Assembly (NCBI GenBank): GCA_039795895.1
Contig: JBDKKW010000001.1
Location: 18,837-82,836 of the forward strand
Direction: 5' to 3'
Length of the DNA stretch: 64,000 bases
DNA from: Candidatus Parcubacteria bacterium
GTDB taxonomy: Bacteria; Patescibacteriota; Minisyncoccia; Phycocordibacterales; JBAYGS01
The position numbers and the translations under genes were made by a program. Of the stretch, positions 1-64,000 are shown piece after piece. Every line of letters begins with the position of its first letter. Within the stretch, counting starts at the first letter, position 1. Below the pieces are notes generated by a model. That model saw only the letters and a list, made by a program, of their open reading frames with translations. It made no database searches and was not told where the DNA came from.

Positions 1-466
1 TCTCCTCTAAGTTATCCCCAGTTTTTTTATACGGCGTCCTATTCTTATTAATTAAATCTTTTTCTTTATTCTTGTTCGTGGTTCCCGTAGACCGATCTGA
101 CCGGTCTGTATGACCGATGTGAAAGTCTGACTGACCGATCTCGTTTGAGTTCGGTCTGTATGACCGGTCTAGTTTCAACAGGTAATACACATTGTGGTAG
201 CGTCGTCGGCTCTTGCGGATGATCTCCAGTTTGATCAGCTGGCGGATTCCTCTTTGCACGCTCGAGATGCTTGCGCCGATCTTGTCGGCCATAGTCTTGT
301 GCGACGGAAAACAAAAACCCTCCTGGTTGGCGTACTCAGCCAGGCAGTTATAAATAGCGATGCCGATCGGCCCGATCGTGCTTCCATACTCGTCGAGGAG
401 GACTTTGCTGATCCAATACCAGTCTCCCTTGCGAAGATCCCTAATTGTTATTTTGTCATCCGACAT
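1..466 (-). CDS. HTH-domain protein (HTH_36/replication-initiator-like), 3'-partial (runs off left edge); alternative start ATG at 574
   Basis: Manual translation of the minus strand from ATG 466 gives MSDDKITIRDLRKGDWYWISKVLLDEYGSTIGPIGIAIYNCLAEYANQEGFCFPSHKTMADKIGASISSVQRGIRQLIKLEIIRKSRRRY..., with no stop before position 1. It is absent from the ORF track because it has no in-window stop. The plus ORF 194..532 is its codon-aligned antisense. Confidence 0.55.
   Translation of the reverse strand, partial: MSDDKITIRDLRKGDWYWISKVLLDEYGSTIGPIGIAIYNCLAEYANQEGFCFPSHKTMADKIGASISSVQRGIRQLIKLEIIRKSRRRYHNVYYLLKLDRSYRPNSNEIGQSDFHIGHTDRSDRSTGTTNKNKEKDLINKNRTPYKKTGDNLEE
91..171. repeat. Cluster of GACCGRTCT / GGTCTGTATGACCG direct and palindromic repeats (iteron- or operator-like)
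   Basis: gaccgatct at 91-99 and 133-141; gaccggtct at 100-108 and 163-171; the 14-mer ggtctgtatgaccg at 103-116 and 153-166. GACCGGTC is itself palindromic. Confidence 0.6.
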
Positions 467-667
467 ACGCGAAAAATAAAGGTGTGCGGGTCGACCAAAA
501 CCCAGACCGCACCTTATCGCTCCTCTCAATGAGGATGGTATCCATTGAGGGGAGAGTAAAGTTTGGTCTACCATTCCTTTGATTTCGGAAGCGCACGATC
601 GATGTTGTCGAGTGCTCTACAGAAGTCGCGTCGTATATTCGGATTTTCAAGTTCCCGAATGGTGAAG

Positions 668-946
668 TTATTCAAGAGACTCTCCCTCCGTGCGAGGAGT
701 TCTTTCCTCGTCGGGGGCTTCCTCGTCATCCGTTTCCATATCGTCCGGATAAGTCTCTTGATCAGGATTTTCGTTCTCATGTTTTTTAATGTGATCCATG
801 TGATCCAAAAGCATGAACGCCATGCGCTTAAAGCCAGCATGGACTTTCCAGACTTCTTGTCGGGTTGGCTCCCGGCCGAGTACGTCCGAGAGTGCATTGC
901 GAGTAAGCTCCACGAGAGCTTCCTCGTCTTTCGTCGGCTTGGACAT
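668..946 (-). CDS. Hypothetical acidic protein (92 aa), co-oriented with the cro-like gene
   Basis: ORF MSKPTKDEEALVELTRNALSD... The overlapping ORFs 563..988(+) and 568..963(-) have junk-like, very basic composition. Confidence 0.4.
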   Translation of the reverse strand: MSKPTKDEEALVELTRNALSDVLGREPTRQEVWKVHAGFKRMAFMLLDHMDHIKKHENENPDQETYPDDMETDDEEAPDEERTPRTEGESLE

Positions 947-1008
947 GCGATGGTTTGGTTCATAAGAGTGACCTCACACTTTTATTGACCGCATCACGCC
1001 CTGCTGGC

Positions 1009-1215
1009 TCAAGGCAAGAAAATCTCCTCGACTCTAACCCCGAGAGCCAAGGCGATCCGCTGGGCTGTTTCGAGATTCGGACGCTTTCGTCCGGTCTCGT
1101 ACCTGCTGATCGCCGTGTTGTGCCTAAAACCAAGAATTCGGGCGAGCTTGTATTGCGTCAGCCCTTTCTTGATTCTCAGGTCTCGGAGTCGTATGTTTGT
1201 TGGTGTTTTATTCAT
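1009..1215 (-). CDS. XRE-family HTH regulator (Cro-like)
   Basis: 68 aa with GLTQYKLARILGFRHNTAISRYETG, a classic XRE helix-turn-helix. Divergent from the CI-like gene. Confidence 0.8.
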   Translation of the reverse strand: MNKTPTNIRLRDLRIKKGLTQYKLARILGFRHNTAISRYETGRKRPNLETAQRIALALGVRVEEIFLP

Positions 1216-1245
1216 ATGGTTAACTTTTAGACCTCTACAGTCATA

Positions 1246-1361
1246 TTAAGCAATTTTGCTTACGAGGTCAATATATTTAGGTGTGGATAAAGCAAAGTTG
1301 CTTAATGTTTACTAATTTGCTATAGTTAAGCAATCAAGGTCGTAGTTAATCGATTAAGCAA
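1246..1361. promoter_or_regulatory. Operator/promoter region of a cro/CI-type switch with repeated TTAAGCAA half-sites
   Basis: Palindromes TTAAGCAATTTTGCTTA (1246-1262) and TAAAGCAAAGTTGCTTAA (1288-1305), plus TTAAGCAA half-sites at 1326-1333 and 1354-1361 and the perfect palindrome TTAATCGATTAA (1345-1356). They lie between divergent HTH genes. Confidence 0.6.
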
Positions 1362-1372
1362 ACCCAACGAAT

Positions 1373-2089
1373 ATGTCATTTGGTTCATATCTAAAAAAAC
1401 AAAGGGAATCGAATAAGTGGACTATCAAAGAGATGGCAGAGCGGCTCGGCTTTTCGTCGAGCTACATCAGCCAGCTGGAAAACGGGACCCGCATTCCGTC
1501 CCAGAAACAGCTCGGCACTTTCGCAAAGGCCTACCAGCTCCCGGAGGAGGATGTCCGGAAGCAGTGGACTGAGGGAAAGATTCAACAGGTCAGCATGGAG
1601 GGCAATTATAAATTTGGCATGACCGATGCTGGTGAGAAGCGTGTACACGAAGCCGCCAGCAAACTCGAAGAAGGACTTGAGGAATTGAAAAAAAGTTTTT
1701 CGAGTGACGGTCATTTCAAAATGCCGGTGCTCGTAGCGATCCCGATTGATGATCTCGACGGTCATCTGACTCGAACGAGCGATTTTGTTTTGCTTCCTAA
1801 AGATGGCGTCATGGAGGATCATCGAGTGTTCGGACTTCGTGTGTCCGATCTCACGCTCCCCGATGCCGGCATTCTTTCCGGAGACTTCGTCATCCTTGAT
1901 GCCGATCTCACTCCAAAGAATGGCGACATCGTGATCATGAGGACACCGGATGGTTTGGTAATGACTTATTACCAAGAGCGAGGCGACCACCTCGAGCTCC
2001 GGCCGGAGAAGGAAGGCTTCAAAAAGACCTACCATCTCAAGGAGAGCAAGATGATCGGTCGGCTGGTGTATCACGTGAAGAAGTATTAA
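1373..2089 (+). CDS. CI/LexA-like repressor: N-terminal XRE HTH plus C-terminal S24 peptidase domain
   Basis: N-term WTIKEMAERLGFSSSYISQLENGTR; C-term ...DGVMEDHRVFGLRVSDLTLPDAGILSGDFVILDADLTPKNGDIVIM..RPEKEGFKK resembles an S24 autopeptidase (assigned from overall C-terminal similarity only; no Ser/Lys catalytic dyad or G-D-S-M motif was positively identified). Confidence 0.8.
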   Translation: MSFGSYLKKQRESNKWTIKEMAERLGFSSSYISQLENGTRIPSQKQLGTFAKAYQLPEEDVRKQWTEGKIQQVSMEGNYKFGMTDAGEKRVHEAASKLEEGLEELKKSFSSDGHFKMPVLVAIPIDDLDGHLTRTSDFVLLPKDGVMEDHRVFGLRVSDLTLPDAGILSGDFVILDADLTPKNGDIVIMRTPDGLVMTYYQERGDHLELRPEKEGFKKTYHLKESKMIGRLVYHVKKY

Positions 2090-2093
2090 CAAA

Positions 2094-2118
2094 CAGGGCT
2101 CCCTTCGGGGAGCCCTGA
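2094..2118 (+). terminator. Hairpin CAGGGCTCCCcttcGGGGAGCCCTG after the CI-like gene
   Basis: Perfect 10-bp stem with a cuucgg-type loop, followed by an AT-rich tract containing three AGTAAA repeats (2163-2205). Confidence 0.5.
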
Positions 2119-2216
2119 GCTCATTTTAAGGCACACCAGTTCAAGGAGTTGTAAAGAATTAGTAAAGAAAAAGTAAATTAATTATTAAAAATAAGTAAAC
2201 AATTTATAAAGGATTT

Positions 2217-3752
2217 ATGAACTACTTAGTCTACGGCCGTGTCTCTACCTCTCGTCAGGCCGAACGAGAACTGAGTATTCCGGCGCAGGTTAAAGCATGT
2301 CAGAAGTACGGCATGGATCACCACTGGAATCTCGCGCCGGATGGCATCTACGAAGAGAAGGGAGAGTCTGCTCGTACCACCGAGCGTCCCCAGCTTCAGA
2401 AAATGCTTCACCGTGCAAAGACCGATCCCAAGGTCGATGCGATCTTGATGCACAAACTGGATCGTATGTGTCGCAACGTCGCGGACTATGCCGCGATTAA
2501 AATGATGCTCAAAAAGCACGATGTCCGATTGATCTCGGTAGTCGAGCAATTCGACGAGTCTTTCTCCGGAGAGCTCGTTGAGAACATCATGTCGTCGATC
2601 GCGCAGTGGACGTCCCAGAACATCAGCTGGGAGGTCAGGAAGGGTCTCAAAGAGGCCGTAGAGCGTGGCCGGTTCCCCGGATACGCACCGCTCGGGTATC
2701 TGAACGATAAGAAGACCAAGTCTCTTATCGTCGACAATATCCGCGCTCCGTACATTAAGTTGGCATTTGAACTCTACGCCACCGGTAAATATTCGTATGA
2801 GTCTTTGTCTGCTGATCTTAATAAGCGAGGTCTGAAGACGCGAAGTGGTAAACAGATCAGTCGAAAAGCTACCGAGCACTTCTTGGCAAACACGATCTAC
2901 TACGGGCTTATAAAAACTCGATCGGCTACCAATCAGGCAAACTTTCCACCTCTCATCACCAAGAAGCTCTTTGACGACGTTCAAGAGATTATCCAACAGC
3001 ACAATCACTACGCCGATCGCACACGCAAACACTCGTATCCAATGGCCGGCTTTATGCGATGTGGCGACTGCGGATCAATGCTCTGCGGCCAGATGCAAAA
3101 GAACCATCTCTACTATTCTTGCAGTCATCGCAAAGACCCGAAGTGCATGGAAAAGAAGTACATGCGCTGGGAGGACGTCGAGGCACAAGTGGCAGTCATG
3201 CTCGCTCGTATACAGTTGCCGGACAAGTTCAAAAAGGTGCTCGATGCCTACTTCCAGTACTTCGCCAAGGAGCGTCTGGATCAGGAGGATAAGGAGCGCA
3301 AAAGTCTGAAACAGGAGCTTATTCGCATCCAGCAACAGATCCGCAATATCGTCGTGGATCGCTCAAAACGCATCATAGACGCAGAGGTCTTTATAAAGAT
3401 TCAGGACGAGCTTTTGCGCGAGAAAGAGATGTATCAGGGTCGCTTGGGTGAGATGGAGGGCAAGTCCGATAAGTTCGTCCAGAAGTTCAACGAGCTATTG
3501 GATTTCACCGATCATGCAGACCGAGTATTTCAGACCGGTGGCTTCCATCAAAAGCGAATAATTATGAAGCTTTGCTTCGAGGGATTCGTCGTCAAAAATC
3601 AAAAACTGACGCCCATCTGGTCGCCAGTCTTTGATGTCCTCATGGACTTACAAGTTTCCAAGATCGAACCTCCTGAGCCCCCTAGGGGGTCAAAAAACGT
3701 TGCAAACACTAAGGTTCAAACTTGGAAATCTGGCGGAGGAAGTGGGATTTGA
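2217..3752 (+). CDS. Large serine recombinase (integrase)
   Basis: N-terminal resolvase catalytic motif YGRVSTSRQ. It is 511 aa and has a Cys cluster CGDCGSMLCG...YYSCSH.. consistent with a zinc ribbon. Its 3' end overlaps the 3' end of tRNA-Ser. Confidence 0.85.
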   Translation: MNYLVYGRVSTSRQAERELSIPAQVKACQKYGMDHHWNLAPDGIYEEKGESARTTERPQLQKMLHRAKTDPKVDAILMHKLDRMCRNVADYAAIKMMLKKHDVRLISVVEQFDESFSGELVENIMSSIAQWTSQNISWEVRKGLKEAVERGRFPGYAPLGYLNDKKTKSLIVDNIRAPYIKLAFELYATGKYSYESLSADLNKRGLKTRSGKQISRKATEHFLANTIYYGLIKTRSATNQANFPPLITKKLFDDVQEIIQQHNHYADRTRKHSYPMAGFMRCGDCGSMLCGQMQKNHLYYSCSHRKDPKCMEKKYMRWEDVEAQVAVMLARIQLPDKFKKVLDAYFQYFAKERLDQEDKERKSLKQELIRIQQQIRNIVVDRSKRIIDAEVFIKIQDELLREKEMYQGRLGEMEGKSDKFVQKFNELLDFTDHADRVFQTGGFHQKRIIMKLCFEGFVVKNQKLTPIWSPVFDVLMDLQVSKIEPPEPPRGSKNVANTKVQTWKSGGGSGI

Positions 3753-3820
3753 ACCCACGAGGAGCTTTCACCCCTGCCGCTTTTCGAGAGCGGTGATTTC
3801 AACCACTCACCCATTCCTCC
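3731..3820 (-). tRNA. tRNA-Ser (anticodon CGA), class II long variable arm, CCA encoded
   Basis: Reverse complement GGAGGAATGGGTGAGTGGTTGAAATCACCGCTCTCGAAAAGCGG...GGGTTCAAATCCCACTTCCTCCGCCA; anticodon loop CTCGAAA. Confidence 0.8.
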
Positions 3821-3855
3821 AAACATTTCATTTAGGCTAGCAAACCATAGCATTT

Positions 3856-3892
3856 TTTTGCAAAATATACAAAAAATGCTATAGTACCTTTT
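3856..3892 (+). promoter_or_regulatory. Sigma-70-type promoter TTGCAA-N17-TATAGT upstream of tRNA-Glu
   Basis: tttttgcaaaatatacaaaaaatgctatagtacc. Confidence 0.5.
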
Positions 3893-3897
3893 CAGAC

Positions 3898-3969
3898 GGC
3901 CCTATCGTCTAACGGTTAGGACACGGCCTTTTCAAGGCTGTAATCGGGGTTCGATTCCCCGTAGGGTCA
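3898..3969 (+). tRNA. tRNA-Glu (anticodon TTC), no CCA encoded
   Basis: GGCCCTATCGTCTAACGGTTAGGACACGGCCTTTTCAAGGCTGTAATCGGGGTTCGATTCCCCGTAGGGTCA; anticodon loop TTTTCAA. Confidence 0.8.
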
Positions 3970-4005
3970 CAGCTTAGAGCACAGCGATAAAAGCTGTGAC
4001 CCTAA
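3961..4005 (+). terminator. Hairpin GGGTCACAGCTT..AAGCTGTGACCC that includes the tRNA-Glu 3' end
   Basis: 12-bp perfect inverted repeat directly abutting the tRNA. No U-tract, so it could instead be an att-associated structure. Confidence 0.4.
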
Positions 4006-4099
4006 GTAGAGCGGGAGCGCTCTACGTCGGGGAATCGAAGCCTGTTTGAGTATTTTTTCAAGTGTAGTAACACGCAGAAAAAATCCAAACAGGGTACTG

Positions 4100-4216
4100 A
4101 CCGTGTAACGGTCGAGTCCCGTAGGGTTACCTCCGTGACCGAGAATGTATGCAAGGTTCCCTGTAGGAAAATTATAGCTGAACCCATTACCATGTCGTTT
4201 TCCGTAGAGTTATCAT
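4100..4216. repeat. Degenerate direct repeats of the tRNA-Glu 3' end (att-site remnants)
   Basis: cggtcgagtcccgtagggttacc (4108-4130), ggttccctgtagg (4154-4166) and ttccgtagagtta (4199-4211) all resemble tRNA-Glu ggggttcgattccccgtagggtca. Confidence 0.5.
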
Positions 4217-4226
4217 TTTACCCACA

Positions 4227-4793
4227 TTGTTTAAAATAAGAGCAAATTTTGTAGGAAGTTTTAAGGTTGGAGATAACATCAATCACAATCTGAGGGTCTT
4301 AACTTTACTGTATAGTTATTTTGAAAATGTGGATAATAATAAAAAGCGGTTACTTTGTAAACCAATCATATTGATAATCATCTCCATTATTGAAGCGGTA
4401 CTGCATGATTTTCACGGACGAATAAGAGCTTACACGAAAGAAGGGGTAAGTACTTTAGCAGAAGATGTAATTAATTATATAAGAGGTAAACATATTGATG
4501 AGTTAGAAAAATACATCATGAGTGCCAAAAAACACGATTTCTTTGATATGAATGATACAAAGTTCTACGATACATTAGATAGTTTTAGAAAATTGAGAAA
4601 CAGAATCCATATTCAAAATACAAAAAACGATTTTGAATCCGATGAATATGTGGCGTTTAATGAAAAACGTAAGGTTGTTGCAGAAAAGCTCCTCGAAAAA
4701 ACCTTAGTGGTGATGAGTGAAAAGTATTCAAGAAATTTTAATGGATATGTACAAGACTTTGAATTGCCATGGGACAAACACTTCCATGATTAG
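4227..4793 (+). CDS. Hypothetical protein in an AT-rich islet, HEPN-like (R-x6-H motif RKLRNRIH); possible Abi/toxin-type protein
   Basis: 188-aa ORF with TTG start. GC is far below the flanks. The HEPN call rests only on the Rx4-6H motif and size. Confidence 0.4.
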   Translation: MFKIRANFVGSFKVGDNINHNLRVLTLLYSYFENVDNNKKRLLCKPIILIIISIIEAVLHDFHGRIRAYTKEGVSTLAEDVINYIRGKHIDELEKYIMSAKKHDFFDMNDTKFYDTLDSFRKLRNRIHIQNTKNDFESDEYVAFNEKRKVVAEKLLEKTLVVMSEKYSRNFNGYVQDFELPWDKHFHD

Positions 4794-4911
4794 GGTGAAC
4801 TATTGTAATTTTGTATTATTTCGTAGTAATTCTGTGTTTATTGGGGCAGAATAGGTTGGTGTGTGTGGTTAGGGAGGTGAATGTGTTAGAATTAGTAGAA
4901 TAGTAATATTC

Positions 4912-5559
4912 TTGAAGTGTATGAATTTTATAAACGATGAATGGACTATAGAAAAGATCAAGGTAGGATTTGAACGTTTTAAGGCTCAAAATGGTAGACT
5001 TCCGACTGGACCAGAAATTGACCAATTAGATTATCTTCCATCAGCTCGACAAATTCAGAGGAAGTTTGGAGGTCTCGAAAAATTACGTTCAGAGCTTGGT
5101 TATGAATATACCCATTTTGGAAAAGGTAAATATAGAAGTGAAATAGCAAGTCGAATAAATGTTAAAGGTCGCCAGGTAGAAATTTCTCTAGAAAAGATTT
5201 TAAAAGAGAAGTTTCATGAAGTTTTTGTTCATACTGAAAAAGTTTTTGATGATTCAAAGAATAGAGTCGATTTTTATGTGTATTGTCCCGATGGAAATTT
5301 TGGTATTGATGTCTTTTATACAGGGACGATGAGGGATTTACAGAAAAATGTAAATATAAAGATTGATAAATATCAGAATTTTACCCACCGATTATATCTA
5401 GTAGTCGCAAATAATGATTTTGAGCAACAAGAACTTAACGGATATATGGTTTCAAAAAAGAAAGCTTTACCGCAAGATAGTACAATTGTGACACTTGATA
5501 CACTTTTTGAAATTATGAAAAATAAAAGAAGTTATCCCGATCCATTTATTACTAAATAG
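4912..5559 (+). CDS. Nuclease-like protein: N-terminal homing-endonuclease-associated (HNH_repeat-like) domain plus C-terminal restriction-endonuclease-like region
   Basis: WTIEKIKVGFERFKAQNGRLPTGPEIDQLDYLPSARQIQRKFGGLEKLRSELGY matches the W..E...GR.PT..E...LPS...I.RKFGG pattern. The C-terminal half reads VDFYVYCPDGNFGIDVFY. AT-rich. Confidence 0.5.
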   Translation: MKCMNFINDEWTIEKIKVGFERFKAQNGRLPTGPEIDQLDYLPSARQIQRKFGGLEKLRSELGYEYTHFGKGKYRSEIASRINVKGRQVEISLEKILKEKFHEVFVHTEKVFDDSKNRVDFYVYCPDGNFGIDVFYTGTMRDLQKNVNIKIDKYQNFTHRLYLVVANNDFEQQELNGYMVSKKKALPQDSTIVTLDTLFEIMKNKRSYPDPFITK

Positions 5560-5702
5560 TTATAAATATCTCTTCAACTTCACAAAAAAGTTAGATGAAA
5601 GTTCTTGTTAATGAATAGAAAAATACTAGTGACCGAAAGCGTACTCTCGATTCCTTGTAAGGTCACAATTAAAAAACCACCGGATTTCTCCGATGGTTGT
5701 GT

Positions 5703-6683
5703 TCAGTTGATTCTATTTATCTTTTCAAGCGCTATGGCCATCTTTCTAAGCGCTTTGTTTTGAATTTGGCGGATTCGTTCGGCGGTGATGCCGAATTGTT
5801 CACCCACCTCTTCCAGTGTCTTGTCGCTGTCTCCATCAAGTCCAAATCTGATGCCTATCAGAGTTCGTTCTCGTGGAGTGAGGGTTTGCAAGAGTCTTTT
5901 GGCAAGCTTAATGTTTTCTCGCCTCTCGCAAACCTTCCGAGGATTTTCTGCATACTCATCCTCTAGTGTGTCCATCCATGTGGCGGTGTCTCCATCTGTG
6001 CCAAGTGGAGCGTCTAGTTCGATTGGCTTTTGGGCTATCGCAAACAAGTTCCTAATCTTCTCCACCGACTCACCGGTCTCCTCGGCTAGCTCTTCTTCGG
6101 TGATACTACGACCGAGGGATGTCTCGAGCTGTTTGATATATTTTCGGTATCGAAGGAATGTCTCAAGTCTATGCGTGGGAATACGAATTGTTCTCCCTTG
6201 TTCTGAGAGCGCCTCCAATATCTTTTGCCTGATCCACCACCTCGCATAGGTTGAAAGCTTTGCGTCGTATCTCCAATCAAACTTCTCGACAGCTTTACAG
6301 AGACCAATATTACCTTCGTTGATGAGGTCAGGTACAGGTACTCCAAGGCCTTCGTGATCGTAGGCTATAGATGCCACCAAGAGTAAGTTGGAGCACACCA
6401 GTGTGTCGCACGCTTGCTTGTCTCCCTTATCTTTCCGTTTACCGAGCTCGATTTCTTCTTCACGAGTAAGTAAGGGGAATGCGCTGATGTCGCGGAAGTA
6501 TCTCCTGAGCTCGTCAGAAGACCGGAGTCTGTTTCCTGAGAGTTCGACGTGTTCGTCGTCAGGTTCTTCGACAGGTGCTTTCGGTGCATTGTGGTTCATT
6601 ACAACCCTTTCGCTTTGAAGCGCAACAAGTAGTTGCGTGACAGTTCTGGTGATAGATACTACTACGGCCAACGGTGTTGTCAA
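5703..6683 (-). CDS. rpoD: RNA polymerase sigma-70 family factor (RpoD/SigA-like); the true start may be the internal ATG at about 6599
   Basis: Regions 2, 3 and 4 are recognisable: RYFRDISAFPLLTREEEIELGKR.., DLINEGNIGLCKAVEKFDWRYDAKLSTYARWWIRQ, ..LTPRERTLIGIRFGLDGDSDKTLEEVGEQFGITAERIRQIQNKALRKM. Confidence 0.9.
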   Translation of the reverse strand: MTTPLAVVVSITRTVTQLLVALQSERVVMNHNAPKAPVEEPDDEHVELSGNRLRSSDELRRYFRDISAFPLLTREEEIELGKRKDKGDKQACDTLVCSNLLLVASIAYDHEGLGVPVPDLINEGNIGLCKAVEKFDWRYDAKLSTYARWWIRQKILEALSEQGRTIRIPTHRLETFLRYRKYIKQLETSLGRSITEEELAEETGESVEKIRNLFAIAQKPIELDAPLGTDGDTATWMDTLEDEYAENPRKVCERRENIKLAKRLLQTLTPRERTLIGIRFGLDGDSDKTLEEVGEQFGITAERIRQIQNKALRKMAIALEKINRIN

Positions 6684-6770
6684 ATAAAATGAACACCCTT
6701 TTCTTTTTGTGGTTTTGAGTGCTTTGTGTATACTTGTACACAGAGAGTACTGTTCTGTTTTTTAATACCT

Positions 6771-7064
6771 ATGACAACCGCAAAGATTCTTTCCGTGGTC
6801 GCTTTGTATCGTGCTCGTTTTGAAAAAGAGGGGATTCCGAAGATTCGGATGAATCCTGATACGTGTCCACGGAGCAAGGACACTGGAGGCAAACGCGAGA
6901 TGTTGGCGCATGCGCACTATTTACTCGATGGCATTGCTAAATACGCTCAAGATCCCGAGAAAGTGGGGAAGACGGGGCGACATCTTGGCTCAGCGCAGAT
7001 GTTGCTGTGGTGTGCCGGCTGGTATACCCTCACTGAGCTGATGGACCACAACCGTCCCGACTAG
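6771..7064 (+). CDS. Hypothetical small protein (about 97 aa)
   Basis: ORF MTTAKILSVVALYRARFEKEGIPK..., followed by a rho-independent terminator. Confidence 0.4.
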   Translation: MTTAKILSVVALYRARFEKEGIPKIRMNPDTCPRSKDTGGKREMLAHAHYLLDGIAKYAQDPEKVGKTGRHLGSAQMLLWCAGWYTLTELMDHNRPD

Positions 7065-7082
7065 ATCGGGCGGTTTTTTGTT
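7052..7082 (+). terminator. Rho-independent terminator GTCCCGACtagaTCGGGCGGTTTTTTG
   Basis: GC hairpin followed by a T6 run. Confidence 0.6.
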
Positions 7083-7163
7083 AAACGTGGTACTATTTGA
7101 CTTTTTTATATAATTCAGTATCATAGATTTCAGAAAACAGTAAGAAACAGAAAGGATTGTTCT

Positions 7164-7541
7164 ATGGATCAAATGCGTTTGTCGGTGAATAGTCTGACGA
7201 GTCTCTTTGATTTGGTCGGAAAGGTGCAGACTGAGTGGCGGGGTGTACACTTCGAAGATATTGGTATCCGATGTATACCGGCTCCTGCTCGGTATCTTTA
7301 TTTGGTCAGTCCCAATGAAGACACTGGCCGTCCGAAAGCCCCATATCGTCCTACTCGACCGCTTCGGGGTTTCTGGGTGGGCACAGGTATTGCTTTTACC
7401 GGAGCTAATCCTCCCGAAAGTTTGGAGCATCTGCTCGAAGAGGCGCGATTCAGCTTTCCAGGTCGTTCTTTTGACCGCATCGGGGTGGGTGTTCTTGGGC
7501 CTTATATTTCCTTGATTCCACTCGAAGACTGGATACCGTGA
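7164..7541 (+). CDS. Hypothetical protein (125 aa)
   Basis: Good RBS agaaaggattgttctATG. Followed by the bidirectional terminator at 7547-7577. Confidence 0.5.
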   Translation: MDQMRLSVNSLTSLFDLVGKVQTEWRGVHFEDIGIRCIPAPARYLYLVSPNEDTGRPKAPYRPTRPLRGFWVGTGIAFTGANPPESLEHLLEEARFSFPGRSFDRIGVGVLGPYISLIPLEDWIP

Positions 7542-7546
7542 ATGCA

Positions 7547-7577
7547 AAACCGATACTCGTGGAGTATCGGTTTTTTA
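7547..7577. terminator. Bidirectional terminator AAACCGATACTCgtggGAGTATCGGTTTTTT
   Basis: Sits between convergent genes. Confidence 0.65.
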
Positions 7578-7582
7578 ATGCG

Positions 7583-7996
7583 CTATGCGGTATGTTTCTT
7601 TTTTAAATCAGCGAACATCGAGGCGGCGAGGGCTATGATGACAATATTTTTGATCATATATTGGCCTTCAAGTGTCGGAGTGAGAAAGCCTTGCCAAGCG
7701 ATATCTGGAAGGAGAAAAAGAGGCATGATGGTGGTGATCATGTGTGGGATGAGCAGGATCATTGCCACTTTTTCCATCTTCGGAATGATAAATAGGACAC
7801 CAATCAAGACTTCCCAGGCGCCAAGAATGCGGATAAAAGTGTGGAATGAAATGAAGGGTAGGGTTTGCTTCAAGAGTGCGTCTACGAGGGGATTGGCAGG
7901 ACTTAAGTCAAAGAATTTGAGTGCGCCAAACCAGACGAAGACCACAAAGAGAGCGAAGTGGGCGAAGAGGAATGCGATGTATTCTTTTTTCTTCAT
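7583..7996 (-). CDS. DoxX-like integral membrane protein
   Basis: 137 aa with four hydrophobic helices; its composition resembles the DoxX/YkgB family. Confidence 0.5.
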   Translation of the reverse strand: MKKKEYIAFLFAHFALFVVFVWFGALKFFDLSPANPLVDALLKQTLPFISFHTFIRILGAWEVLIGVLFIIPKMEKVAMILLIPHMITTIMPLFLLPDIAWQGFLTPTLEGQYMIKNIVIIALAASMFADLKKKHTA

Positions 7997-7998
7997 AG

Positions 7999-8937
7999 TT
8001 ATTGTGTGTGTAAGAAATTATAAATGTCTTCTAATGCTTTGACGGCATCTCCGGCGGCGATATTGTTTTGGTGGTATAGGCCATCAGTACAATCTCCCGC
8101 TGCCCATACACCGAGCGTACTTGCCCGCTGGGTGCGTGGGTCGACGACGATATGATTCCACTTGTCGAGTGTGACTACATCTTTTACAAAGCTAGTATTT
8201 GGAAGTAGTCCGATTTCAACAAAGATGCCGGTGGTTGGGATTTCGACAGTCTTTTTGGTGGTGGCATCGGTGTAGACAAATCCGGTGACGAATTTGTCAC
8301 CTTTCACTTCGGTCGGGATGGCTCCTTTGAGAGCTCGCATTTTTGGATTCTTGAGAATTCGCTCGACAGTGACTGGGTCTGCTCGGAAATCATTGCTACG
8401 GTTTATAAGAGTGACACTTTTGCAGTAGGCGAGAAGTTGCGCACAGGTTTCAAAGGCAGCGTTTCCACCACCAATGACCACCACGTCTTGATCGGCGAAA
8501 AGTGGTCCGTCACAGGTGGCACAATAGGTGAGACCTTTGTGTTCGAAAGTATCGGCGCCTTTGACTTCGAGTTTGCGACGGAAGCTTCCGGTGGTGACGA
8601 GGATTGTCTTGGCGGTGTATTCGGAAGTCTTGGTTTTGACACGAAAACCTTCTGGATTTTTTGAGACAGATTCGCAGAGTTCACCTGTCTTGATGGTAAC
8701 GATATCGCCCGCGTAGGCACGGAGATGGTTTTCGAGATTTTTGGCGAGGTCGTTTCCTGAAATTTTAATGCTTCCAATCCAATTTTCAATGCCCTCGGAG
8801 ACAGCGCTCTGACCTTGGAAATCTTTCGTAAGAAAAACAGTTTTAAGACGCTTGCGAGAAGCGTAGACTCCGGCGGCAACTCCTGCAGGGCCACCACCGA
8901 TGATTGCGAGATCGTATTGGGTAGAATTAAGATTCAT
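7999..8937 (-). CDS. trxB: Thioredoxin-disulfide reductase
   Basis: FAD motif DLAIIGGGPAG, redox-active CATCDG, NAD(P) motif VVVIGGGNAA, and a GD motif near the C-terminus. Confidence 0.9.
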   Translation of the reverse strand: MNLNSTQYDLAIIGGGPAGVAAGVYASRKRLKTVFLTKDFQGQSAVSEGIENWIGSIKISGNDLAKNLENHLRAYAGDIVTIKTGELCESVSKNPEGFRVKTKTSEYTAKTILVTTGSFRRKLEVKGADTFEHKGLTYCATCDGPLFADQDVVVIGGGNAAFETCAQLLAYCKSVTLINRSNDFRADPVTVERILKNPKMRALKGAIPTEVKGDKFVTGFVYTDATTKKTVEIPTTGIFVEIGLLPNTSFVKDVVTLDKWNHIVVDPRTQRASTLGVWAAGDCTDGLYHQNNIAAGDAVKALEDIYNFLHTQ

Positions 8938-8984
8938 GATTCAAGAATTAAGAATGAAAAAATACGGAGATATGAGGGCAATTA

Positions 8985-9105
8985 TAGCAGACAACAGACA
9001 AGAGACAACAGATTGGAGTATGGAACGAAAAGACAGGGCGTTCGCGAAGCGAACGCCCTGTCTTTTCGTTGTCTGTAGTCTGTTGTCTGTGTTCTGTTAT
9101 CTACC
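8985..9105. repeat. Long extended palindrome with a 21-bp perfect core ACGAAAAGACAGGGCGTTCGC-gaa-GCGAACGCCCTGTCTTTTCGT
   Basis: Flanking imperfect arms cagacaacagacaagagacaacag versus tgtctgtagtctgttgtctgtg. Located in the divergent intergenic region between trxB and ORF 9184. Confidence 0.7.
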
Positions 9106-9183
9106 CATTATATTTTGCTTTTTTACCCCTTTTAGACTACTATTTTTGTAGAACTGGACTTGTTGAAAGAAAAGAGGTGACTT

Positions 9184-9768
9184 ATGGTGAAAATCATCGC
9201 TGTTGGCACTGATTGTCAGTTTGGGATGGAAGACTTTGTAGTGAAACTGACCCGCAAGATACCGATTCACTGGCAGAGAATCTTCCCGGCGTGGCATGTG
9301 GTGATCATTGATCACTCACAGACCTTTCGGACCGTTGATTCCTTGTGGTCGGTATTTAAGCAGGGTGGATTTGATGCTCGCAATTATTCAGCTATGGCTG
9401 ATAATGCCGATGACTGGTGGTCAGTACGAGTCGCGCTTCAGCCACCAAACGAAAAGAGTATTGCTTGGGTCGTTTGGATTCGGCACTCAGAAGATCGTGC
9501 ACTACTTCGCTTCTTGTTTTTTGTCGAAGTGGGAGCGATTCTCTGGGGGAGCAATGCGCATCTCCGGACACTCTGGGGCTTTTCGGCACTGCAACACTGT
9601 GGGGTGAAGTCCGAAAATGATTCCGGACAGATGTTTTGTGAGGGATTTGCACATTATATGATTGATCGCCGTCGGTCCTATATGTGTAACTCGCCCATCA
9701 ACCATTTTCTCCACGATTTGGATGATAAGATTCGGGCCGGACACCTTTCGCTCGAACTGCCGACGTAA
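9184..9768 (+). CDS. Hypothetical Trp-rich protein (194 aa)
   Basis: Strong RBS gaaaagaggtgacttATG. Followed by two terminators. Confidence 0.5.
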   Translation: MVKIIAVGTDCQFGMEDFVVKLTRKIPIHWQRIFPAWHVVIIDHSQTFRTVDSLWSVFKQGGFDARNYSAMADNADDWWSVRVALQPPNEKSIAWVVWIRHSEDRALLRFLFFVEVGAILWGSNAHLRTLWGFSALQHCGVKSENDSGQMFCEGFAHYMIDRRRSYMCNSPINHFLHDLDDKIRAGHLSLELPT

Positions 9769-9774
9769 AAAACA

Positions 9775-9812
9775 AAACCGATTCCCTGAGGGGAATCGGT
9801 TTTTTCTATATG
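9775..9812 (+). terminator. Rho-independent terminator AAAACCGATTCCCCtgaGGGGAATCGGTTTTTT
   Basis: Hairpin plus T-run. Confidence 0.65.
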
Positions 9813-9831
9813 CGGATGTGGTAGTCGAGTA

Positions 9832-9880
9832 AAGCCCTGTTTCGCTAAGCGAAACGGGGCTTTACTCGACTATACTTTAT
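9832..9880 (-). terminator. 24-bp-stem hairpin TAGTCGAGTAAAGCCCTGTTTCGCtaaGCGAAACGGGGCTTTACTCGACTA downstream of ftsZ
   Basis: Perfect palindrome immediately 3' of the ftsZ stop on the minus strand. Confidence 0.55.
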
Positions 9881-9889
9881 ACCTCTTTT

Positions 9890-11086
9890 CTACTTTAACT
9901 TTGATCGTCTTAGAAACGCCGGCACTGCACCCCAATCGTCATCTTCATCTACATGCACCGTCTTCTTGTCTTCGACCGGAGCCGATTTTGGTGTCTCGAC
10001 TACTTTCACTGGTTCTATTTTGGGAGTCGGTTTGTCGATAATTGCTGGAGCTGGAGTAACCGTACTACCCACAGTAAACATTTTGCCCTGCTTGTCGGCA
10101 TTGTCACCAAAAAGAGATCGGCGCATCACACTCTCAGGGAAGCCAGAGGCAATAACGGTCACACGCAATTCGTTTTTCTTGAGTTTCTCATCTCGAACAG
10201 TACCGAAGATAACTTTCGCTGAAGGGTCGATTGATTCGGTGATCACCTTCGCTGCTTCTTGGATCTCAAACATGGTCAAATCATCGCCACCGGCAATAGA
10301 AAATAGTACACCCTTTGCGCCGTTGACTGAAAGGTCGAGGAGTGGAGAGTTGATCGCTGCCTTGGCTGCTTCTTCCGCACGCTTCTCACCAGATGCGGTA
10401 CCAATACCCATCAAGGCAGAGCCAGCGTTGTCCATCACGGCACGAATATCAGCGAAGTCGATGTTGATAATACCAGGAGTGGTGATCAAGTCCGAGATTC
10501 CTTCTACTGCTTGTTTGAGTACTTCATCGCACATTGCAAAGGCTGCCTTTGCAGTCGTATCTTTTGAAATCGAAGCGAGGAGACGGTCGTTGGGAATGAC
10601 GATGATTGCGTCAACAGACTTTCGGAGTTCTTCAAGGCCAGCTTCTGCAAGGCGCATACGTTGGATACCTTCAAAGAAGAAAGGTTTGGTGACTACTGCC
10701 ACTGTCAGTGCGCCAAGTTCTTTTGCGGTCTTAGCTACGACTGGAGCTGCACCGGTACAAGTACCGCCACCCATTCCGCCTGCAATAAACACCATATCAG
10801 CGCCTTTGATCGCCTCTTGGATCTCTTCTTTGGTTTCTTCGACGGCTCGCTTGCCGAGTTCTGGATTCATCCCTGTGCCAAGTCCACGTGTGAGGTTTTT
10901 GCCGATGTGAATTTTTCGCTTTGCGAGAGAATTGTGCAAATCTTGCGCGTCAGTATTCACGGCAATAAACTCAACTCCTTTTACTTTTGAGTTGACCATG
11001 TGGTTGAGCGCGTTCTTTCCAGAACCGCCGACTCCCAAGACTTTGATTCGAGCAAATGTTTCTACCTCTGGTGTGATATGTGGCAT
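9890..11086 (-). CDS. ftsZ: Cell division GTPase FtsZ
   Basis: GGGTGTG tubulin signature (AGGMGGGTCTGAAPVVA). 398 aa. Confidence 0.95.
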   Translation of the reverse strand: MPHITPEVETFARIKVLGVGGSGKNALNHMVNSKVKGVEFIAVNTDAQDLHNSLAKRKIHIGKNLTRGLGTGMNPELGKRAVEETKEEIQEAIKGADMVFIAGGMGGGTCTGAAPVVAKTAKELGALTVAVVTKPFFFEGIQRMRLAEAGLEELRKSVDAIIVIPNDRLLASISKDTTAKAAFAMCDEVLKQAVEGISDLITTPGIINIDFADIRAVMDNAGSALMGIGTASGEKRAEEAAKAAINSPLLDLSVNGAKGVLFSIAGGDDLTMFEIQEAAKVITESIDPSAKVIFGTVRDEKLKKNELRVTVIASGFPESVMRRSLFGDNADKQGKMFTVGSTVTPAPAIIDKPTPKIEPVKVVETPKSAPVEDKKTVHVDEDDDWGAVPAFLRRSKLK

Positions 11087-11602
11087 AGTAATAATTATGA
11101 AAACTGTTAGTGGATGAATACAGATACAGAACTAGCACGAAAATCAAAGGTGATTTCCGTGGGACCGTCTAAGCCATTTCCCAATAGCGTAGAACTTGTT
11201 TGTTCAATGATACCATCAGCGTTTAAAAAGGAAAGCCTTGATTTTCAACAGTTTTGTTTCGTGCTTTCTCTCTGGACAGTTGGTGTGTGGTGGTGTAGTC
11301 TGTCTTTGGAAACCTTGGTGGTGATTGCAAAATAGAGTAGGAGGCCATGAAGGTGTACTGATCCTGCACCGGAGCCCGCGTGGCCTAGAAATCACGCCTG
11401 AGTGTATGGAATAGTAATCTGTACACGAGTTGCCATTGGTTGTTCACTTGTCACCAGCAGATGTTGGTCTGAGAATAACAGTAGTCTTTCTATCTTGTAC
11501 ATTTCAGGTGTGCATGGGAGAGACGACGGTTACTACTTGCCACAGGTTTCCATTTTCCGCTCTAGCTTACTGCTCGAGCGGATTTTTAATTGAATAAGTC
11601 TT

Positions 11603-11643
11603 TAAAAAGCCCCAGAAATTGCGAAGCAATTTCTGGGGCTTTT
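11603..11643 (-). terminator. Terminator AAAAGCCCCAGAAATTGCgaaGCAATTTCTGGGGCTTTT after ftsA
   Basis: Perfect hairpin flanked by T/A runs. Confidence 0.6.
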
Positions 11644-11684
11644 ATTCATGAATCATAATTCATAAATCTTGAATCTCCCTGTAC

Positions 11685-12863
11685 TCAGGGCAAAAATTGT
11701 TTAAACCATCGTCCCACTTGCTTTGCCAAATCTTTGGTCACAAAATCACTGCCACCCTTGATACCTTCCGATTCTCCTGAAAGTCCTAGAATACAAAGTC
11801 CGTATGCGACAGACCAGGTGGCGTCTTTGAATCGGTCACCGAGGGTTGGTCCAAAAGTAATATTACCAATACGAGAAGGGAGCTTGAGAGAAGCTTTTGC
11901 GAAATCTTCGATAGTGGTGATACCTGAGCCACCACCAGTAATAATGATGCCCGCAGGAAGAAGACCGCTTCGGCCAATCTTTTTGAGGTGCACTTCAATG
12001 AGTTCAAAAATATCTGACAGTCGAGCGAGAATGATCTCGTCGAGCTTTTTGCGGGAATGGGCTGAATCAAGGATACCGCCAAGCTTTAATTTTTCAGCGT
12101 CTTCGAGAGACACTTTGAGTCCGAGGGCGATGTCGTTGGTGATATCGGTCGAGCCGATAGGGAAGACTTCGAGTGAAGTGGGGATGTTGTTTTCAAAGAC
12201 TACGATTGATACCGTCTCAGAGCCGATATTGGCCAAAAGACAGCCGGCTGTCTTTTGTTGTTTTGAAAGGGTGACGAGACTGGCAGCGACTGGTGAAGCA
12301 ACCACGTCTTCGATCTCAATGCCGGCGTCGTTTACCACTGAGGTGAGCTCTTGGTAGTGTTGTTCGAGACAAACAATAAAAAGCGTCTTCACTTCGAGCT
12401 TGTTGCCTTTCATGCCATTGAACTTGCCATACACCACCTGGCCATCGACTTTGTACTGAAGGGGAATCGTGTGGAGGATACGTCGGTTGAGAGAGGCTGA
12501 AGCAGGAATTTCATTTTTGCTAACCTCAATTGCTTTCTTAATGTCGAGTTCGGTGATTTCGAGATCGGCTCGGGTGATCACGGCGGTGCCAGTAGAGGTG
12601 AGTGATGAGAGTCCGATGCCACCGACTGAGATGTGTGCGTGTTTGATCGGTACTTTGGCAATCTTTTCTGCCTGAGCAATAGCCGTCTTGATGCATTTGA
12701 CTGCGTCGTTGGCGTTTACAATGTATCCATGTCGCAAACCTTTTGATTCAGCAAAACCCATCCCGATAATATGCGGAGTAGTTTTTTCTTTCCCCAGCTC
12801 TGCCACAACCACTTTGATCTGGTAGGTGCCGATATCAATGCCGACTGCGATGTTTCGTGCCAT
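11685..12863 (-). CDS. ftsA: Cell division protein FtsA (actin-like ATPase)
   Basis: MARNIAVGIDIGTYQIKVVVAE...; 392 aa; located directly upstream of ftsZ. Confidence 0.9.
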   Translation of the reverse strand: MARNIAVGIDIGTYQIKVVVAELGKEKTTPHIIGMGFAESKGLRHGYIVNANDAVKCIKTAIAQAEKIAKVPIKHAHISVGGIGLSSLTSTGTAVITRADLEITELDIKKAIEVSKNEIPASASLNRRILHTIPLQYKVDGQVVYGKFNGMKGNKLEVKTLFIVCLEQHYQELTSVVNDAGIEIEDVVASPVAASLVTLSKQQKTAGCLLANIGSETVSIVVFENNIPTSLEVFPIGSTDITNDIALGLKVSLEDAEKLKLGGILDSAHSRKKLDEIILARLSDIFELIEVHLKKIGRSGLLPAGIIITGGGSGITTIEDFAKASLKLPSRIGNITFGPTLGDRFKDATWSVAYGLCILGLSGESEGIKGGSDFVTKDLAKQVGRWFKQFLP

Positions 12864-12923
12864 AAAAAGAATTGTGTGGAGAGTGTCGTCTCAGCACAAT
12901 TCTTTTTTGTGCACAGACTCCAA

Positions 12924-13319
12924 TTAAATTCCGAATTGCTTTCGGAATTTCTTCTCTTCGTTCTCCATTGTACTACTATGTTCCATTCCTTTCAAATGCA
13001 GACATCCGTGGATAAATAAAAATGGCAAGAAATTTTCGATAGGGCGATCAAATTTGGGTGCTTCGTGTTTTGCTGTCTCGATGTCGAGATAAATTTCGCC
13101 TTCAAAAGAGTTGAGTGGGAAACTTAAAATATCGGTCGGGAAATCTTTCTGTCGATACTCGCGATTGAGTCGATGGGTCTCGGTGGGTGACGTGATGATG
13201 AGAGCGAGATCGTACTCCTTTCCCAAGATAGCTTCTTTGATAGAGGCAAAAAGCAACCGGTCAGGTGACGGGTTGCTTTTTGTTTTGATATGGATTTGAA
13301 AGTTGTCAGAACTCGCCAT
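12924..13319 (-). CDS. ybeY: Endoribonuclease YbeY (rRNA maturation factor)
   Basis: HGCLHLKGMEH zinc-binding H3xH5xH motif; 131 aa. Confidence 0.85.
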   Translation of the reverse strand: MASSDNFQIHIKTKSNPSPDRLLFASIKEAILGKEYDLALIITSPTETHRLNREYRQKDFPTDILSFPLNSFEGEIYLDIETAKHEAPKFDRPIENFLPFLFIHGCLHLKGMEHSSTMENEEKKFRKQFGI

Positions 13320-13337
13320 AATTACACGAATTTTTTT

Positions 13338-13460
13338 AAAAACTTCTAAAATTATTTCATCTGCGTCGTTGCTTCGCTTGTTTGCTCCTGCGCGGTAGGT
13401 CTACTACCGCTTAGTCACAAGCCTCGCTCACGCCTCGCATCTAAAGCGATTTTAGAAGTT
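13338..13460. repeat. Inverted repeat AAAACTTCTAAAAT ... ATTTTAGAAGTTTT (14-bp arms, about 95-nt spacer) with an internal hairpin GCGGTAGgtctaCTACCGC
   Basis: Lies in the intergenic region between rpsU and ybeY. Confidence 0.5.
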
Positions 13461-13709
13461 TTAACGACCTCGCTTCTTGGTCTCCTCTACGAGCTTACCT
13501 TGTTTAATCAACAATGCTTTTTCTGCTCGAGTAGCAATACCTTCAAGAGTTTTCATCTTGTTTTTGTAGTGCGAAAGTACTCGCTGGTTGTAGCGAAGTG
13601 AACGAACACGAGGAATAATACCTGAACCCTGGACACGCTTGGTAAAGCGACGCAAGACCGAAAGTCCTGTTTCTGATGCGTTTTTGGTGATTTCTACGTT
13701 TATAGCCAT
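13461..13709 (-). CDS. rpsU: 30S ribosomal protein S21
   Basis: MAINVEITKNASETGLSVLRRFTKRVQGSGIIPRVRSLRYNQ matches the S21 pattern I.V.....LRRFKR..G....R.R..Y. Internal ATG chosen as the start. Confidence 0.7.
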   Translation of the reverse strand: MAINVEITKNASETGLSVLRRFTKRVQGSGIIPRVRSLRYNQRVLSHYKNKMKTLEGIATRAEKALLIKQGKLVEETKKRGR

Positions 13710-13837
13710 GAGGGAGAGTCTAACATATGGGCAGATGAGAAGCAAGAGAGATAAGAAGACGAGTCAGATCGGAAGGGAAACTACTTAAAGAGCTCATACA
13801 CAAATAGTACACGGCCGGGCATAACTTTTGTATGAAA

Positions 13838-13875
13838 AAAAGTAAAAGAAAACGCCGTCCGGAAGCCGGACGGCG
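13838..13875 (-). terminator. Terminator CGCCGTCCGG-ctt-CCGGACGGCG plus U-run; homologous to the terminator at 17078-17112
   Basis: Minus-strand read: ...ctacgccgtccggcttccggacggcgttttcttttactttttttc. Confidence 0.65.
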
Positions 13876-13891
13876 TAGAGTGGGGAGGTGT

Positions 13892-14332
13892 TTAATCGGC
13901 GAGCTCCTTTGCTGACATGCCGATTCGCAGACCGAATCTGGCAAGTTCCTGATTCAACTTTTTGACTTTATTTACGCCAAAAGGTCGAAATTCAAGGTAG
14001 TCATTCTCGGTTTTGGCACACACTAATCGTAGCGTTGAAAGCTTTCTACTGGCCAGACAATTCATGGTCCGTGGATCAATGTTGAGTACTGATACCGAGA
14101 GATCGAGATTTTTGTTGTATGAGGGTATTTCTTCGTACCACACCGAGAAGACTGTGGTGACATAGAGGCACCCATCCTGGTGCGGGGATGCCGTGCTTGT
14201 TTGGGTCTGGTGAATAGACTTCACGTTGACTGTTTGCACGAATTCTGACATCCGATTTTCAATGTCGTCATCGATAATACTCAGTCCGCCATCAGTGATT
14301 CGGGCCAGCTCACGGAAGATTTTTACTTTCAT
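13892..14332 (-). CDS. Small protein with an RNA polymerase alpha-subunit C-terminal-domain-like (alphaCTD, HhH) region
   Basis: C-term ...IDPRTMNCLASRKLSTLRLVCAKTENDYLEFRPFGVNKVKKLNQELARFGLRIGM aligns with E. coli alphaCTD ...[52 protein letters not shown]. Start taken at MKVKIF (ATG 14332), immediately after the conserved leader. Confidence 0.6.
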   Translation of the reverse strand: MKVKIFRELARITDGGLSIIDDDIENRMSEFVQTVNVKSIHQTQTSTASPHQDGCLYVTTVFSVWYEEIPSYNKNLDLSVSVLNIDPRTMNCLASRKLSTLRLVCAKTENDYLEFRPFGVNKVKKLNQELARFGLRIGMSAKELAD

Positions 14333-14442
14333 AGAACAGTATTTTTCAGAAGTCCAAAAACAGGTGTTTTTGGCAACGGCGACGAATCGCACTTCTATAC
14401 CTTTCTGCTTAGTACGATACACGTACTATGGATATTTGTCAA
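14333..14442 (-). promoter_or_regulatory. Promoter (TTGACA-N17-TATCGT) plus about 75-nt structured 5' leader; paralogous to 16601-16709
   Basis: Minus-strand read: ttgacaaatatccatagtacgtgtatcgtactaagcagaaaggtatagaagtgcgattcgtcgccgttgccaaaaacacctgtttttggacttctgaaaaatactgttctATG. It contains a GCGA-UUCG-UCGC tetraloop hairpin and a CCAAAAAC/GUUUUUGG hairpin enclosed by GAAGU/ACUUC. Confidence 0.6.
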
Positions 14443-14469
14443 TATATTCATTGTTGATGTGGTGTAAGG

Positions 14470-14510
14470 AGAAAAGCCCCGAAAAATGTCCGACATTTTT
14501 CGGGGCTTTT
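14470..14510 (-). terminator. Terminator AAAAGCCCCGAAAAATGtccgaCATTTTTCGGGGCTTTT after hisS
   Basis: Perfect hairpin with flanking A/T runs. Confidence 0.6.
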
Positions 14511-14524
14511 CTGGTTGTAAGTTG

Positions 14525-15778
14525 CTATTTGCTTGTGGGTACTTTTGTTCCTTTCAGCTTCTTCAAATACGCCGGCACATCCTCAATCTTCACCGTATCT
14601 TGCGAACGGTCGGTCATATCGCGGACAATCACTGAATTTTCCATCGCTTCTTTGAGACCCATAATGAGAAGGAACGGCACTTTTGATTTTTCGGCAATAG
14701 CGATTTGGCTCGCCATACGATCGCGACAGAGTGCTTGATGCACGGGAATCTTTGCTTGGCGGAGCACCTCGATAACCTTCAAACTTTTGAGCTTCGCCTC
14801 AAAGCCAAGCTGAATAAAGTAGACTTCGGGCTTCTTCACTTTATGATTGGCTTTTTCGCCAGTCGGCTTTTTAAATTGGAGGAGTGCGCATGCGCCGGGA
14901 ATATCTTTTTTGGCACCAAGTTTCTTTGCGACTCCATCGTAGCGACAGCCGACCGCGAGCGCAGGCTTACCAGAATCTCGGGTGCAATCACTGTTGCGAA
15001 TCTCAAATACTGGTCCTGAAGAGAAGTTTGGGTTACCGACGAGTAGATTTTGGATAGTGTAGGGGATATCAAGTGTTTCCAAATACTCGAGGATTTCTTG
15101 GAAATGATGACGATTTGGCTCAGAGAGGAAGCTGATTGATTGCGGAGCTTCAACAGCAAGCTTTTTGCAAGTTTCGTGTGCGCTACACGAGAGGAGACTG
15201 TAGATGCTCGACTTCATGGCCTGGCGACAAGCGGCGGGAAGATCATTGATGTGTTTTCGATAGTAGGCAGTTAGCTCCTTGGTGAATCGAGCAAAAGAAT
15301 CTTTTTCACCAATACTGTTGATTTCAAGATGAAGATTCTCATAGCCTTCTTCTTTGAGAATGGCGATTGAGGTCTCGATAATAATCGCCTCGGCAATACT
15401 CTTTGGGGTGCCGATAATTTCCAGGTAGCACTCCATTTCTTTGTTGTCCTTTTTGGTTGTTTTGCCTTCCTGTGGAAATGGACCCTTGATGTAATGGGTG
15501 AGTGGTTGGGGGAGATTGTGCCAGTTGTTTTCGGTATATTCACGGATAATCGCTGCGCGACTTTCAATGGTAAGATCGCTCCAGCCGGTAGAGAGAGCCT
15601 CTTTTTCGATGGCTGACTCAATGTGTTTTGCATTGGTTTGATCTTCTTTTTTGATGGTCGGAGTCTTTTGTGGGGTGAAGCCGTAATACACCGCTACTTC
15701 AGCAGCAGTATCAATATCTTTGTATGCAGTATCAGATTCTTTCGGGACAATTTGTTTCATTTTATTTTTTGCAGACAT
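14525..15778 (-). CDS. hisS: Histidine--tRNA ligase
   Basis: Class II aaRS core and anticodon-binding domain: ..ECYLEIIGTPKSIAEAIIIETSIAILKEEGYENLHLEINSIG.., ...GGRYDGVAKKLGAKKDIPGACALLQF. Confidence 0.9.
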   Translation of the reverse strand: MSAKNKMKQIVPKESDTAYKDIDTAAEVAVYYGFTPQKTPTIKKEDQTNAKHIESAIEKEALSTGWSDLTIESRAAIIREYTENNWHNLPQPLTHYIKGPFPQEGKTTKKDNKEMECYLEIIGTPKSIAEAIIIETSIAILKEEGYENLHLEINSIGEKDSFARFTKELTAYYRKHINDLPAACRQAMKSSIYSLLSCSAHETCKKLAVEAPQSISFLSEPNRHHFQEILEYLETLDIPYTIQNLLVGNPNFSSGPVFEIRNSDCTRDSGKPALAVGCRYDGVAKKLGAKKDIPGACALLQFKKPTGEKANHKVKKPEVYFIQLGFEAKLKSLKVIEVLRQAKIPVHQALCRDRMASQIAIAEKSKVPFLLIMGLKEAMENSVIVRDMTDRSQDTVKIEDVPAYLKKLKGTKVPTSK

Positions 15779-15789
15779 AGATATGGTGG

Positions 15790-16392
15790 TTAATTATTTT
15801 CGGTGCTCATAAATTTCCCCGGAAATTTCTCGATAGTTGAAAATGGGTACAGTCGGACAAGTGGTCTACCGATAATTTCTTTTTCAGGGAGCGGACCCCA
15901 GCTTCGTGAGTCGAAGCTTGCACTGCGGTTGTCTCCCATTACAAAATATTCAGAGGGGCCGAGGGTTTTAGTGAGAGTGTTTGACCACGGTACTTTTACG
16001 TACGACTCGTCGAGCACAAAGCCTTTCGGATGTTCAGTATTGATGATAGTGACTTTTGTGCCAGAAATGCTGATGGTCTCGCCAGGGAGGCCAATGATGC
16101 GCTTAATATAAAATTTACTTTCGTCGAGTGGTGGACGGAAGATGATGGTTTCGCCACGGGCTGGTTTTTGAAAATGATAGGTGAGCTCGTCGACGATCAA
16201 ATATTGTCCGTCGGCAAAGGTCGGGTGCATTGATTCACCAGAGACGATAAATGGCTGAGCGACGTAGAGGCGGATAGGGACGACAATGACAAGGACGATG
16301 AGTGCAAAGCGGAGGAGTTCTTTCCACTCGGCCTTTGGGGTGAGGGTATTTACTGGGGTAATTGGCTGGTTTGGGGTAGGATTTTCGAGCAT
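15790..16392 (-). CDS. lepB: Signal peptidase I
   Basis: VSGESMHPTF (catalytic Ser box), GDNRSASFDSRSWG box, and an N-terminal TM helix. Confidence 0.85.
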   Translation of the reverse strand: MLENPTPNQPITPVNTLTPKAEWKELLRFALIVLVIVVPIRLYVAQPFIVSGESMHPTFADGQYLIVDELTYHFQKPARGETIIFRPPLDESKFYIKRIIGLPGETISISGTKVTIINTEHPKGFVLDESYVKVPWSNTLTKTLGPSEYFVMGDNRSASFDSRSWGPLPEKEIIGRPLVRLYPFSTIEKFPGKFMSTENN

Positions 16393-16600
16393 TGGTGATG
16401 AAATAGAGCCTTAGATTAAGGGTCTGCGGTCAAAAACAGAAGAACAGTGGGGGTATTATACTATCCATTAGTATTTTACACAACGGATGATTTTATGGCC
16501 GAATAGAGCCGTTTTTTTGGGATTTAGCCAAAAAACGGCTCTATTACAACGTATTTATACTAAGATGACCCCGTACTTAAAGCTTTACGGGGTGTATAAT

Positions 16601-16709
16601 TTGACAAGTAAATAATATATGTGTATTATTATAGATAGAAAGGTAGAGAAGTGCGATTCGTCGCCGTTGCCAAAACATCCGTTTTTGGACCTCTAGAAAG
16701 AACTGTTCT
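16601..16709 (+). promoter_or_regulatory. Promoter (TTGACA-N17-TATTAT) plus structured 5' leader; paralogous to 14333-14442
   Basis: ttgacaagtaaataatatatgtgtattattatagatagaaaggtagagaagtgcgattcgtcgccgttgccaaaacatccgtttttggacctctagaaagaactgttctATG. The 55-nt core is near-identical to copy A. Confidence 0.6.
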
Positions 16710-17066
16710 ATGAAAAAAATGCACATCTTTTTCTGTTTTCTCTCGGTTATCCTAGTAGGATTCAATCTCCTAATTCAGATAGATATCGAAAGATCAGAAC
16801 GGTGGATAATAATAGCGATAACCTTAAGCTTGGTATTTCAGATCGAAGAAGATGGTCCTGTCGCAACAACACTCAGTTGTCTTTTTGCGTGCATCACATG
16901 GTTGGGTATCATGGTGGTATCATTTCGAGAACCCCTTAGATTTATCGAAAACTTTTTCTACGCTGCACTGTTTGTGCTTGGAGCACATCTCTTACTGGGC
17001 TACAGCAGTTTTCGTAAATTACTTGATTCAACACCAAAAATCGGTGTGCAAGAATCAGGTCAGTAG
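16710..17066 (+). CDS. Small integral membrane protein (118 aa)
   Basis: Three or four predicted TM helices. Embedded between the paralogous leader and terminator modules. Confidence 0.55.
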   Translation: MKKMHIFFCFLSVILVGFNLLIQIDIERSERWIIIAITLSLVFQIEEDGPVATTLSCLFACITWLGIMVVSFREPLRFIENFFYAALFVLGAHLLLGYSSFRKLLDSTPKIGVQESGQ

Positions 17067-17077
17067 GTATCGTTTTA

Positions 17078-17112
17078 CACCGTCCGGCTTCCGGACGGTG
17101 TTTTCTTTTTCA
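17078..17112 (+). terminator. Terminator CACCGTCCGG-ctt-CCGGACGGTG plus T-run; homologous to 13838-13875 with a compensatory G:C to A:T change
   Basis: acaccgtccggcttccggacggtgttttctttttcattttt. Confidence 0.65.
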
Positions 17113-17243
17113 TTTTTCCCTACTTTATACTTTTTATTCCAACGAGCGAGAAGCGCGTGGACAATTCTGATTGTATACAGCGTCCGAGTCGAAGTTGGAT
17201 CAAAGAGTGGCAACTCTTTACTTTCTACTATATACTTTCTGCC

Positions 17244-17861
17244 ATGAACTACATCATCGTCGGCCTCGGTAATCCTGGAGAAGAATACAAAGATACTCGC
17301 CATAATGCGGGAAGGATTGTGCTCGATACTTTTGCAAAATCTATTTCGGCAGATGAGCTTGGGGTGGACAAGAAATTAAATGCACTGGTTTCGATTGCGA
17401 CTGTAGCAAAGAAAAAAGTGACGCTGGTTGAGCCGGAGACTTTTATGAATAAATCGGGGCTTTCGGTGAAGCCTTTGGTGAAAGTGGCGAAGTCCAAGAT
17501 TTTTAAAGGTGGCACAGCAGAAAATCTAGTGGTGATCCATGATGATCTCGATATTCCGATTGGTAAGTTTAAAATTTCGTTTAATAAAAGCTCGGGTGGA
17601 CACAAAGGAGTTGAGTCAATCATTAAAGCGATTGGCACGGAAGCTTTTGTGCGGGTGCGTATGGGTATTTCACCTGTCAGTCCTTCGGGTAAGCTAAAAA
17701 AGCCGTCAGGCGAGGCATTGATCGGTGATTTTATTGTTGATCCATTTAAAAAAGCGGAGTTGGAGTTGATTAAAAAGTCTGCAAAGAAAGTGGCTGAAGG
17801 TCTCGCGGTTCTCGTCGAACATGGCAAAGATAAAGCGATGAGTGAGTTTAATGGGCTGTAG
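17244..17861 (+). CDS. pth: Peptidyl-tRNA hydrolase
   Basis: MNYIIVGLGNPGEEYKDTRHNAGR..., the canonical Pth N-terminus. Confidence 0.9.
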   Translation: MNYIIVGLGNPGEEYKDTRHNAGRIVLDTFAKSISADELGVDKKLNALVSIATVAKKKVTLVEPETFMNKSGLSVKPLVKVAKSKIFKGGTAENLVVIHDDLDIPIGKFKISFNKSSGGHKGVESIIKAIGTEAFVRVRMGISPVSPSGKLKKPSGEALIGDFIVDPFKKAELELIKKSAKKVAEGLAVLVEHGKDKAMSEFNGL

Positions 17862-17867
17862 AATTAT

Positions 17868-18311
17868 ATGGCACTTGAACAACCAGAGGCACTACCTGTC
17901 GATACGGCACATTCTAAAGAGAAGGGTTTGCCTAGCCTCCATTTTGATAAGAGAGAAATTAAACCGAATGTAGTTGCCTATGATTTTGAACACGCGAGTG
18001 TTGGTATAAATACTACTGGAGTAAATTACCGGGATTTACCAGAGATTGTATTTGGATTTTTGGATAAGGAGAAGGGGAAGTATTCTGTACAGCAACCCGA
18101 GGTGCGATCTATTGCAACAAATATGGACTACATTGTTCAGTGTATCAAGGTGGTTGCAGAAGAGAGTGGTATAAAGGAATTTTGGTTTTATCCATATGGC
18201 GAGGATGGTACGGATGAGTCACGCCGTGAATCAGCTCGATTACGTTTGTTTAAGCTATATATAGATTTTGTACCAGCACCGACTGGTCACGGGTATATTT
18301 TAAGAATTTAA
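17868..18311 (+). CDS. Hypothetical protein (147 aa)
   Basis: ORF located 7 nt after the pth stop. Followed by the terminator at 18318. Confidence 0.5.
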   Translation: MALEQPEALPVDTAHSKEKGLPSLHFDKREIKPNVVAYDFEHASVGINTTGVNYRDLPEIVFGFLDKEKGKYSVQQPEVRSIATNMDYIVQCIKVVAEESGIKEFWFYPYGEDGTDESRRESARLRLFKLYIDFVPAPTGHGYILRI

Positions 18312-18317
18312 AATCAA

Positions 18318-18352
18318 AATGCGGGGCGACGAAGTCGCCCCGCATTTTGATT
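18318..18352 (+). terminator. Rho-independent terminator AAAATGCGGGGCGACgaaGTCGCCCCGCATTTTGATTT
   Basis: Hairpin plus T-run. Confidence 0.65.
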
Positions 18353-18417
18353 TGACTCGATGTTTAAAAAGAGTACAGTTGCTTCCAGAATTTGCACTTT
18401 TAAAAGAAAGGCGAAAA

Positions 18418-19356
18418 ATGAAAGCTACAGAAATGAAGACACGGATTTTGTTGTTCGAGTCGATTCCATGCTGGTATCAGCTGGCGTTTCGAAACGTAGA
18501 CGCGGTGCTCATCGTTCGTATACATGAGGTGTATTTGGCGGGGCTTACAGATATTCCCGAAAATGCGCCGGTGGTGCGCTACTTTGAGCGCTTGCGGGGC
18601 TTTGAGCCCGGTTTGTTTTTTGATCGGTTTCGCGGAGCGTTCCAAGGGGATACCTTTGGTTTTAATCGCGCACTGATCAAACAGCCTCGGAGAAATGGCG
18701 ATCCGTTTGTGGAATACTGGGCCAAGATTCCGACGGTGTGTTTTGAGACGCACGAGGTGTGTCGGGATTGCAGTGGTACCAAGAGGAGATTTTGTGACAA
18801 GTGCTATGCCTGCAGGGGTAGTGGTAAACAAAGAGACTATGATTTTACCGATGCCTTCGTGCTTCAAACGAGTCTGGCCTTGTTACTGAGCTTGCTATCC
18901 GTCCCGCCACAGATAGATTTGGATACAGACGGGTGGCAGACACTGTCGGTTGAATGTGGAGCTGAATCGGGTAACTCTAAGTCTGGTGTGTGGGGTGAGA
19001 TGGGTCCACCTCTCGTAGACCATCTGAAAGGGTTGTCGAAGTCATCACGAGACGCTTTGATCACTGAAGTCTCTCAGGCGATGATGATTGCTCACGCGAC
19101 CATGATGCATGAGTCATCTGATCCGCACGCATTTCACAAAAGTCTGGATGACCGGGGGATTCATATAAGTTGCCCGGGAAATGCTACGGGGATTGATGGG
19201 GCGTTTGAGCCGAATCATAGTGGTCCGTATGGCATGAGATTCTCTCCGCACAATGTGGATTCGCCGATTCAAGGATTGAGTTTGATTGCGGGTATTGCCA
19301 AACTCTCTGAGCTTACGCAATTTTGGCTCAAGAGGGAAGTACCTGCGAAAAAATAA
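18418..19356 (+). CDS. Hypothetical protein with a DnaJ-type CxxCxGxG zinc-finger pair
   Basis: CRDCSGTKRRFCDKCYACRGSG; RBS aaagaaaggcgaaaaATG. The ORF track's upstream extension (from 18319) overlaps the terminator and is not used. Confidence 0.5.
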   Translation: MKATEMKTRILLFESIPCWYQLAFRNVDAVLIVRIHEVYLAGLTDIPENAPVVRYFERLRGFEPGLFFDRFRGAFQGDTFGFNRALIKQPRRNGDPFVEYWAKIPTVCFETHEVCRDCSGTKRRFCDKCYACRGSGKQRDYDFTDAFVLQTSLALLLSLLSVPPQIDLDTDGWQTLSVECGAESGNSKSGVWGEMGPPLVDHLKGLSKSSRDALITEVSQAMMIAHATMMHESSDPHAFHKSLDDRGIHISCPGNATGIDGAFEPNHSGPYGMRFSPHNVDSPIQGLSLIAGIAKLSELTQFWLKREVPAKK

Positions 19357-19364
19357 TTACGCCA

Positions 19365-19405
19365 AGCCCCGCCCCGAGTGCTCTCGAGGGCGGGGCTTTT
19401 TCTTC
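19365..19405 (+). terminator. Terminator AAGCCCCGCCCcgagtgctctcgagGGCGGGGCTTTTTCTTCTT
   Basis: Hairpin plus T-run. Confidence 0.6.
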
Positions 19406-19436
19406 TTAGTTGTACAATTTTGTGGAGTGTGGTTTG

Positions 19437-19655
19437 ATGGACACAGAAAAAAGAGAAAGGATTTATATGCATGACGACTTGTGGAAGTGGGGATTGTTTT
19501 TGGTCGGGATTGCTGTGTGGATTTGGTACGCGATCATCGAGATTCATGATTGCGAACGAACCGATCACAAAGTAGTTTGCGTGATTTTCGGAATACTCCC
19601 ACCACTTTGCTTTTTGTGTGCTATTGGGATGTATTTCTGTAACCGGTTCTTTTGA
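19437..19655 (+). CDS. Small membrane protein (about 72 aa)
   Basis: MDTEKRERIYMHDDLWKWGLFLVGIAVWIWYAII..., with two TM helices. Confidence 0.35.
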   Translation: MDTEKRERIYMHDDLWKWGLFLVGIAVWIWYAIIEIHDCERTDHKVVCVIFGILPPLCFLCAIGMYFCNRFF

Positions 19656-19955
19656 TTCAAAATTGAAACCCCACGATACCCTTCTTAGGTGTATCGTGGG
19701 GTTTTCCTTTATCGATAACGAACGAGAATCCTTTTGGTGTATGTTGCGGAGTTGAGCCAGCAGGGTCAGTCAAGAGATGTGTCTGCACATTATCTTGACT
19801 GTGGCGAGACGAGTGAGAAAGTGCGGGGCACTTTCGCAAGACTCATTGAGATTCTTTCTTTAAAAATCCAATGAGTGGACAGTTCCTGTAAGGAATAGGA
19901 AAAGCCGGCGCTGGCCGGCTTTATCCGCGTACACCAAAAGTGATGGAGTGAGTCT

Positions 19956-21191
19956 TTACTTCTTATCTCCTGTGAACGCCAGTGTCATCTTCTGCTCCTT
20001 CGGATCAAACAAAGTGATTTTAAATGGATACACCTTACCGAGCTCGAGCTTCTTGCGAAGCATATCTTCACTACCAAACTCTGATACATGCACAAGACCT
20101 GCTACACCTTCTTCGATTGAAGCGAGTGCACCATGCTTGTTGAATTTGATAATCACACCAGAGACAGTCTGCTCTTTCTTGTATTTCTTAGCAGCTTCTT
20201 TCCATGGATTTTCCTTGAGTGCCTTGATTGAAAGCGATACTTTGCCATCCTTTACTTCAATCACTTTCACGCGCACTTTGTCGCCAATCTTGTAGAGTGT
20301 TTTTGGATTCTCAACGAGTGCCCAATCGATTTCAGAAATGTGCACCAAGCCTTCAAGACCCTCTTCGACTTTCACGAAGATACCAAAGTCGACAAGGCCG
20401 GTCACTTCGCCAGTTAATTCATCGCCAACCGCATATTTGACGGTCATCTTCTCTTTCTCTTTTTCTACCGGACTCTTTTCAGAGAAGATAAGTTTACCTT
20501 CCTTTGGATCTGAGCCGATGATTGAGACGGTGAGGCGAGTGCCTACCAATTTTCGCAACTCTTCAAGAATGCGATCCTTGTCGCCATCCTGTACGCGAGG
20601 GTAGTGATCAGCTTTGAGCTGAGACGCTGGCAAGAAGCCAACAATCCCTTGCCACTCCATAATCAAACCACCCTTGTTTGCTTCCTTTACGGTAAGTTCA
20701 ACGAGAGTCTTGTTTTTGATAATGTCTTCTGCCTCACTCCAGATGAGTGCCTGTCGAGCTTCCTTGAGTGACAACTCGATGTAGCCTTCAGGGTGTTCAG
20801 TATCAACCACTTTTGCAGCGATGGTGTCGCCGATGTTGATCTTTTTAATGATGTCGCGGGCATTGATGTATTCACGACCGTAAATAATACCCGTGCCGAT
20901 AGGGGCAAGGTCAACATACACGCCAGATTTATCAATCGCAATGACCGGACCTTCTACCAAGTCACCAATCGCTGGTGGATTTTTACTGTCTGCCAAAAGC
21001 TGATCCATGACGGTGAGTTTTTTTGGACTCACTTCCTCAGAAGCTTCGACAGCTTTTACCTTTGAAGCTTTTGCTTTCGCTGGAGCTTCTTTTTTTGCTG
21101 GGGTCTCGGTGGTTGCGGTCTTGGTTGCAACTTCCGCTACATCTGCTTTTGCTTCGTCTTTCTTCTTACGTGAAAAAATACCTAATACCAT
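19956..21191 (-). CDS. rpsA: 30S ribosomal protein S1 with a Lys/Ala-rich N-terminus
   Basis: Multiple S1 domains (..GDLVEGPVIAIDKSGVYVDL.., ..GTRLTVSIIGSD.. and others). The long N-terminal extension in the ORF track was trimmed to MVLGIFSRKKK. Confidence 0.9.
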   Translation of the reverse strand: MVLGIFSRKKKDEAKADVAEVATKTATTETPAKKEAPAKAKASKVKAVEASEEVSPKKLTVMDQLLADSKNPPAIGDLVEGPVIAIDKSGVYVDLAPIGTGIIYGREYINARDIIKKINIGDTIAAKVVDTEHPEGYIELSLKEARQALIWSEAEDIIKNKTLVELTVKEANKGGLIMEWQGIVGFLPASQLKADHYPRVQDGDKDRILEELRKLVGTRLTVSIIGSDPKEGKLIFSEKSPVEKEKEKMTVKYAVGDELTGEVTGLVDFGIFVKVEEGLEGLVHISEIDWALVENPKTLYKIGDKVRVKVIEVKDGKVSLSIKALKENPWKEAAKKYKKEQTVSGVIIKFNKHGALASIEEGVAGLVHVSEFGSEDMLRKKLELGKVYPFKITLFDPKEQKMTLAFTGDKK

Positions 21192-21399
21192 ATAATTTAT
21201 TTCGGCGCTGGCTTCCGTTCTGAGTATACTGGTCGATGGTGGCGAGAATCGGCACACAAGACCCATGTCACAAACGGCGTTATCCAAACTCCGGACTATT
21301 AATGGACGAGTGATTAGTATACTTAAAAAGAGGGGAGTGTCAACGAGTGTAGACAAGGAGACATTAGTAGTTAGACATTAGACCGGAGAGATCCCCAAT

Positions 21400-21510
21400 T
21401 CTCCCTTATTAAAGGGAGCACTTCATTCTGATGAAGGAGGGATTTTTTGACTCAAAATCCTCCGCCTAGAGTACTAGGCACCTCCTTTAATAAGGAGGAA
21501 TCAGAAAAAA
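21400..21510. other. Cluster of five consecutive short hairpins with SD-like GGAGG/AGGGAG sequences in their stems
   Basis: CTCCCTTattaAAGGGAG; CTTCATtctgATGAAG; GGAGGGATTTTttgactcAAAATCCTCC; CCTAGagtaCTAGG; CCTCCTTtaataAGGAGG. Confidence 0.5.
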
Positions 21511-21590
21511 CACCATTCCAATTTCACACACCGATTTTCCGCCAAGAATGCCTTGTTTCTAGGGCTCGTTTAGCGTACTATTGAAACACT

Positions 21591-21622
21591 TGTATTTATA
21601 TATAATCTGTGCTATAATAGCA
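21591..21622 (+). promoter_or_regulatory. Promoter TTGTAT-N17-TATAAT for the gene at 21651
   Basis: cacttgtatttatatataatctgtgctataat. Confidence 0.5.
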
Positions 21623-21650
21623 ATCAGAAAATAAGCACCTTAGAAAGATT

Positions 21651-22073
21651 ATGAAAAAAATCAAAGTTGGTTTTGTTGGTTATTGCCCACCCACTCGTTT
21701 TAATGTGGATGAGGCTCGACGAATGATTATCGAGGCTTTTAGCATGATTCTTGCGGAAAACCCAGATACCAATATCACTCTGGTTTCAGGTCTGTGCAAT
21801 GTTGGTTCCCTCGCTATCGCTTACGAAGAAGCGGTTAAGTTGGGATGGAGGACGGTCGGCATTGCTTGCGAGAAGGCCAAGGAGCATCCACATTTTCCTG
21901 TCGATGAGAAAATCATCGTTGGTGCTGAGTGGGGTGATGAAAGCACTGCCTTTGTTTCTTCACTCGATATGATTGTCCGAGTTGGAGCTGGTAAACAAGG
22001 ACGTCGTGAGACTGAAGCGGTGAAGGCTTCTGGTAGGCCCGCATTCGAATACGAACTCCCTGTTCTTCAGTAA
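21651..22073 (+). CDS. Rossmann-like small protein, possibly SLOG/DprA-LOG-like (DUF2493-like)
   Basis: KVGFVGYCPP...ITLVSGLCNVGSLAIAYEEAVKLGWRTVGIAC; family assignment is weak. Confidence 0.45.
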   Translation: MKKIKVGFVGYCPPTRFNVDEARRMIIEAFSMILAENPDTNITLVSGLCNVGSLAIAYEEAVKLGWRTVGIACEKAKEHPHFPVDEKIIVGAEWGDESTAFVSSLDMIVRVGAGKQGRRETEAVKASGRPAFEYELPVLQ

Positions 22074-22079
22074 TTCAAG

Positions 22080-22112
22080 GCTCGCGCCCTGCGCGAGCCT
22101 TTTTCTTTTTCT
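22080..22112 (+). terminator. Terminator AAGGCTCGCGCcctGCGCGAGCCTTTTTCTTTTT; the stem sequence is repeated at 23285
   Basis: Hairpin plus T-run. Confidence 0.65.
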
Positions 22113-22137
22113 CGTTTTTGTATATACTATTCTCCAT

Positions 22138-22767
22138 ATGATCATCAGTTACCACGGAGCGGAATTTTTCAAGGTGCAGTTTGGCGAGACAGTGCTCGCG
22201 TTTAATCCGATTTCGAAAGAATCAAAATTACCCCAGACACGATTTGGGGCCGATATCGCATTGGTGTCGCTCAATACGCGAGATTATAATGGTATCGAGC
22301 AGGTCACTCACGGCGACCGGACTCCGTTTGCCATTGTCGGTCCCGGAGAATACGAAGTGAAAGGGGTGTTTATCAAAGGTATACAGTCAAAATCGATGGA
22401 GGGTGGAGAAGAACGTATTAATACAGTCTACTCAGTGACTCTTGAAAATATGAATTTGTGTTTTTTGGGTGCGCTTGGTGCCGAATTGTCTTCTGATGCA
22501 AAGGGAGCGATTGATGATATCGATATTTTGTTTGTGCCGGTCGGTGGTAACGGCGTGCTTTCTCCTGCGGAGGCGTACAAGCTTGCGGTAGCGCTCGAGC
22601 CAAAGTTGATCATCCCGATGCATTACGGGGAAGCCGGAAGCAAAGAGCTCAAGTCGTTTTTGAAAGAAGCGGGAGAAGAAGGGGTGAAGCCGATAGATAA
22701 GCTCACGCTCAAGAAAAAAGATTTGGAAGGGAAGGAGGCGGAAGTAGTTGTTTTAGACAGAGTCTAA
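22138..22767 (+). CDS. MBL-fold metallo-hydrolase family protein (UlaG-like)
   Basis: MIISYHGAEFFKVQFGETVLAFNP... resembles the MBL fold. It has no canonical HxHxDH motif. Confidence 0.6.
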   Translation: MIISYHGAEFFKVQFGETVLAFNPISKESKLPQTRFGADIALVSLNTRDYNGIEQVTHGDRTPFAIVGPGEYEVKGVFIKGIQSKSMEGGEERINTVYSVTLENMNLCFLGALGAELSSDAKGAIDDIDILFVPVGGNGVLSPAEAYKLAVALEPKLIIPMHYGEAGSKELKSFLKEAGEEGVKPIDKLTLKKKDLEGKEAEVVVLDRV

Positions 22768-22914
22768 GATAATTTCTAATTTCTAAATTATAATTTCTAA
22801 TGGGGGGGGGGAGAATGATTCGGACTCTGACTAAAAACCCCGCCCGAACGGACCAGAGTCCGCTCGGTACGGGCGGGTATCAGCAATAAACTTATAAACT
22901 ATCGACTTCTGCCA

Positions 22915-23268
22915 ATGCTTGATTTTTTACACAATCTTCGAAATAAGCCAACTGCGGTGCGCGAGCGAATTGCGATCAGTACAACGGTAGTGCTTATTGT
23001 CTTAATTGTGGGTGTGTGGCTGGGGACCAATCGGGCACTCACTTTTTCAACTCCCGAAACTACAGCAGATGCTCAGCCGACGGTGGTGGCTCCAGGACCT
23101 TTTGATACGCTCAAAAATTCGTTCTCACAATTTTCAAACAATTTTAATAAAAACGTGGATGATCTGAAGACAAAATTCTCAACACAAGATGGATTGCAGG
23201 TGCTTCCTGCGACGAGCACAACAGAAGAGGCGACTCCTGTAGATGTCGATACGACCACTACTCAATAA
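22915..23268 (+). CDS. Membrane-anchored hypothetical protein (117 aa)
   Basis: N-terminal TM helix and a Thr-rich C-terminus. A G9 homopolymer lies upstream at 22803-22811. Confidence 0.45.
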   Translation: MLDFLHNLRNKPTAVRERIAISTTVVLIVLIVGVWLGTNRALTFSTPETTADAQPTVVAPGPFDTLKNSFSQFSNNFNKNVDDLKTKFSTQDGLQVLPATSTTEEATPVDVDTTTTQ

Positions 23269-23284
23269 AGATTGGAAATAGAAA

Positions 23285-23312
23285 AAGGCTCGCGCGTTGC
23301 GCGAGCCTTTGC
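23285..23312. terminator. Hairpin AAAGGCTCGCGCgttGCGCGAGCCTTTg between convergent genes
   Basis: Same stem sequence as the 22080 terminator. Confidence 0.5.
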
Positions 23313-23321
23313 TGAAAGAAC

Positions 23322-23681
<360 letters not shown>

Positions 23682-23854
23682 CTACCTTTCTTTCTCACAG
23701 ACGAGCTGTGTGTTGTTTCTTTTCCGCTCAGCATACTACACGATATCTTTTACTTGTCAAATATTACAATTACGAAAGAGACAATTCGGATATTTTTGCA
23801 TTGTCATTTTTTATTGAGAAATGCTATACTTAGGCACTCATTTAAATACAAATT

Positions 23855-26329
23855 ATGCCTGAAAAAGACGAACAACTAGAAGCTCCGCGAGACCCGAACA
23901 AAGGTGTGGTGTCACAAGAAATTGTGGCAGAAATGCGCACCTCATATCTCGACTATGCGATGTCCGTGATTACGGATCGCGCGCTTCCTGATGTTCGCGA
24001 TGGCTTGAAGCCAGTGCATCGTCGTATCCTCTTTGCGATGCACGAGATGGGACTCACTGCTTCGTCTCGTTTTCGAAAGTCAGCGACCGTGGTGGGAGAC
24101 GTACTCGGTAAATATCACCCCCACGGAGATATGGCGGTGTATATGTCGATGGTGGGTATGGCGCAGGATTTCACCTATCGCTATCCGCTCATCTCTGGCC
24201 AGGGAAACTTCGGTTCAATTGACGGCGACAATCCCGCAGCGCACCGATACACCGAAGCAAAGATGTCTCGTGTCTCAGCTGAAATGCTCAAAGATCTCGA
24301 AAAAGAGACAGTGCTGTGGCGACCAAACTACGACAACACTCGCAAGGAGCCAGCGGTGCTTCCTGCAGCGGTCCCGAACTTGCTTTTGAATGGTACGCTT
24401 GGTATCGCGGTCGGTATGGCGACCAATATTCCTCCACACAATCTCGGAGAATTGGTAGATGCGACGGTACATTTGATTGATGAAAAGGATGCAACCACCG
24501 AAGACTTGCTTAAGTTTGTAAAAGGCCCCGATTTTCCAACCGGCGGAGTGATTTATGGCGAAAAAGATTTGCGTCATGCGTATTCAACCGGCAAGGGAAG
24601 TGTGGTTACTCGTGGTGTGGCAGAAATTGTGGAAGACAAAAAAGGTAATTTTCAGATTATCATCACGTCGATTCCGTATCGCTTGGTGAAGTCGGATTTG
24701 TTGATGTCGATTGCGGATTTGGTTCGCGACAAGAAAATCGAGGGTATCAAAGGGCTTCGTGATGAATCAGCAAAAGATATTCGTATCGCGATCGATTTGA
24801 AGCAGGGTGCACATCCGCAAAAAGTACTCAATCAGCTCTACAAGCATACTCGACTCGAAGACGCGTTCCATTTCAACCTTGTGGCGCTCGTGGATGGTAT
24901 TCCGCAAACCTTGTCGCTCAAGGTCATGCTCGAAGAATTTGTGAAGCATCGCAAAGAGGTGATTCGCAAGCGCACCGAGTTTGACCTCAAAGACGCGCTT
25001 GCTCGCGAGCATATTTTGCTTGGACTCACCAAAGCACTTGATCATATCGACGAGATTATCAAGCTCATCAAGAAATCAAAGGATGTGACCGAGGCTCGTG
25101 CTGGCTTGATGAAGCAGTTTAAATTCTCAGAGCTCCAGGCAAATGCGATTCTTGATATGCGTTTGCAAAAGCTTGCGGGTCTTGAACGCAAGAAGTTGGA
25201 AGATGAGCTTTCAGCGGTGCAAGCTTTGATCAAAGAACTTAAAGATATTTTGGCAAACCCTAAGAAGATTTTGGGTATTATTAAGACTGAGCTTTCAGAG
25301 GTTAAGGCAAAATATGCCGATGAACGACGCACTCGGGTGATCAAGGGTGGTGTGCAAGAGCTTTCTGATGAAGATTTGATTCCAGATGTAGAATCAGTAC
25401 TCGTGCTCACGGCGGGTGGCTACATCAAGCGCACAGCGCCAGAGGAATATCGCAAGCAAAAGCGTGGAGGTGTCGGCGTGGTGGATTTGGATACCAAAGA
25501 AGAAGATTTTATTACGCATATTATCAACACCAATACACACGCAGATCTCCTCTTCTTTACCAACAAAGGCAAGGCGTATCAGATCAAGATGCACGAGATT
25601 CCAGAGGGTAAGCGTGCGACGAAGGGCAAGGCGATTGTGAATTTCCTCCAGCTTGCTGATGATGAAAAAGTCACTTCGATTTTGCCTATGCCAAAGGAGG
25701 TGAAGAAAGCCGAACTCTCGCTCTTTATGGTCACTAAAAATGGTACCGGAAAGAAAGTGAAGGCGGAGTCGTTCCATGATGTGCGACGCAGTGGCTTGAT
25801 TGCTATTGGTCTTGATGCGGGCGACAGTCTGGTATCAGTGCGATTTGTCGAAAAGGGTGATGACCTTGTGCTTGCAACTTCAGAGGGTCAGTCGATTCGA
25901 TTTAAAGAAAGTGATATTCGGGAGATGGGACGCACCGCAATGGGTGTGATCGCTATGCGACTTGAAAAGGGTGACACGGTCATTGGATCGGATGTGGTGC
26001 GAAAGGGTATGAAGAAGCCGACTCTCTTGGTGATTATGTCTGGAGGCTACGGCAAGCAAACCGAGATGAGCGAATACAAAGTACAAAAGCGAGGTGGTTC
26101 TGGTATTTTGACCGCTAAAGTGACCGACAAAACGGGAAAGGTGATTACCTCGAGTGTGGTAGAAGCTGTGGAAGAAGAAGTGGAGTCAGAGCTCGTGGCA
26201 ATTTCAAAAAAGAGTCAGGTGATTCGATGCAGTATCAAAGAGATCCCAACACTTGGACGACAGACACAGGGGGTACGCATAATGCGACTACGAGATGGGG
26301 ATACTCTAGCTTCAGCGGTGTGTTTGTAA
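23855..26329 (+). CDS. gyrA: DNA gyrase subunit A
   Basis: Active-site region [11 protein letters not shown]-terminal [11 protein letters not shown], and C-terminal beta-pinwheel repeats. 824 aa. Confidence 0.95.
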
Positions 26330-26479
26330 GACATCCAAAATTACCCCATCCGCATTGTAGCGGTTTGGATTTTCTATTCACCATATGACCAAGTAGGCTT
26401 TGTCGAAAACCCTTCCGTGGCGTTTAGGCTAATTTTGGAAGTCTAAGATTTATTGTTGATATATTAATATTCATTTTTT

Positions 26480-26821
26480 ATGGTTACCATCGAAGATTTT
26501 CTAAAACTAGACATTCGAGTGGGAAAAATTACTGAAGTGAGTGATTTCCCTGAGGCGAAAAAACCAGCGTATAAGCTCAAAATTGATTTTGGTGCAGAAA
26601 TTGGTATCAAACAATCTTCGGTCCAGATCGTGTCGCTCTACACCAAAGAATCGTTGGTGGGGAAGTTGGTGCTCGGAGTGGTAAATTTTCCACCACGCAA
26701 AATCGGGCCCTTTCTTTCAGAAGTACTGACGCTTGGTGTGCCTGATGCAGATGGGAAGGTGATTTTGATCGCGCCTGATAGTGGCGTGTCTCAAGCGGTG
26801 ATTGGAGGGAAGTTGTTTTGA
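26480..26821 (+). CDS. csaA: tRNA-binding protein CsaA/Trbp111-like (EMAP/OB fold)
   Basis: IEDFLKLDIRVGKITEVSDFPEAKKPAYKLKIDFGAE...VVNFPPRKIG. Confidence 0.8.
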   Translation: MVTIEDFLKLDIRVGKITEVSDFPEAKKPAYKLKIDFGAEIGIKQSSVQIVSLYTKESLVGKLVLGVVNFPPRKIGPFLSEVLTLGVPDADGKVILIAPDSGVSQAVIGGKLF

Positions 26822-26915
26822 TGTGAATTACATAGGTCTGACCTATGTAATTGCGAGAATAAGGCTTTTTGTGATATAAAAGGGTGAGAATAGTTCCTCA
26901 AAAGAAAGGATGGAT

Positions 26916-27059
26916 ATGACGACTCGTTCTCGTTTGTCTGCGCAGATTATCCTCTTTGTCATCACCGGGATTGTTATTTTCGGTACGGGAGGATTTTTGG
27001 CGCTTTGTGTGGGGATCTACCTCATCAAGCAACTTCCCGGGTTTCGTTCAAAAAACTAA
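26916..27059 (+). CDS. Putative small membrane protein (47 aa); below the ORF-track size cutoff
   Basis: aaaggatggatATG, MTTRSRLSAQIILFVITGIVIFGTGGFLALCVGIYLIKQLPGFRSKN. Confidence 0.3.
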   Translation: MTTRSRLSAQIILFVITGIVIFGTGGFLALCVGIYLIKQLPGFRSKN

Positions 27060-27129
27060 ATACAGTTTTCCGCCACTCTCCCCAGTGTGGCTTTTTGTTT
27101 GGGTGTGGCCAGTGGTATACTTACGGTAT

Positions 27130-27658
27130 GTTCTCCGATCCGCAGGCGATAATTGACCAACTCGAACTAGCTCCCGAATCTATCGTGGCTGATTTTGGTT
27201 CGGGCTCGGGATTTTATTCACTCGCTGCTGGACGAGTCCTGTCAGCTGGTGGAGGAAAAGTCTATGCTATTGATGTACAAAAAGAGTTACTTGAGCGACT
27301 CAAAGGATTGGCTTCAAACCAAGGTATTCACAACATAGAAGTTATTTGGGGTGATATTGAGGCGCAAAAAGGTAGTAAACTGAAAGACGGGTTGGTGGAT
27401 TGGGTGATTATCGCGAATTTACTTTTTCAGGTTCCGGAGAAATTGGCGGTGTTGAACGAGGCGAAGCGTGTACTCAAGCCACGCGGAAGAGTCTTGGTGG
27501 TAGATTGGTCTGAGTCTTTTGGTGGTACTGGTCCGGCACAGGCTGATGTGGTAACTGAGAGTGCGGTGAAGACGCTTGGGGTGACCGCAGGACTTACCTT
27601 TGAAAAAAAGATTTCCGCCGGTGAACACCATTTCGGGGTTATTTTTAGAAAAATATAA
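27130..27658 (+). CDS. Class I SAM-dependent methyltransferase
   Basis: Motif I VADFGSGSGFYS. Start trimmed to MFSDPQ. Confidence 0.75.
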
Positions 27659-27672
27659 TTTATCACTGCTGT

Positions 27673-28959
27673 ATGTCACGCTTTCAAATCATCTTACTTA
27701 CGCTCTGTGTCGTCTTTATTGTCGCTGGGGTGACCGTCTTTTCACTAACCAAAGATGCAACCAAATCAGCGCGAGGTACGACCGTGCTATGGGGAACTAT
27801 TCCTGACACTCAAATGCAAGTGATACTAAGCCAAGCGAGGGTGACGGACGGGTTGCTTGATGTGACCTATGTTCAGAAAAAGCCGGAGACATTTGATCAG
27901 GAATTCATTGAGGCATTGGCATCAGGCAAGGGTCCGGATGGAATTATTCTTTCCCAAGATTCCATTGTAAAATACGCTGACAAAATTATTCCTATCCCGT
28001 TTACCACGCTACCTGAACGTGATTTTAAAGATACGTTTGTGACTGAGGGTGATCTCTTTTTGAGTGACACAGGGGTGCTCGGTGTGCCATTTACTGTGGA
28101 TCCGCTAGTCCTTTATTGGAATCGGGATGTATTTGCCAATGCAGGTCTCGCTACTCCACCAAAGCTCTGGCAAGACTTTTTGACAATTACCCCAAAGCTC
28201 ACGGTGCGCAAAGGGGTGGGTGATGCAGTAATTACCAAGACTGCGGTGGCACTCGGTGAATATCGAAATATTGAAAACGCTAAGGCGATTTTGTCTGCAC
28301 TACTTCTTCAGGCGGGGACGCCGATTGTGTCGATGAAAAATGGTAGACCTTCGAGTGCCCTAGGTTTTCGTTCGGAACAAGGGTTTTCTCCAGCCGAATC
28401 AGTACTAAGGTTTTACACGCAGTTTGCTGATCCGCAAAAAGCGATGTATGCATGGAATCGTTCGTTTACTTCGGCCCAGCAAAAGTTTTTGTCGGGAGAT
28501 TTGGCGACCTATGTTGGTTTTGCAAGTGAACTCGCCACGCTTCGCGTAAAGAATCCAAATCTCAATTTCGATGTAACACTCTTGCCTCAGACATCAAACG
28601 ATAGTCTCAAGACTACGTTTGGTCAAATGTATGCGCTTGCGCTTGTTCGAGGCTCAGCCAACCCCAATGGGACGATCGCAAATTTTCTAAGTCTTGCTTC
28701 GGCTTCGGTCGGCTCGGTAGTGAGTGAGACATTGCATCTTCCACCTGTTCGTCGAGACTTACTTTCAGTGCAACCAACCGATCCATACAAAGCGGTATTT
28801 AATAATTCAGCGCTGGTGGCAAAAGGGTGGCTTGATCCGAGTCGATCGACAAGTGATCAGATTTTTAAAGACCTCGTTGAATCTGTATCTTCGGGTAGAC
28901 TTAGTTTGCCTGAGGCTATTTCGGAGGCTAACAACCAGCTGGATGCTGTGTTAAAATAA
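27673..28959 (+). CDS. Extracellular solute-binding protein (ABC-type, family 1-like) with an N-terminal membrane anchor
   Basis: 428 aa with an N-terminal TM helix and overall SBP-like architecture. Confidence 0.55.
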   Translation: MSRFQIILLTLCVVFIVAGVTVFSLTKDATKSARGTTVLWGTIPDTQMQVILSQARVTDGLLDVTYVQKKPETFDQEFIEALASGKGPDGIILSQDSIVKYADKIIPIPFTTLPERDFKDTFVTEGDLFLSDTGVLGVPFTVDPLVLYWNRDVFANAGLATPPKLWQDFLTITPKLTVRKGVGDAVITKTAVALGEYRNIENAKAILSALLLQAGTPIVSMKNGRPSSALGFRSEQGFSPAESVLRFYTQFADPQKAMYAWNRSFTSAQQKFLSGDLATYVGFASELATLRVKNPNLNFDVTLLPQTSNDSLKTTFGQMYALALVRGSANPNGTIANFLSLASASVGSVVSETLHLPPVRRDLLSVQPTDPYKAVFNNSALVAKGWLDPSRSTSDQIFKDLVESVSSGRLSLPEAISEANNQLDAVLK

Positions 28960-29414
28960 TGGGTATGATTTTTCCTGTTCTCACAAGTAGTGTGTTTAAA
29001 AGTATTTCGCGAGTGCTTTCTGGTGGGGCGCTGTTTGTGATGTTGGTGTTGTCGATGGTAGGGAGTGGTATATCTTTTGTATCTGCTCAAAACGACCCTT
29101 CTCAGGCAGGATTTCAAGTTGTTCCGTGTGACGGTGTCACCGTCAAATGTGATTACAACCAATTCATCATTGGTATCCAGCGTATCATCAAGGCATGTAT
29201 TCTTTTTGCAATACCACTTTCGGCTGGTGTGTTTGGGTGGTTTGGGATCAAGATGATGACTGCAGGAGGAGATGTAAAGGCACGCGAAGAAGCAAAAAAA
29301 GCGATGTTTATGGTCCTGAAAGGGATGCTTTTGATGCTTTCTGCATGGTATGTGGTAGATCTCGCGCTCGGCGGTCTGCTTTCAGCCGATTTTAAAAGTG
29401 GTTTACAACACTAA
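28959..29414 (+). CDS. TrbC/VirB2-like small membrane protein (pilin-like), paralog 1 of 5
   Basis: Signal/TM segment plus two C-terminal TM helices separated by a charged loop (..GDVKAREEAKKA..). Confidence 0.55.
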   Translation: MGMIFPVLTSSVFKSISRVLSGGALFVMLVLSMVGSGISFVSAQNDPSQAGFQVVPCDGVTVKCDYNQFIIGIQRIIKACILFAIPLSAGVFGWFGIKMMTAGGDVKAREEAKKAMFMVLKGMLLMLSAWYVVDLALGGLLSADFKSGLQH

Positions 29415-29415
29415 T

Positions 29416-29781
29416 ATGAAAAAAATACGCACCTTCGGAATTATGTTGCTTGCGAGTACAGTCTTATTGGGACCAATGTTTGTGCTAGCAGATCAGGTGG
29501 CGAGTGGATTGCCAAACCCGCTTGGCTCCCAAAACGGTACCATCTACGATTTCGTTAAAGCAGTTCTGGGTATCTTCCTTAAAATCGGTATCTTTGTCTC
29601 GGCCTGTTCCTTCATCTACTCGGGCTTCCTTTTCGTGAAGGCTCAGGGTGATGCAAAAGGGAGGGAGGAGGCTTCAAATGCTTTTTTGAATACCGTCATC
29701 GGTACAGCGTTGCTTCTGGGTTCTTGGGGATTGTCGCAGATTATTAAGACGACAATTAGCAGTATTACTGGTATAAATTAA
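29416..29781 (+). CDS. TrbC/VirB2-like small membrane protein, paralog 2
   Basis: MKKIRTFGIMLLASTVLLGPMFVLA signal; ..FLFVKAQGDAKGREEASNAFLNTVIGTALLLGSWGLSQII. Confidence 0.55.
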   Translation: MKKIRTFGIMLLASTVLLGPMFVLADQVASGLPNPLGSQNGTIYDFVKAVLGIFLKIGIFVSACSFIYSGFLFVKAQGDAKGREEASNAFLNTVIGTALLLGSWGLSQIIKTTISSITGIN

Positions 29782-29786
29782 ATAGT

Positions 29787-30182
29787 ATGAATATGGTTAT
29801 GTTTAAAAAGAATCTAAGATCGGTTGTTGTTGGGATGGTGTTGAGTGTTAACGCCTTTTTGGTGATGACTACGTCGGTCAGTGCACAATCTGTCCCTGCA
29901 AGCAAGATTAAGGATTTTCCTGACCTGATGCATTTTGCGATGAGTACTATCAATGACATTATTGTGTTCATTGTTGCCCTCGGGGTAGTGTGGGTAGTGT
30001 ATCTCGCTTTCTTGTTGATTAAAGTCGAAGGAGAGAAGAAAGATGAGGCTCGAAATTCAATTATTTACGGACTAGTGGGTATCTTTGTGATGATTTCGAT
30101 ATGGGGTTTGGTCAATATCTTTGTAAATACGTTTCAGTTAGATAACGATACCAAGCCTGTGCCACCGACACTCTCGAATTAA
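29787..30182 (+). CDS. TrbC/VirB2-like small membrane protein, paralog 3
   Basis: ..AFLLIKVEGEKKDEARNSIIYGLVGIFVMISIWGLVNIFVNTF. Confidence 0.55.
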   Translation: MNMVMFKKNLRSVVVGMVLSVNAFLVMTTSVSAQSVPASKIKDFPDLMHFAMSTINDIIVFIVALGVVWVVYLAFLLIKVEGEKKDEARNSIIYGLVGIFVMISIWGLVNIFVNTFQLDNDTKPVPPTLSN

Positions 30183-30286
30183 GTAACATGTCGGCTGTTC
30201 TGGGTATCCACAGGGTGGTGTTTGATGGCAACCTCTCGTGATATACTTACGGGTATAGTAATTATCATTAGTAGTAATTAATTTAT

Positions 30287-30649
30287 ATGAAGAAATTTGC
30301 AATTGCGCTTTCAGTATTGGTTTTTCCAGCGTTAGCGTTGGCCCAGTACTCTATTAGTAGTTCTGATGATTTGTATATGACAGCTCTCAATGTAATCAAT
30401 CGTGTGGTAACACTCATTATTGCATTGGCGGTTGTGTACACTGTCTATGGTGCATTTCGATACGGCTTCGGGGGCGAAGAAGAGAAGTCAAAGTGGAAGG
30501 ATACCATCTTGTACGGTATCATTGCTATCTTTGTGATGGTGTCTATCTGGGGCTTGGTAAATATTTTGACTGGTACTTTCCGTCTCAATTCAACCACTGT
30601 TCCAACTACGGCTCCAGATGTAACCACCTTCCGGAGGGGTACAATTTAA
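30287..30649 (+). CDS. TrbC/VirB2-like small membrane protein, paralog 4
   Basis: ..GAFRYGFGGEEEKSKWKDTILYGIIAIFVMVSIWGLVNILTGTF; shares the IWGLVNI motif with paralog 3. Confidence 0.55.
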   Translation: MKKFAIALSVLVFPALALAQYSISSSDDLYMTALNVINRVVTLIIALAVVYTVYGAFRYGFGGEEEKSKWKDTILYGIIAIFVMVSIWGLVNILTGTFRLNSTTVPTTAPDVTTFRRGTI

Positions 30650-30665
30650 CTAGCACATTTGTTTT

Positions 30666-30947
30666 GTGAACACTGTCTACGCTGAAATCAACGCAAACTC
30701 GGCTGATCCATTGATCGCTAAGGTTTTGACACTCGTGGTCAATCCACTCGTTGGTTTCTTGTTTGCGCTGGCGGTACTCTACTTTCTCTGGGGTGTCTTC
30801 AAGTTTATTCAACACTCTGAAGACAGTACTGCAAGAGAGGAAGGACAGCAACATATGCTCTGGGGGGTCATCGGGATTGTGATTATGGTGTCGGCATACG
30901 GCTTGATTCACTTCATTCAAAATTCGTTGGCAGTGATCGGGGCGTAG
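30666..30947 (+). CDS. TrbC/VirB2-like small membrane protein, paralog 5
   Basis: ..FIQHSEDSTAREEGQQHMLWGVIGIVIMVSAYGLIHFI. Confidence 0.5.
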   Translation: MNTVYAEINANSADPLIAKVLTLVVNPLVGFLFALAVLYFLWGVFKFIQHSEDSTAREEGQQHMLWGVIGIVIMVSAYGLIHFIQNSLAVIGA

Positions 30948-31143
30948 GAATAGAAACGAGATTCAAGAATCTAGATGTAAGTGAAGAAAAAGCGACGAAG
31001 GCGAAAGCCTTCGTCGCTTTTTCATCCTATCCTTAATTCTTAAATCTTGATTCTGGGTTTCATTCTACCCAAAAGAAAACCCCGTAGAGTGCCAGTGTGG
31101 CGCTCTACGGGGGCGATTTGTGCGAGATACTCCGACTTTCGGA

Positions 31144-31632
31144 TTATAGCTCGCGAATGAACAAGGCGACCGATTCTCGACCGGGCGCTTTGAAGGAAAC
31201 ACTCCATTTTGCACCACAGTCCACATGACTGTCGGGGGTAAGGAGTACAGGCTTGTTGGTATTTCCTTCAGGATAGGCTATGACAGTTCCGCTACGAATG
31301 ACTTCGTATCGTGCTCCGGGAGCAAGCTCTATCTGAAGATCTACCAATCGAGTGACTTCACCTGGGTAGGCAGTAAGAGAAATTTCGCGTTTGGGGCGAA
31401 CTTCGCTCGGCCTGCTTGCGGAGGTATGGGAAACTTTCTTTGAGTTGTCGTAACAACCCTTGAAACCCCACACCAAGATACCGACTATCACCAGAAACTT
31501 CCAGTTGTTGCCGAACCAGGTTTTGACGCTGGTGCCAGCACCTGCAGGAAGCGAGGGGAGTGTCGGTGTTCCGAATGCAGCGATGAGGGTGGTGATAACC
31601 ACCACTCCCACTACGATCCATACCCAGATCAT
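31144..31632 (-). CDS. Membrane protein, possibly NfeD-like partner of the upstream SPFH protein
   Basis: Two N-terminal TM helices plus a soluble C-terminal region. It overlaps the upstream gene by 4 nt (ATGA). Confidence 0.4.
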   Translation of the reverse strand: MIWVWIVVGVVVITTLIAAFGTPTLPSLPAGAGTSVKTWFGNNWKFLVIVGILVWGFKGCYDNSKKVSHTSASRPSEVRPKREISLTAYPGEVTRLVDLQIELAPGARYEVIRSGTVIAYPEGNTNKPVLLTPDSHVDCGAKWSVSFKAPGRESVALFIREL

Positions 31633-32699
31633 GGTGTACCTCCTTTTTTTGTGTCATCCTCTACGAGGAGCTGGGCTCCACCACCAAGGACGAGGGTGCC
31701 TTGATGCTTTTGAATCGCATCAGCAAGCCCGCGTCTTGCTTGGGGGTCGTGTTTTTGCAAACGCTCGTAGCGAGCCGCTTCAACTTCGACGTCAGCCATA
31801 CCTTTCGTTCTTCCTGCGGTAGCCAATCTTTCGATGGCTTTTGCATCGGCTTCAGTCTTTGTTGCGAGGACTTTAGCAGCTAGTTCGGCTGCCTTAATGT
31901 TTGCCTCACCCTCAAGCTGAGCTCGTGCAGTCTTTTCCGCTGCGTCAGCGAGACCACCAGCCACGTCGTAGCCTAAGAATTCGGCGGAGTTGAATTTCAC
32001 TCCACACATTTCCAAGAGACTAAGACTTACTGCACTGGTCAGCGTCGTATTGAGACCCATGACTCGGGCACTCAATTGGTTTACGTGTGCTGGAGTATTG
32101 GCACGGAAGTCAACCGATGTCTGCGAACGCAGATAATCGGTCGCCACTGCCGTAATCTTTGCAGTGGCGTTGGCGAGCCAATCGGGAGTCTTGAAGAGCA
32201 TTGTCTCCACATTGACCGCTTCGATCGTGACCAAGAGTCTCAGATTGATTTTTGCCCCATCTGCAGTCTCGGCATCAGTGATTTCGATTGCATACGGGAA
32301 TCGGAAGTAAACGCTCATCGCGTCACCATCTCTTGCTTCGATTGTGTGCTCCTTTGCATCTTTCTTTTTTGTCCACTTGTTCCAGTGGAATGGATAGGTG
32401 TAGATACTACGGAAGGGCGGAACACCGATCCAATAGATTCCATACCAACCATTGGGACCCGCTACGCCGGGGGTGTGTTTGATCACACCTGTGCTTGGAT
32501 CGATCGAGTAGTCCCTAATACAGGATATAAACTCGTGTTGGGTTTTTCCACTCATGATGGTCAGTATCTGACCTTCAGGGAGCATGACCCAACCAATACC
32601 TTTTTTTGCTAGGATATAGATCCATAAGGGGATCATCGCTAGCAAAACGAGAACCGCGATTCCGAATTGAATCGGATGTTGTGCGATAATTTCGTTCAT
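31629..32699 (-). CDS. SPFH/band-7 (stomatin/flotillin/HflK-like) family membrane protein
   Basis: N-terminal TM helix, a central SPFH-like region, and an Ala/Glu/Lys-rich coiled C-terminus (AEKTARAQLEGEANIKAAELAAKVLATKTEADAKAIERL). Confidence 0.55.
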   Translation of the reverse strand: MNEIIAQHPIQFGIAVLVLLAMIPLWIYILAKKGIGWVMLPEGQILTIMSGKTQHEFISCIRDYSIDPSTGVIKHTPGVAGPNGWYGIYWIGVPPFRSIYTYPFHWNKWTKKKDAKEHTIEARDGDAMSVYFRFPYAIEITDAETADGAKINLRLLVTIEAVNVETMLFKTPDWLANATAKITAVATDYLRSQTSVDFRANTPAHVNQLSARVMGLNTTLTSAVSLSLLEMCGVKFNSAEFLGYDVAGGLADAAEKTARAQLEGEANIKAAELAAKVLATKTEADAKAIERLATAGRTKGMADVEVEAARYERLQKHDPQARRGLADAIQKHQGTLVLGGGAQLLVEDDTKKGGTP

Positions 32700-33066
32700 T
32701 TTTTTCCTTATTTTGTTGTCAGGGCCGGTGGGGAAACAGATCCCTTAGGCGTACTAACGTTCTAGGGTTAAGTATAGCATATTTGAATAATAAAGTCAAA
32801 TGAATCAGGGCGAGGGAGAAATGGCTTAATGGAGGCGTATTTTAGATAATTTGTCGCGGTTCAGTTTACTTATTTTAGGGGAGAGTCTCGATCGTTGCTC
32901 GGTCAGTACCCGCGATTGGATTATTGTGGATAGAGGCTCGGTCACGCATAATCTTTTGCTAAAGATTTGCGCGACCCCGACTCGCGCCGTCGCGCTCCGT
33001 CTTTCGAGTCTCCATCCACAAGACATACAAAAAGACTGGAATTCAATCCAGTCTTTTTGTATGTTG

Positions 33067-33147
33067 TGGGCGAGGGGAGACTCGAACTCCCACACCTTAC
33101 GGTACTAGTTCCTAAGACTAGTGCGGCTACCATTACGCCACTCGCCC
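33067..33147 (-). tRNA. tRNA-Leu (anticodon TAG), long variable arm, no CCA
   Basis: Reverse complement GGGCGAGTGGCGTAATGGTAGCCGCACTAGTCTTAGGAACTAG...GGGAGTTCGAGTCTCCCCTCGCCCA. Confidence 0.75.
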
Positions 33148-33345
33148 AGTGAAGTTCCTTCGTATCCAGTAGGAAATTCGAAGCTTATCGTAAATTTGAT
33201 CAACATGCTTTGTGGTCACGGATATTTTACTCGTCGTCACTCGTAAAATTCCTCGACCTCGACTCGGTTGTTTTGTCTGCTGACAAAACATACCTCCGTC
33301 TCGCACCAGTAAACAAAAAAGTTACGCAGGCAACTTTTTTGATTC

Positions 33346-33421
33346 TGGTGCGCCCAGTAGGAATCGAACCTACGACCTTCTCCTTAAGAGGGAGCAGCTC
33401 TACCAACTGAGCTATGGGCGC
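33346..33421 (-). tRNA. tRNA-Lys (anticodon CTT), CCA encoded
   Basis: Reverse complement GCGCCCATAGCTCAGTTGGTAGAGCTGCTCCCTCTTAAGGAGAAGGTCGTAGGTTCGATTCCTACTGGGCGCACCA. Confidence 0.8.
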
Positions 33422-33651
33422 ATATATGTTCTCTATCGAATAAATCCGAAAGAGTGTTGAAAAATATAGCAAAATTTTAATGATTTAGCAATATGGGGTA
33501 CTTGAGGTGGGATATCTTTCTCTATGAGAACAGTATCCCAATTGGATATTTTATTTCGCAAAGCTCTTAAAATATCTCAATCGGGCTTCGATTTCCACCT
33601 CGAAAGCGTAACACGCTTTCTTCGAGCACAAAGCTCACTTCGTTCGTTTTG

Positions 33652-33737
33652 TGCTCGAGGTGGGAATCGAACCCACATGTCTTTTAAGGGACGGGGGATT
33701 TTAAGTCCCCTGCGGCTACCAATTACGCCACTCGAGC
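33652..33737 (-). tRNA. tRNA-Leu (anticodon TAA), long variable arm
   Basis: Reverse complement GCTCGAGTGGCGTAATTGGTAGCCGCAGGGGACTTAAAATCCCC...GGGTTCGATTCCCACCTCGAGCA. Confidence 0.75.
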
Positions 33738-33766
33738 ATGTTGCGCGAAAGCTGAGTGCTTTCTCG

Positions 33767-33841
33767 TGGAGGCCACGGCGAGAATCGAACTCGCGCATAG
33801 AGATTTTGCAGATCTCCGAATTACCACTTTTCTACGTGGCC
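33767..33841 (-). tRNA. tRNA-Cys (anticodon GCA), CCA encoded
   Basis: Reverse complement GGCCACGTAGAAAAGTGGTAATTCGGAGATCTGCAAAATCTCTATGCGCGAGTTCGATTCTCGCCGTGGCCTCCA. Confidence 0.8.
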
Positions 33842-33849
33842 AGGTTGTA

Positions 33850-34194
33850 TTATGCGATGTTTTTGTTCATCACTGAAATCTCGTCTAATTTCTGACGAGT
33901 CTTCTCGCCTAAGTCTAACTCAAAATTGAAAAATGGGATACGGCCAATCTTTGAATGCGAGAGAACGTATTGTCGAAATTCTCCTCGCATACGCTTGGCA
34001 AAGTCGAGTGCCATCGCTTCTTTGTCCTCGGGCATCACGGTGATATAGATGGTGGCTTGTTTACCTTTGTCGAAGACGGTCACGTGTGTCACGGTGATGA
34101 GAGAAGTGCGGTTTGACTCAGCCTGAAGAAAGCGAGCGGCAAGCTCACGAATCATATCTCCGAGACGTTCGTCTTTGTGTGCATCAACAGGCAT
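33850..34194 (-). CDS. rbfA: Ribosome-binding factor A
   Basis: MPVDAHKDERLGDMIRELAARFLQAESNRTSLITVTHVTVFDKGKQATIYITVM... Start trimmed to MPVD. Confidence 0.8.
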   Translation of the reverse strand: MPVDAHKDERLGDMIRELAARFLQAESNRTSLITVTHVTVFDKGKQATIYITVMPEDKEAMALDFAKRMRGEFRQYVLSHSKIGRIPFFNFELDLGEKTRQKLDEISVMNKNIA

Positions 34195-34360
34195 AGAGGG
34201 TAGTATACACGGGGGTAGGGTAGAAGCAAGATGGGGGATTAGACGAGTCAGCAAGAGAGATAAGAAGACCGGTCAGACCGAAAAAAAAGACGAGGACAGT
34301 CGCAAAGCGATCGTCTCTCACATGTCTTCTTGTCTGACAGGTCTGACTTGTCTTCTACAC

Positions 34361-35866
34361 TCATCTCGCTACCGTCGTAAAGCTTTCGATTCTATCACCC
34401 GCCACGAGTTCCATTGGTGCTTGGACTTGGGCGCCGAATTCATATCCCTCTCGAACTTCTGAAGCCACTTCTTTTTGTTGTTGGAGACTTCGGATCTTGC
34501 CTTTGCCGAGCACTTCTTCTCGGCGGATAATCTTCACTTCGTCGCCAATCTTGATCGAGCCACTCTCGACTTTGCCACCAAGAATATACTTATCTTTAGT
34601 GTTACTAAAGATTTTTACAATTTTTGCTTTGCCGTGTGCCTCATCGACATCAACTTTCGGTACACGTTCTTTGAGAGCTTTTTCAAGCCACTCGGTGAGT
34701 GCGTAGATAATATCAAAAGTAACAATAGGGATGTTTGATCGGTCAGCCCATTCTTTGGCACGAGGTTCGACTCCGACCGCAAAGCCGATGATGATGGCGT
34801 TGGCTTTGCCTCCAGCCGTCTTGGCGTCGTTTTCACTGATGGCGCCGATACCTGAGTGGATGATGCGGACGGCGAGTTTTTCGTTCTTCCACTTACCGAC
34901 TTCGTAACGGATAGCGTCGAGGGTGCCAGCCGTATCGGCCTTAATGACAAGTGGTACACAAATACATTCTTCTTCGGTGGTACTGATGGTTTGGGGCTTA
35001 CTCTTTCCTGCAAGGACCGAGGCTTTTTGAGTCTCAGCGTATTTTTCAGCATCTTTTTTATTGGCAAATGCTTTGCAGATAGTGCCAACTGGTGGAAGTG
35101 AATCAAAACCGATGATGCGTACTGGAGCCGAAGGGATAGCGTCGGTAATTTTCTTGCCAACTGCGTTTTCAATAATTCGTCCGGGAGAAAAACTATCGCC
35201 TGCAACAAAGCACATCCCTTTTTCGATATGGCCGTCTCGAAGGACGACGGTCGCAGTGATACCTTTCTTCGTGTCGATATAGGCTTCAATCACAACGCCT
35301 TCTGCGGGTTTGGCGGTATCAATTAATTTCTCTTCGATATCAGCCGAAAGGAGAATGGTGTCGAGGAGTTCGGGAATACCCTCACCAGTTTTTGCGGAAA
35401 CGCCAACCCACGAGGTGGTACCACCGTAGCCTTCGACATAGATTTCATTTTCAGCGAGGCTTTGCTTGGTGCGCTCGATGTTGACTGCGGGCTTGTCGAT
35501 TTTATTGATGGCGACGACATAGGGGAGCTTGGCATTCGTAATCGCTTTGAGCGCGTCGAGAGTTTGAGGTTTGACTCCATCTTCAGCTGAGACAACGAGA
35601 ATCGCTACGTCAGCCACGGTGGCGCCACGAGAGCGCATGGCACCAAAGGCTTCGTGTCCGGGGGTATCGAGAAAGGTGATCTTGCGACCCATATGTTCTA
35701 CCTCATAGGCAGAGAGACGCTGGGTAATGCCACCAACTTCTTTTTCGGCTACATTGGTCTTGCGAATAAAGTCGAGGAGGGTACTCTTGCCGTGATCAAT
35801 ATGCCCCATCACTGACACGACGGGCGGACGCTTTTGGATATTTGGTTGTGCAGGTGAGGGAGTCAT
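34361..35866 (-). CDS. infB: Translation initiation factor IF-2 (compact, 501 aa)
   Basis: G domain [30 protein letters not shown], then IF-2 domain II and C-terminal domains. Confidence 0.95.
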
Positions 35867-35918
35867 ACGGTGGGTGTGTTAGCGAGTTCATCTTGCGTAA
35901 GCTATGGGGTAGTGACGA

Positions 35919-36392
35919 TTATTCTTTCGCGAGCACTGATTTTGCTTCAGTAAGGGCATTTTTTTCTTCAGCACTGAGTTCAAATTCAGATGTAAATTTC
36001 TGAAGCGGTTTTGAAAAGATACTGACATGTTCGCGACTATACAAGCTAGAGAGGACAACGCCGTCGCCGTTTTCACTCACGAAAGCGGTGGCGAAGCTTT
36101 GGTTGCCTCCAGAGCCGGTACCTTTGAATGGATTGAAGCGAATAGTTTTGACACCAGTGATACTCTTGCGTACTCGCTCATCCATTTTCTCAATGTATTC
36201 CTCAGATACTTCTTTGTATTTTCGCAAATACGCAATATCTTTTTTGAGATTAGCGATACTCTCGTCGACAGTTTCGGCTTTGCCGTGAAGCATCTTTTTT
36301 AAGAGTATTTCTAGGCGAATAACCCAAATAATCAAGAGGATGATGATCGCAACAAGTGCACACAATATGTAGGTGTTTGTATCAAACAGCAT
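35919..36392 (-). CDS. Membrane-anchored hypothetical protein (DUF4446-like)
   Basis: N-terminal TM helix and a coiled region; 157 aa. Confidence 0.45.
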   Translation of the reverse strand: MLFDTNTYILCALVAIIILLIIWVIRLEILLKKMLHGKAETVDESIANLKKDIAYLRKYKEVSEEYIEKMDERVRKSITGVKTIRFNPFKGTGSGGNQSFATAFVSENGDGVVLSSLYSREHVSIFSKPLQKFTSEFELSAEEKNALTEAKSVLAKE

Positions 36393-36482
36393 ACGGGCTA
36401 GTCTACGTCATTTTACTGATTTTTGCCAGCTACGAGTGTAGATAAAAGAAAAGCTTCTTCGACGAGCGAAGAAGCTTGGGGA

Positions 36483-36839
36483 TTACTTGACCCTTAGGAT
36501 TTCCATGAGCAAGGGGAGCATGCTTTGTCCCTTTGGGAAAAAGCGATGAGCGCCTGCCTCCAATGCTTGCAGGTGTATGTTCCCTTGAGCGCTAGTGGTG
36601 AGAATGATGTGAGCCGTCGGAACGCGCTTCTTTGCCGCCTGAACTACCTGAAGACCATCCGCACCTGGCATCTCATAATCAGTGATGATGTGAGTGATGT
36701 CGGGATGAGTCTCGATATGCGCAAGCGCTTCGACTCCGTTATTTGCCACAAGGATGATTGTGTCCCTTCTGAGATGTTCGATCATCTTTTGTGTGACGGA
36801 TAGTAGTTGGGGATTGTCGTCAGCAAGTAGTATTTTCAT
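36483..36839 (-). CDS. Stand-alone response regulator receiver (CheY-like REC) domain protein
   Basis: MKILLADDNPQLL...ITDYEMPGADGLQVV...ILTT. Conserved D at positions 8/9 and 54 with K near 104 gives the REC pattern. Confidence 0.8.
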   Translation of the reverse strand: MKILLADDNPQLLSVTQKMIEHLRRDTIILVANNGVEALAHIETHPDITHIITDYEMPGADGLQVVQAAKKRVPTAHIILTTSAQGNIHLQALEAGAHRFFPKGQSMLPLLMEILRVK

Positions 36840-36897
36840 TTTTGGTATAGAACTGATTGCTTTTTTTCTGGCGTAATGATAGCTTATATTTATATTT

Positions 36898-38094
36898 ATG
36901 TCAAGAAAGGCTCAAACAACCAAGCGAATCTATCTCGACTATGCATCGACCACTCCGGTGGATACGCGTGTGGTGCGAGCGATGAAGCGATACCAGTCGC
37001 AAGATTTTGGTAATCCGAGTTCGATTCACGCGGAGGGGGTGGTAGCAAAGAAGGTGCTTATGGATGCGCGGAAAAAAGTGGCCACACTTTTTTCCGCGCA
37101 TCCAGACGAGGTTATTTTCACTTCCGGAGGGACCGAAGCAAACAATCTCGCTATTTTAGGGACACTTTATGAGCTTGAGAAAAAAGGTGTATCGATTTCA
37201 AAGATGCACGCGATTACTTCAGTGGTTGAACATAGTTCAATCCTTGAATGTTTTAAACAGCTTCAGTCTCGAGGGATGTGGGTGGATTTTGCTCTGGTGA
37301 CCGAAAAAGGGATTGTTGATCTGAAAGCTTTCAAAAAATTGCTACGCCCTGAGACGGTGCTGGTGTCAGTGCAGTATGTAAATAATGAAATCGGAACTAT
37401 TCAGCCAATACGAGAGATTGCCAAATTGCTACGTCATCAGCAAAAGATGAAGGGTAAGAAAATACTTTTGCATACCGACGCTAGTCAGGCTGGGCAGTAT
37501 CTAGATATGAATACACAAGTGCTAGGAGTCGATTTACTAACGATTGATGCCCACAAAATGTATGGACCAAAAGGGGTAGGAGCTTTGTTTGTAAAAAGGG
37601 GGGTTGCATTAGCTCCACTTTTGTTTGGAGGGAAGCAGGAAGGAGGACTTCGATCTACTACTGAAAATGTTGCTGGTGTTGTCGGACTCTCTGAGGCTTT
37701 TGCACTTTCGGTGGCACTCCGAGATGCGGAGACGAAGCGTCTTTCGGCACTACGAGATTATTTTTTCAAATCGGTTCAAAAAATGGTGCCGAGAATTTGT
37801 ATTAATGGCGATCTGGATCTACGCCTCCCAAATAATATCAATATCTCAATTCCGGGACTTGATGCTGAGTATGCAGTACTCCAGTTTGATGCAGAGGGGG
37901 TTGCTGTATCGACCAAGAGTTCATGTCTTACTAATGAGAGTTTATCGTATGTTGTCTTTGCATTAGGCGGGGACAAGGAACGAGCCTCGACCTCACTTCG
38001 ATTTGCTTTTGGACGTGACACGACGAAAGAAAAGATTGATCAGGTGCTTTTAATTTTGAAAAAGATTCTTACGGGGCAAAAAATCATTACGTAG
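36898..38094 (+). CDS. iscS: Cysteine desulfurase (IscS/NifS class, PLP-dependent)
   Basis: YLDYASTTPVD..., PLP-lysine region TIDAHKMYGPKGVGALFVK, ..SSCLT. Confidence 0.85.
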   Translation: MSRKAQTTKRIYLDYASTTPVDTRVVRAMKRYQSQDFGNPSSIHAEGVVAKKVLMDARKKVATLFSAHPDEVIFTSGGTEANNLAILGTLYELEKKGVSISKMHAITSVVEHSSILECFKQLQSRGMWVDFALVTEKGIVDLKAFKKLLRPETVLVSVQYVNNEIGTIQPIREIAKLLRHQQKMKGKKILLHTDASQAGQYLDMNTQVLGVDLLTIDAHKMYGPKGVGALFVKRGVALAPLLFGGKQEGGLRSTTENVAGVVGLSEAFALSVALRDAETKRLSALRDYFFKSVQKMVPRICINGDLDLRLPNNINISIPGLDAEYAVLQFDAEGVAVSTKSSCLTNESLSYVVFALGGDKERASTSLRFAFGRDTTKEKIDQVLLILKKILTGQKIIT

Positions 38095-38191
38095 AAGAGG
38101 TGTTGACGGAATATCAATATATATGGTACTTTAGTTATAGAACAAAGCGGTATTTTTACCGTCTGCACCTTCAAAAAGAAAGGCATACCGT

Positions 38192-39145
38192 ATGTTGGTT
38201 ACGATAAGTGTTCCTGATGAGTTATTTGCATCAGTAAATGAGCTTGCTACGCGATTAGGAATTACCGGAGATGAATGTTTGATTCGTATGCTCCGGGTGG
38301 GTGTACACAAGATTAGGTGTTCAGATCCGAGTCGACAACTTTCTGATGAAGAAAGGAAAAGAGTGGCAGAGTTGTTTGGTACCAAGACGTGGCGTGAGAT
38401 TGCACAAGAGCTTGGTCGCAAGAAAAAGGACATAAAAGAATGTTGGATGGCTTTGGTCAAAAAGTATGTCGCTGAAAATTGGAAAACAGCAAGTGACTCT
38501 CAGATAGCGACTCGTATTAAGAGTAACACTAATACCGTGTGCGTTATTCGTCGATCCCTCGGACTAGTCCGTCCCATAGATAGTAAGCTTAAGTCTCGTG
38601 TTGGACCGCCTGATCCGACCTCCATTAAAACAATTGATCCTGTCGAGATACGGGAATTACTGTTGAATGGCGGTAAGACGATCACGGACTTGATTACTCA
38701 CTATGGGCTTGCGGTTACTCGTCAACGAATGAAGCAGATTTGTCACGAGAAAGATTGCTGGATTGATCCAGTGAGACGAACGGCGAAATGGTATGCTACA
38801 CGTTACAATAACCCCGACCTTGCTAGCAGAGAAAAGCTTTGTGAGCTTCGTAAGGTTCATAAAACTTTTACGGGTTTGTCTGCAAGACTTACTGTAAGTG
38901 TTACAATCCTCGAACGAATTTGGGCCTTACATGGAATCCCTCGTCCGAAAGATAATTGTGAGAGTCGAGTACAGTGTACGTGTAGTAACCCTGCTTGCGG
39001 TAAGCAATTTACGAGATACACAAATAATAAGAATAGGTTGGGTAATCTTGTTCTTCATCCGTCTTGTTCGCACACTTGTCGCAACATAGTATCAAGACTC
39101 TTTCCTCCGCGGCTAAAAGGAAAACCTCGGGAAAAGAAGGTGTGA
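38192..39145 (+). CDS. Hypothetical multi-domain DNA-binding protein: N-terminal ribbon-helix-helix, two sigma-70 region-4-like HTH segments, C-terminal Cys-rich zinc ribbon
   Basis: MLVTISVPDELFASVNELATRLGIT (RHH); SDEERKRVAELFGTKTWREIAQELGRKKKDIKECW (r4-like); CTCSNPACGKQF..HPSCSHTCRN. Confidence 0.45.
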   Translation: MLVTISVPDELFASVNELATRLGITGDECLIRMLRVGVHKIRCSDPSRQLSDEERKRVAELFGTKTWREIAQELGRKKKDIKECWMALVKKYVAENWKTASDSQIATRIKSNTNTVCVIRRSLGLVRPIDSKLKSRVGPPDPTSIKTIDPVEIRELLLNGGKTITDLITHYGLAVTRQRMKQICHEKDCWIDPVRRTAKWYATRYNNPDLASREKLCELRKVHKTFTGLSARLTVSVTILERIWALHGIPRPKDNCESRVQCTCSNPACGKQFTRYTNNKNRLGNLVLHPSCSHTCRNIVSRLFPPRLKGKPREKKV

Positions 39146-39165
39146 TCTTTTGGTTTCGAAACCGT

Positions 39166-39235
39166 ACTACCTGAGGGTGTTACGGTTTTTTTTATTTGGA
39201 GCCGGATTTTGCGGAGCAAAATCCGGCTCTTTTCT
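39166..39235 (+). terminator. Tandem terminators AAACCGTActacctgagggtgtTACGGTTTTTTTT and GAGCCGGATTTTGCggaGCAAAATCCGGCTCTTTTC
   Basis: Two consecutive hairpin-plus-T-run structures. Confidence 0.65.
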
Positions 39236-39261
39236 ATTTGGTTATTTAAAAACAATACGGT

Positions 39262-40134
39262 ATGATTATCGCAATGGATCATCTCAATAAACAACAACTT
39301 GTTCTCCTTGCACTCCTCTTGAGTTTTGTGACTTCGATTGCTACTGGTATCGTGACGGTGTCTTTGGTCAATCAGGCGCCTCCGGCAGTGACGCAGACGA
39401 TCAATCGTGTAGTAGAGCGTACAATTGAAAAAGTAGTACCAGCGCAGGGTGCCGCGGTGGTGACCCATGAGACCGTGGTGGTCAAGTCAGATGAAGCCGC
39501 AATCAATTCTATCGAAAAAAATTCAGCGAGTATTGTGCGCATCAAGACCATGCTTGATCCGTTTACCTCAGGTAATACTTCGGGCGAGCCGGTTGAGGTG
39601 TTTGTGGGGTTGGGATTGGTAGTATCAAAAGACGGTATTATTTTGGGGGATAAAGGGTTGCTCTCAGGTAAGCCAAACTATAGCGGTGTGTTTGCAGATG
39701 GCACCAAAATGCTTCTGTCTCCAGTGGCAAGTGATGATGAGAGTACGATTGTACTTTTTCAGGCAATCAAAGATCCAAATGCAAAACAGACCACGGCGTT
39801 TGTGCCGGCAACTCTCGGTGATTCTGATGCACTCAGACTTGGACAGACAGTGATTTCGGTATCAGGTAAAGAGCAAAATAGTATTGCGATGGGAATTGTG
39901 GCTAGTCTGATTGGAAAGACTGACGCTGACGGCAACAAAATTATTCGCGCCGTCGAAACCGATACCAATCTTTCGGGAAGTATCCTTGGGAGTTTCCTCC
40001 TTGATTTGTCTGGAAATATTGTGGGAATTAAGGGCGGAGCAGATGCTCAGAGTGATTCAAAAAATTTGTATGTAACCATTAGTCCGATTAAAAAGAAATT
40101 GGCTGCACTCTTGGACACGCTCAAAGGGAGGTAG
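39262..40134 (+). CDS. Membrane-anchored trypsin-like (S1C/HtrA-family-like) protein, possibly catalytically degenerate
   Basis: ..TDTNLSGSILGSFLLDLSGNIVGIKGG.. resembles the GNSGGPL..G.VIGI region but has no canonical GNSGG. Confidence 0.45.
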   Translation: MIIAMDHLNKQQLVLLALLLSFVTSIATGIVTVSLVNQAPPAVTQTINRVVERTIEKVVPAQGAAVVTHETVVVKSDEAAINSIEKNSASIVRIKTMLDPFTSGNTSGEPVEVFVGLGLVVSKDGIILGDKGLLSGKPNYSGVFADGTKMLLSPVASDDESTIVLFQAIKDPNAKQTTAFVPATLGDSDALRLGQTVISVSGKEQNSIAMGIVASLIGKTDADGNKIIRAVETDTNLSGSILGSFLLDLSGNIVGIKGGADAQSDSKNLYVTISPIKKKLAALLDTLKGR

Positions 40135-40151
40135 TGGTGGTGGGGGGGGTG

Positions 40152-40188
40152 AAAAATGAGGGGCGCCGTAGGCGCCCCTCATTTTTCT
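40152..40188 (+). terminator. Terminator AAAAATGAGGGGCGCCgtaGGCGCCCCTCATTTTTC (a G8 tract lies just upstream at 40143-40150)
   Basis: Hairpin plus T-run. Confidence 0.6.
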
Positions 40189-40223
40189 TGCTTCTTCTCC
40201 ACCCCTCAGTATATACTTTCCCT

Positions 40224-42926
40224 ATGCCTCCATTTCAAAATTTCACTACCAAAGCAAAAGAAGTGATTCGCAAAGCGCACGAGCTCGCTATTGAGCGAGG
40301 GCAGAACCACGTCAATCCGATCCACCTCCTGTCGGCCCTGATTTTGCAAGACGAAAGTATCGTACTTTCCATTCTCGAAAAGCTCGGTATTGATACGATT
40401 TTGCTCACCGATTCTATTTTGGACCAAATCGAAACTCCTGAAGGATCGGCAACCTTGTCGGCTTCGTATCAGATTTATTTGACCCCCGAGTTGGCTCAGA
40501 CTATCGAGATGTCTGGCAAGATCGCTGCGTCTATGAAAGATGAGTTTATCTCAACCGAACATCTCTTTTTGGCGCTGTTTGATATTGTCGGTCCTGCAAA
40601 AGAATTGTTGGCTCGATTTAAAATTGATAAGGTCAATGTGCACCGTGTGCTCGAGGAGATCAAAAGCTCAAAGAGTCATGACTCCGTCACGCCAAAGAAA
40701 AATAAATCGTTGGCAAAATACACGCGCAATCTTACCAAGCTTGCGATGGAAAACAAGCTCGACCCAGTGATCGGCCGAGACACTGAAATTTCCCGTATCA
40801 TTCAAATCCTCTCTCGTCGCACTAAAAATAATCCCATCTTGATCGGTGAGGCGGGGGTAGGAAAGACGGCGATTGTTGAAGGACTCGCCAATCGTATGGC
40901 GCTCGGTGACGTGCCAGAATCGCTCAAAGACAAAGAGTTGGTATCACTCGATCTCGGGGCTTTGATTGCAGGGACCAAGTATCGCGGAGAATTTGAAGAG
41001 CGTCTTAAAAATTTGATCAAGGAAATTGAGCGTTCAGAAGGAAAGATTATTTTGTTTATCGATGAAATCCATACCATTGTTGGTGCAGGTTCAGCTGAGG
41101 GTGCAATGGACGCGTCGAATATGATGAAGCCGGCGCTGGCACGAGGCGAGCTTCGAGCAATTGGAGCGACGACAATTCGTGAGTATCAAAAACATGTTGA
41201 GAAAGATTTGGCTCTCACACGACGTTTCCAACCGGTGCAGGTAGTAGAGCCGTCGATTGAAGATGCGGTGGCTATTTTGCGCGGACTCAAAGAGAAATAC
41301 GAATTGTTCCACGGGGTCCGTATCACAGATGATGCTATCCTTTCGGCGGTCAATCTCGGCGCTCGCTACATTACCGACCGATTCTTGCCAGATAAGGCGG
41401 TGGATTTGATTGATGAAGCAGCATCAGCCCTCAAGATCTCGCTTGAGACAATGCCACCTGAGCTTGAAGATTCACATCGAAAGGTGATGCGTCTTGAGAT
41501 TGAAAAGGAAGCGTTGAAAAAAGAGGCAGATGCACCAAACAAAAAGAAGACCAAGGAGCGCATCAAGGGTATTGAATCAGAGATCGCAGACCTCAAAGAA
41601 AAGACTGAGGAGCTCGAGCTCAAATGGAAAAATGAGAAAGAGACGATTTCTGAAATCAAGCAGATCAAAAAACAACTCGAACATTTGCGCCTCGACGCTG
41701 AATCAGCAGAAGCGAAGGCTGATTTGTCGAAGGTGGCCGAGATTCGCTATGGCAAAATTCCTAATCTCGAAAAAGAATTGGATACTAAGAGTAAGCGTTT
41801 GAAGAAATTGCAGAGTTCACGCCGGATTCTCAAAGAAGAAATTACCGAATCAGATATTGCTGATGTGGTTTCTCGCTGGACCAGTATTCCTGTTGCTCGA
41901 ATGCTTGAAGAAGAGGCGGAGAAGCTTTCTCGAATGGAGGAAGTGCTCAAAAATCGCATCAAAGGGCAGGACGAAGCGGTGCAGAAAATTTCAGATGCGG
42001 TGAAGCGATCTCGCGCCGGCATCGCTGACCCCAATCGACCAATCGGCTCGTTTATCTTCTTGGGTCCGACCGGTGTGGGTAAGACCGAGCTCACCAAGGC
42101 CTTGGCAGAATTTATGTTCAACGACGACAAGGCACTCATCCGTGTCGACATGTCTGAATTTATGGAGAAGCATTCTGTCAGTAAGCTGATCGGTGCGCCT
42201 CCAGGCTATGTAGGGTACGACGAAAGTGGCGGACTGACTGAAATGGTCCGACATCGTCCATACTCGGTGATTCTCTTTGATGAAATTGAGAAGGCACACC
42301 CAGAAGTTTTCAATGTGCTTCTCCAAGTGCTTGATAACGGCCGATTGACCGATACCAAGGGGCGCGTGGTCAACTTCAAAAACACCGTGATTATTATGAC
42401 CTCAAACATTGGGGCGCAATACATCGACAAGATGGAGAAGATCGGCTTTGCTGAGACAGCGAGTGAAAAGCAAGAATATGTCGACGTGAAATCAAAAGTG
42501 TTGGTCAGTCTCAAGGATTATTTCCGCCCAGAATTTTTGAATCGCCTAGATGATGTGATTATCTTCAATATCTTGAGTGAGTCAGCGATCAAAGACATCG
42601 TGGAGATTCAGATTGCTCAAGTGAAGACACGATTGGCGGATAAAGAAATTACTCTCGAAGTGACTCCTGCGGTCATCAGCTTCCTTGCAAAAGAGGGGTA
42701 CAATCCTCAGTATGGTGCCCGACCACTCAAGCGCTTGATCCAAGATAAAATTTTGACCAAGGTGGCAGGTCTCATGATTTCAAAAGGTATTCTTCGTGGG
42801 GGTATCGTATCGATTGATGTAAAAGATGGTCAGTTTGTGTTTGATGTGAAGAAAGGTAAAAAGGGAAGTGTGCTGGTGGATGACGCTCCGGTAAAGTTTG
42901 TACCCTCTGAAGTTTCCTCAAAGTAG
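40224..42926 (+). CDS. clpB: ATP-dependent chaperone ClpB (two AAA+ modules plus coiled-coil middle domain)
   Basis: Clp N-domain; Walker [14 protein letters not shown] and [14 protein letters not shown]; long coiled-coil M-domain. Start trimmed to MPPFQNF. Confidence 0.95.
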
Positions 42927-42967
42927 AGTTTGGAGATTTTACTTTTTCTGCATTTAGCCTTAGACTG

Positions 42968-43054
42968 TATGTCACGCGTAGGTGGCAGAGCGGTCAATTG
43001 CAAGAGACTGTAAATCTCTCGCCCTTTGGGCTACGGGGGTTCAAATCCCTCCCT
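42968..43054 (+). tRNA. tRNA-Tyr (anticodon GTA), long variable arm, CCA encoded
   Basis: GCGTAGGTGGCAGAGCGGTCAATTGCAAGAGACTGTAAATCTCTCGCCCTTTGGGCTACGGGGGTTCAAATCCCTCCCTACGCACCA. Confidence 0.8.
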
Positions 43055-43055
43055 A

Positions 43056-43088
43056 CGCACCAATAAAAAACACTGGTTCAAAACCAGT
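43056..43088 (+). terminator. Terminator AAAAAACACTGGTTcaaaACCAGTGTTTTTT
   Basis: Perfect hairpin flanked by A and T runs. Confidence 0.65.
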
Positions 43089-43094
43089 GTTTTT

Positions 43095-43186
43095 TATTGG
43101 TTATGTAGAGGGATTTGAACCGCGGGCCGCAACTCGCGAAGAGCGAGTGAAGGTTTCGAGCACAGCAGTGCGAGAGGCAAATCCCT
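43095..43186. repeat. tRNA-Tyr fragment duplications: inverted partial copy GTAGAGGGATTTGAACCGCGGG and direct copy CAAATCCCTCCCTATG of the tRNA 3' end, forming a long hairpin
   Basis: The 16-nt direct repeat has one mismatch versus tRNA 3' CAAATCCCTCCCTACG. GAGGGATTTG (43098-43107) pairs with CAAATCCCTC (43171-43180). Confidence 0.55.
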
Positions 43187-43208
43187 CCCTATGTTATACT
43201 TTTCTCAT

Positions 43209-44351
43209 ATGAAAATTTCAAAAATCGCTATCATTTGTATCCTAGGTATTCTTGCTATTGGGCTTGGTGGATATATGGCATTTAAAAAGATGACAGTGGA
43301 TGCTATTGGTTGGAAGACCTATACAAACTCAAAATACGGATTTGAAATCAATTATCCTTCTGACTATACTCTTGCTGATACACCAGGAGTAAATACTGGT
43401 GGTCTGAATCGAGACCAGTACGAAGCGACTCCGTTCCCTTTGCCACTACCACGAATTGTAAACTTTTCTGCCAAAAAAGAAGCGTATCTTGATGATGCGG
43501 GTCTCACTATTTTTGCAGACACGGCTATGGGTAATAAAAATGCATGTCTAAAAACAGGTGAGGGCAAAGATATTGTGCAGACCAAAGAAATCAATGGAAA
43601 TATTTTCTATGTTGTCTCAGACAAGGTGGGTGACGCTGCAATGGGTGGACAGCGAGGGCAATTTAGTGAGTATCGCATCGTTCATAACAATACCTGTTAT
43701 CTTATCGAGTCTCATGTGTCTTGGCATATTGTCGGGTACGGTGGATATATTAATACCGGTGTGTCTGACGCGACACCAGAGCAAACCAAAGCGCAACAAG
43801 ATAGCATTTCGAAACATACCAAGCTACTTGATACACTGCTTTCAACTTTTGTCTTTGTTGGATCAGAAACGTATCAAACAAAGAATACGTTAAAAACATA
43901 TCGGGATGAAAAGTATGGATTTGAATTTATGTACCCAGACACATACACCCTCAAGCAGAGTGTTATTGATGTTGGTAATGGGTCAGGGCGTACATTAGTG
44001 GTTGATTTTGATGATATTCGGAATGTGTCCACCTCCCTCAAGATCAATGCTGGTTTGTACAAACCTTCAGAATGTAATGTTCCTGTGAATGGTCCTTCGT
44101 ATACTAAAACCACTGTGGTGAATGGTATTCAGTTTTATACCGGAAATTCAGGGGATCGTGGTATGGGCATGGCACTTGATCAAGAGGGGTATTCGGTGGT
44201 ACACAACGGGGTGTGTTATCAGATTAATCTTGATATGGGATATCTGAGGTCTGCTGATGGTTCATATGCGGAGAATTTTGATAAGGCAAAAGTGGAAGAA
44301 GTATTTAAAAAGATAATGACTACATTTACGTTTGTTTCCGCAAAAAATTAG
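43209..44351 (+). CDS. Secreted/membrane-anchored protein with an internal tandem domain duplication
   Basis: Repeated modules KYGFEINYPSDYTL... and KYGFEFMYPDTYTL...; N-terminal TM or signal sequence. The region is relatively AT-rich. Confidence 0.55.
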   Translation: MKISKIAIICILGILAIGLGGYMAFKKMTVDAIGWKTYTNSKYGFEINYPSDYTLADTPGVNTGGLNRDQYEATPFPLPLPRIVNFSAKKEAYLDDAGLTIFADTAMGNKNACLKTGEGKDIVQTKEINGNIFYVVSDKVGDAAMGGQRGQFSEYRIVHNNTCYLIESHVSWHIVGYGGYINTGVSDATPEQTKAQQDSISKHTKLLDTLLSTFVFVGSETYQTKNTLKTYRDEKYGFEFMYPDTYTLKQSVIDVGNGSGRTLVVDFDDIRNVSTSLKINAGLYKPSECNVPVNGPSYTKTTVVNGIQFYTGNSGDRGMGMALDQEGYSVVHNGVCYQINLDMGYLRSADGSYAENFDKAKVEEVFKKIMTTFTFVSAKN

Positions 44352-44360
44352 TTATAGTAA

Positions 44361-44392
44361 AAACTCCCCAACGCGGTGCGCTGGGGAGTTTA
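44361..44392. terminator. Bidirectional terminator AAACTCCCCAacgcggtgcgcTGGGGAGTTT
   Basis: Sits between convergent genes. Confidence 0.55.
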
Positions 44393-44404
44393 TGTAAAGT
44401 GAAA

Positions 44405-44986
44405 TTACTTCAGGAAGCCGAGCATACCACCAATTTCCTGGAGGAGGTCGATGGGTCCACCAAAGATCCGTCGGTCAGTTTGGAGTTGATCCATAAAGAC
44501 TTCGCGCGGAGCGGCGTAGATGACGATGTCGTTGTGGAGGACAATGCTGTAGAGTGAATCCCAGCCGACCGTCGTGGTCACCTTCTTGTTCATATAAATA
44601 CGATCACTTGTGACGGTCAGATCCTTGTAGGGGATTTGGTAAAGTGTGTAGCTATTGAACTCAGGTAGGCGTTTGTCGAATCCGACATTGCCGTCGATGG
44701 CGTTACGAAACACATCGGGACCAAAGAGCTCACGAAAAGCAGGCACGCCAGTAAATTTCTGGACGTTGCGACTTTTGAGGTCAAATCCGGCCCATTCGAG
44801 GTCTGTCAGAGTGGTCTTGCCACGCACGATACCTTCGAATTTTTCTTTCAGGACCTGTCGGTCGTTCGAGAACATTCCCGTCTTGTTGCGATCCAGCTTG
44901 GTACGTTTACGGGCTGATTCACAGCCAGTACCAAGGGTGAGAATGAAGAGACTGCACAGTGCTACTGCCACAATACGTGATTTCAT
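44405..44986 (-). CDS. Putative lipoprotein (193 aa)
   Basis: Signal peptide ending LTLGTGC, a lipobox-like sequence. Confidence 0.5.
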   Translation of the reverse strand: MKSRIVAVALCSLFILTLGTGCESARKRTKLDRNKTGMFSNDRQVLKEKFEGIVRGKTTLTDLEWAGFDLKSRNVQKFTGVPAFRELFGPDVFRNAIDGNVGFDKRLPEFNSYTLYQIPYKDLTVTSDRIYMNKKVTTTVGWDSLYSIVLHNDIVIYAAPREVFMDQLQTDRRIFGGPIDLLQEIGGMLGFLK

Positions 44987-45136
44987 ACTAGGCTCCTAAA
45001 CGCTTGAAAACGAACTATTCCATATATAAGCGTACTCCTTCCGTACCCCCTGTCAACGCACATAAAAACAGTGTCATTTTGAGTAAAATAGTCAAAAAGC
45101 CCAGAAAATCGTTGCGATTTTCTGGGCTTTTCTGTA

Positions 45137-46285
45137 TTACGCCACCACCACTCTCCGCAACTGTTCTGGAATATGAATGAAGATCTCGTACGGGCTGGTC
45201 TCGCACAGTTTGGCAATATGCTCAGCGGAGTTTGGCGCGTTTCGGTCGGTACCGATTACGGTAACAAGGTCATTAAGTTTTGGATTCGGTACAGCACCAA
45301 TGTCGATTGTGGTGATATTCATGCTGACCCTACCGACGATCGGACATGGAACGTCTTTGATATATACAACTCCTTTGTTGGTGAGTCGCTTGTCCACACC
45401 CTCGTAGTAGCCAGCGGGAATGGTACCAATCAACATATCTTTTGGTGCGGTGAAGAGGAGTTCGTACCCAATATTTTCTCCTTTTTTCACGTGCTTAATA
45501 TTTCCTAATACGGCATGGAGTGAGAGGACTGGTTTGAAGGCAAGTGATTGTCCGAGCTTGGTGTGTAGGGCGAAGCCATAAAGACCAAGACCCGAACGAG
45601 AGACATTGGCGTCAATCTTGCTGTTGTAGTAGTTACCACTGGTAGCAGAGATGTGCCAGTACGTAAGCTTTGGAAACGATTTTTTGACAGTGATTACTGT
45701 TGCGTTCCAGAGATGGATTTGTTTTTCTGTAAAATGAGGATCGTCATTTGATGCGTCAGCGAAGTGCGAGCAGATACCTTCGAGGCGAATATAAGGATTA
45801 CTTTGGATCAGTGCAATTGCTTCGGTGATCTCGCGGTACAAAATTCCCTGGCGATGCATACCGGTGTCGATTTTGAGATGAAAGGTGGTCGGGCGAGTGA
45901 TTTTTGTTGCGAGGTCTTCAAGCTCAATAATACTCGTGATAGTGAACGCAATATTTTTCAGATGGTTTGCAAGAATATTTTTGGTGTGGGTGTAGCCCAT
46001 AATCAAAATTGGCGAAGTGATGTCTTCGTTGCGAAGCATTAGTGCCTCATAGTATGAGTCCACAACCAAAAAGGGGACTGATTGGGTGTCTAGAATTTCT
46101 GCGACCGCCACCAAGCCATGACCGTAGGCATTACTCTTGAGCATCGGGGCTACTCCTCTTTGCGGAGCAATCTTTCTGAGTTCGGCGAGGTTGTGAAGCA
46201 GGGCACTTTTCGAAATATGCACCTCAATCAGAGGTTCATATGGGTGATATGACTTGCGAAGATAGCGAAAGATACGACGAAACAT
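45137..46285 (-). CDS. alr: Alanine racemase
   Basis: PLP-lysine motif APMLKSNAYGHGL; 382 aa. Confidence 0.9.
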   Translation of the reverse strand: MFRRIFRYLRKSYHPYEPLIEVHISKSALLHNLAELRKIAPQRGVAPMLKSNAYGHGLVAVAEILDTQSVPFLVVDSYYEALMLRNEDITSPILIMGYTHTKNILANHLKNIAFTITSIIELEDLATKITRPTTFHLKIDTGMHRQGILYREITEAIALIQSNPYIRLEGICSHFADASNDDPHFTEKQIHLWNATVITVKKSFPKLTYWHISATSGNYYNSKIDANVSRSGLGLYGFALHTKLGQSLAFKPVLSLHAVLGNIKHVKKGENIGYELLFTAPKDMLIGTIPAGYYEGVDKRLTNKGVVYIKDVPCPIVGRVSMNITTIDIGAVPNPKLNDLVTVIGTDRNAPNSAEHIAKLCETSPYEIFIHIPEQLRRVVVA

Positions 46286-46452
46286 AGATACCGACAGTTT
46301 AGCATAAGTTAGTTAGATTTCTATTAGTTTTTATGGACTAGTCTGGGAGTACTTGACATATATCAATATTGGGTATATAATCGTCGACAGAACGAAATAG
46401 GGCAGAAAGCCCTGTTTTTCTTTGAAAATCAACCAAAAACGCAGTTAATCCT

Positions 46453-46749
46453 ATGCAAACGAAACATCCTGTGGTAGTTCAACGGAGCTACTTTGTTCTG
46501 GTCATGGCCTTTATTGTCGGTTTCCTTCTCCTCGCCGTCTTTATCAAGGTGGCGTGGAAGATGAAAAAGGATAAGGAGCAAGTCGCTCCGGTTACACCTC
46601 TCAAGGTGATGCCGACCACTGTGCCGGCGCACCAAGATCGCATTGTCCTCAACAAGGACGATGGTTCGGTCGTCGTCCGGACAAGCTTTTCGTTTGAGGT
46701 AGCCAAAGGGACCAATCATGGTCCTGCTGTCATACCTCAGTCGAAGTAA
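46453..46749 (+). CDS. Small membrane-anchored hypothetical protein (98 aa)
   Basis: N-terminal TM helix. GC-rich segment. Confidence 0.4.
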   Translation: MQTKHPVVVQRSYFVLVMAFIVGFLLLAVFIKVAWKMKKDKEQVAPVTPLKVMPTTVPAHQDRIVLNKDDGSVVVRTSFSFEVAKGTNHGPAVIPQSK

Positions 46750-46791
46750 CTGCGGTAAACCAAAACAAAAGCAAAGACAGAAAGCAAACGT

Positions 46792-47790
46792 ATGAAAAAA
46801 ATGAATGGTCTCCTCTGGGCCTTGGTCGCGATGATCCTGTGCGTGTTCAATCTCAACCTCAACGCCGCCCAAGGCTTTGATGGTTCGATGATTGCCGGTT
46901 CGGACAACCTGCGCAACTACGCGTTGAAGCAGGTCAAGCGCGGCTTTATCTCCCTGTCGTCCATCAGCATGGACTACACCTACAAGGGTGGCGTCACCTC
47001 CGCTGAAGTGGTGGGTGATTATGCCGAGGAGGTGCTCGCGAAACTTGGGGCTGTGGAGTTTGTCTTCCGGCTCACCAATCCTGATGACGCGGTGAATGGA
47101 TATCTGTATCTGTATGACGCGAACAACAACTTGTTGTTCTACGGTTCTACTCAGTTTAAATTGGCAGATCTTGCCAATGGTAAACCGAAATACAGTATCT
47201 GGATCCAAGAAATCCCGCTTTCGACCGGTGTTGTGTCGGCAGAAGTGTTGGCGCTCAATCCGGATGGCACTACTGGTGGCCAAGTGAATCGCCTGCGTGT
47301 GAATGATAACGGCCAACTCCTCTTTCAGCCGTGGATGGCTGGAGTGGGTAATGGTCTCCTTGTAGTTAAATACAAGGACGGGGATGTGCTCACCTACCGG
47401 TTGGCTAATCCTGAGAATGAATCCACTCCAAGCGTTTCGAGCGAGAGCTCTGAATTCTCGATCCAAGGGCACTATGTGTTCAAGGATCCGAGTCCGCGGA
47501 AAATCAAAATTCTTGCCCTTTGGGATCGGCCGACAGTCTTCCTTGAGTTGACTGTCGAAAGTCCGATGAGTATTGAATTTGATATTGCCGGCGTTATCCA
47601 GAAGGGTTCTGAAATTCAGTTTGAGCGCCCTACTGCGATTATTGCTGAGGGGTGGTCGGTGAAGCTGTTCCAGGATGTCACTACGAATATGGCTCTTCCT
47701 AAGGGCAAATATCGTTTCAAGTTTCAGTGGAAGGAGTTTGGCAGTCCCGGACTGCTCTACACTGGGCCGAGCGACAATGGGAAGGGTTGA
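46792..47790 (+). CDS. Secreted hypothetical protein (332 aa) with a signal peptide
   Basis: MKKMNGLLWALVAMILCVFNLNLNAAQG... GC is above the local average. The minus ORF 46429..47472 is its antisense shadow. Confidence 0.6.
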   Translation: MKKMNGLLWALVAMILCVFNLNLNAAQGFDGSMIAGSDNLRNYALKQVKRGFISLSSISMDYTYKGGVTSAEVVGDYAEEVLAKLGAVEFVFRLTNPDDAVNGYLYLYDANNNLLFYGSTQFKLADLANGKPKYSIWIQEIPLSTGVVSAEVLALNPDGTTGGQVNRLRVNDNGQLLFQPWMAGVGNGLLVVKYKDGDVLTYRLANPENESTPSVSSESSEFSIQGHYVFKDPSPRKIKILALWDRPTVFLELTVESPMSIEFDIAGVIQKGSEIQFERPTAIIAEGWSVKLFQDVTTNMALPKGKYRFKFQWKEFGSPGLLYTGPSDNGKG

Positions 47791-47797
47791 TTCTGTT

Positions 47798-47835
47798 CTT
47801 TAACGCAGCGCGTGTCCGCACAGGACACGCGCTTT
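47798..47835 (+). terminator. Terminator AGCGCGTGTCCgcacaGGACACGCGCTTTTCTATTT
   Basis: Hairpin plus T-run. Confidence 0.6.
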
Positions 47836-47934
47836 TCTATTTCCCAATTTTCCCTACATTAAGTCTGATTATGTAGCTGGAAAATTGAGGACCCAGCACC
47901 TTTCGGGAAAGGTGCTGGGTGGAGTGGTTATACT

Positions 47935-48289
47935 ATGAAGAAGAACTTGGTCACAACTCTCGCCTCGTCGTCACTCGGCGAGGTCGCGAAGCCTCCGCCG
48001 GCACGATTTACTAATCGCCCATTCGCGGTTTCGCTTACTAGCGAAACATCGCTCCGCTTTTCAAGTCTCTCACGGAGTCGCGTTCAGCGACTCCTTCCCG
48101 GCACAACCTCGCTAACGCTTGTTTTGTGCCGGGAGACGCTTGGTCACAAGTTGTTTTTTTTGCCGTCGCTCAAAAACACTTGCGACCCCGCCTCGTACCG
48201 CTTGTTGCTACAAGCGGTTGACTCCGGCTTTCAAGTCTCTCGCGCAGGCAAAATCGTTTGCCTGCTTCCCATCACTTCGCTACGCTTTG
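47935..48289. repeat. Hairpin-rich region with degenerate tRNA-Leu fragments (pseudo-tRNA / att remnants)
   Basis: TTGTGCCGGGAGA (48117-48129) duplicates the tRNA-Leu(CAA) 3' end (48286-48298). tttcaagtctctc occurs twice (48055, 48227), resembling the T-arm gagagacttgaa. Multiple hairpins present (GGAGTCGCgttcaGCGACTCC, GCAGGCAAAatcgTTTGCCTGC, CCGCTTGTtgctACAAGCGG). The track ORF 47935..48318 overlaps the tRNA and is rejected. Confidence 0.5.
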
Positions 48290-48372
48290 TGCCGGGAGAG
48301 AGACTTGAACTCTCATGACATTGCTGTCGATCGATTTTGAGTCGATTGCGTCTACCATTCCGCCATCCCGGC
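48290..48372 (-). tRNA. tRNA-Leu (anticodon CAA), long variable arm, no CCA
   Basis: Reverse complement GCCGGGATGGCGGAATGGTAGACGCAATCGACTCAAAATCGATCGACAGCAATGTCATGAGAGTTCAAGTCTCTCTCCCGGCA. Confidence 0.8.
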
Positions 48373-48664
48373 ATTACTACCTGGTACTCTAACGTAAAAT
48401 CAGCAAGATTACAATTACTTTGTTTGCTGTTAGTGCTATTTGACAGATATGTTTGCTTATGTATAATTATCCTAGACTTGCAAATGGGAGATTTGGTCTC
48501 AAATAAATCTCTCAACACACGGAAGAACGCTTTGCGTTGTGTCTTTTTGTAAGGGGCTAGATTTTGTCTTTCCTGACTCTGGCGCGCTGTAGTTTGAGCT
48601 ATTGAAAGTATGCTCATTCGTTCAGCACTTTCAAGGATAACACTGACCATGTTATCCTTTTTTT

Positions 48665-49561
48665 ATGTCAGTTAAACCCAAAATCATCGTCATCCTCGGT
48701 CCCACCGCAGTCGGAAAAAGCGACTTGGCTGTTGTCCTTGCTCGAAAATATAATGGCGAAGTTATTTCAGCTGACTCTCGTCAGGTGTACGGAGGTCTCG
48801 ATATTGGTACCGGCAAAATTACGGTTGAAGAAATGCAAGGTGTCCCGCACCATCTACTTGATGTTGCTGATCCACAAACCGTATTTACTGTGGAGCACTA
48901 CAAAAAGCTCGCACAAAAAGCAATCATCGATATCGTAAAACGAGGGAAAGTACCAATCATCTGCGGAGGTACCGGTTTTTATATTCATTATCTCATCGAC
49001 GATGTGTCGATTGTTGATGTCCCTCCAAACAAAGCTTTGCGAACCGAGCTTTCAAAGAAGTCTGTTGAAGCACTTTTTGAAATGTTGGAAGACCTTGACC
49101 CTGATCGAGCGGAGAATATTGATAGACAAAATCCAGTGCGATTGATTCGGGCGATTGAGATTGCAACAGAGCTTGGTAAGGTGCCGAAAGTGGAGACCAA
49201 CGCGCCGTATGAGGTGCTTCAGATTGGTATTGATGCACCCGACGACTTACTTAAAGAAAAGATTAAAATTCGTCTTGAAAAAAGATTGGCCAGTGGAATG
49301 GTGGCAGAAGTCGAAGGTTTGATTGCGAAAGGGGTGAGCTTTGAGCGACTGTTTAGTTTGGGACTTGAATATCGATATGTTTCTCAATACCTCAAAAAAG
49401 AAATCACTGAAGCCGAAATGAAAGAGCGATTATTTTTTGCCATTTGGCACTACGTGAAGCGTCAACGCGCGTGGTTTAAAAGAGATAAAAGAATTGTGTG
49501 GTGTTCTCTGGTTGATATGAAATTGATTGAAGAGACCATGGGAAAATTCTTGGGATTGTGA
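48665..49561 (+). CDS. miaA: tRNA dimethylallyltransferase
   Basis: P-loop ILGPTAVGKSDLA, SADSRQVY, DIGTGK motifs. Confidence 0.9.
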   Translation: MSVKPKIIVILGPTAVGKSDLAVVLARKYNGEVISADSRQVYGGLDIGTGKITVEEMQGVPHHLLDVADPQTVFTVEHYKKLAQKAIIDIVKRGKVPIICGGTGFYIHYLIDDVSIVDVPPNKALRTELSKKSVEALFEMLEDLDPDRAENIDRQNPVRLIRAIEIATELGKVPKVETNAPYEVLQIGIDAPDDLLKEKIKIRLEKRLASGMVAEVEGLIAKGVSFERLFSLGLEYRYVSQYLKKEITEAEMKERLFFAIWHYVKRQRAWFKRDKRIVWCSLVDMKLIEETMGKFLGL

Positions 49562-49576
49562 TAGGATGCCTGTGTT

Positions 49577-49648
49577 GGGCCTGTAGTTTCAATGGTAAAA
49601 CATCGCACTCCAAACGCGAGGTTCCCAGTTCGAGTCTGGGCGGGCCCG
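49577..49648 (+). tRNA. tRNA-Trp (anticodon CCA), no CCA end encoded
   Basis: GGGCCTGTAGTTTCAATGGTAAAACATCGCACTCCAAACGCGAGGTTCCCAGTTCGAGTCTGGGCGGGCCCG. Confidence 0.75.
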
Positions 49649-49669
49649 CAGTGAACTTTTTAAATAATA

Positions 49670-49705
49670 AAAATACCCGCCGTACGGCGGGTATTTTTAT
49701 TATTT
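49670..49705. terminator. Bidirectional terminator AAAAATACCCGCCgtacGGCGGGTATTTTTATTATTT
   Basis: Sits between tRNA-Trp (+) and rpmG (-). Confidence 0.65.
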
Positions 49706-49858
49706 CTTTCCTTCTTTGTGGGTAGTAGCTTTCTTACACCATTTGCAAAACTTCTTGAGCTCGATTTTGCGCTCAACTTTCTTTTTGTTCTTGCGACTCC
49801 AGTAGTTTGTTCGCTTACATTTTGAGCAGGCGAGTCTGATGAGTTGATCTTGAGACAT
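49700..49858 (-). CDS. rpmG: 50S ribosomal protein L33
   Basis: MSQDQLIRLACSKCKRTNYWSRKNKKKVERKIELKKFCKWCKKATTHKE, with the two Cys pairs of the L33 zinc ribbon. Confidence 0.8.
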   Translation of the reverse strand: MSQDQLIRLACSKCKRTNYWSRKNKKKVERKIELKKFCKWCKKATTHKEGKK

Positions 49859-50034
49859 AGTAATTTTGGTAGTAGGTTGGCGTCGGAATCGAAATTGTTG
49901 ATTTAGACGTGGGTGCAATTGTAGCAAATCTCTGGAATCTGCGCAAGTCAGTGTATTTATGGGGGAATTTGTGCACTTGTGTACTTTTGGAGTGTGCTAG
50001 AATAGATAAATATTAGTAAATCAGCGATTTTCAC

Positions 50035-51141
50035 ATGGTTCAATTTTTCAGCAATTCAATATTTTGGGTCGAAGTCGAGAAAATTCGACCAAACCCATTT
50101 CAGCCACGCCGTGAGTTTGAGCAGGCACGTCTCAATGATCTCTCCGAATCCATCCGTCAGTACGGTATTCTCCAGCCTCTCGTGGTCACTCGAAAAGAGT
50201 CACTCAAAGGGGATGAGGGTCTTGAGGTGTACTACGAGCTCATTTCTGGCGAGCGCCGACTTCGTGCGTCAAAAATCGCTGGACTTAAATCGGTGCCGGT
50301 GCTGATTCGTAGTGACGAAGAGTCTGATCGAATGAAGCTTGAACTTGCGATTATTGAAAACCTCCAGCGTGAAGATTTGAATGCGGTAGATCGCGCGATT
50401 GCTTTTGATAAGCTCGCAAAAGAATTCAAACTCAATCACGGACAAATTGGTCAAAAAGTAGGGAAGAGTCGTGAGTATGTTTCCAACACCCTGCGTATTC
50501 TCCTCTTGCCACAAGAAATGCTCAACGCACTTTCAGAAGGCAAAATGTCTGAGGGGCACACTCGTCCACTCTTGATGCTCACTGATCGAAAGGAGGAGCA
50601 AGAAACGCTCTTTAAAGAAATTATGTATAAAAAGGTGACGGTGCGTGAGGCAGAGCTGATCGCTCGACGCATCGCCACTGATCGTGCGCGTAACAAAGAG
50701 TCTCTTCCTGATCCTGAAATTGCCGATATGGAACGCAAGCTCACCGAGTCACTCGGTACTCGCGTGCAGATTGAGCGAAGACAGAAAGGTGGACGGATTT
50801 CGATTGAGTATTTTTCTCCAGCCGATTTGCATCAGATTTTGGACATGATGAAGTCAAATGAAAAGCGACGAGTGGGTGATATGCTCAATCGCCACATTGC
50901 GTCAGTGCAGGGAAGTGCTCCTGTCTCTACTCCTGCTTCAGCGCAACCGGGCACACCTGTTGCTCCTACTACTGCCACTCCAGCACAAAATCAGGCGACT
51001 CCGACGGTCTCAGATGTTCCTCCGGTGGTCCCAAGTGCTATCGACGAATCTTCTGCTCCAATCGACGACCGAACTAAAGAAGAAAAAGAGAGTGATGAGA
51101 ATACAGAAGAACTCTACTCAATCAAAAACTTCAGCTTATAA
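50035..51141 (+). CDS. parB: ParB/Spo0J-family partition protein with a Pro/Ala/Thr-rich C-terminal extension; no parA in the window
   Basis: ParB box ELISGERRLRASKIAG; HTH ..NHGQIGQKVGKSREYVSNTLRIL; C-terminal ..PASAQPGTPVAPTTATPAQNQATP... Confidence 0.85.
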   Translation: MVQFFSNSIFWVEVEKIRPNPFQPRREFEQARLNDLSESIRQYGILQPLVVTRKESLKGDEGLEVYYELISGERRLRASKIAGLKSVPVLIRSDEESDRMKLELAIIENLQREDLNAVDRAIAFDKLAKEFKLNHGQIGQKVGKSREYVSNTLRILLLPQEMLNALSEGKMSEGHTRPLLMLTDRKEEQETLFKEIMYKKVTVREAELIARRIATDRARNKESLPDPEIADMERKLTESLGTRVQIERRQKGGRISIEYFSPADLHQILDMMKSNEKRRVGDMLNRHIASVQGSAPVSTPASAQPGTPVAPTTATPAQNQATPTVSDVPPVVPSAIDESSAPIDDRTKEEKESDENTEELYSIKNFSL

Positions 51142-51279
51142 TAATTCTAAAATCACCCCATCTGCTTTGTCGTCAGTTCCGTCCGCTCCCGCACGGTATG
51201 TCTATATACCGTTTGGTCACGGTACTCACTGGCTTCGCGCATCTGAGGTAATTTTAAAATTACCTATATATTTTTGATA

Positions 51280-51310
51280 AAGAAAATCGCCGACAAAAGT
51301 CGGCGATTAC
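51280..51310 (+). terminator. Terminator AAAATCGCCGACaaaaGTCGGCGATTacgttt
   Basis: Hairpin after parB. Confidence 0.5.
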
Positions 51311-51618
51311 GTTTGGGGAAGAGCGATTTCTAATTGTCGCTCATCCTGGTGCTGAGCGAGACGAATTCGCAAGAGAAGCTGTGCGTCAGATAATGCTTCA
51401 TCTGTATCGATAAAAATTTTCAAAAATTTTTCCATCGAGCCTTCAAAGTGACACCCGTGACACCGAAAGCGGTGTGATTTCGGCCACATATGCATAGACG
51501 GAGTTTTTTCACGGTGTACCGGGCAAAGAATGATGATCACTCCGGTCGATCTTTTGGTGTAAGGTAGCTTGAGCATCTTACACACGTGTTCCCATGTTGG
51601 GTTGGGTAAGAAGTCCAT
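51307..51618 (-). CDS. Stand-alone CHC2 (DnaG-primase-type) zinc-finger protein (103 aa)
   Basis: CPVHREKTPSMHMWPKSHRFRCHGCHFEGS versus the primase zinc finger CPFH.EKTPSF.V......YHCFGC...G. Confidence 0.55.
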   Translation of the reverse strand: MDFLPNPTWEHVCKMLKLPYTKRSTGVIIILCPVHREKTPSMHMWPKSHRFRCHGCHFEGSMEKFLKIFIDTDEALSDAQLLLRIRLAQHQDERQLEIALPQT

Positions 51619-51805
51619 AGTTTACCTTTGTTGATTGTTGAAAGAGCAAAGACGCTCCTACCTACGCACAGATCCTCACAGGAATCTGTTGGTAGATGAA
51701 AACACGAGGTTCTCAAAAATGCAGGAGCGTGCCCTAAGTCTGGCACACTTACCAACAGAAAACAACACTTTTTGCTATGTGAAAGGGGTACCGTACGCAT
51801 TACTT

Positions 51806-51836
51806 GACAAAAAGATTATAATTTGCTATATTACCG
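51806..51836 (+). promoter_or_regulatory. Promoter TTGACA-N17-TATATT upstream of the flotillin-like gene
   Basis: cttgacaaaaagattataatttgctatatt. Confidence 0.5.
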
Positions 51837-51875
51837 CCGAACAGTTCTTTACAACTTACTTACTATTCATCAGAG

Positions 51876-51935
51876 CAAAAAGCTCGTTTAGGCCCTTGTT
51901 GAGCGGTCTTTTTGCTCTGATGAATCGAGTGACGC
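51876..51935 (+). promoter_or_regulatory. 17-bp inverted repeat TTCATCAGAGCAAAAAG ... CTTTTTGCTCTGATGAA (25-nt loop) in the 5' leader of the flotillin-like gene
   Basis: Perfect arms, read directly from the sequence. Confidence 0.6.
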
Positions 51936-51938
51936 ATC

Positions 51939-53927
51939 GTGCGCTTCGGTATGTCAGAACACTTAAAGAAAGGCAGAAAAAGTATGTTTGCGTTCATTGT
52001 GAAGCTGGTGTTGGGTGTCGTGCTCTTCTCGTTTGCACGGTATTTGTTCGGTCGCGCCAAAGAGCCTACGGGCCGGCGCGATGAAGGTGCCATCACTCCT
52101 TTGCTGGCAGGTTTGCTGGGCAAGGTTGGTGTGTCGTTGTCGGTTGCCATGATTTTCTGGGCCATCATCGGTACCAGTATGATCTGGGTGCCGTCCGGGA
52201 AGATTGCCACGTTTAAGCGGATCTACTTCGCTTCGCCTCTGCCTACGGGCAAGATCGTGGCGTTGGACAATCAGCTCGGACCGCAGGCTCGCATCATGAC
52301 CGCTGGGTTTCACTTTGAACCATTCGTCACACTCCTCAATGAAGTCGAGGATGTGCCGGTGTTCTCTGTGCCCAATGGCCAGTGTGCGATCATCTCGGCG
52401 CGTGATGGTGTGATCTTGCCGGGTAATCCGGCATTTCCGCCTCCGTGGTCAGATGAGACCAAGCTGAAGATGATCAACGACGCCGAATACTTCCTCACGG
52501 AAGGAAAAGGTGTGCGTGGTCCTCAAACGACGGTCCTGACACCTGGTTCGTATAACATCAATCCGTTTTTGTGGGAGGCCCCGAAACTGGTCGCCGCACA
52601 ACGGGTTGAGCAAGGCACGGTCGCTGTCGTGAAGTCGTCGGTGCGAGCTGCGGTGGACTTCGGTCCGTTCCGTCGCCCGCTCTCTGTCGATGGTAAACTC
52701 AAGGTGCTCACGTTGGAGCGACTCCAGAAGGATTCGGCCAATGTGCTCTTGGTGCCTGTCGGCGAGATCGGTGTGTGGGAGGAACCGTTGCCAAACGGTC
52801 TCTACTACATCAACACCGACGCATACAAGGTCACGATGGTGCCGACGGTCGCGCAGGTCCACGAATACAAAGGTGGATACAAAAAGCGCTCGGTTGAAAT
52901 CAGCCTCAGTGACAAAGGCACGATTACCGAACGGGTCAGTGAAGTGGATGTGCAACCGGCGAATGCAAAGTCGGACACCGCCATCTTTACGAAGCCCGAA
53001 GGGTGGGATGTGCCTCAGGAAGTGCGGGTGATTGTGCAGGTTAGTCCGGAGATGGCGCCATTTGTGGTGGCATCGCTCGGATTGACCGAAGCAAATGCGA
53101 CGCACGTCATTGAAGACCGTGTGGTGACTCCGATCGTTCGTTCGGTTGTGCGCGATGTGCTTGGTGGGGCTCAAATCCTCTTCAAACAAATGCGCGCGAT
53201 CCTCGACGACAAGGGTATGCCGGTCATCGGTGCCGATGGCAATCCGAAAACCGAGATGCATCAGGAGTTCCGTGCGGTGAAAGTGATGGACTTGCTCGAG
53301 CAACGCGCTTCTCTCGAAGAGGCGATTGATTCTCGGGTGAGGCCTGAAGCGCTGAAAGAGGGTGTGACGGTCAACGAAGTCCGTCTGTCCGAATCGGCGA
53401 TTCCTGCTGAGCTTCTGATTGCGCGCAAGCGTGAACAGCTCGCTCAACAGCTCACCAAGGCATGGACTGCCGAACAGACTGCGCAAGCCCAGCGTCAGCT
53501 CACTGAAAATGCTCGGTCACAAGCCGAACAGCAAGGTGAGTTGGTGAAGGCTGATATCGCGGCACAGGCGGCAAAGCAACGCGCCAATGCTCGGACGATT
53601 GAGGCCGATGGCGAGAAAGCCTATCTGCTCGCGGTCGCTGAAGGACAGAAGGCCCAGTCTCTGGTCCTTGGTCCCGAAACGACTGCCAAGTTGCAGATGT
53701 TCCAGCAGCTTCTCAAAGCCGGCATGGAGCTGGTGGAGAAGAATCCGGAAATGATCAAGGCTGGTCTCGAAAGCGCGCACAAGTTTGTGCCGACTGTGAT
53801 GGTGAACTCGTCTGGTCAGGGTAGCGGAAATATGGAGGGGGCTGCGGCCGTCTTCGGACATCTGCTAACTACTGGTGGAGCTCAACCGTTTAAGCCGGTG
53901 TCCACTCAGGCGGTCACTACGAAGTAA
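51939..53927 (+). CDS. Flotillin-like SPFH-family protein (long form, about 650 aa); start may be the internal ATG at about 51984
   Basis: N-terminal TM helices, an SPFH-like core, and a long Ala/Gln/Glu-rich coiled region (..AQAQRQLTENARSQAEQQGELVKADIAAQAAKQRANARTIEADGEKAYLLAVAEGQKAQ..). Confidence 0.65.
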   Translation: MRFGMSEHLKKGRKSMFAFIVKLVLGVVLFSFARYLFGRAKEPTGRRDEGAITPLLAGLLGKVGVSLSVAMIFWAIIGTSMIWVPSGKIATFKRIYFASPLPTGKIVALDNQLGPQARIMTAGFHFEPFVTLLNEVEDVPVFSVPNGQCAIISARDGVILPGNPAFPPPWSDETKLKMINDAEYFLTEGKGVRGPQTTVLTPGSYNINPFLWEAPKLVAAQRVEQGTVAVVKSSVRAAVDFGPFRRPLSVDGKLKVLTLERLQKDSANVLLVPVGEIGVWEEPLPNGLYYINTDAYKVTMVPTVAQVHEYKGGYKKRSVEISLSDKGTITERVSEVDVQPANAKSDTAIFTKPEGWDVPQEVRVIVQVSPEMAPFVVASLGLTEANATHVIEDRVVTPIVRSVVRDVLGGAQILFKQMRAILDDKGMPVIGADGNPKTEMHQEFRAVKVMDLLEQRASLEEAIDSRVRPEALKEGVTVNEVRLSESAIPAELLIARKREQLAQQLTKAWTAEQTAQAQRQLTENARSQAEQQGELVKADIAAQAAKQRANARTIEADGEKAYLLAVAEGQKAQSLVLGPETTAKLQMFQQLLKAGMELVEKNPEMIKAGLESAHKFVPTVMVNSSGQGSGNMEGAAAVFGHLLTTGGAQPFKPVSTQAVTTK

Positions 53928-53992
53928 GTGGTTTTGAAAACGCAAAGGCGCAACACGGAGTGTTGCGCCTTTTTCTATTGTTCTAGTTTAAG

Positions 53993-56167
53993 CTATTTTG
54001 TTTTCTCTAGCTTGTGTGGGTTATGATTTGCACAAGCCTTATTACTACATCTCTCAGGAATCGTCTTCGTGCCATCCATCATGAGTGACTGACACATTGG
54101 GCAGATGTTGCCGGTAGGGCGAGCTTTGATTGCGTTTTTACACTTTGGATAATTTGAGCAACTGTAGAATGCACCAAAGCGTCCGCGTCGCTCGGTCATC
54201 ATGCCGTCTTTGCAGGTCGGACACTGTACGCCGGTCGAGTTTTGTCGCTCGAGCTCAGCGTCTTTTTTAATAAACTTACATTTTGGGTAGTTGTTGCAAG
54301 AAATAAATCGGCCAAATTTACCATCTCGCTCCACCAGCTTGCCGTCTTTACACTCAGGACACGCTTCGCCAGTCTCTTTTGGTCCGGCTAGTTCGATGCC
54401 GTCGATAGTGCGTGCACCCAGACAATCAGGAAAATCTTTGCACGACAGGAATTTGCCGGTCTTGCCGAGCTTGATGAGCATTCCTTTACCACACTTCGGA
54501 CACACATATTTTGCATCCGCCTCACCCATATCTGTAATCTTGGCAGTCTTCTCGCGAGACTTCACCTCTTTCAAAAATGGTTTGTAGAAATCGCCGAGCG
54601 TTTTTTCGTAGGTACGGTCGCCATTGGCAATATCATCGAGCTTGTCTTCCATCTCGGCGGTAAAAGTATCGCTGACATAATCTTTGAAATTGTCTTCAAT
54701 AAAAGTACTGACCACGTCTCCCGTGTCAGTCGGGCAGAGAGCTTTATTTATTTTACTCACATACCCACGCTCTTCGAGTGTCTTGATGATAGATGCGTAG
54801 GTCGACGGTCGGCCGATACCGCGCTTTTCGAGCTCTTTGACGAGGCCTGCTTCAGAATATCTTGGTGGCGGTTCGGTAGCTTTTTCTTCGGTGTGAATAT
54901 CGAGGAAAGTTAATTTTTCTCCGACGGTGACTTTTGGAAGCTCGACATCTTCGCCTCGAGCATCAGGGTCGGCGAGAAGCCAGCCAGGGGAGAGAGTACG
55001 TGAGCCGTTAGCAGAGAAATGAGGGATGGTCGCATCACTGCCGACAGCCACTTCGATTTTACTTCGCAAGATTTTTGCATCAGCCATCTGTGAGGCTATG
55101 GTGCGTTGCCAGATCAGCGTGTAGAGTGCTTGCTGTTCGGGAGTGCTTCCGGCTTCGTCGTGAGCCATATGGGTCGGACGGATTGCCTCGTGCGCTTCCT
55201 GTGCATTTTTACTTTTCTTGGTGAACGTGCGAGGACTGACCAGTTCTTTTCCGTATTTCTTTTCGATGGTTGCAAGGATTTGACCGACAGCCACCGTACT
55301 GAGGTTGGTACTATCAGTACGCATATAGGTGATAAGGCCGGCTTCGTAGAGCTTCTGGGCGACGCCCATGGTGCGAGAGGGAGCAAAGCCGAGGCGAGTA
55401 CTGGCGGTCTGCTGGAGGGTCGAGGTGATGAACGGCGCTTTTGGTGAGCGCTTAGCTTCGGTCTCCGTGACATCTATCACCACCCACGAATCTTTTTTGC
55501 CGGCAGTGACGATTTTGTCTACTAGATTTTTGTCTCGAGGCTCTTCGACACAAGTCAAAAGCAATGCAACATTTTTTGCTGTCTTGGTGTCGGCGGTAAT
55601 GACCCAGAATTTCTCGGAGATAAACGCGCGGATTTCTCGCTCGCGTTCCATAATGATACGGAGCGCGGGGGACTGCACGCGACCAGCCGAAAGACCGTAG
55701 CGTACTTTTTTCCAAATCAAACCAGAGAGGTCGTAGCCTACCAAACGGTCGAGCACACGTCGGGCTTCTTGAGCTTTGCGGAGATTTTGATCAATGTCTC
55801 GGGGGTGTTTGATGGCTTCGATGACAGCGTCTTTGGTAATTTCATAAAAGACTACTCGGCGAGGTTTTTTGAGGCCGGTAGCTTCGGCGATGTGCCACGA
55901 GATGGCTTCACCTTCTCGGTCGGGGTCTGTCGCAAGGAGGATTTCGTCTGCTTTTTTGGCGAGGGATTTGATTTCTGCCACTACTGATTCTTTGCCTTTT
56001 GAGATTTCGTAGGTCGGTACGAAGCCCGCATCAATATCGATTGCCTTTTTATTACTCTTTGGTAAATCACGAATGTGACCGACCGACGCCACCACTTTGT
56101 ATGCGCCATCCAAATATTTTGAAATAGTTTTTGCTTTCGCCGGCGACTCAACGATCAATAATTTCAT
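53993..56167 (-). CDS. topA: DNA topoisomerase I with C-terminal zinc-ribbon repeats
   Basis: Toprim N-terminus MKLLIVESPAKAKTISKYL; active-site region; C-terminal CPKCGKG..C..C and CPECKDGKL.. CxxC ribbons. Start trimmed to MKLL. Confidence 0.95.
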   Translation of the reverse strand: MKLLIVESPAKAKTISKYLDGAYKVVASVGHIRDLPKSNKKAIDIDAGFVPTYEISKGKESVVAEIKSLAKKADEILLATDPDREGEAISWHIAEATGLKKPRRVVFYEITKDAVIEAIKHPRDIDQNLRKAQEARRVLDRLVGYDLSGLIWKKVRYGLSAGRVQSPALRIIMEREREIRAFISEKFWVITADTKTAKNVALLLTCVEEPRDKNLVDKIVTAGKKDSWVVIDVTETEAKRSPKAPFITSTLQQTASTRLGFAPSRTMGVAQKLYEAGLITYMRTDSTNLSTVAVGQILATIEKKYGKELVSPRTFTKKSKNAQEAHEAIRPTHMAHDEAGSTPEQQALYTLIWQRTIASQMADAKILRSKIEVAVGSDATIPHFSANGSRTLSPGWLLADPDARGEDVELPKVTVGEKLTFLDIHTEEKATEPPPRYSEAGLVKELEKRGIGRPSTYASIIKTLEERGYVSKINKALCPTDTGDVVSTFIEDNFKDYVSDTFTAEMEDKLDDIANGDRTYEKTLGDFYKPFLKEVKSREKTAKITDMGEADAKYVCPKCGKGMLIKLGKTGKFLSCKDFPDCLGARTIDGIELAGPKETGEACPECKDGKLVERDGKFGRFISCNNYPKCKFIKKDAELERQNSTGVQCPTCKDGMMTERRGRFGAFYSCSNYPKCKNAIKARPTGNICPMCQSLMMDGTKTIPERCSNKACANHNPHKLEKTK

Positions 56168-56257
56168 GTGGGTAGTATTGCACGATATGTGAATGATTGG
56201 CAAATCTTAGGTAGTTGGTATACTTAATCTATATTGTTGTAAATAATAAAATTCTCT

Positions 56258-56440
56258 ATGTTTAATATTATAGGTTTAGTGATTGTGGGTTATTTTTTGT
56301 ATGGATTTCACAAAGACGACACATTAAAAGAATTTGAGAATAAAAAATTAAAAGATTTGACGATTAATGATATAGGCTCAATTCTTTGGCTAGTATTTCT
56401 GATACTGATTCTTGGTAGACTTTTACAAAATCTATTTTAA
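56258..56440 (+). CDS. Small two-TM membrane protein (60 aa) in an AT-rich islet
   Basis: MFNIIGLVIVGYFLYGF...ILWLVFLILILGRLL. About 30% GC. Confidence 0.35.
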   Translation: MFNIIGLVIVGYFLYGFHKDDTLKEFENKKLKDLTINDIGSILWLVFLILILGRLLQNLF

Positions 56441-56451
56441 TCTAAATAGTA

Positions 56452-56480
56452 ACAGCGGTTCGCAAGAACAGTTCTCGCGA
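56452..56480. promoter_or_regulatory. Palindrome TTCGCAAGAACAGTTCTCGCGAA (GAAC-N1-GTTC core)
   Basis: A similar palindrome GCAAGAACCGTTCTTGC sits at 56963-56979, on the other side of ORF 56506..56958. Confidence 0.5.
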
Positions 56481-56505
56481 AGATTTTCCTAGCTTCAGAA
56501 ATTTT

Positions 56506-56958
56506 ATGACCAAGAATAAGACAAAAGAAAATGAAGAAATGCTCAAGGCATTAGCTGATTATGGCAAAATCTCACAAGAAGCGTGGTCAATTCAAAAAGA
56601 TAAGAGTTTGACTCAACTAGATGTCATTAAATTGAGGTTTGAAAATAGGATCAATACCCTCGATTATCTTCTAGATTTTTTTAAAAACTTGTTGACCATT
56701 GTACTCACTGGACTCATCGGTTCCTTTGCTGTCACTAATAGTGTAGAAATAATAGAACTCCGTTTTTATCTTTGTTGGCTGGGCGCGGTGTTGCTTGTTA
56801 CGGTGTATCTGTTATTTTTGAGAAGAAAGTCTACTGTTCAATTGATGCTTTCTATGATTGAAAGCTCGTTTGAGAATATTCAATTTTTACATGATGGGCG
56901 CCTAAGTGAGATAGAGAGTAGAAAAAAAATCTTCACCGATACAATTCTTGGTAAATAA
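56506..56958 (+). CDS. Hypothetical membrane protein (150 aa) in an AT-rich islet between topA and dprA
   Basis: Central TM helices. AT-rich. Flanked by the related palindromes. Confidence 0.45.
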   Translation: MTKNKTKENEEMLKALADYGKISQEAWSIQKDKSLTQLDVIKLRFENRINTLDYLLDFFKNLLTIVLTGLIGSFAVTNSVEIIELRFYLCWLGAVLLVTVYLLFLRRKSTVQLMLSMIESSFENIQFLHDGRLSEIESRKKIFTDTILGK

Positions 56959-57023
56959 TGATTAGCAAGAACCGTTCTTGCTAAGGGTTTAGAAATTATA
57001 ATTTAGGAATTAGATGTTTTCTT

Positions 57024-57899
57024 TTACATTAGCCTGATTTCCCCCTCGCTTTCCTTAATCATCCCTTTAATCTCCATCATTGAAAGAAGAATGCTGACTT
57101 TTTGGGTGGGAAAGCCGGAGGCACGGACGAGGGAGTCGCGGGTGCATGGAGTGGCGAGCAGGCACAGGAGAGTAAGCTCGTCTTCATTTGCGTCGGCGTA
57201 CTGTTTTTCAAAGGGGAGTGTGCTTTGGCCTTCAAGACCAAGAGCGATCAGTAAATCTTCGACCGAGGCGATAGGAGTGGCACCAAGTTTCAAAAGCAAA
57301 TGCGGGCCGGTGGAATTTTGGGAGTAGATTGAGCCAGGCACGGTGAGTACATCGCGATTGTAATCGGTAGCGAGGCGAGCAGTGATCAGTGTGCCGGATT
57401 TTTGTTCCGCTTCAATAATCAGCACGGCTTTTGAAAGTCCTGCCATAATGCGATTGCGTTGCGGAAAGCTGTAAGGGGTCGCTTTGAACGTCGGATCAAA
57501 TTCTGAAAGCAAGCATCCACCCGCTTCAACAATTTCTTTTGCTAGATTTTTGTGCGAAGCAGGGTAGAGGGCACTTGGGTCGAGTCCTGATCCGGGCACG
57601 GCGATGGTTTTGAGATTATTTGCGAGGGCTGACCGATGGGCGATAGCGTCGATACCGAGCGCGAGGCCAGAGACGATCACTACCGGCTTGCCTCGCAGTC
57701 CCGCAATGAGCATTTCGCAGACTTCTTTTCCATACGGACTGTATTTTCTGGCACCGACCACGCAGAGGTGTATCGAATCTTCAGGGGGAAGCTCGCCAAC
57801 AATAAAAAGCTGTTCGGGAGGCTTAGGAATTTCCAAAATCGGTTTTGGAAATTTATTTTTGGGGAGCGAAATGATGCGTTTGTCTTTTGAGAACGACAT
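57024..57899 (-). CDS. dprA: DNA processing protein DprA (Smf)
   Basis: Rossmann-like DprA core ..VVGARKYSPYGKEVCEMLIAGL..VSGLALGIDAIAHRSAL..TIAVPGSGLD.. Confidence 0.85.
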   Translation of the reverse strand: MSFSKDKRIISLPKNKFPKPILEIPKPPEQLFIVGELPPEDSIHLCVVGARKYSPYGKEVCEMLIAGLRGKPVVIVSGLALGIDAIAHRSALANNLKTIAVPGSGLDPSALYPASHKNLAKEIVEAGGCLLSEFDPTFKATPYSFPQRNRIMAGLSKAVLIIEAEQKSGTLITARLATDYNRDVLTVPGSIYSQNSTGPHLLLKLGATPIASVEDLLIALGLEGQSTLPFEKQYADANEDELTLLCLLATPCTRDSLVRASGFPTQKVSILLSMMEIKGMIKESEGEIRLM

Positions 57900-57934
57900 G
57901 CTAGAGTAAGTATAGCATTGTTCCTTTTAAAACT

Positions 57935-58234
57935 ATGAACCCTCCAATCTACCTGGGTGAGTTTGGTATGTACCTCCGTGCGTTCATTGATGGCGGTGAG
58001 ATTGTCCTCGCTCGTCAGCATTTTGTAAAAACGTATCGTGGTGTTGAGTCGGGTACTCACGTGTTAGCTTCTGCTGTTCCAGCTCACCGATCGCATGATC
58101 TAGAACATCTCGATAGGGTGTGTAGTCAACTCTTTGGGATTACCGCGCAACAATTACTACAGGAAACCCCGGTAGTATCTCATCCGGCCACTTCGGGTGA
58201 GTATTTCATTGAGTGTGATGTTGAGGATCCCTAA
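57935..58234 (+). CDS. Hypothetical small protein (99 aa), tandem paralog A
   Basis: F..Y..AF..GGE.VLAR..F.... pattern shared with the downstream ORF. Confidence 0.4.
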   Translation: MNPPIYLGEFGMYLRAFIDGGEIVLARQHFVKTYRGVESGTHVLASAVPAHRSHDLEHLDRVCSQLFGITAQQLLQETPVVSHPATSGEYFIECDVEDP

Positions 58235-58245
58235 ATTATTGTGTT

Positions 58246-58533
58246 ATGAAGTCAAAGACTTTCTTTGAAGTTTTTCAGCACTACTTTCTGGCTTTTGTTT
58301 ATGCCGGAGAAACCGATCTTGCCAGAAAGATTTTTCGGAGACTGAGACGGCGTATTCAGGCTCATCGTGGCATGTACGACCCCTCAGTCTGGGACTTGAG
58401 CGAATCACGGTTCTTTGATGAACTTGCAATGAGTTCAGTTTTGAAAAATTCACCCGAGCCAGTACAGCGAGAATCTGTATATGTGCCGTATGGGGGAGGA
58501 TGGTGTGATGGCTCTCCTTGTAATGATGCCTGA
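58246..58533 (+). CDS. Hypothetical small protein (95 aa), tandem paralog B
   Basis: ..FQHYFLAFVYAGETDLARKIFRRL.. shows similarity to 57935..58234. Confidence 0.4.
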   Translation: MKSKTFFEVFQHYFLAFVYAGETDLARKIFRRLRRRIQAHRGMYDPSVWDLSESRFFDELAMSSVLKNSPEPVQRESVYVPYGGGWCDGSPCNDA

Positions 58534-58539
58534 TTTCAG

Positions 58540-58588
58540 AGGCCCCTCGCCGACGCTTTGGTCGGACGAGGGGCTCTTTCTTTATCTT
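58540..58588 (+). terminator. Terminator GAGGCCCCTCGccgacgctttggtcggaCGAGGGGCTCTTTCTTT
   Basis: Nested hairpin plus T-run. Confidence 0.55.
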
Positions 58589-58671
58589 AATACCTTATAC
58601 TTTTTACTTTATACCTACCCAACAGCCTCTATTTTCCTTATTTTCACTATTCTGCTATTATAAGTCCTACT

Positions 58672-59946
58672 ATGCTCGACATTAAGTTTATCCGCGACAA
58701 CAAAGAGATTATCGCTCTCGGTGCCAAAAAGAAGCATCTCAATTTTAAGGTGGACGATTTGATCAAGGCCGACGATGAACGGCGCAAGCTTATGACTTCC
58801 CTTGAAGCCAAGCGTGCTGAGCAAAACCTCGTCAGCGCCAAAATCCCAACCGCATCTGTCGAAGAAAAAGCCTCACTCCTTGTGGCGATGAAAGAAGTCA
58901 AAGAATCTGCCCAAAAAGAAGAAGAAAAATTGAAAGAAGTGATGAAAAAGTGGCAGACCTTGATGCTTGCGGTGCCAAATGTTCCCGATATGTCCGTGCC
59001 GGAAGGCGAGACCGACAAAGAAAATGTCGAAATTAAGACACACGGCACTATTCCCGTATTTGATTTTGATCCAAAGTCACACATCGAGCTCATGGAAAAG
59101 CTTGGTATGGCTGATTTTGAAAAGGGAGTAGAAGTGGCGGGTTTCCGAGGCTACTTTTTGAAAGGTGACGGAGCGCGATTAAACTTTGCGCTCTGGCAAT
59201 TTGTGCTCGACCATTTCGCTACCAAAGCCGACTTTGAGCCAATGCTCGTGCCATCTCTCGTGCGCAAAGATACATTGCTCGGTACTGGCTACTTGCCTCA
59301 AGGTGAAGATGATTTGTATAAAACACAGGACAATGACTATCTAGCGGGCACCGCGGAAGTAGCAACTATGAGCTACTTTGCCGAGACTACTCTCGCGAAA
59401 GCTGACCTACCAAAAAAAGTACTGGCTTTCTCTCCAAGTTTCCGTCGCGAAGCGGGGAGTCATAGCAAAGATACTAAAGGGCTCAAGCGTGTGCATGAAT
59501 TTTTCAAATTTGAACAAGTGATCTTGTGCGAAGCCAGTCATCAGGTGAGTGTCGAGCAACACGAAGCTCTTCTGGTAAATGCCGAGGAATTACTCCAACG
59601 TCTCAATCTCCCATATCACGTAGTGGTCAATTGTGGTGGTGATCTCGGCCTTGGCCAAGTAAAAAAATACGATGTGGAGACTTGGGTACCATCTCAGCGA
59701 GCGTGGTGCGAGACACATTCGTGCTCGTACTTCCATGATTTCCAAACTCGTCGACTCAATATTCGCTACAAAGATACCGACGGTAAAATCCGTTTTGCCC
59801 ACTCGCTCAACAATACCGCGCTCGCCACTCCTCGCATTTTAATTTCACTGATTGAAAACAACCAGCAGAAAGACGGTTCGATTTATATTCCTGAAGCGTT
59901 GCAAAAATATATGGGCAAGGCAGTCATCGGTCCCGCAAAACGCTAG
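58672..59946 (+). CDS. serS: Serine--tRNA ligase
   Basis: N-terminal coiled-coil arm; class II motifs ..FRREAGSHSKDTKGLKRVHEFFKFEQV.. and ...GRTWVAI.. Confidence 0.95.
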   Translation: MLDIKFIRDNKEIIALGAKKKHLNFKVDDLIKADDERRKLMTSLEAKRAEQNLVSAKIPTASVEEKASLLVAMKEVKESAQKEEEKLKEVMKKWQTLMLAVPNVPDMSVPEGETDKENVEIKTHGTIPVFDFDPKSHIELMEKLGMADFEKGVEVAGFRGYFLKGDGARLNFALWQFVLDHFATKADFEPMLVPSLVRKDTLLGTGYLPQGEDDLYKTQDNDYLAGTAEVATMSYFAETTLAKADLPKKVLAFSPSFRREAGSHSKDTKGLKRVHEFFKFEQVILCEASHQVSVEQHEALLVNAEELLQRLNLPYHVVVNCGGDLGLGQVKKYDVETWVPSQRAWCETHSCSYFHDFQTRRLNIRYKDTDGKIRFAHSLNNTALATPRILISLIENNQQKDGSIYIPEALQKYMGKAVIGPAKR

Positions 59947-59982
59947 ACGTTAGATTTAAAACAGACTCTAGTTCCTTTTTCT

Positions 59983-60828
59983 ATGGCATTTGCCAGTACC
60001 ACACAAAATAAGAATACCGCCATCAAACGTCGAAAGAAGAATCGGCTCTACCTCGGTATTTTTCTCATAGTATTGCTTGTTGCAATACTTTTTGCTGTGT
60101 CGGTTGTGGTCAGTCGGATGGATCAATTTCAAATCAAAGATGTGGTGATCTCTGGCAACACAGTCACTGACGGTACTCTGATCGAAGATGTGGTGCGTTC
60201 GGGTATGAAAGATACCTATTTTTGGATGTTTCCAAAATCAAACAGTTTTCTTTTTCCTGAAAAAGCGATTACGTCTGAAATGCTTTCTGAATTTGCTCGT
60301 GTCGAGAGAGTAGAATTGGTTCGGACCAATCTCTCAACTCTCGCGGTCAATATCACCGAACGAAAGCCAAAGGCCCTCTGGTGTGAAGGATTAAAGCCTT
60401 TTTTGACGGGGACGAGTATTGCTGATTGTTATTTCTTGGATGCAAGCGGTCTCATCTTTAGTCGAGCACCTGATTTTTCGCGAAATGTGTTTGTACGCTA
60501 TTTGGGAGAGATATCCGCCACGACGACTATCGGTGGTGTGTATGGCGACGGACATTTCCCCGAGTATGACTTTTTTGTGCAATCGCTCGTTGCTGAGCAT
60601 CTCCCCGTTACCGATTTGATTGTGCATAAAGATGGCAATCGAGAACTATATTTGTCTTCGGGTGTGAAGATTTTGTTTGATAACCGCCAAGATTTGAGTG
60701 TGGTGCTTACGAATATTAAGTTGATTATTGAGAAGGATGAGTTGTCATTGCTGTCAGTGACACCGAGATTTGAATATGTAGACTTGCGCTACGGCAACAA
60801 GGTCTTTTACAAAAATCGGCAAAATTAA
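59983..60828 (+). CDS. FtsQ/DivIB-like cell-division protein (TM plus POTRA-like domain)
   Basis: N-terminal basic segment plus TM helix, then QIKDVVISGNTVTDGTLIEDVV.. The family call is tentative. Confidence 0.5.
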   Translation: MAFASTTQNKNTAIKRRKKNRLYLGIFLIVLLVAILFAVSVVVSRMDQFQIKDVVISGNTVTDGTLIEDVVRSGMKDTYFWMFPKSNSFLFPEKAITSEMLSEFARVERVELVRTNLSTLAVNITERKPKALWCEGLKPFLTGTSIADCYFLDASGLIFSRAPDFSRNVFVRYLGEISATTTIGGVYGDGHFPEYDFFVQSLVAEHLPVTDLIVHKDGNRELYLSSGVKILFDNRQDLSVVLTNIKLIIEKDELSLLSVTPRFEYVDLRYGNKVFYKNRQN

Positions 60829-61021
60829 CTCGTCTGCTTTGTTGCGTTCAGGATTTTCTATTCGCCGTACGTCTAGTACGACTCAGTCGAAAATCCTTCC
60901 GCGCCTGATTCAGCAGAATCACCTACTGGGTCCCATCCGAGTTAATTTTGCCGATTTTAGGAATACAAGCGATTTAAGTAAAAAGAAAAGCCACACGTAT
61001 GCTCGTGTGGCTGTAAGTAAA

Positions 61022-61465
61022 CTACCTCAGACTTTCCGGAGGCTTCTGCATAAAGGTGACCCACATTCCCATATAGGCCATCTTTCCGTTGTAGAGAGCG
61101 ATCTCGGGGGAGACCGAAACGACCGGACCAACGATTTTTGCGGTGCTGTCGAAGGCATTGAGCATCACCTTGTAATCGGGAAGTGGAATCCGTAGACCAT
61201 TGGTGGCGTCTACTTGGTAGAAGTAGAAGACATTGCCCTGCTGGAGTGATCCAAGTTTACCACCATTTTGGGTGAGTGCTTCGCCATCCTTGAGAGTCAG
61301 TGATTTCTCATGTTCAAGCTCGAGTTGCCGAAGTGCTTTTGCGTCGTGGCTTTTTATTGCATGATACGTTACGAATCCTGTAAGTGTGAATAACGCCAAG
61401 ACAGCAATGGTTATTGGTAGAGCCGCTGGAATTGAGAGCTCGAAGCTCCTTGTTTGTGGGGACAT
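61022..61465 (-). CDS. Membrane-anchored hypothetical protein
   Basis: Start trimmed to MSPQTRSFELSIPAALPITIAVLALFTLTGFV.. (one TM). Confidence 0.45.
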   Translation of the reverse strand: MSPQTRSFELSIPAALPITIAVLALFTLTGFVTYHAIKSHDAKALRQLELEHEKSLTLKDGEALTQNGGKLGSLQQGNVFYFYQVDATNGLRIPLPDYKVMLNAFDSTAKIVGPVVSVSPEIALYNGKMAYMGMWVTFMQKPPESLR

Positions 61466-61573
61466 GATGTATAGCCTTTCTTTATTTGAGTTAAACGAAC
61501 TTTCCGGAGTCACTATACATAAATACCCGGATATTTGTCAATCGTATGTATTTTGTGTTACTGTGAGTGTCTT

Positions 61574-62617
61574 ATGATTTCTGGATTCTGGAAAAACCTC
61601 AAAAAACCCTTTTTTGTACTGGCGCCGATGGCGGATGTGACCGACTGCGTCTTTCGGGCGCTGATTGCAAAATATTCTAATCACGGAAAAGCTTCTGGTG
61701 GGCCGGATGTCTTTTGGACCGAATTCGTATCGGCGGATGGTCTATGTAATCCACACGGCAGAGAACACCTTTTGATTGACCTGAAATATTCTGAAGCGGA
61801 GCGTCCGATTGTAGCCCAGCTCTTTGGAAGCAATGTAGAGAATATGGAAAAAGCTTCGGCATTTGTGGCGAGTCTCGGCTTTGATGGTATTGATATTAAT
61901 ATGGGTTGTCCTGACAAAACGATTGAAAAGCAGGGAGCTGGAGCGGCAATGATCAAAGATTTATCAAAAGCGAAAGAGATTATTCGCGCCGTAAAGCGTG
62001 GCGCGCCGAATCTACCTGTCTCAGTAAAGACTCGCATTGGCTACAACAAAAATGAAATTGATACTTGGGTACGGGGATTGCTCGAAGAAGATTTGTCAGC
62101 ACTCACGATTCACGCCCGCACTCGAAAAGAGATGTCGATGGTTCCGGCACGGTGGGAGCACGTTCGTGAGGTGGTGGAATTAAAAAACAAAATGGGTAAG
62201 GACACACTGATTATTGGCAATGGCGATGTGCTCGATAGTGCTGATGCTCGAAAGAAGGTGAGTGAGACTGGATGCGACGGAGTGATGCTTGGGCGGGCGA
62301 TTTTCGGCAATCCATGGCTCTTTGACCAGACTAAAGGGATTGCGGTGGGGCAGAGTGTGGAAGATGATCGAGTTGGACTGGGCTCAGGGAATCATAAAGT
62401 GACTGTATCGGAGCGACTGCGAGTACTCGTGGAGCATGCTGAGGAATTTGAGCGAGTATTATGTGAGCACAAAAGCTTTGCAGTAATGAAAAAGCATTTC
62501 AAGGCGTACGTAAACGGTTTTGATGGCGCAAAAGAGTTACGAATGCAACTAATGAGCACAGAAGACTCAAAACAAGTGAGGGGAATCGTGGATAGTTTTC
62601 TAAAAAAGGCTCTATAG
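61574..62617 (+). CDS. tRNA-dihydrouridine synthase (Dus family)
   Basis: FVLAPMADVTDCVFRAL..., catalytic-Cys region ..DINMGCP.., and TIM-barrel FMN-binding motifs. The specific Dus paralog is not identifiable from sequence alone. Start trimmed to MISGFWKN. Confidence 0.85.
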   Translation: MISGFWKNLKKPFFVLAPMADVTDCVFRALIAKYSNHGKASGGPDVFWTEFVSADGLCNPHGREHLLIDLKYSEAERPIVAQLFGSNVENMEKASAFVASLGFDGIDINMGCPDKTIEKQGAGAAMIKDLSKAKEIIRAVKRGAPNLPVSVKTRIGYNKNEIDTWVRGLLEEDLSALTIHARTRKEMSMVPARWEHVREVVELKNKMGKDTLIIGNGDVLDSADARKKVSETGCDGVMLGRAIFGNPWLFDQTKGIAVGQSVEDDRVGLGSGNHKVTVSERLRVLVEHAEEFERVLCEHKSFAVMKKHFKAYVNGFDGAKELRMQLMSTEDSKQVRGIVDSFLKKAL

Positions 62618-62659
62618 AGCCATATTTATGCTATTGCGGGTGGTGGGGTGATAAAGTGC

Positions 62660-63042
62660 TTGACTTTTATATATGAGTATGCTATGATACTCTCCAGACA
62701 GTCGAGTTGGTTTCTGAATCGAAGGGATTTACCTAAAGGTGAATCAATCAGAAGCTCGCACTGTGTTGTACAGCCTAACCGGCCCACTCGCGAAATTCGC
62801 GCCTGAGAAGGAGGGTAAAAACACACGGAAGCCAGTTTAAGGTAAGATCAATCCTCAGAAAGAGATCAAAACCTACTGGCCTTGTCGACAAAGTTCGTTA
62901 AAAAATTATCAGATAAATAATCTGATAAAGAGTAACGGGTCGGATAAGCCGACAAAACTCTCACCATTAACCGACCAGAGACTGGCGCGCCACATCGAAG
63001 GCCCCGCCAAGTCTCCGGTCACAACAAAGAAAGGAGGTAAAA
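62660..63042 (+). promoter_or_regulatory. Promoter TTGACT-N17-TATGAT plus a long (about 350-nt) untranslated leader; candidate cis-regulatory RNA
   Basis: cttgacttttatatatgagtatgctatgat, then a long ORF-free stretch ending in the strong SD aaaggaggtaaaaATG. Confidence 0.4.
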
Positions 63043-63273
63043 ATGTTCTATGAAAGACTGTGGTTGCGGTTGCACGGAGCGTTTGTGGAGGTAGGCGAAT
63101 TTCTCGCTCACCTCCAGACGATTTTGCGGAACCGTGTTCGGGATATCAAGAAAAGCATTTGCGATTCTGCCATTGTGCAGAAGGGTGCTTGCTTGAATGT
63201 CCCCATCAGTCGGGCGGGTCTGTCGGAGCTGTCGCTCTGGCCGATTAAGCCATCGTGGAAAATCCTGAGTTGA
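63043..63273 (+). CDS. Small hypothetical protein (76 aa) with an unusually strong SD
   Basis: AAAGGAGG 6 nt upstream of the ATG; MFYERLWLRLHGAFVEVGEFLAHLQ... Confidence 0.45.
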   Translation: MFYERLWLRLHGAFVEVGEFLAHLQTILRNRVRDIKKSICDSAIVQKGACLNVPISRAGLSELSLWPIKPSWKILS

Positions 63274-63494
63274 GTCTGGGTGTCGGCGTTGGACCGAAGG
63301 TATAGAATGATGGGTATCTTGCGCCCCGGTGGGCCCTTGATATAACTGTCGGACTGTATTCAGTAGGAAACATGACACAGAAAAATGTGTCCCAACGACG
63401 CCCTAGTCCCAAACAACCACCCCGTTTTGCAATCTCGTTCCTACGAGAAAGCGAAGCGGGGTTTTCTTTTATCTGAATGGTGTCGTTGTTCTGA

Positions 63495-63540
63495 AAACCC
63501 CAGAAAATTGCCCAAAGATTTTCTGGGGTTTCTTATTTTT
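63495..63540 (+). terminator. Terminator AAACCCCAGAAAATtgcccaaagATTTTCTGGGGTTTCTTATTTTT
   Basis: Hairpin plus T-run. A second weaker element AAGCGGGGTTTTCTTTT lies at about 63455. Confidence 0.6.
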
Positions 63541-63640
63541 ATATATTTTAATTTATACATGATAATTCTCCTGAAAGATTGACAATATCTATCAATGTGT
63601 ATATAGTGCACTCAGAAAACGTCCTTTCCAGAAAAAAACT

Positions 63641-64000
63641 ATGAAAAAGCTGAACTCGGTGGCCATTCTTTTGGCCTTTCTCTCACTCGTGTCTCCCTGT
63701 TTTGGGGCGACAAACTTCGTTTTGACCTCGGTCTCGGACCCGGTCAAAACCACTTTTACGGTGGCGAGCAGTAACGTCCTGTTGTCGAGCTGGAATCTCC
63801 AGATCTCGACCAATGGAGAGCCGTTTGCCGATGTGGTGGGGACCATCAATTTCGGCTCGGTGGACAATAAAAGCGTAGGTTTTTATGTGCTCCATCCCAC
63901 AACCTACGGGTTTTATCGCGGAAAGACGGTGCTTTCGGGCACCAATGCTTACTCGACCACAAACCTGTTGTTTACGACTCAGACGGCGGTTACTCAAGGG
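63641..64000 (+). CDS. Secreted hypothetical protein, 3'-partial (runs off right edge); not in the ORF track
   Basis: ATG at 63641: MKKLNSVAILLAFLSLVSPCFGATNFVLTSVSDPVKTTFTVASSNVLLSSWNLQISTNGEPF..., with no stop before the window end. Confidence 0.5.
   Translation, partial: MKKLNSVAILLAFLSLVSPCFGATNFVLTSVSDPVKTTFTVASSNVLLSSWNLQISTNGEPFADVVGTINFGSVDNKSVGFYVLHPTTYGFYRGKTVLSGTNAYSTTNLLFTTQTAVTQG

Follow-up and report, generated by a model that had tools for sequence, protein, structure and literature searches.

Arrays of divergent VirB2-like pilin genes have already been published for Patescibacteria (Wang 2023; Quinonero-Coronel 2025). The survey of Quinonero-Coronel et al. 2025 comprised 441 arrays of 2-11 pilins with a mean identity of about 25% and a maximum of 54%; the arrays were commonest in Microgenomatia and Saccharimonadia, mapped near virB4, and their variation was suggested to be antigenic or related to host range (PMC12102498). 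In Ca. Southlakia epibionticum ML1, the one cultivated Patescibacterium tested, a six-gene pilin array inside the T4SS locus SEML1_0006-0019 is essential for epibiotic growth (PMC10633639; PMC12857230). Bartonella and Anaplasma phagocytophilum also carry several divergent tandem virB2 copies (PMC12102498). Classical conjugative systems have one major pilin: VirB2 of Agrobacterium, RP4 TrbC, pKM101 TraM and F TraA are two-helix hairpins with a short loop and an A-x-A/Q signal peptide (here and below, the slash marks the cut). In Mycoplasma ICEs, the monoderm T4SS includes the NF045849 protein (Mbov_0395 / MMCAP2_0565), which has 80 residues and two helices, is single-copy and lies inside a conjugative element. 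In archaea, the Bas system of Sulfolobus assembles sugar-binding proteins that have pilin-type signal peptides into the bindosome.

The array described here, five tandem genes of 22-40% identity in a Patescibacteria host, is of the published kind. Like the Southlakia and surveyed arrays, it consists of divergent PF18895 paralogs (~25%), is chromosomal, lies in a monoderm Patescibacterium and has no relaxase context. Unlike them, it lies away from any virB4 locus and is coupled to a solute-binding protein (SBP) gene, fused to it in two species, with a methyltransferase gene upstream. In addition, its genes follow the order 1-2-x-4-5, the last of them is leaderless, and an internal promoter is predicted. 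It belongs to Paceibacteria, not to the classes richest in surveyed arrays. The SBP coupling, the lack of machine genes nearby, the fixed order, the leaderless last subunit and the internal promoter appear to go beyond the published arrays; we found no mention of an SBP in the array survey (PMC12102498).

Organization of the locus

The window, the whole stretch of 64,000 nucleotides (64 kb) that was analysed, is chromosomal DNA of a Parcubacteria/Paceibacteria MAG (Patescibacteria/CPR). Five tandem paralogous ORFs of 93-151 amino acids occupy 28959-30947 on the + strand, as the initial annotation had described, and share matches to PF18895 and NF045849. All features of the operon lie on the + strand. 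Its first gene is probably that of a class I SAM-dependent methyltransferase (27125..27658; Pfam Methyltransf_31/11/25), which sits immediately 5' of the SBP gene in each of the five relatives inspected; among 74 loci, at least 46 have it there. The SBP, MalE-type (SBP_bac_1) with a conserved N-terminal hydrophobic segment, is encoded at 27673..28959. In the sequence TAATG its stop codon and the gene 1 start overlap, which bears out the earlier remark that the array directly follows a membrane-anchored SBP.

Pilin 1 (151 aa) is encoded at 28959..29414. Pilin 2 can be read from a GTG as a 127-aa form (29398-29781); the ATG at 29416 instead yields 121 aa (MKKIR...; 29416..29781) and an improved signal peptide, and 121 aa is also the length in the JGI annotation. 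Pilin 3 (131 aa; 29787..30182) is followed by a 104-nt spacer (30183..30286), pilin 4 (120 aa; 30287..30649) and the last gene, pilin 5 (93 aa, GTG start; 30666..30947). The operon is closed by an intrinsic terminator at 30992..31022, read from the sequence as an 11-bp G+C-rich stem with a GAAA loop and a T5 run (GCGACGAAGGC-GAAA-GCCTTCGTCGC-TTTTT); a shorter version was also picked up by a terminator scan. Since a run of A residues precedes the stem, the terminator may be used bidirectionally.

The array is flanked by gyrA, methyltransferase and SBP genes and, at its other end, by an SPFH-like gene, rbfA and infB. These surroundings are conserved across species, placing the locus in core-genome synteny (gyrA ... 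infB) shared by hundreds of species. At least about 590 species-representative genomes carry the methyltransferase-SBP-pilin cassette. The relatives are all MAGs of the Paceibacteria type.

The five proteins match the T4SS pilin family

PF18895 (T4SS_pilin), a family of 26,597 representative clusters, is the top Pfam family for each of the five proteins. Its gathering score of 26.6 bits is exceeded by gene 4 (41.0) and gene 5 (35.5); genes 1, 2 and 3 score 26.4, 25.2 and 23.9 bits, that is 0.2-2.7 bits under it, and their same-position orthologs exceed it with 27.2-33.5 bits. The best NCBIfam match of all five is NF045849 (pilin-like conjugal transfer protein; E 5e-10 to 2e-6, with 4.5e-8 for gene 2), in every case below the model cutoff of 40 bits. 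The product of gene 4 is 100% identical to NCBI MEN9613752.1, annotated as 'Type secretion system pilin' in a Candidatus Parcubacteria MAG. The motif SIWGLVNI, noticed previously in two members, is common to genes 3 and 4. When an HMM built from 25 array orthologs was run against all six frames of the window, only these five ORFs matched, even at E <= 10; the strong scores arise partly by construction, because the window's own five are among the 25 sequences, and the informative part is that no other ORF in the window matches.

The relation to VirB2/TrbC proposed by the initial annotation was borne out, though not evenly across the array. No gene of the window reaches the PF04956 (TrbC/VirB2) gathering score of 27.9 bits, the best being gene 5 with 15.6 bits (E 0.019). 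Orthologs of positions 1 and 2 match PF04956 over the full model length (E 1e-5 to 3e-4, 21.4-26.0 bits), and no ortholog scored in this Pfam check, which had been suggested earlier, reaches the gathering score either. In profile-profile comparison, also suggested earlier, we aligned position-specific profiles with seven annotated VirB2/TrbC proteins from plasmids using hhalign. The position-1 profile aligned with a probability of 93.5% (E 2.2e-7, 65 columns), in register over the whole mature pilin (aligned residues 68-139). Position 2 reached 48% (E 1.9e-4), position 5 26.5% and position 4 6%, and a gene-4-centred profile gave no significant alignment with VirB2 (2.9%). Pilin 1 is, by these profiles, the most VirB2-like of the five; similarity to VirB2/TrbC appears to be direct for gene 1 and to extend to the other genes only via their shared PF18895 membership. 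A profile search of PDB sequences returned only TraM of pKM101 (E 0.29), and fold searches with the monomer model of gene 4 gave non-specific matches. Judged by sequence, this is an array of five VirB2-like pilin genes on a Paceibacteria chromosome.

Predicted topology of the pilins

In all five proteins, hydropathy profiles support a pair of hydrophobic helices joined by a short charged loop, in agreement with the architecture first proposed. An AF2 model of gene 4 (helices 2-18, 26-61 and 64-97; mean pLDDT 76) likewise forms a hairpin. The N-terminal signal or membrane segment that had been assigned to every member was found in genes 1-4 and is missing from gene 5. In genes 1-4, a signal-peptide-like segment with an AxA-type site precedes the helices, with predicted cleavage at VSA/Q, VLA/D, VSA/Q and ALA/Q, respectively. 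Gene 5 has two hydrophobic segments only, an in-frame TAG at 30651-30653 upstream of it, and a remnant of a cleavage site (VYA/E): it is a bare two-helix hairpin. A terminal gene with two segments and no signal peptide is found in 43 of 51 arrays.

The members differ in other respects. Pilin 1 has an N-terminal extension, predicted to be extracellular, with a pair of Cys residues (C57, C64); pilin 3 ends in a Pro/Thr-rich tail and pilin 4 in a Thr/Pro-rich tail. The signal peptides and short-loop hairpins are like those of VirB2, TrbC, TraM and TraA; unlike these classical pilins, the window proteins score below the PF04956 gathering score, come from a monoderm host with no virB operon around them, and number five, one of which has no leader peptide. 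They also resemble the Mycoplasma protein, which differs from them in copy number and genetic setting.

Single-chain proteins with 3-7 hairpins also exist. One array includes a 2170-aa Ig/cadherin adhesin with a pilin hairpin fused to it, which supports surface display.

A predicted promoter precedes gene 4

Across arrays, the penultimate gene is preceded by a spacer of 99.5 nt (median), compared with 9-13 nt for the other spacers. In the window, this spacer (30183..30286) contains a DnaA-box-like motif, GTATCCACA, at 30204-30212, a weak -35 region at about 30219-30227 and an extended -10 element, TGATATACT, at 30239-30247. The core ATCC[AC]CA was found in 31 of 47 penultimate-gene spacers, whereas 1.5% would be expected by chance, and it usually lies 35-38 nt upstream of a TAtAAT element. 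Within the window, only the spacer copy combines a TTG and a -10 element at the spacing seen in relatives; a further box at 1288 (- strand) also precedes promoter-like hexamers, at a longer spacing. These elements suggest that the spacer holds an internal promoter for genes 4 and 5, at which DnaA might bind. Gene 4 is a candidate major subunit because it has both the best family match and its own predicted promoter.

The array is coupled to a solute-binding protein and stands apart from T4SS genes

The SBP is the most informative part of the locus. Matches to PF01547 (E 3e-18) and PF13416 (E 1e-15) place it among the family 1 SBPs, and its closest solved relatives in the PDB are sugar-binding proteins and MalE (best E 1.6e-18). 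An SBP gene lies directly 5' of a pilin array of 4-7 genes in 56 of 56 related genomes; the SBP and pilin 1 genes are translationally coupled everywhere. In two species, L032 and L049, the SBP is naturally fused to a pilin-1-type hairpin. These fusions are 66% identical to each other and have three membrane segments, the N-terminal hydrophobic one being retained. That N-terminal segment is conserved as strongly as the globular domain of the SBP. The coupling and the fusions indicate that the structure formed by the pilins probably carries or docks a carbohydrate-binding module.

As the initial annotation had stated, genes for other T4SS components are missing from the window: none of VirB3, VirB4, VirB6 and VirD4 was found among its larger ORFs, nor were VirB4, VirB6 and VirD4 found in the 2 kb past its right end. 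Across 80 related genomes, likewise, no virB3, virB4, virB6 or virD4 turned up among the large ORFs lying 10 kb or less from the cassette. The link of the array to a T4SS is consequently indirect. VirB4 is present in all five cassette-bearing genomes that could be matched to Table S1 of PMC12102498, which is barely informative, since 2,417 of 3,035 Patescibacteria assemblies (~80%) have VirB4 (PMC12102498).

We regard as the best overall explanation, and a likely one, that the locus encodes an SBP-coupled array of VirB2-like pilins, non-redundant subunits assembled by a T4SS. The distance from T4SS genes gives some room to a different, rather unlikely possibility: that the hairpins form a hetero-oligomeric membrane pore or docking platform independent of any T4SS, serving non-canonical uptake or sensing together with the SBP and replacing the missing ABC permease. 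Hairpin genes invariably accompany that of the SBP, whereas ABC transporter genes do not recur within 10 kb. This screen used ATPase motifs: no ORF of the window has Walker A and ABC signature motifs together, and 85 loci (1.26 Mb) yielded three ORFs with both, none of them recurrent. The absence of virB4 within 10 kb points the same way, as do the three membrane segments of the SBP-hairpin fusions, the 3-7-hairpin polypeptides, which resemble polytopic membrane proteins, and the SBP N-terminal segment, conserved like an interaction surface. However, the proteins are homologous to pilins of the kind extracted from the membrane, and the same family sits inside the Southlakia T4SS locus (PMC10633639). 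Moreover, the cassette has no energising component, the adhesin-hairpin fusion better suits surface display, and VirB4 was present in each relative checked. The multi-hairpin proteins also weigh against the T4SS-assembled array, as such single chains would be awkward subunits of a filament.

Array order is conserved and the paralogs are ancient

The order 1-2-[variable]-4-5 recurs across ~50 species, with positions 1, 2, 4 and 5 orthologous; gene 3 sits at the variable middle position, where copy number ranges from 1 to 4, and arrays total 4-7 genes. Same-position orthologs in another species (L004) are 63-77% identical (pilin 1, 63%; pilin 2, 67%; pilin 4, 73%; pilin 5, 77%), close to the 72% of the SBP, whereas paralogs within a genome are 22-40% identical. 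Pilin dN is 0.17-0.33 compared with 0.20 for the SBP, and dN/dS is <= 0.16 where computable. According to these comparisons, the copies evolve under purifying selection and the paralogs are of ancient origin, each holding its place in the array. The architectural differences among members (Cys-loop extension, Pro/Thr tails, leaderless form) are themselves conserved.

These data argue against the idea, raised by the initial annotation with a dN/dS check in mind, of an expanded array whose diversification provides antigenic or functional variation. Such interchangeable major pilins, as proposed for the Bartonella and Anaplasma VirB2 paralogs and suggested for Patescibacteria arrays (PMC12102498), would fit the low identity within the array and the varying copy number at the middle position, and yet we consider them improbable here: unlike the copies read as antigenic or host-range variants, the window copies have positional orthologs conserved like the flanking SBP, no repeats or recombination cassettes were seen, and the fused multi-hairpin proteins imply that hairpins co-assemble.

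A third proposal, that these are a novel family of small membrane toxins, holins or bacteriocin/immunity proteins unrelated to secretion, has in its favor the small size, the two transmembrane helices and weak, non-significant Pfam matches to assorted membrane families, but it is very improbable and, for holin or bacteriocin identity, effectively refuted by the PF18895 matches, the conserved synteny and the VirB2/TrbC profile alignment: the family is curated by Pfam as a pilin family, no holin or bacteriocin family scored in Pfam or NCBIfam, and the core-genome neighborhood contains no adjacent endolysin, immunity, lysis or phage genes.

Discussion

Returning to an SBP-coupled pilin array assembled by a T4SS, its working may be pictured as follows. 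The products of genes 1-4 would be exported as small membrane proteins with cleavable Sec signal peptides, for which the window encodes a signal peptidase I (S26; 15790-16392), whereas the gene 5 product would insert directly into the membrane as a hairpin. All five would end as two-helix hairpins with both ends extracellular and the short charged loop cytoplasmic. On the model of VirB2, TraA and TrbC, they would collect in a membrane pool, from which a VirB4-type T4SS encoded elsewhere would extract them into a surface filament or conduit. To our knowledge, there is no Paceibacterium on which a pilus has been observed.

The five proteins would be ancient non-redundant subunits rather than interchangeable variants, their gene order being conserved. 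Genes 4 and 5, with their own putative promoter after a DnaA-box-like operator, likely encode the major subunits, and genes 1-3 may encode minor or adaptor subunits. Through pilin 1 and the SBP, the structure would probably display a carbohydrate-binding module that recognises host surfaces or captures substrate. The archaeal bindosome offers an analogy for this mode of working, as there too a genetic and physical link joins sugar-binding proteins to pilin-like assembly components. The bindosome components differ in being of the type IV pilin-like class, with no homology to the proteins described here, among which the SBP either stands alone or forms one chain with a T4SS-type hairpin.

A more far-reaching reading, which we offer tentatively and which is less probable than the pilin array as such, is that the cassette encodes a previously unrecognised surface organelle of Paceibacteria. 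The SBP would be carried on, or docked to, a VirB2-like hetero-oligomer via pilin 1, a bacterial counterpart of the bindosome based on T4SS pilins. Such an organelle may serve the recognition or scavenging of host carbohydrates, and the DnaA box would tie the production of its major subunits to the replication initiator.

Five VirB2-like pilin genes in tandem

Five open reading frames lie head to tail on the + strand between positions 28959 and 30947. Pilin 1 occupies 28959-29414 (+, 151 aa), pilin 2 29398-29781 (+, 127 aa from a GTG, or 121 aa, MKKIR..., from an ATG at 29416, which is the JGI gene call), pilin 3 29787-30182 (+, 131 aa), pilin 4 30287-30649 (+, 120 aa) and pilin 5 30666-30947 (+, 93 aa, GTG start). 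A terminator with an 11-bp stem (30992-31022) ends the pilin operon. The five proteins are 22-40% identical in pairwise comparison and the motif SIWGLVNI is common to genes 3 and 4, which bears out the initial annotation in its description of five consecutive paralogs, two of them sharing this motif. An HMM of orthologous arrays found no match beyond the five pilin ORFs in a six-frame search of the window with E values up to 10; the model includes the window's own five sequences, hence the informative part of this result is the absence of further matches.

Hydropathy analysis detected three hydrophobic segments in each of genes 1-4. The first is N-terminal and signal-peptide-like, ending in VSA/Q, VLA/D, VSA/Q and ALA/Q, respectively (slash, cleavage point), and is followed by two helices with a charged loop of 10-15 residues between them. 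Gene 5 encodes the two helices only; a remnant of the cleavage site, VYA/E, remains, and an in-frame TAG at 30651-30653 leaves no space for a leader. The N-terminal signal or transmembrane segment followed by two C-terminal helices, earlier ascribed to every member, therefore applies to genes 1-4, while gene 5 lacks the leader.

The best Pfam match of all five proteins was PF18895 (T4SS_pilin), with 26.4, 25.2, 23.9, 41.0 and 35.5 bits for genes 1-5 and a gathering score of 26.6 bits. NF045849, the NCBIfam model of a pilin-like conjugal transfer protein of Mycoplasma ICEs, also matched all five (E 5e-10 to 2e-6), each time under the model's cutoff. The gene 4 product is identical to NCBI MEN9613752.1, named 'MAG: Type secretion system pilin [Candidatus Parcubacteria bacterium]' and encoded on a contig of 135,633 bp; the NCBI names for genes 1-3 are hypothetical proteins, and gene 5 had no exact sequence match in the protein collection searched. 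Searched with a profile of 46 members, the family comprises 26,597 clusters at 50% identity (E <= 1e-3).

Using hhalign, we compared position-specific pilin profiles, built from about 46-50 genomes, with seven annotated VirB2/TrbC proteins from plasmids. The position-1 profile aligned with a probability of 93.5% (E 2.2e-7) over the whole mature pilin, pairing gene 1 residues 68-139 with VirB2 55-120. The second position reached 48% (E 1.9e-4), the last 26.5% and the penultimate 6%, all in the identical register. A family alignment centred on gene 4 gave a probability of 2.9%, the signal coming only from the position-specific profiles. Orthologs at positions 1 and 2 matched PF04956, the Pfam family proposed as a check, over its full length with 21-26 bits, short of its gathering score of 27.9. 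A sequence profile run against PDB chains returned TraM of pKM101 alone, out of register and non-significant (E 0.29), and fold searches with an AF2 model of the hairpin (pLDDT 76) were non-specific. On these profile comparisons, we assign the five genes to PF18895 and regard them as distant homologs of VirB2/TrbC; the homology is direct for gene 1, and family transitivity extends it to genes 2-5. The TrbC/VirB2-like identity first proposed for them is upheld.

The array is coupled to a solute-binding protein in related genomes

Directly upstream of pilin 1 is a gene encoding a MalE-type SBP_bac_1 solute-binding protein (27673-28959, +; hereafter SBP). Scanning one genome per species with an SBP alignment yielded at least 594 confirmed relatives; the best 80 of these are all Paceibacteria-type MAGs, with names that include Taylor-, Kaiser-, Zambryski-, Adler-, Wolfe- and Nomurabacteria. 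The window's MAG is not itself among the GTDB species representatives, in which the closest SBP is 71% identical. The SBP and the array were adjacent in every locus examined: pilin ORFs, four to seven in number, lie directly 3' of the SBP gene in all 56 loci with at least 3 kb of downstream sequence (four genes in 8 loci, five in 20, six in 19 and seven in 9), and the distance from the SBP stop to the first pilin start is usually -4 to +20 nt. GyrA is encoded upstream in 57 of 59 loci, and in at least 46 of 74 the gene immediately before the SBP encodes a methyltransferase. The layout reads gyrA, a small gene, methyltransferase, SBP and five pilins; downstream, on the opposite strand, lie genes of 160-200 and 350-370 aa, the longer being SPFH/Band_7-like in the window and some relatives. 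The order from gyrA to the array recurred in 5/5 relatives inspected, close and distant, down to 37% gene-4 identity; in one of these (L010) the 350-370-aa gene is missing. Among 45 loci with enough downstream sequence, 11 carry an SPFH homolog and none a homolog of the window's 162-aa protein.

In the window, this downstream pair (31144-32699, -) consists of a 162-aa membrane protein gene with no family match overlapping a gene for a 356-aa SPFH/Band_7-like protein; transcription of the pair runs toward the pilin operon, and the two units have a terminator region in common. Between the SPFH-like gene and rbfA/infB lie four clustered tRNA genes (Leu-TAG, Lys-CTT, Leu-TAA, Cys-GCA; 33066-33841, -). 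Locus L010 carries an extra pilin gene (L010:19960-20372) about 10 kb downstream of its array, past clpB. In another relative, a 548-aa protein encoded just after the array (L020:6278-7924) combines a Walker A motif with an SLT_3 lysozyme-like domain (PF18896, 26.4 bits, gathering score 27) and may be VirB1-like.

In two relatives, the SBP and the first pilin form a single chain (L049:9992-11674, 560 aa; L032:3510-5216, 568 aa), in which the SBP is joined to the Cys-containing extension and the hairpin of pilin 1. These fusions lack the pilin's own signal peptide and have exactly three hydrophobic segments, and the arrays lack a separate pilin-1 gene. The resulting topology is coherent, consistent with an extracellular SBP domain and a hairpin in its mature orientation. 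Protein identity between the L049 and L032 fusions is 66% and DNA identity 69%, so the fused gene has been maintained since the two species diverged and is not an assembly error. A third relative encodes, within its pilin array, a secreted protein of 2170 aa with He_PIG, Big_9, cadherin, PKD and fn3 domains (L027:9747-16259) that ends in a pilin-2-like hairpin (residues 2087-2168). It would be an adhesin mounted on the VirB2-like pilin module and is a second case of an extracellular module on a pilin N-terminus.

The N-terminal hydrophobic segment of the SBP is conserved like the globular part (F4 0.99, G19 0.98, F23 0.95) and could be either an anchor or a signal peptide cleaved at VFS/L or VFA/T. 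The nearest solved relatives of the SBP are sugar-binding proteins and MalE, and its ligand class is likely sugar.

Genomic context and secretion machinery

The window is ordinary chromosome, encoding sigma-70, FtsZ, FtsA, signal peptidase I, S1, GyrA, IF-2, ClpB, alanine racemase, MiaA, ParB, TopA, DprA, SerRS, Dus and nine tRNAs. Its left end (1009-5600) is a possible integrated element. Here, a Cro/CI-type HTH gene (1009-1215, -) and a gene for a LexA-like HTH-peptidase S24 repressor (1373-2089) precede a large serine recombinase gene (2217-3752) that abuts tRNA-Ser (3731-3820) and tRNA-Glu (3898-3970), followed by a low-GC stretch (36% at 4001-6000) with two ORFs without family match. The sole G+C-rich stretch of the window (56% vs about 46%) holds a 662-aa ORF (51939-53927, +). 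We considered rRNA or VirB4 for this region at 52-54 kb and rejected both: Rfam finds no rRNA, and the ORF has no Pfam match. Its product, with a predicted N-terminal membrane segment and a long Ala/Gln/Glu-rich, coiled-coil-like C-terminal part, resembles flotillins.

Family searches of the large ORFs in the window and 2 kb beyond its right end revealed no VirB4, VirB6 or VirD4, in agreement with the initial annotation, which had reported no VirB4 or VirB6 in the window. Likewise, no VirB4-like or ABC-ATPase ORF recurs across the related cassette loci. VirB4 is present in all five cassette-bearing genomes that could be matched to Table S1 of a 2025 survey (Quinonero-Coronel et al., PMC12102498); the accession and locus-tag prefix of the window's MAG are absent from its supplement.

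We consider it probable that the VirB2-like pilin products would insert in the membrane, with leaders cleaved except for gene 5, and that their assembly into a surface structure would fall to a T4SS encoded elsewhere. The gene 4 and gene 5 products would serve as major subunits and those of genes 1-3 as adaptors, with pilin 1 connecting the sugar-binding protein to the assembly. The main alternative, which we hold to be unlikely, is that the same parts form a T4SS-independent membrane complex serving the SBP. The lack of secretion genes beside the cassette speaks for this alternative; the VirB4 genes of the five matched genomes and the alignment of gene 1 with VirB2/TrbC speak against it.

The paralogs are conserved by position

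The array had also been proposed as a diversifying one that could provide antigenic or functional variation, a view that the low identity among the paralogs might invite. When we compared the window with GCA_964364845.1, same-position identity for genes 1-5 was 63, 67, 64, 73 and 77% (72% for the SBP), and cross-position identity 22-40%. Because synonymous sites are saturated (pS 0.63-0.82) even against the closest relative, the proposed dN/dS comparison yields only dN and rough upper bounds of the ratio; pilin dN is 0.17-0.33, vs 0.20 for the SBP. The gene order across 51 arrays can be written as 1-2-[one to four 3/4/5-like genes]-4-5, and in 43 of them the last gene has just two hydrophobic segments.

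Three proteins from the pilin-family profile search contain one signal peptide followed by seven (P0231, 606 aa), six (P0130, 552 aa) or three (P0090, 336 aa) pilin hairpins. With linkers of 15-25 aa, they read as genuine fusions rather than stop-codon read-through, and such chains imply that different hairpins would be adjacent in the assembled state. The fixed order, ortholog conservation, dN values and poly-hairpin chains speak against interchangeable antigenic variants, a reading we now hold to be improbable, and argue for a putative hetero-oligomer of major and minor pilin subunits. A holin- or bacteriocin-like family, also raised at first, was rejected as most implausible, there being no such family match and no suitable gene context.

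A conserved DnaA-box-like motif accompanies a putative promoter before gene 4

Spacers before the penultimate (gene-4-type) pilin are long, with a median of 99.5 nt, vs 9-13 nt for the other spacers. Alignment on their shared motif gives the pattern tTATCCACAg, N5, TTGt, about 17 nt, TGnTAtAAT, whose core ATCC[AC]CA occurs in 31 of 47 spacers, vs 1.5% by chance, and lies almost always 35-38 nt upstream of the -10 element. The corresponding spacer of the window contains a DnaA-box-like copy, GTATCCACA (30204-30212), and an extended -10, TGATATACT (30239-30247). In both E. coli and B. subtilis, TTATCCACA is the canonical consensus of the DnaA box. The Cro/CI-type HTH gene has an exact TTATCCACA upstream of it (1282-1290, -), placed before a promoter-like TTGACC...TAATAT; this is the only box elsewhere in the window that precedes promoter-like hexamers, and its spacing is longer than in the relatives. 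A DnaA-box promoter as a genome-wide feature was rejected, as the other boxes in the window lack the relatives' spacing to -35/-10. The internal promoter surfaced only through cross-species comparison of the spacers; a generic promoter and terminator scan gave counts not above shuffled expectation.

Many gene-4-type spacers also carry, downstream of the -10, a TGGTCG(T/C) motif and ATTATTAG...TAAT just before the start codon (motifs from L006, L030, L055, L056, L063, L072, L078, L081, L086 and L089). The window has just the second, ATTATCATTAGTAGTAAT, at about 30261-30278. These motifs may be a conserved leader or ribosome-binding feature. In Paceibacteria, virB4 lies near dnaA and dnaN (PMC12102498), and a DnaA-controlled pilin promoter would fit this proximity. 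We found no literature linking DnaA boxes with Patescibacteria.

Relation to published pilin arrays and significance

The function of the T4SS in Patescibacteria has been described as completely unknown (PMC11665869). The 2025 survey found VirB4 in 2,417 of 3,035 Patescibacteria assemblies and VirB2-like pilins in 1,948, near virB4 in 1,135 of the latter, and reported 441 arrays of 2-11 pilins with a mean identity of 25%; a supplementary figure places arrays near virB4 (PMC12102498). Wang et al. (2023) likewise describe divergent pilin arrays in Patescibacteria, and in Ca. Southlakia epibionticum ML1 an essential six-gene array lies within the T4SS locus SEML1_0006-0019 (PMC10633639). This kind of object is therefore already known, and the array as first described is a further example of it, not a new one. 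No SBP is mentioned in the 2025 survey. In the literature searched, we found no prior description of the SBP coupling, of an array unlinked to virB4, of the fixed gene order, of a last subunit without a leader or of an internal promoter with an operator.

Patescibacteria account for much of bacterial diversity and spend their lives attached to other cells, and how they take host resources is an open question. In the sole genetically tractable species, the T4SS and a pilin array are essential. In the class Paceibacteria, the core genome retains a separate pilin cassette that is tied to a sugar-type binding protein and not to a secretion ATPase. Its subunits come in a fixed order, fusions of a pilin to the SBP or to an adhesin occur naturally, and a conserved operator lies beside an internal promoter. 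Testable hypotheses follow on the binding target of the filament or complex, on the identity of the major and the adaptor subunit, and on the regulation of the module.

Follow-up and report, generated by a model that had tools for sequence, protein, structure and literature searches.

Enzymes of the TnpA(REP) and IS200 kinds bind a hairpin in single-stranded DNA and cut and rejoin the DNA beside it. The REP/RAYT (TnpA(REP)) systems of Proteobacteria, the closest described counterparts of the locus reported here, are reportedly also covered by Nunvar in 2010 and Ton-Hoang in 2012, besides the two studies cited next. They pair a single-copy HUH/Y1 gene, flanked on both sides by palindrome copies, with a short extragenic palindrome lying at gene 3' ends in many contexts; classical REPs number hundreds per genome, carry a GTAG or CGTC tag and form REPIN doublets, and a given tnpA(REP) goes with a REP family of its own (Bertels and Rainey, 2011, PMC3116915; Quentin, 2018, PMC6006769). 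Other systems with points of likeness are IS200/IS605 elements and PATEs, in which a Y1 HUH transposase gene or, in other hairpin-gene-hairpin units, a non-transposase gene lies between hairpin ends; LexA SOS boxes of the Cheo type (CGAACRNRYGTTYC), with inverted GAAC/GTTC half-sites; and integron cassettes, in which a small orphan gene is followed by an imperfect attC palindrome. We found no description in the literature of a REP/RAYT system in Patescibacteria.

The locus studied here lies between topA and dprA in a 64-kb window, the whole stretch of Candidatus Parcubacteria DNA that was analysed. The order serS/dprA/topA is kept in relatives. topA (53993-56167, minus strand) encodes 724 aa from its ATG, the mechanical ORF beginning at a TTG at 56203, and its product matches Pfam Topoisom_bac (4.5e-122), Toprim and three Zn_ribbon_Top1 domains; its identity to the TopA proteins of 80 Paceibacteria loci is 62-95%. 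dprA (57024-57899, minus strand; 291 aa) matches DNA_processg_A (3e-65) and DprA_WH. Exact look-ups of the DprA and TopA proteins returned nothing on record. The initial annotation, made from the sequence alone, held that these genes are normally adjacent and are separated here by an AT-rich insert, and both statements are borne out, the first for this clade: the dprA-topA gap is at most 130 nt in 36 of the 66 Paceibacteria loci that hold both genes, and GC content is 31.7% over 56204-57023, compared with 49.3% in topA, 50.3% in dprA and 46.0% in the entire window.

Comparison with relatives bears out an insertion or replacement at this junction. In the closest relative, L001, TopA is 95% and DprA 90% identical, and blastn homology ends at 57016 and picks up again at 56208. 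An AT-rich motif with repeated TTTCTAA (56990-57015, minus strand), recognised in an alignment of the window with L257 and L001, is a conserved flank kept 3' of the dprA stop codon and extends the homology to about 56987, which places the right edge at about 56986. A second copy of this motif, with two mismatches, follows the stop codon of another gene at 22774-22799. The islet thus measures 778-807 bp (56209-56986/57015); over 56209-56986, where it replaces the ancestral spacer, its GC content is 32.4%, and no strand is assigned to it. Neither its DNA nor its proteins matched any of the 80 related loci, so that the islet is found in none of them and is strain-specific. In a donor search it shared only a 23-mer, described below, with other loci, and no target-site duplication is visible beside its two palindromes.

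Relatives carry other things at this position. In 24 of the 66 the gap exceeds 300 nt and holds mutually unrelated ORFs, the cargo ranging from genes for orphan membrane proteins and toxin-antitoxin pairs to housekeeping genes; the dprA-topA junction repeatedly gains unrelated genes in Paceibacteria. In L257, L001, L264 and L003 a different hairpin (..TCAGCYATAGCTGA..) stands 3' of dprA.

As originally proposed, the islet encodes a 60-aa peptide and a 150-aa membrane protein, each with two hydrophobic 17-mers above 1.6 on the Kyte-Doolittle scale, on the strand opposite to topA and dprA. ORF60 (56258-56440, plus strand; predicted transmembrane segments at residues 1-17 and 39-55) is called as a gene in two assemblies, and family searches gave only sub-threshold matches and no known homolog. 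ORF150 (56506-56958, plus strand; two transmembrane segments) matched only itself among 5.8e9 proteins, and a HMMER search over 1.84e9 representatives returned one remote relative, P0002, which is 36-37% identical (E 2.5e-16) and has the same two-segment layout. No Pfam, PADLOC, PHROG or NCBIfam family was assigned to ORF150; a JGI label, 'type III secretor...', most likely comes from a sub-threshold FlhB-type match (14 bits against a cut-off of 24.4).

Consensus scans placed a putative topA promoter at 56174-56203 on the minus strand (-35 TTGCCA, extended -10 TG-N-AATACT), beyond the islet edge in flanking DNA that is conserved. Its -10 element ends 6 nt 5' of the ATG, a distance that implies a leaderless mRNA, and the window shares the conserved pattern ATTTGC..TG(T/C)AATACT..ATG with L001-L004. 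A divergent site at 56197-56224 on the plus strand (TTGGCA, 16 nt, TATACT, with TG; 10 of 12 consensus matches) is a candidate promoter for ORF60 and ORF150; its -35 overlaps that of topA and its -10 falls within the islet.

ORF150 is bracketed by two palindromes, which we call REP1 and REP2. The initial annotation had seen both and their relatedness, with coordinates that need correcting: the first, TTCGCAAGAACAGTTCTCGCGAA, lies at 56459-56481 rather than 56455-56477, and the core of the second, GCAAGAACCGTTCTTGC, at 56965-56981 rather than 56963-56979, this palindrome being longer than the core, with 23 nt (TTAGCAAGAACCGTTCTTGCTAA, 56962-56984). No strand is assigned to either. REP1 is placed 18 nt past the stop codon of ORF60 and 24 nt ahead of the ORF150 ATG; it is a degenerate copy of what we term the C-G subtype, with a central A, in which T18C yields A.C on the plus strand and G.U on the minus strand. 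Its plus-strand fold is weak, at -7.7 kcal/mol (z = +0.3), and its minus strand forms a perfect 10-bp stem. REP2, a perfect copy of the A-T subtype, lies 3 nt past the ORF150 stop codon and, on the opposite strand, 39 nt past that of dprA, so close to the right islet edge that only 2-5 nt remain between them; its minus-strand fold has z = -3.4. The two are identical at 19 of 23 bases, and their differences include a compensatory pair at positions 3/21 (C-G to A-T); 503 bp separate them.

Within the window, AGAACNGTTCT occurs three times (16699, 56465 and 56968) against 0.13 expected, and the 23-mer family pattern, allowing up to three mismatches, finds the two islet sites only, against 0.00 expected. 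The 16699 site was considered as a third copy, but with about 15 of 22 arm positions matching and no stable hairpin it is probably a chance match. No Rfam family matched in 55800-57400.

Beyond the window, the 23-mer pattern was found in at least 120 metagenome contigs, against about 0.5 expected by chance. The family consensus is TTMGCAAGAAC-S-GTTCTTGCKAA, or 23-25 nt when written (T)TTMGCAAGAAC-S-GTTCTTGCKAA(A). The retrieval pattern was derived from the two islet copies, so the perfect conservation of the core is partly a matter of ascertainment. Among the metagenome matches listed there are 137 copies in 107 distinct flanking contexts, with nothing conserved in the flanks except a T at -1 and an A at +24; 104 of the 137 are intergenic (outside ORFs of at least 80 aa), the median distance from a gene 3' end is 46 nt, and 38 are the REP2 23-mer on either strand. 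The base pairs of the repeat covary: in the same listed matches, positions 3/21 are C-G in 91 copies, A-T in 41 and mixed in 5, and a relaxed set of 154 copies has A-T in 144 and G-C in 9 at pair 9-15, with no one-sided change, and T-A in 121 and C-G in 4 at pair 1-23. Both islet palindromes are members of this family. Nested partial copies adjoin full ones, no GTAG or CGTC tag was found on the repeat and no REPIN doublets were seen. A recurrent context in 11 loci, suggestive of an rRNA operon, is an orthologous glycosyltransferase-region locus with no rRNA.

In repeat-bearing contigs the density is about 0.075 further sites per 10 kb (three in 400 kb, with sites within 2 kb of the seed left out of the count), compared with two copies in our 64-kb window. 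None of the 80 related loci (920 kb) contains the palindrome, AGAACNGTTCT or the 11-nt half-sites, and a clade-wide regulatory motif was rejected; the islet and the repeat alike are absent from relatives at dprA-topA. Viral contigs gave no match to the 23-mer; a 17-mer scan of them yielded 50 single matches, about what chance predicts for about 15.5 specified bases, and was uninformative.

The repeat is tied to a gene for a Y1/HUH transposase of about 225 aa. Among the matches listed, all 23 full-length genes have an upstream copy 27-52 nt (mostly 28) ahead of the ATG, the distance being 27-29 nt for 18 genes and 42-52 nt for the five with an intercalated partial copy; in 21 of the 23 a second copy lies between -23 and +55 nt from the stop codon, the two copies being 718-808 bp apart. 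The same arrangement was observed again in L265. The protein scores 25.6 bits against Pfam Y1_Tnp (gathering cut-off 23), and its sole NCBIfam match is REP_Tyr_transpos at 28.6 bits, far under the equivalog cut-off of 80. NHFH and YIH(I/L)NP are invariant in 17-20 sequences, and Y-x3-NP is the class-2 tyrosine context of TnpA(REP) (PMC6006769). Searches of the PDB by sequence and profile gave spurious PARN matches only and did not reach E. coli TnpA(REP), and the AlphaFold model (pLDDT 38.5) is too poor for docking or fold comparison.

Protein and repeat subtype covary: the A-T/C-G split at positions 3/21 coincides perfectly with the protein residues FRLD[N/D] and [N/R]/K (7 versus 14 loci), and the loci of the two subtypes are interspersed in the protein clustering, in a sample that is small. 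One exact protein, P0021, was found in the same gene context in 21 of 21 places (10 individually, 11 collapsed as similar) from many samples; as judged from this one representative, the gene appears to be single-copy at a fixed locus and domesticated, unlike an insertion sequence. A total of 4192 protein clusters in Parcubacteria, Nomurabacteria, Zambryskibacteria, Paceibacterota and Minisyncoccia bear the name 'transposase'. No homolog of the enzyme occurs in the 64-kb window or in the 80 related loci, and a decayed copy within the islet was rejected, as no tblastn signal appeared even at E = 100.

The dispersal of the 23-mer, together with its fixed flanking of a Y1 transposase gene, marks it as a REP-like element, though one of low copy, which appears from these sequence comparisons to be scattered in the intergenic DNA of many Parcubacteria. 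It shares with REP/RAYT the placement of a short extragenic palindrome at gene 3' ends in many contexts, the single-copy HUH/Y1 gene with copies on both sides, the NHxH motif and Y-x3-NP context, and the covariation of subtype and protein. It differs in several respects. An estimated handful of copies per genome of about 1 Mb takes the place of hundreds, and the three further sites in 400 kb fall short of the tens to hundreds per genome expected of a REP; the repeat has perfect dyad symmetry over 23 nt around a single central nucleotide, has nested partial copies instead of tags and doublets, and is identical across many candidate orders; the NCBIfam RAYT model reaches only the low score given above; and the host belongs to the Patescibacteria. 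Like IS200/IS605 elements and PATEs, the system has a Y1 HUH transposase between hairpin ends in a unit of about 770 bp, close to IS200 size, and hairpin-gene-hairpin units with non-transposase genes. In contrast to IS200/IS605, however, where the left and right hairpins are distinct, one perfect palindrome forms both ends, the tyrosine stands in a Y-x3-NP instead of a Y-x3-Q context, one exact protein keeps to one fixed locus, and solo hairpins are scattered without the gene.

We therefore regard as the probable explanation that the islet is a strain-specific, compositionally foreign replacement and that its palindromes are transposase-linked, REP-like hairpins which now serve as 3'-end hairpins. 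By analogy with the described enzymes, the Y1 transposase would bind the hairpin in single-stranded DNA and cut and rejoin the DNA adjacent to it, so that copies spread; REP1 and REP2 would have arrived with the acquired DNA or inserted into it. REP1, in the ORF60-ORF150 spacer, may act as an attenuator or mRNA stabiliser, and REP2 could be a two-way stop between the convergent ORF150 and dprA, having replaced an ancestral dprA terminator at the place where relatives have a different hairpin. ORF60 and ORF150 would be small membrane proteins transcribed from the promoter divergent to the conserved, leaderless topA promoter. The initial annotation had offered the palindromes as regulator binding sites or as the ends of a miniature insertion; the latter is right in spirit, the palindromes being a dispersed repeat tied to a transposase, and the regulator alternative is not supported, as discussed below.

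The competing explanation that survives best, improbable as we consider it, is that REP1-ORF150-REP2 (56459-56984, 526 bp) is itself a mobilised, non-autonomous, PATE-like cassette in which a passenger replaces the transposase gene, and that the Y1 enzyme, acting in trans, brought it into an islet where ORF60 was already present. Its layout (REP1, 24 nt, ATG to stop, 3 nt, REP2) mirrors the transposase unit (repeat, about 28 nt, ATG to stop, a few nt, repeat), and REP2 sits within 2-5 nt of the islet edge. Other bracketed non-transposase genes exist, in L239 (4307-5173), in L256 (a NUDIX gene) and in L224 (8289-9129, a 76-aa ORF with hydrophobic stretches). However, our searches found neither a second copy nor an empty site, no repeat lies near the single homolog of ORF150 (L132-L135), and 250 nt separate REP1 from the left edge of the islet. 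REP1 is moreover C-G and REP2 A-T, whereas 17 of 19 multi-copy loci carry one subtype only. The succession of an ORF and an imperfect palindrome, twice running, with small orphan genes, also recalls integron cassettes, but the palindromes have 23 nt and attC sites at least 55, and an integron was rejected: no RYYYAAC/GTTRRRY core sites and no integrase-like ORF or attI were found nearby.

That the palindromes are ordinary intrinsic terminators which evolved locally and have nothing to do with mobile DNA, resembling each other by chance or local duplication, is very unlikely. Both do follow stop codons, REP2 is the sole terminator-like site flagged by our scan, passing it on the minus strand alone, and the genome has other pairs of related stems (22077/23284 and 13852/17077). 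In the native terminators, however, a GC-rich stem stands between an A-tract and a T-tract, a design that REP1 and REP2 lack: their stems are AT-rich and are followed on the plus strand by only 3-4 U, which makes them atypical as terminators in this genome under the favoured explanation too. The two are of different subtypes, which speaks against local duplication, and the same 23-mer stands in more than 100 unrelated contexts and beside a Y1 transposase gene; the 107 distinct flanks among the matches listed show that these matches are not one resampled locus. An islet present identically in all relatives, with no other copies of the motif, had been named as the sign of ordinary terminators; the islet is instead in no relative, and copies abound elsewhere.

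We give just as little credence to the palindromes being operators of the CI/LexA-like repressor encoded at 1373, or of another dimeric regulator, controlling the islet genes. A homodimer site would show the same perfect dyad kept by compensatory changes, -10-like hexamers precede both islet copies, and the repeat ahead of the transposase gene, with its constant spacing, covers the -35 position, where it may be autoregulatory for the transposase. The resemblance to Cheo boxes, which underlay the original SOS reading, is confined to the inverted half-sites: their spacer is 1 nt rather than 4 within a 23-nt dyad, and GAAC-N4-GTTC occurs nowhere in the window. The gene at 1373 does encode an HTH/S24 repressor (HTH_3/Peptidase_S24), but no copy of the 23-mer lies upstream of it; that region has its own palindromes, AAGCAA-N2-TTGCTT at 1248 and 1290, and TTAAGCAA half-sites at 1326 and 1354. 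REP1 and REP2 both come after stop codons, and the 107 contexts among the matches listed are mostly gene 3' ends. The family is tied to a transposase, shows no association with SOS or S24-repressor genes, and has no member in the 920 kb from relatives, although the conserved genes are present there. A LexA/Cheo operator was accordingly rejected, as was the CIRCE operator (TTAGCACTC-N9-GAGTGCTAA), which has similar outer bases and a different length and context.

Neisseria uptake sequences often are inverted pairs in terminators, and REP2 adjoins the competence gene dprA, with nothing further in the DNA to recommend an uptake-type signal, a reading that we dismiss since the densities, two copies within these 64 kb and elsewhere about 0.075 per 10 kb, are far under those of uptake sequences and copies elsewhere have no link to dprA.

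A broader proposal, which is speculative and improbable, is that the Y1 enzyme and its hairpin form a low-copy gene-shuffling system, with single-stranded hairpin-gene-hairpin cassettes excised and re-inserted in trans. If true, cassettes like REP1-ORF150-REP2 would seed strain-specific islets at tolerant junctions such as dprA-topA, the hairpin would double as a portable -35 element and terminator, and a cassette-exchange mechanism would exist in organisms otherwise poor in mobile elements.

For annotation, such 23-mers should not be taken for SOS or regulator boxes, and perfect palindromes like these can break short-read assemblies at such junctions. The correspondence between the last residue of FRLD[N/D] (N or D) and the base pair at hairpin positions 3/21 (A-T or C-G, respectively) suggests a directly testable HUH recognition code. 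Patescibacteria (CPR) have tiny, streamlined genomes with few recognised mobile elements. Our comparison bears on the poorly understood turnover of their strain-specific gene content, showing the conserved dprA-topA junction as a repeated receiver of unrelated cargo, and it points to a REP/RAYT-type system across Parcubacteria, where more than 4000 clusters are annotated merely as 'transposase' and the cognate hairpin has apparently gone unnoticed.

REP1 and REP2, the palindromes that bracket ORF150, belong to a low-copy, REP-like family that had not been described before and that is tied to a Y1 transposase of the RAYT type. The islet around them is strain-specific and occupies a junction where unrelated genes are often gained. 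The AT-rich islet that the initial annotation placed between topA (53993-56167, minus strand) and dprA (57024-57899, minus strand) was confirmed by the Pfam assignments of these genes, the ORFs and base composition. It encodes ORF60 (56258-56440) and ORF150 (56506-56958), both on the plus strand, and its GC content is 31.7% in the interval originally given and 32.4% in 56209-56986, compared with 49.3% for topA, 50.3% for dprA and 46.0% for the whole window. An independent Logan assembly (SRR35181295) exactly reproduces window positions 56106-64000.

Each islet ORF encodes two strongly hydrophobic 17-residue segments. Searches for relatives of ORF60 detected none. ORF150, a hypothetical protein of 'Candidatus Parcubacteria bacterium' in its NCBI record, matched only itself among 5.8e9 clustered proteins, and an exhaustive HMMER search of 1.84e9 representatives returned a single relative, P0002 (178 aa; 36-37% identity over 130 residues, with a two-TM core in both). 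Because this sole relative was found, ORF150 is taken as a genuine protein, though a very rare one. P0002 has an HNH nuclease-like gene (235 aa) on one side and a MazG-like gene on the other, in a tight same-strand run that also includes an Nhi/AbiO-like DUF2075 helicase (L132, 3225-7989), with PemK further along; the resemblance of this setting to a defence island is only a hint.

The gene order serS/dprA/topA is conserved in relatives, which we compared through 80 Paceibacteria/Parcubacteria loci from a TopA-based scan (one genome per species). Of the 66 loci with both genes, 36 have a dprA-topA gap of at most 130 nt, 6 one of 131-300 nt and 24 one of 341-2969 nt. The ORFs of these long gaps gave no blastp match at 1e-3 to each other, to ORF60 or to ORF150, and a Pfam search with the larger ones of the closest relatives matched no family; by eye from translations, other long-gap cargo apparently includes Phd/RelE-like and PemK-like toxin-antitoxin genes, a pilin, a sigma factor, TrpRS plus ThyX, and G6PD. 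Since the long-gap ORFs are mutually unrelated, the junction is a repeated acquirer of differing cargo. In L264 (1085-1593) and in L001 (4502-4533 and adjacent ORFs), the cargo by eye combines a Phd/YefM-like with a RelE/ParE-like gene, and a 32-nt palindrome of its own precedes the pair (ACCTAAAGATTATCTT/AAGATAATCTTTAGGT in L001; the L264 variant has one additional central base).

In the closest relative, L001 (TopA 95%, DprA 90%), nucleotide homology with the window is lost at 57016 and regained at 56208, which bears out the initial reading of an insertion. An AT-rich motif 3' of the dprA stop codon is common to the window, L257 (DprA 94%) and L001, so that the true right edge of the islet lies at about 56986, 2-5 nt from REP2. 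A 26-nt AT-rich motif, with three TTTCTAA around TATAAT, is found at 56990-57015 and within 22774-22812, 3' of the stop codons of two unrelated genes (dprA and the ORF at 22138-22767); at the second site a run of 11 G (22802-22812) comes after the motif, with a GC-rich inverted repeat downstream (22844-22867). In L257, L001, L264 and L003 the long hairpin that follows dprA is a different one, ..CAT(C/A)TCAGC(T/C)ATAGCTGA.., and because of this REP2 would occupy the position of the ancestral dprA terminator. Post-dprA palindromes with the core TCAGC(T/C)ATAGCTGA lie in L257-L263 (last 30 nt of each), L001 (4437-4476), L264 (1028-1065) and L003 (4729-4772 and 5447-5480), and are perfect in L001 and L003. 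As read, the L257 sequence terminates within its palindrome, and all seven Logan contigs encoding a 94%-identical DprA stop at one offset, 148 nt past the stop codon, probably because a perfect palindrome broke the assembly there. At the other edge, outside the islet, a promoter-like element (TTTGCC .. TGTAATACT, 56174-56203) is conserved upstream of topA in five genomes including L001-L004; its end lies 6-7 nt ahead of the ATG, so that the topA mRNA would be leaderless, a design also seen in Y1 transposase genes. A divergent TTGGCA-16-TATACT site faces ORF60.

The two palindromes quoted in the initial annotation exist, at coordinates displaced by 4 and 2 nt: REP1 (TTCGCAAGAACAGTTCTCGCGAA) lies at 56459-56481, starting 18 nt beyond the ORF60 stop codon, and REP2 (TTAGCAAGAACCGTTCTTGCTAA) at 56962-56984, starting 3 nt beyond that of ORF150 and 39 nt beyond that of dprA on the other strand. 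They agree at 19 of 23 bases, with a compensatory C-G to A-T pair among the differences. REP2 is a perfect copy of the A-T subtype (named for the pair at positions 3/21), and REP1 is of the C-G subtype with two deviations, an A at the centre and T18C, the latter giving A.C on the plus strand and G.U on the minus strand. AGAACNGTTCT occurs three times in the window against 0.13 expected, and a window scan for the full 23-mer with up to three mismatches found the REP1 and REP2 sites only. A second AT-rich islet at 4000-5600 (GC about 0.32 versus 0.46 for the window), with two plus-strand orphan ORFs (4227-4793 and 4912-5559) lacking a Pfam family, has no 23-mer copies. The 64-kb window contains no transposase homolog or remnant.

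Neither full copies nor 11-nt half-sites occur in the 80 related loci (920 kb), and viral contigs scanned with the 23-mer pattern gave no match. Metagenome contigs scanned with TTMGCAAGAACNGTTCTYGCKAA yielded at least 120 matching stretches, where we estimate about 0.5 by chance (4.5e-13 per position, on the order of 1e12 bases). Among the matches listed, 137 copies divide into TTCGC...GCGAA (91) and TTAGC...GCTAA (41), with only 5 mixed; in 154 relaxed copies from the same matches, pair 9-15 is A-T in 144 and G-C in 9, through double changes only, and pair 1-23 is T-A in 121 and C-G in 4. The listed matches comprise 107 distinct contexts, with flanks unconserved save a T at -1 and an A at +24; most copies are intergenic and near gene 3' ends, and partial copies are often nested beside full ones. 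Copy number is low (three further sites in 400 kb outside the seed regions). About 11 diverged contigs (L150, L154, L160-L163, L166, L171, L187, L196 and L225), their flanks clearly diverged by eye, have an intact 23-mer at one shared orthologous position between genes, which suggests long-term vertical persistence of individual copies, though in contigs ascertained by the exact pattern.

About ten contigs among the matches listed initially showed copy pairs 718-808 bp apart, enclosing a gene for a ~225-aa protein (MFRKDPFITGEYYHIYNRG...LMTNHFHLL...YIHLNPL). This protein scores above gathering for Pfam Y1_Tnp, and its sole NCBIfam match is the REP-associated tyrosine transposase model, well under the cut-off. 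NHFH and YIH(I/L)NP are invariant in the family; the Y-x3-NP context marks class 2 (TnpA-REP), Y-x3-Q being that of IS200 transposases (PMC6006769). Among the matches listed, a 23-mer precedes the ATG of all 23 full-length genes, at 27-29 nt in 18 and at 42-52 nt in 5 with a partial copy intercalated, and another lies at -23 to +55 nt from the stop codon in 21 of 23. The repeat-to-ATG spacer carries an extended -10 ending ~6 nt before the ATG, and TTGCGA/TTGCTA of the repeat takes the -35 position 17 nt upstream of it. Two protein columns, N or D in FRLD[N/D] and N/R or K four residues on, separate the A-T and C-G subtypes perfectly (7 loci versus 14), with the subtypes interspersed in protein clustering; this split suggests that the transposase recognises the hairpin directly. 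One exact protein, P0021, whose gene is flanked by 23-mers in L265, has identical neighbours in 21 of 21 places read, from many samples, and because of this constancy occupies a fixed single locus, unlike an IS. In L265, a ~420-nt ORF-free stretch with GC-rich inverted repeats (4780-5200) separates the Y1 transposase unit from the next gene.

REP1 and REP2 would act as terminators or stabilisers, as their position and the behaviour of REPs elsewhere suggest; a scan reported terminator-like sites at REP2 only, whose minus-strand fold gives z = -3.4 against shuffles. This role is inferential, since the native terminators of this genome differ, consisting of an A-tract, a GC-rich stem and a T-tract (e.g. 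53944-53972). Two pairs of these have near-identical stems (13852-13876/17077-17101 and 22077-22101/23284-23310), one pair differing by a compensatory change, so that related terminator hairpins recur here independently of the 23-mer family. ORF150 could conceivably be the passenger of a mobilisable unit, a low-probability reading suggested by the layout (REP1, 24 nt, ORF150, 3 nt, REP2), which copies that around the transposase gene. Like brackets occur in L256 (around a NUDIX gene), L239 (around an orphan of 239 aa) and L224 (around a 76-aa ORF that has hydrophobic stretches), and such hairpin-gene-hairpin units could, at low probability, take part in cassette shuffling. An origin of the pair by local duplication is disfavoured by their difference in subtype, a single subtype being present in 17 of 19 multi-copy loci and the pairing here unusual. 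The proposed SOS-box reading is wrong, as GAAC-N4-GTTC has zero occurrences in the 64-kb window and the CI/LexA-like gene at 1373 (HTH_3/Peptidase_S24, Pfam) has other palindromes. Its upstream 130 nt hold perfect AAGCAA-N2-TTGCTT palindromes at 1248 and 1290 and two more TTAAGCAA half-sites at 1326 and 1354, likely candidate operators of this repressor; four of the five TTAAGCAA copies in the window lie within 1240-1365.

The 23-mer and its Y1 transposase are thus best described as a REP/RAYT-type system, with the reservation that the repeat is low-copy. No paper with the 23-mer sequence came up in full-text literature searches, nor any that connects REPs or RAYTs with Parcubacteria or CPR. 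The transposase family comprises 4192 clusters at E <=1e-10, with clusters named 'transposase' in Parcubacteria, Nomurabacteria, Zambryskibacteria, Paceibacterota and Minisyncoccia; the RAYT-type Y1 transposase tied to the 23-mer is widespread in Parcubacteria.

Follow-up and report, generated by a model that had tools for sequence, protein, structure and literature searches.

What is encoded between dus and the next gene in this parcubacterial genome? The pipeline gene call on an identical Logan contig (L001) leaves the interval without a gene, the NCBI annotation lists a 76-codon ORF within it as a hypothetical protein, and the original prediction described it as a long leader controlling a small protein. 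Within the 64-kb stretch of DNA that was analysed (the window), positions 62660–63472 probably form an autonomous gene whose product is a large, extensively folded RNA of ~780 nt; transcription would run from a consensus sigma-70 promoter to an intrinsic terminator that is itself conserved. What the prediction separated into a leader of 350 nt and an ORF of 76 aa would, together with the 200 nt located 3' of this ORF, be three parts of one RNA. The best reading is a lineage-specific large structured non-coding RNA (ncRNA), possibly still translated. At present, this is a well-supported candidate ncRNA family rather than a mechanism.

The upstream neighbour, dus (tRNA-dihydrouridine synthase; 61574–62617, plus strand), was identified by its Pfam domain (PF01207, E = 2e-61) and by synteny. 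The sigma-70-type promoter named in the original prediction is indeed present at 62660–62688 on the same strand, with the -35 box TTGACT (62660–62665), a 17-nt spacer, and the -10 box TATGAT (62683–62688). It matches the consensus at 10 of 12 positions, carries a TG just 5' of the -10 box (TG-n-TATGAT), and is kept as TTGACT-17-TATACT in lineages L082, L088, and L103. The -10 box is of the TGCTATACT type that also precedes other genes of the clade. The promoter scan by itself is weak evidence, since four promoter-like sites occur in 2 kb versus 2.2 ± 1.8 in shuffled sequences. Transcription would start at about 62695. The predicted transcript of ~780 nt (62695–63472, plus strand) comprises the entire structured RNA as delimited by folding, consensus pairs, and nhmmer matches. 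It ends in a compound intrinsic terminator (63419–63472, plus strand), which consists of the stem ACCCCGUUUUGC...GCGAAGCGGGGU and an inner stem CUCGU/ACGAG followed by UUUUCUUUU. This terminator corresponds to helix 26 of the fold (18 pairs, 100% of cells paired) and is nearly invariant; a simple terminator scan overlooked it because of the inner loop.

The element was detected in four lineages, namely those of the window, L082, L088, and L103, and always directly 3' of dus. The carriers are closely related groundwater and freshwater Parcubacteria (Patescibacteria/CPR) that form one narrow clade. L082 and L092 stem from wells H41/H52 of the Hainich aquifer. Full-length nhmmer matches were obtained only in L082, L083, L092, L090, L088, and L103. 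The window contains one copy, all carrying contigs have the element right after dus, and in 12 contigs of one lineage it occurs once, at an unchanged locus. The sister lineages L084–L087 and L089, in which Dus is 86–88% identical, lack it, as do the outgroups L093 and L094. In 80 GTDB species whose Dus is related at ≤66% identity, no match was obtained with nhmmer, using either the single sequence or a profile, or with covariance model R1. The latter recognizes the 3' domain of the RNA in the four lineages only. A scan of JGI metagenomes with CCTANTCCCAAACAACCACCCC returned the L082 lineage again, one chance match, and nothing else.

Folding points to the plus strand. The minimum free energy of the whole RNA is -293 kcal/mol (z = -9.4) on this strand versus -268 kcal/mol (z = -4.8) on the minus strand; the contig background, calculated for 280-nt windows, is z = -1.3 ± 2.2. 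The 349-nt leader has a fold z of -5.9. A consensus over three lineages comprises 186 pairs with 93% of cells paired. Double changes occur at 24 of these pairs, as compared to 10.5 ± 2.5 in shuffles (none of 500 reach 24) and 0–6 when the pairing is slid, although with only four lineages such covariation counts rest on few events. Within the ORF (four lineages), 12 of 32 pairs are compensatory and 98% of cells are paired, versus 0–3 and 39–47%, respectively, after sliding. The corresponding values for the 3' domain (four lineages) are 10 of 43 compensatory pairs and 92% of cells paired versus 38–47%. When each lineage was folded singly, the same hairpins arose out of different sequences. Indels are modular and remove or swap entire hairpins. 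The long-range helices 5, 7, and 11 are invariant and lack support. The compensatory changes and the above-neutral conservation point to ongoing purifying selection on the fold, with more than 20 helices kept in four lineages, many of them by compensatory substitutions and some within the ORF.

Sequence identity between lineages amounts to 62–77% in the 5' region, 58–69% in the ORF part, and 79–86% in the 3' part; the value for third codon positions of dus is 58–64%. The 5' region opens with a long hairpin (helices 1–4, 62698–62764; this and all following parts of the RNA are on the plus strand), which folds alike in the four lineages. Its inner stem is GGAUUUACC/GGUGAAUC in the window versus CAGAUCUG/CAGAUCG in the other lineages. 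A small GC hairpin, CGCGA-AAU-UCGCG, follows at 62787–62811. This is the GC-rich helix quoted in the original prediction; it does exist, but only in the window, being deleted or different in L082, L088, and L103. An SD-like motif, AGAAGGAGGGUAAAAA (motif 1, 62806–62821; direct repeat D1), is common to the four lineages. No start codon follows it, and a short CCCU/AGGG stem closes it in part. The hairpin formed by helices 8–10 (GCCAGU...ACUGGC, 62831–62880) is near-invariant in sequence and shows one fold in all four lineages. The segment 62905–62953 contains a variable peripheral hairpin, AUCAGAU/AUCUGAU, which is swapped for AUUAGG/CCUAAU in L082 and missing in L088 and L103, and then a conserved hairpin, GUCGG-AUAAG-CCGAC, which is retained with a U-A to C-G change. 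Helix 13 (62973–63020) is a long hairpin; L088 and L103 also have a long hairpin there, of different sequence. The second SD-like motif, AGAAAGGAGGUAAAA, lies together with an ATG in an A-rich unpaired linker (63028–63045) conserved in the four lineages.

The structure continues through the 76-codon ORF (63043–63273, plus strand) and for 200 nt past it, and both structure and conservation are strongest 3' of the ORF. Helix 14 (UGGAGGUAGGCGA/UCGCUCACCUCCA, 63086–63116; inverted repeat I5) retains the core GCGA-N5-UCGC in L088 and L103, while the whole hairpin is deleted in L082. The long hairpin of helices 16–18 (63140–63203) was recovered by independent folding in each lineage and displays compensatory double changes at 9 of its 17 pairs, with 97–100% of cells paired. 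Helix 19 (63213–63251), with the invariant core GUCGGAG/CUCUGGC, comprises 15 pairs, three of which are compensatory, including a loop-closing C-G to U-A change; 98% of its cells are paired. The 3' multi-helix domain (helices 21–25, 63278–63403) is made up of the outer stems GGGUGUC/GACGCCC and GUUGG/CCAAC, a long arm, and a small hairpin. In L103, the long arm has the same shape and an entirely different sequence. The most conserved unpaired stretch of the RNA, UAGUCCCAAACAACC, follows at 63404–63418; its portion TCCCAAACAACCACCCC is identical in the four lineages.

The alternative that survives best is that the transcript, an mRNA or dual-function RNA with long structured 5' and 3' UTRs, encodes a small protein (51–103 aa) that evolves fast and is translated from the strong ribosome-binding site, the output being either the peptide or translation through helices 14–19. 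We consider this possible, though unlikely. All four lineages keep the ORF open (76, 51, 103, and 79 aa), AAAGGAGGU and the ATG are conserved in each of them within the unpaired linker, the deletion in L082 is in-frame with the ATG and the reading frame retained, and the N-terminal residues MFY are common to three lineages. All 15 stop trinucleotides in the ORF span fall into the two other plus-strand frames and none in frame (roughly p = 0.02, with the window itself discounted), so that some selection for an open frame, i.e. for translation, may exist. The codon-usage score of the ORF (-0.03 to 0.22) exceeds the off-frame level (-0.16 ± 0.12); genes score 0.30 ± 0.15. AlphaFold2 predicts a confident N-terminal helix (pLDDT 84–90 for residues 1–30) within a product of mean pLDDT 63.6, the C-terminal half of which remains below 50. 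The annotation as a hypothetical protein also agrees with this explanation.

The substitution pattern argues against it. Codon periodicity is absent from the ORF, in which differences per codon position are flat (0.39–0.46, 0.27–0.38, and 0.31–0.43 versus 0.12, 0.05, and 0.40 in dus). Its dN/dS ratio is 0.65–0.86 versus approximately 0.07 for dus. The synonymous fraction among differing codons is 0.17–0.19 in frame and 0.08–0.27 off frame, whereas the values for dus are 0.76 and 0.03–0.09. The amino acid sequence, therefore, appears to drift near-neutrally, and no coding signature was found in any frame. The N-terminal 25 codons are dispensable, as evident from L082, and the stop codon shifts in L088, where the SD-to-ATG spacing is 12 nt. 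The sole invariant peptide block, GLSE..LWPI..SWK, is encoded by the invariant core of helix 19, which underlies its apparent conservation, and is predicted to be disordered (pLDDT < 50). Conservation of the ORF was rejected as a sign of a protein, since other frames are open over the same conserved block as well, and so is the minus strand, with an ORF of 119 aa. When the ORF alignment was used to search proteins (5.8 billion clusters and 1.84 billion representatives), only the same four lineages were retrieved; it was the exhaustive HMMER search that added L103, together with a spurious repeat protein (P0126). Pfam, PHROGs, and PADLOC gave no match for the ORFs, nor did Pfam for the minus-strand ORF. 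The genome, finally, shows no use of SD sequences at gene starts.

The latter point bears on how the SD-like motifs of the RNA are to be read. The strong SD, AAAGGAGG (63030–63037), is found ahead of the ATG at 63043 as originally predicted, but with a gap of 5 nt instead of 6, and it is not alone as the strongest in the window, because an equal AAAGGAGGT-N6-ATG occurs at 31645 on the minus strand. The accompanying remark on the weak SDs of most genes was correct and even understated: gene starts in this genome show no SD enrichment at all. Among Parcubacteria, the anti-SD motif was found in only 48% (PMC9297842). The RNA nevertheless retains two AAGGAGG(G/U)UAAAA motifs, which are complementary to a canonical 16S 3' tail. 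Given the lack of SD enrichment at gene starts, these motifs are likelier to be RNA- or protein-binding sites or special ribosome-capture sites than ordinary translation signals. One speculative extension, which we hold to be improbable, is a ribosome-engaging large RNA, born recently in a genome-reduced CPR bacterium, to whose exposed SD-like sites the 16S 3' tail or the 30S subunit would be recruited. Its role would be that of a ribosome sponge, sensor, or switch and not that of an mRNA or a classical sRNA, and translation of the unconstrained ORF would serve only ribosome loading or the remodelling of helices 14–19.

Still less probable is that the structure is incidental and the locus a non-functional leftover, either of a mobile element (a MITE-like insertion or the scar of a prophage or ICE) or of a decayed gene (a pseudogene). 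The presence/absence polymorphism among the sister lineages and outgroups would fit such an origin, as would the sequence of L103, which combines L082-like with L088-like parts in a mosaic, and the behaviour of the spacer 3' of dus as a rearrangement hot spot. The conserved promoter and terminator, and the purifying selection on the fold indicated by compensatory changes, speak against decay. A MITE was ruled out by the single copy in the window, the fixed locus, and the absence of terminal inverted repeats at the element ends. The flanks of the element, where a target-site duplication would lie, are highly diverged. No transposase, integrase, or other protein family was recognized among its six-frame ORFs in Pfam or PHROGs. 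Neither three pattern scans of viral contigs nor blastn in distant mode against phages and plasmids yielded a match; the 80 related genomes and, apart from the L082 lineage and the chance match, the JGI metagenomes were equally devoid of copies.

The least credible of these alternatives is the one proposed originally, namely a cis-regulatory leader (riboswitch, attenuator, or thermosensor), in which 350 nt of 5' sequence would control ORF expression in response to a signal. The 5' region is promoter-proximal, structured, and conserved, and a strong RBS comes after it. The absence of credible ORFs from this stretch was confirmed: the 348 nt at 62695–63042 contain only ORFs of 26–66 aa on either strand. 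However, Rfam cis-regulatory families, including aptamers, gave no match even at E ≤ 10, and the interval 62695–63043 contains neither a terminator-like site on the plus strand nor an SD-sequestering helix. No predicted fold, whether MFE, centroid, or consensus, pairs the SD or the ATG. The helix quoted in favour of a leader is not conserved, the peak of structure and conservation is located 3' of the ORF, and the putative target gene is not under selection at the protein level. Control of a small protein by the leader, as proposed, is also at odds with a structure that runs through the ORF to a conserved terminator.

Rfam 15 was searched with cmscan at the gathering threshold and at E ≤ 0.05 for the whole window, and at E ≤ 10 for positions 62500–63700. 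On both strands, only tRNAs and chance hairpin matches were obtained, with nothing at all between 62647 and 63190, and ARAGORN detected no tRNA or tmRNA in the region. Housekeeping RNAs (RNase P, tmRNA, 6S, SRP) were rejected on the grounds that no model matches and that the element is missing from close relatives.

Among the options initially offered, the independent sRNA comes closest to the large ncRNA preferred here, although ~780 nt is far above the size of an sRNA. The hallmarks of a large ncRNA were all found, namely a length above 500 nt, many covarying helices (24 of 186 pairs double-changed), and no coding signal. The RNA resembles OLE, GOLLD, and ROOL (also HEARO and raiA), the large "ornate" ncRNAs of bacteria whose function is at best partly known. 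With OLE, GOLLD, and ROOL it shares the size class (500–800 nt), the many helices with covariation, the apparent stand-alone organization, conservation that is explained without a protein product, and a patchy occurrence in uncultivated or environmental lineages. Yet no covariance model of the five families matches it, even at E ≤ 10 with permissive filters. Its distribution, four sister lineages and one fixed locus, is far narrower than those of OLE, GOLLD, and ROOL, it has no prophage or tRNA association, and it contains an open ORF with a perfect SD. Homo-oligomeric assembly of GOLLD, ROOL, and OLE has been revealed by cryo-EM (PMC12286853).

Three other kinds of bacterial RNA share some of its features. 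Dual-function RNAs, such as SgrS/SgrT, RNAIII/hld, and SR1/SR1P, also combine a structured RNA with a small ORF and its own RBS. They have a conserved peptide, a length of 100–500 nt, and a defined base-pairing seed, in contrast to the near-neutral peptide observed here; a search of the 64-kb window for trans targets of the conserved unpaired segments returned 10–12-mers at chance level only. Riboswitch and attenuator leaders are likewise promoter-proximal structured RNAs 5' of an SD and ATG, but the present RNA has no aptamer match or expression platform and possesses its own terminator 200 nt past the ORF. Type I toxin–antitoxin mRNAs (hok/sok-like) are similar in being folded over several hundred nucleotides, in long-range structure, in carrying a small ORF, and in their lineage-specific presence or absence. 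The ORF product is, by inspection, amphipathic and charged, unlike their short hydrophobic membrane peptides. The locus also differs in having no convincing antisense promoter (the only candidate is a 9/12 site on the minus strand, 63149–63121), no PADLOC match, and no peptide conservation.

The large structured RNA would most likely act in trans as a folded scaffold or binding platform. The candidate contact sites are its most conserved exposed elements, i.e. the two AAGGAGG(G/U)UAAAA motifs, the UCCCAAACAACC linker, and the invariant core of helix 19. For the very small, streamlined genomes of CPR/Patescibacteria, a conserved non-coding unit of ~0.8 kb is a notable investment. Large structured RNAs described from these bacteria are, to our knowledge, few. 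The combination of two perfect anti-SD-complementary motifs and an open, unconstrained ORF occurs here in a host without SD enrichment, and the RNA offers a possible handle on the ribosomal treatment of SD sequences in such organisms.

This CPR group permits a clean comparison: carriers and non-carriers among the sister lineages are distinguished by one locus, which makes the RNA evolutionarily young and its origin open to study. With such a young age and narrow distribution, it could also matter little to the cell. The element begins directly 3' of the dus stop codon, ahead of a second terminator located outside it (63495–63531, plus strand; a 15-bp stem and a T run). This terminator resembles the one directly 3' of dus in the element-free lineage L084 and is probably the ancestral dus terminator. 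Hairpins of the same type recur in the window at 14472–14510 and 45095–45131.

The tRNA-dihydrouridine synthase gene dus (61574-62617, + strand; Pfam Dus match, E = 2e-61) is followed by a gene for a structured RNA of ~780 nt (62660-63472, promoter included). This gene is real, lineage-restricted and previously undescribed, since the Rfam check proposed with the original prediction gave no match in Rfam 15. The predicted promoter was confirmed and consists of TTGACT (62660-62665), a 17-nt spacer, and TATGAT (62683-62688), with TG immediately 5' of the -10 box. Also confirmed were the leader lacking credible ORFs (~62695 to 63042) and the 76-codon ORF, which starts at 63043 and ends at 63273. 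The strong SD predicted for this ORF is present (AAAGGAGG, 63030-63037), with a spacing to the ATG at 63043 of 5 nt, not 6. It is not uniquely the strongest of the window: an equal, perfect AAAGGAGGT-N6-ATG is located at 31645 on the minus strand, 5' of a 162-aa ORF (31144-31632) that has no Pfam match and is among the very few strong-SD genes of the window. Folding of the 349-nt leader gives z = -5.9; the GC helix originally quoted as one of its features (~62787-62811) is restricted to the window sequence. On the identical Logan contig L001, the gene caller placed zero genes between dus and the next gene, which starts at 63641 and encodes a 176-aa signal-peptide protein.

The stretch from the promoter to a hairpin at 63495-63531 folds with z = -9.7, so that the structure extends past the ATG. 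In the alignment, the element-bearing lineages (the window and the related L082, L088, and L103) share the promoter (TTGACT-17-TATACT in the three relatives) and the entire region through a conserved compound terminator on the + strand (63419-63472; ACCCCGUUUUGC...GCGAAGCGGGGU, then UUUUCUUUU). Given its similarity to the terminator immediately 3' of dus in the related contig L084, the hairpin at 63495-63531 probably represents the former dus terminator. From the shared alignment and the comparison with L084, the element is a unit of ~810 nt (promoter plus ~780-nt RNA) between the dus stop codon and that hairpin. A recurrent terminator hairpin, AAACCCCAGAAAAU...AUUUUCUGGGGUUU, occurs at three sites (14472-14510, 45095-45131, and 63494-63532) and surfaces as spurious "MIR8008" Rfam matches on both strands; nhmmer links 63456-63543 with 45084-45158.

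The element encodes a structured RNA, read from the + strand. Folding of 62694-63475 yielded -293 kcal/mol (z = -9.4) for the + strand and -268 kcal/mol (z = -4.8) for the minus strand; the background for 280-nt windows of the contig is z = -1.3 ± 2.2. The RNAalifold consensus of three lineages comprised 186 pairs, with 93% of cells paired versus 37-41% with slid partners. Both sides had changed in 24 consensus pairs, as compared to 0-6 for slid partners and 10.5 ± 2.5 for shuffled alignments (0/500 reaching 24). Across all four lineages, 63132-63260, inside the ORF, contained 32 pairs (12 compensatory, 98% of cells paired) and 63272-63409 contained 43 pairs (10 compensatory, 92%). According to single-sequence folds, helices 1-4, 13, 16-18, 19, and 24 (numbered along the RNA) are the same hairpins made out of different sequences. 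Indels take out or swap entire hairpins: helix 14 is deleted in L082, and the hairpin at 62905 is swapped in L082 and missing in L088 and L103. The long-range helices 5, 7, and 11 are invariant and, therefore, have no covariation support. Four other stretches of the window (8961-9240, 30801-31080, 19601-19880, and 60761-61040) also fold strongly (z = -10.8, -7.6, -7.1, and -6.8; 12 shuffles) and are unmatched in Rfam; long terminators are one possible explanation, additional unannotated RNAs another.

The main rival explanation, a translated dual-function RNA, is doubtful. The SD and ATG of the ORF are conserved and unpaired, its codon usage is intermediate, and all four lineages keep its frame open, with 15/15 stop trinucleotides confined to the remaining + frames (p of roughly 0.02, window discounted). 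As a control, other frames and a 119-aa minus-strand ORF are likewise open over the same GC-richer block. The synonymous fraction of differing codons in the ORF was 0.17-0.19 in frame and 0.08-0.27 off frame, with flat differences across codon positions and dN/dS of 0.65-0.86; the corresponding values for the dus control were 0.76, 0.03-0.09, 0.12/0.05/0.40, and ~0.07. ORF length varies among the four lineages (76, 51, 103, and 79 aa); codons 2-25 are absent in L082 and 27 codons are added in L088. The sole invariant peptide block, GLSE..LWPI..SWK, coincides with the invariant core of RNA helix 19 and is predicted as disordered by AlphaFold2 (mean pLDDT of the whole model 63.6). Outside the four lineages, no homologues of the ORF were found among 5.8 billion clusters or 1.84 billion representatives, and Pfam, PHROG, and PADLOC searches gave no match. 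Translation of the ORF is possible; in our reading, the selected product is the RNA fold, and conservation is not at the level of the peptide sequence.

The motif AAGGAGG occurs 12 times in 128 kb (both strands). Two of these copies are inside the RNA, 222 nt apart (AGAAGGAGGGUAAAAA and AGAAAGGAGGUAAAAA); both are kept in all four lineages, and the first has no downstream start codon. SD-like 4-mers precede 16% of 64 ORF starts versus a background of 10.7%, i.e., SDs are not enriched, nor are they at 24 pipeline-called starts. Many starts in the window, L001, L082, and the outgroup L093 have a TGnTATACT -10 box 6-12 nt 5' of the ATG, the pattern expected for leaderless mRNAs, which points to leaderless or very-short-leader mRNAs being widespread in this clade. 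An anti-SD motif was reported for just 48% of Parcubacteria (PMC9297842). Accordingly, the two SD-like motifs of the RNA are unlikely to be routine translation signals. They have no conserved cis partner, because the helix 14 arm with CCUCC is deleted in L082. Three of the 12 AAGGAGG copies are located in the 294 nt 5' of rpsA (21357-21650; rpsA at 19956-21356, minus strand), which form two GGAGG/CCUCC-paired hairpins; one contains CACCUCCUUU, the canonical 16S 3'-tail sequence.

The element is reasonably likely to be a trans-acting scaffold or binding RNA. In its working it is closest to the orphan large structured ncRNAs OLE, GOLLD, and ROOL, but it is a member of none and has no covariance-model match. 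Its likeness to dual-function RNAs is limited to carrying an ORF, and its peptide is unlike those of type I TA systems. A riboswitch or attenuator is very unlikely, as no aptamer family matches and there is no expression platform. The original observation was borne out, and its interpretation was partly right. The evidence for the structure is solid and it is unusual to find SD-like motifs in an SD-poor genome, although only four lineages carry the element.

The source is named "Candidatus Parcubacteria bacterium" at NCBI, and judging from its Dus relatives the contig belongs to Patescibacteria/Parcubacteria (Paceibacteria-type MAGs). Close relatives were located via Dus and their loci retrieved and aligned; an exhaustive HMMER search queried with the aligned ORFs recovered L103, the fourth lineage. 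Gene order around dus is conserved (dprA-serS-ftsQ-like-dus-small secreted protein). As in the window, dus is followed by a spacer of ~0.95-1.05 kb in L082/L083 (Dus 90% identical) and L088 (89%). The spacer is 170 nt in L084-L087 (86%), holding just a terminator and the next gene's promoter, and ~215 nt in the element-free L089 (88%); the outgroups L093 and L094 (68-69%) have 25-42 nt. The outgroups indicate that absence of the element is the ancestral state. In the star-shaped Dus tree the two element-free lineages cluster; a single gain fits it, as does a gain with one loss. Only one copy of the element is present, in every case positioned after dus. It was not seen around dus in 80 related GTDB genomes, in a pattern scan of JGI metagenomes, or in the phages, plasmids, and viral contigs searched, and it is not bordered by terminal repeats. 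L103 combines segments resembling L082 with others resembling L088, a mosaic suggesting that populations have recombined.

Rearrangement has a hot spot in the spacer 3' of dus. L082 (6820-7050) and L103 (2157-2207) have an additional insertion of ~230 nt 3' of the RNA terminator. This insertion includes a separate long hairpin, GCACAAUGCCAUAUCAGCUAUAGCUGAUAUGGCAUUGUGC; a number of short-read contigs end within the insertion, and L095 and L096 differ at this point. The short spacer of L089 contains ACACAGAAAAAGUGU (2960-2985), which resembles the small helix 25 hairpin (63374-63391), either by chance or, possibly, as what a deletion of the element left behind. Across the dus stop codon (62608-62621), all element-bearing lineages have a 14-nt palindrome, GGCUCUAUAGAGCC, that L084 lacks; it may be the left insertion junction or a weak dus terminator.
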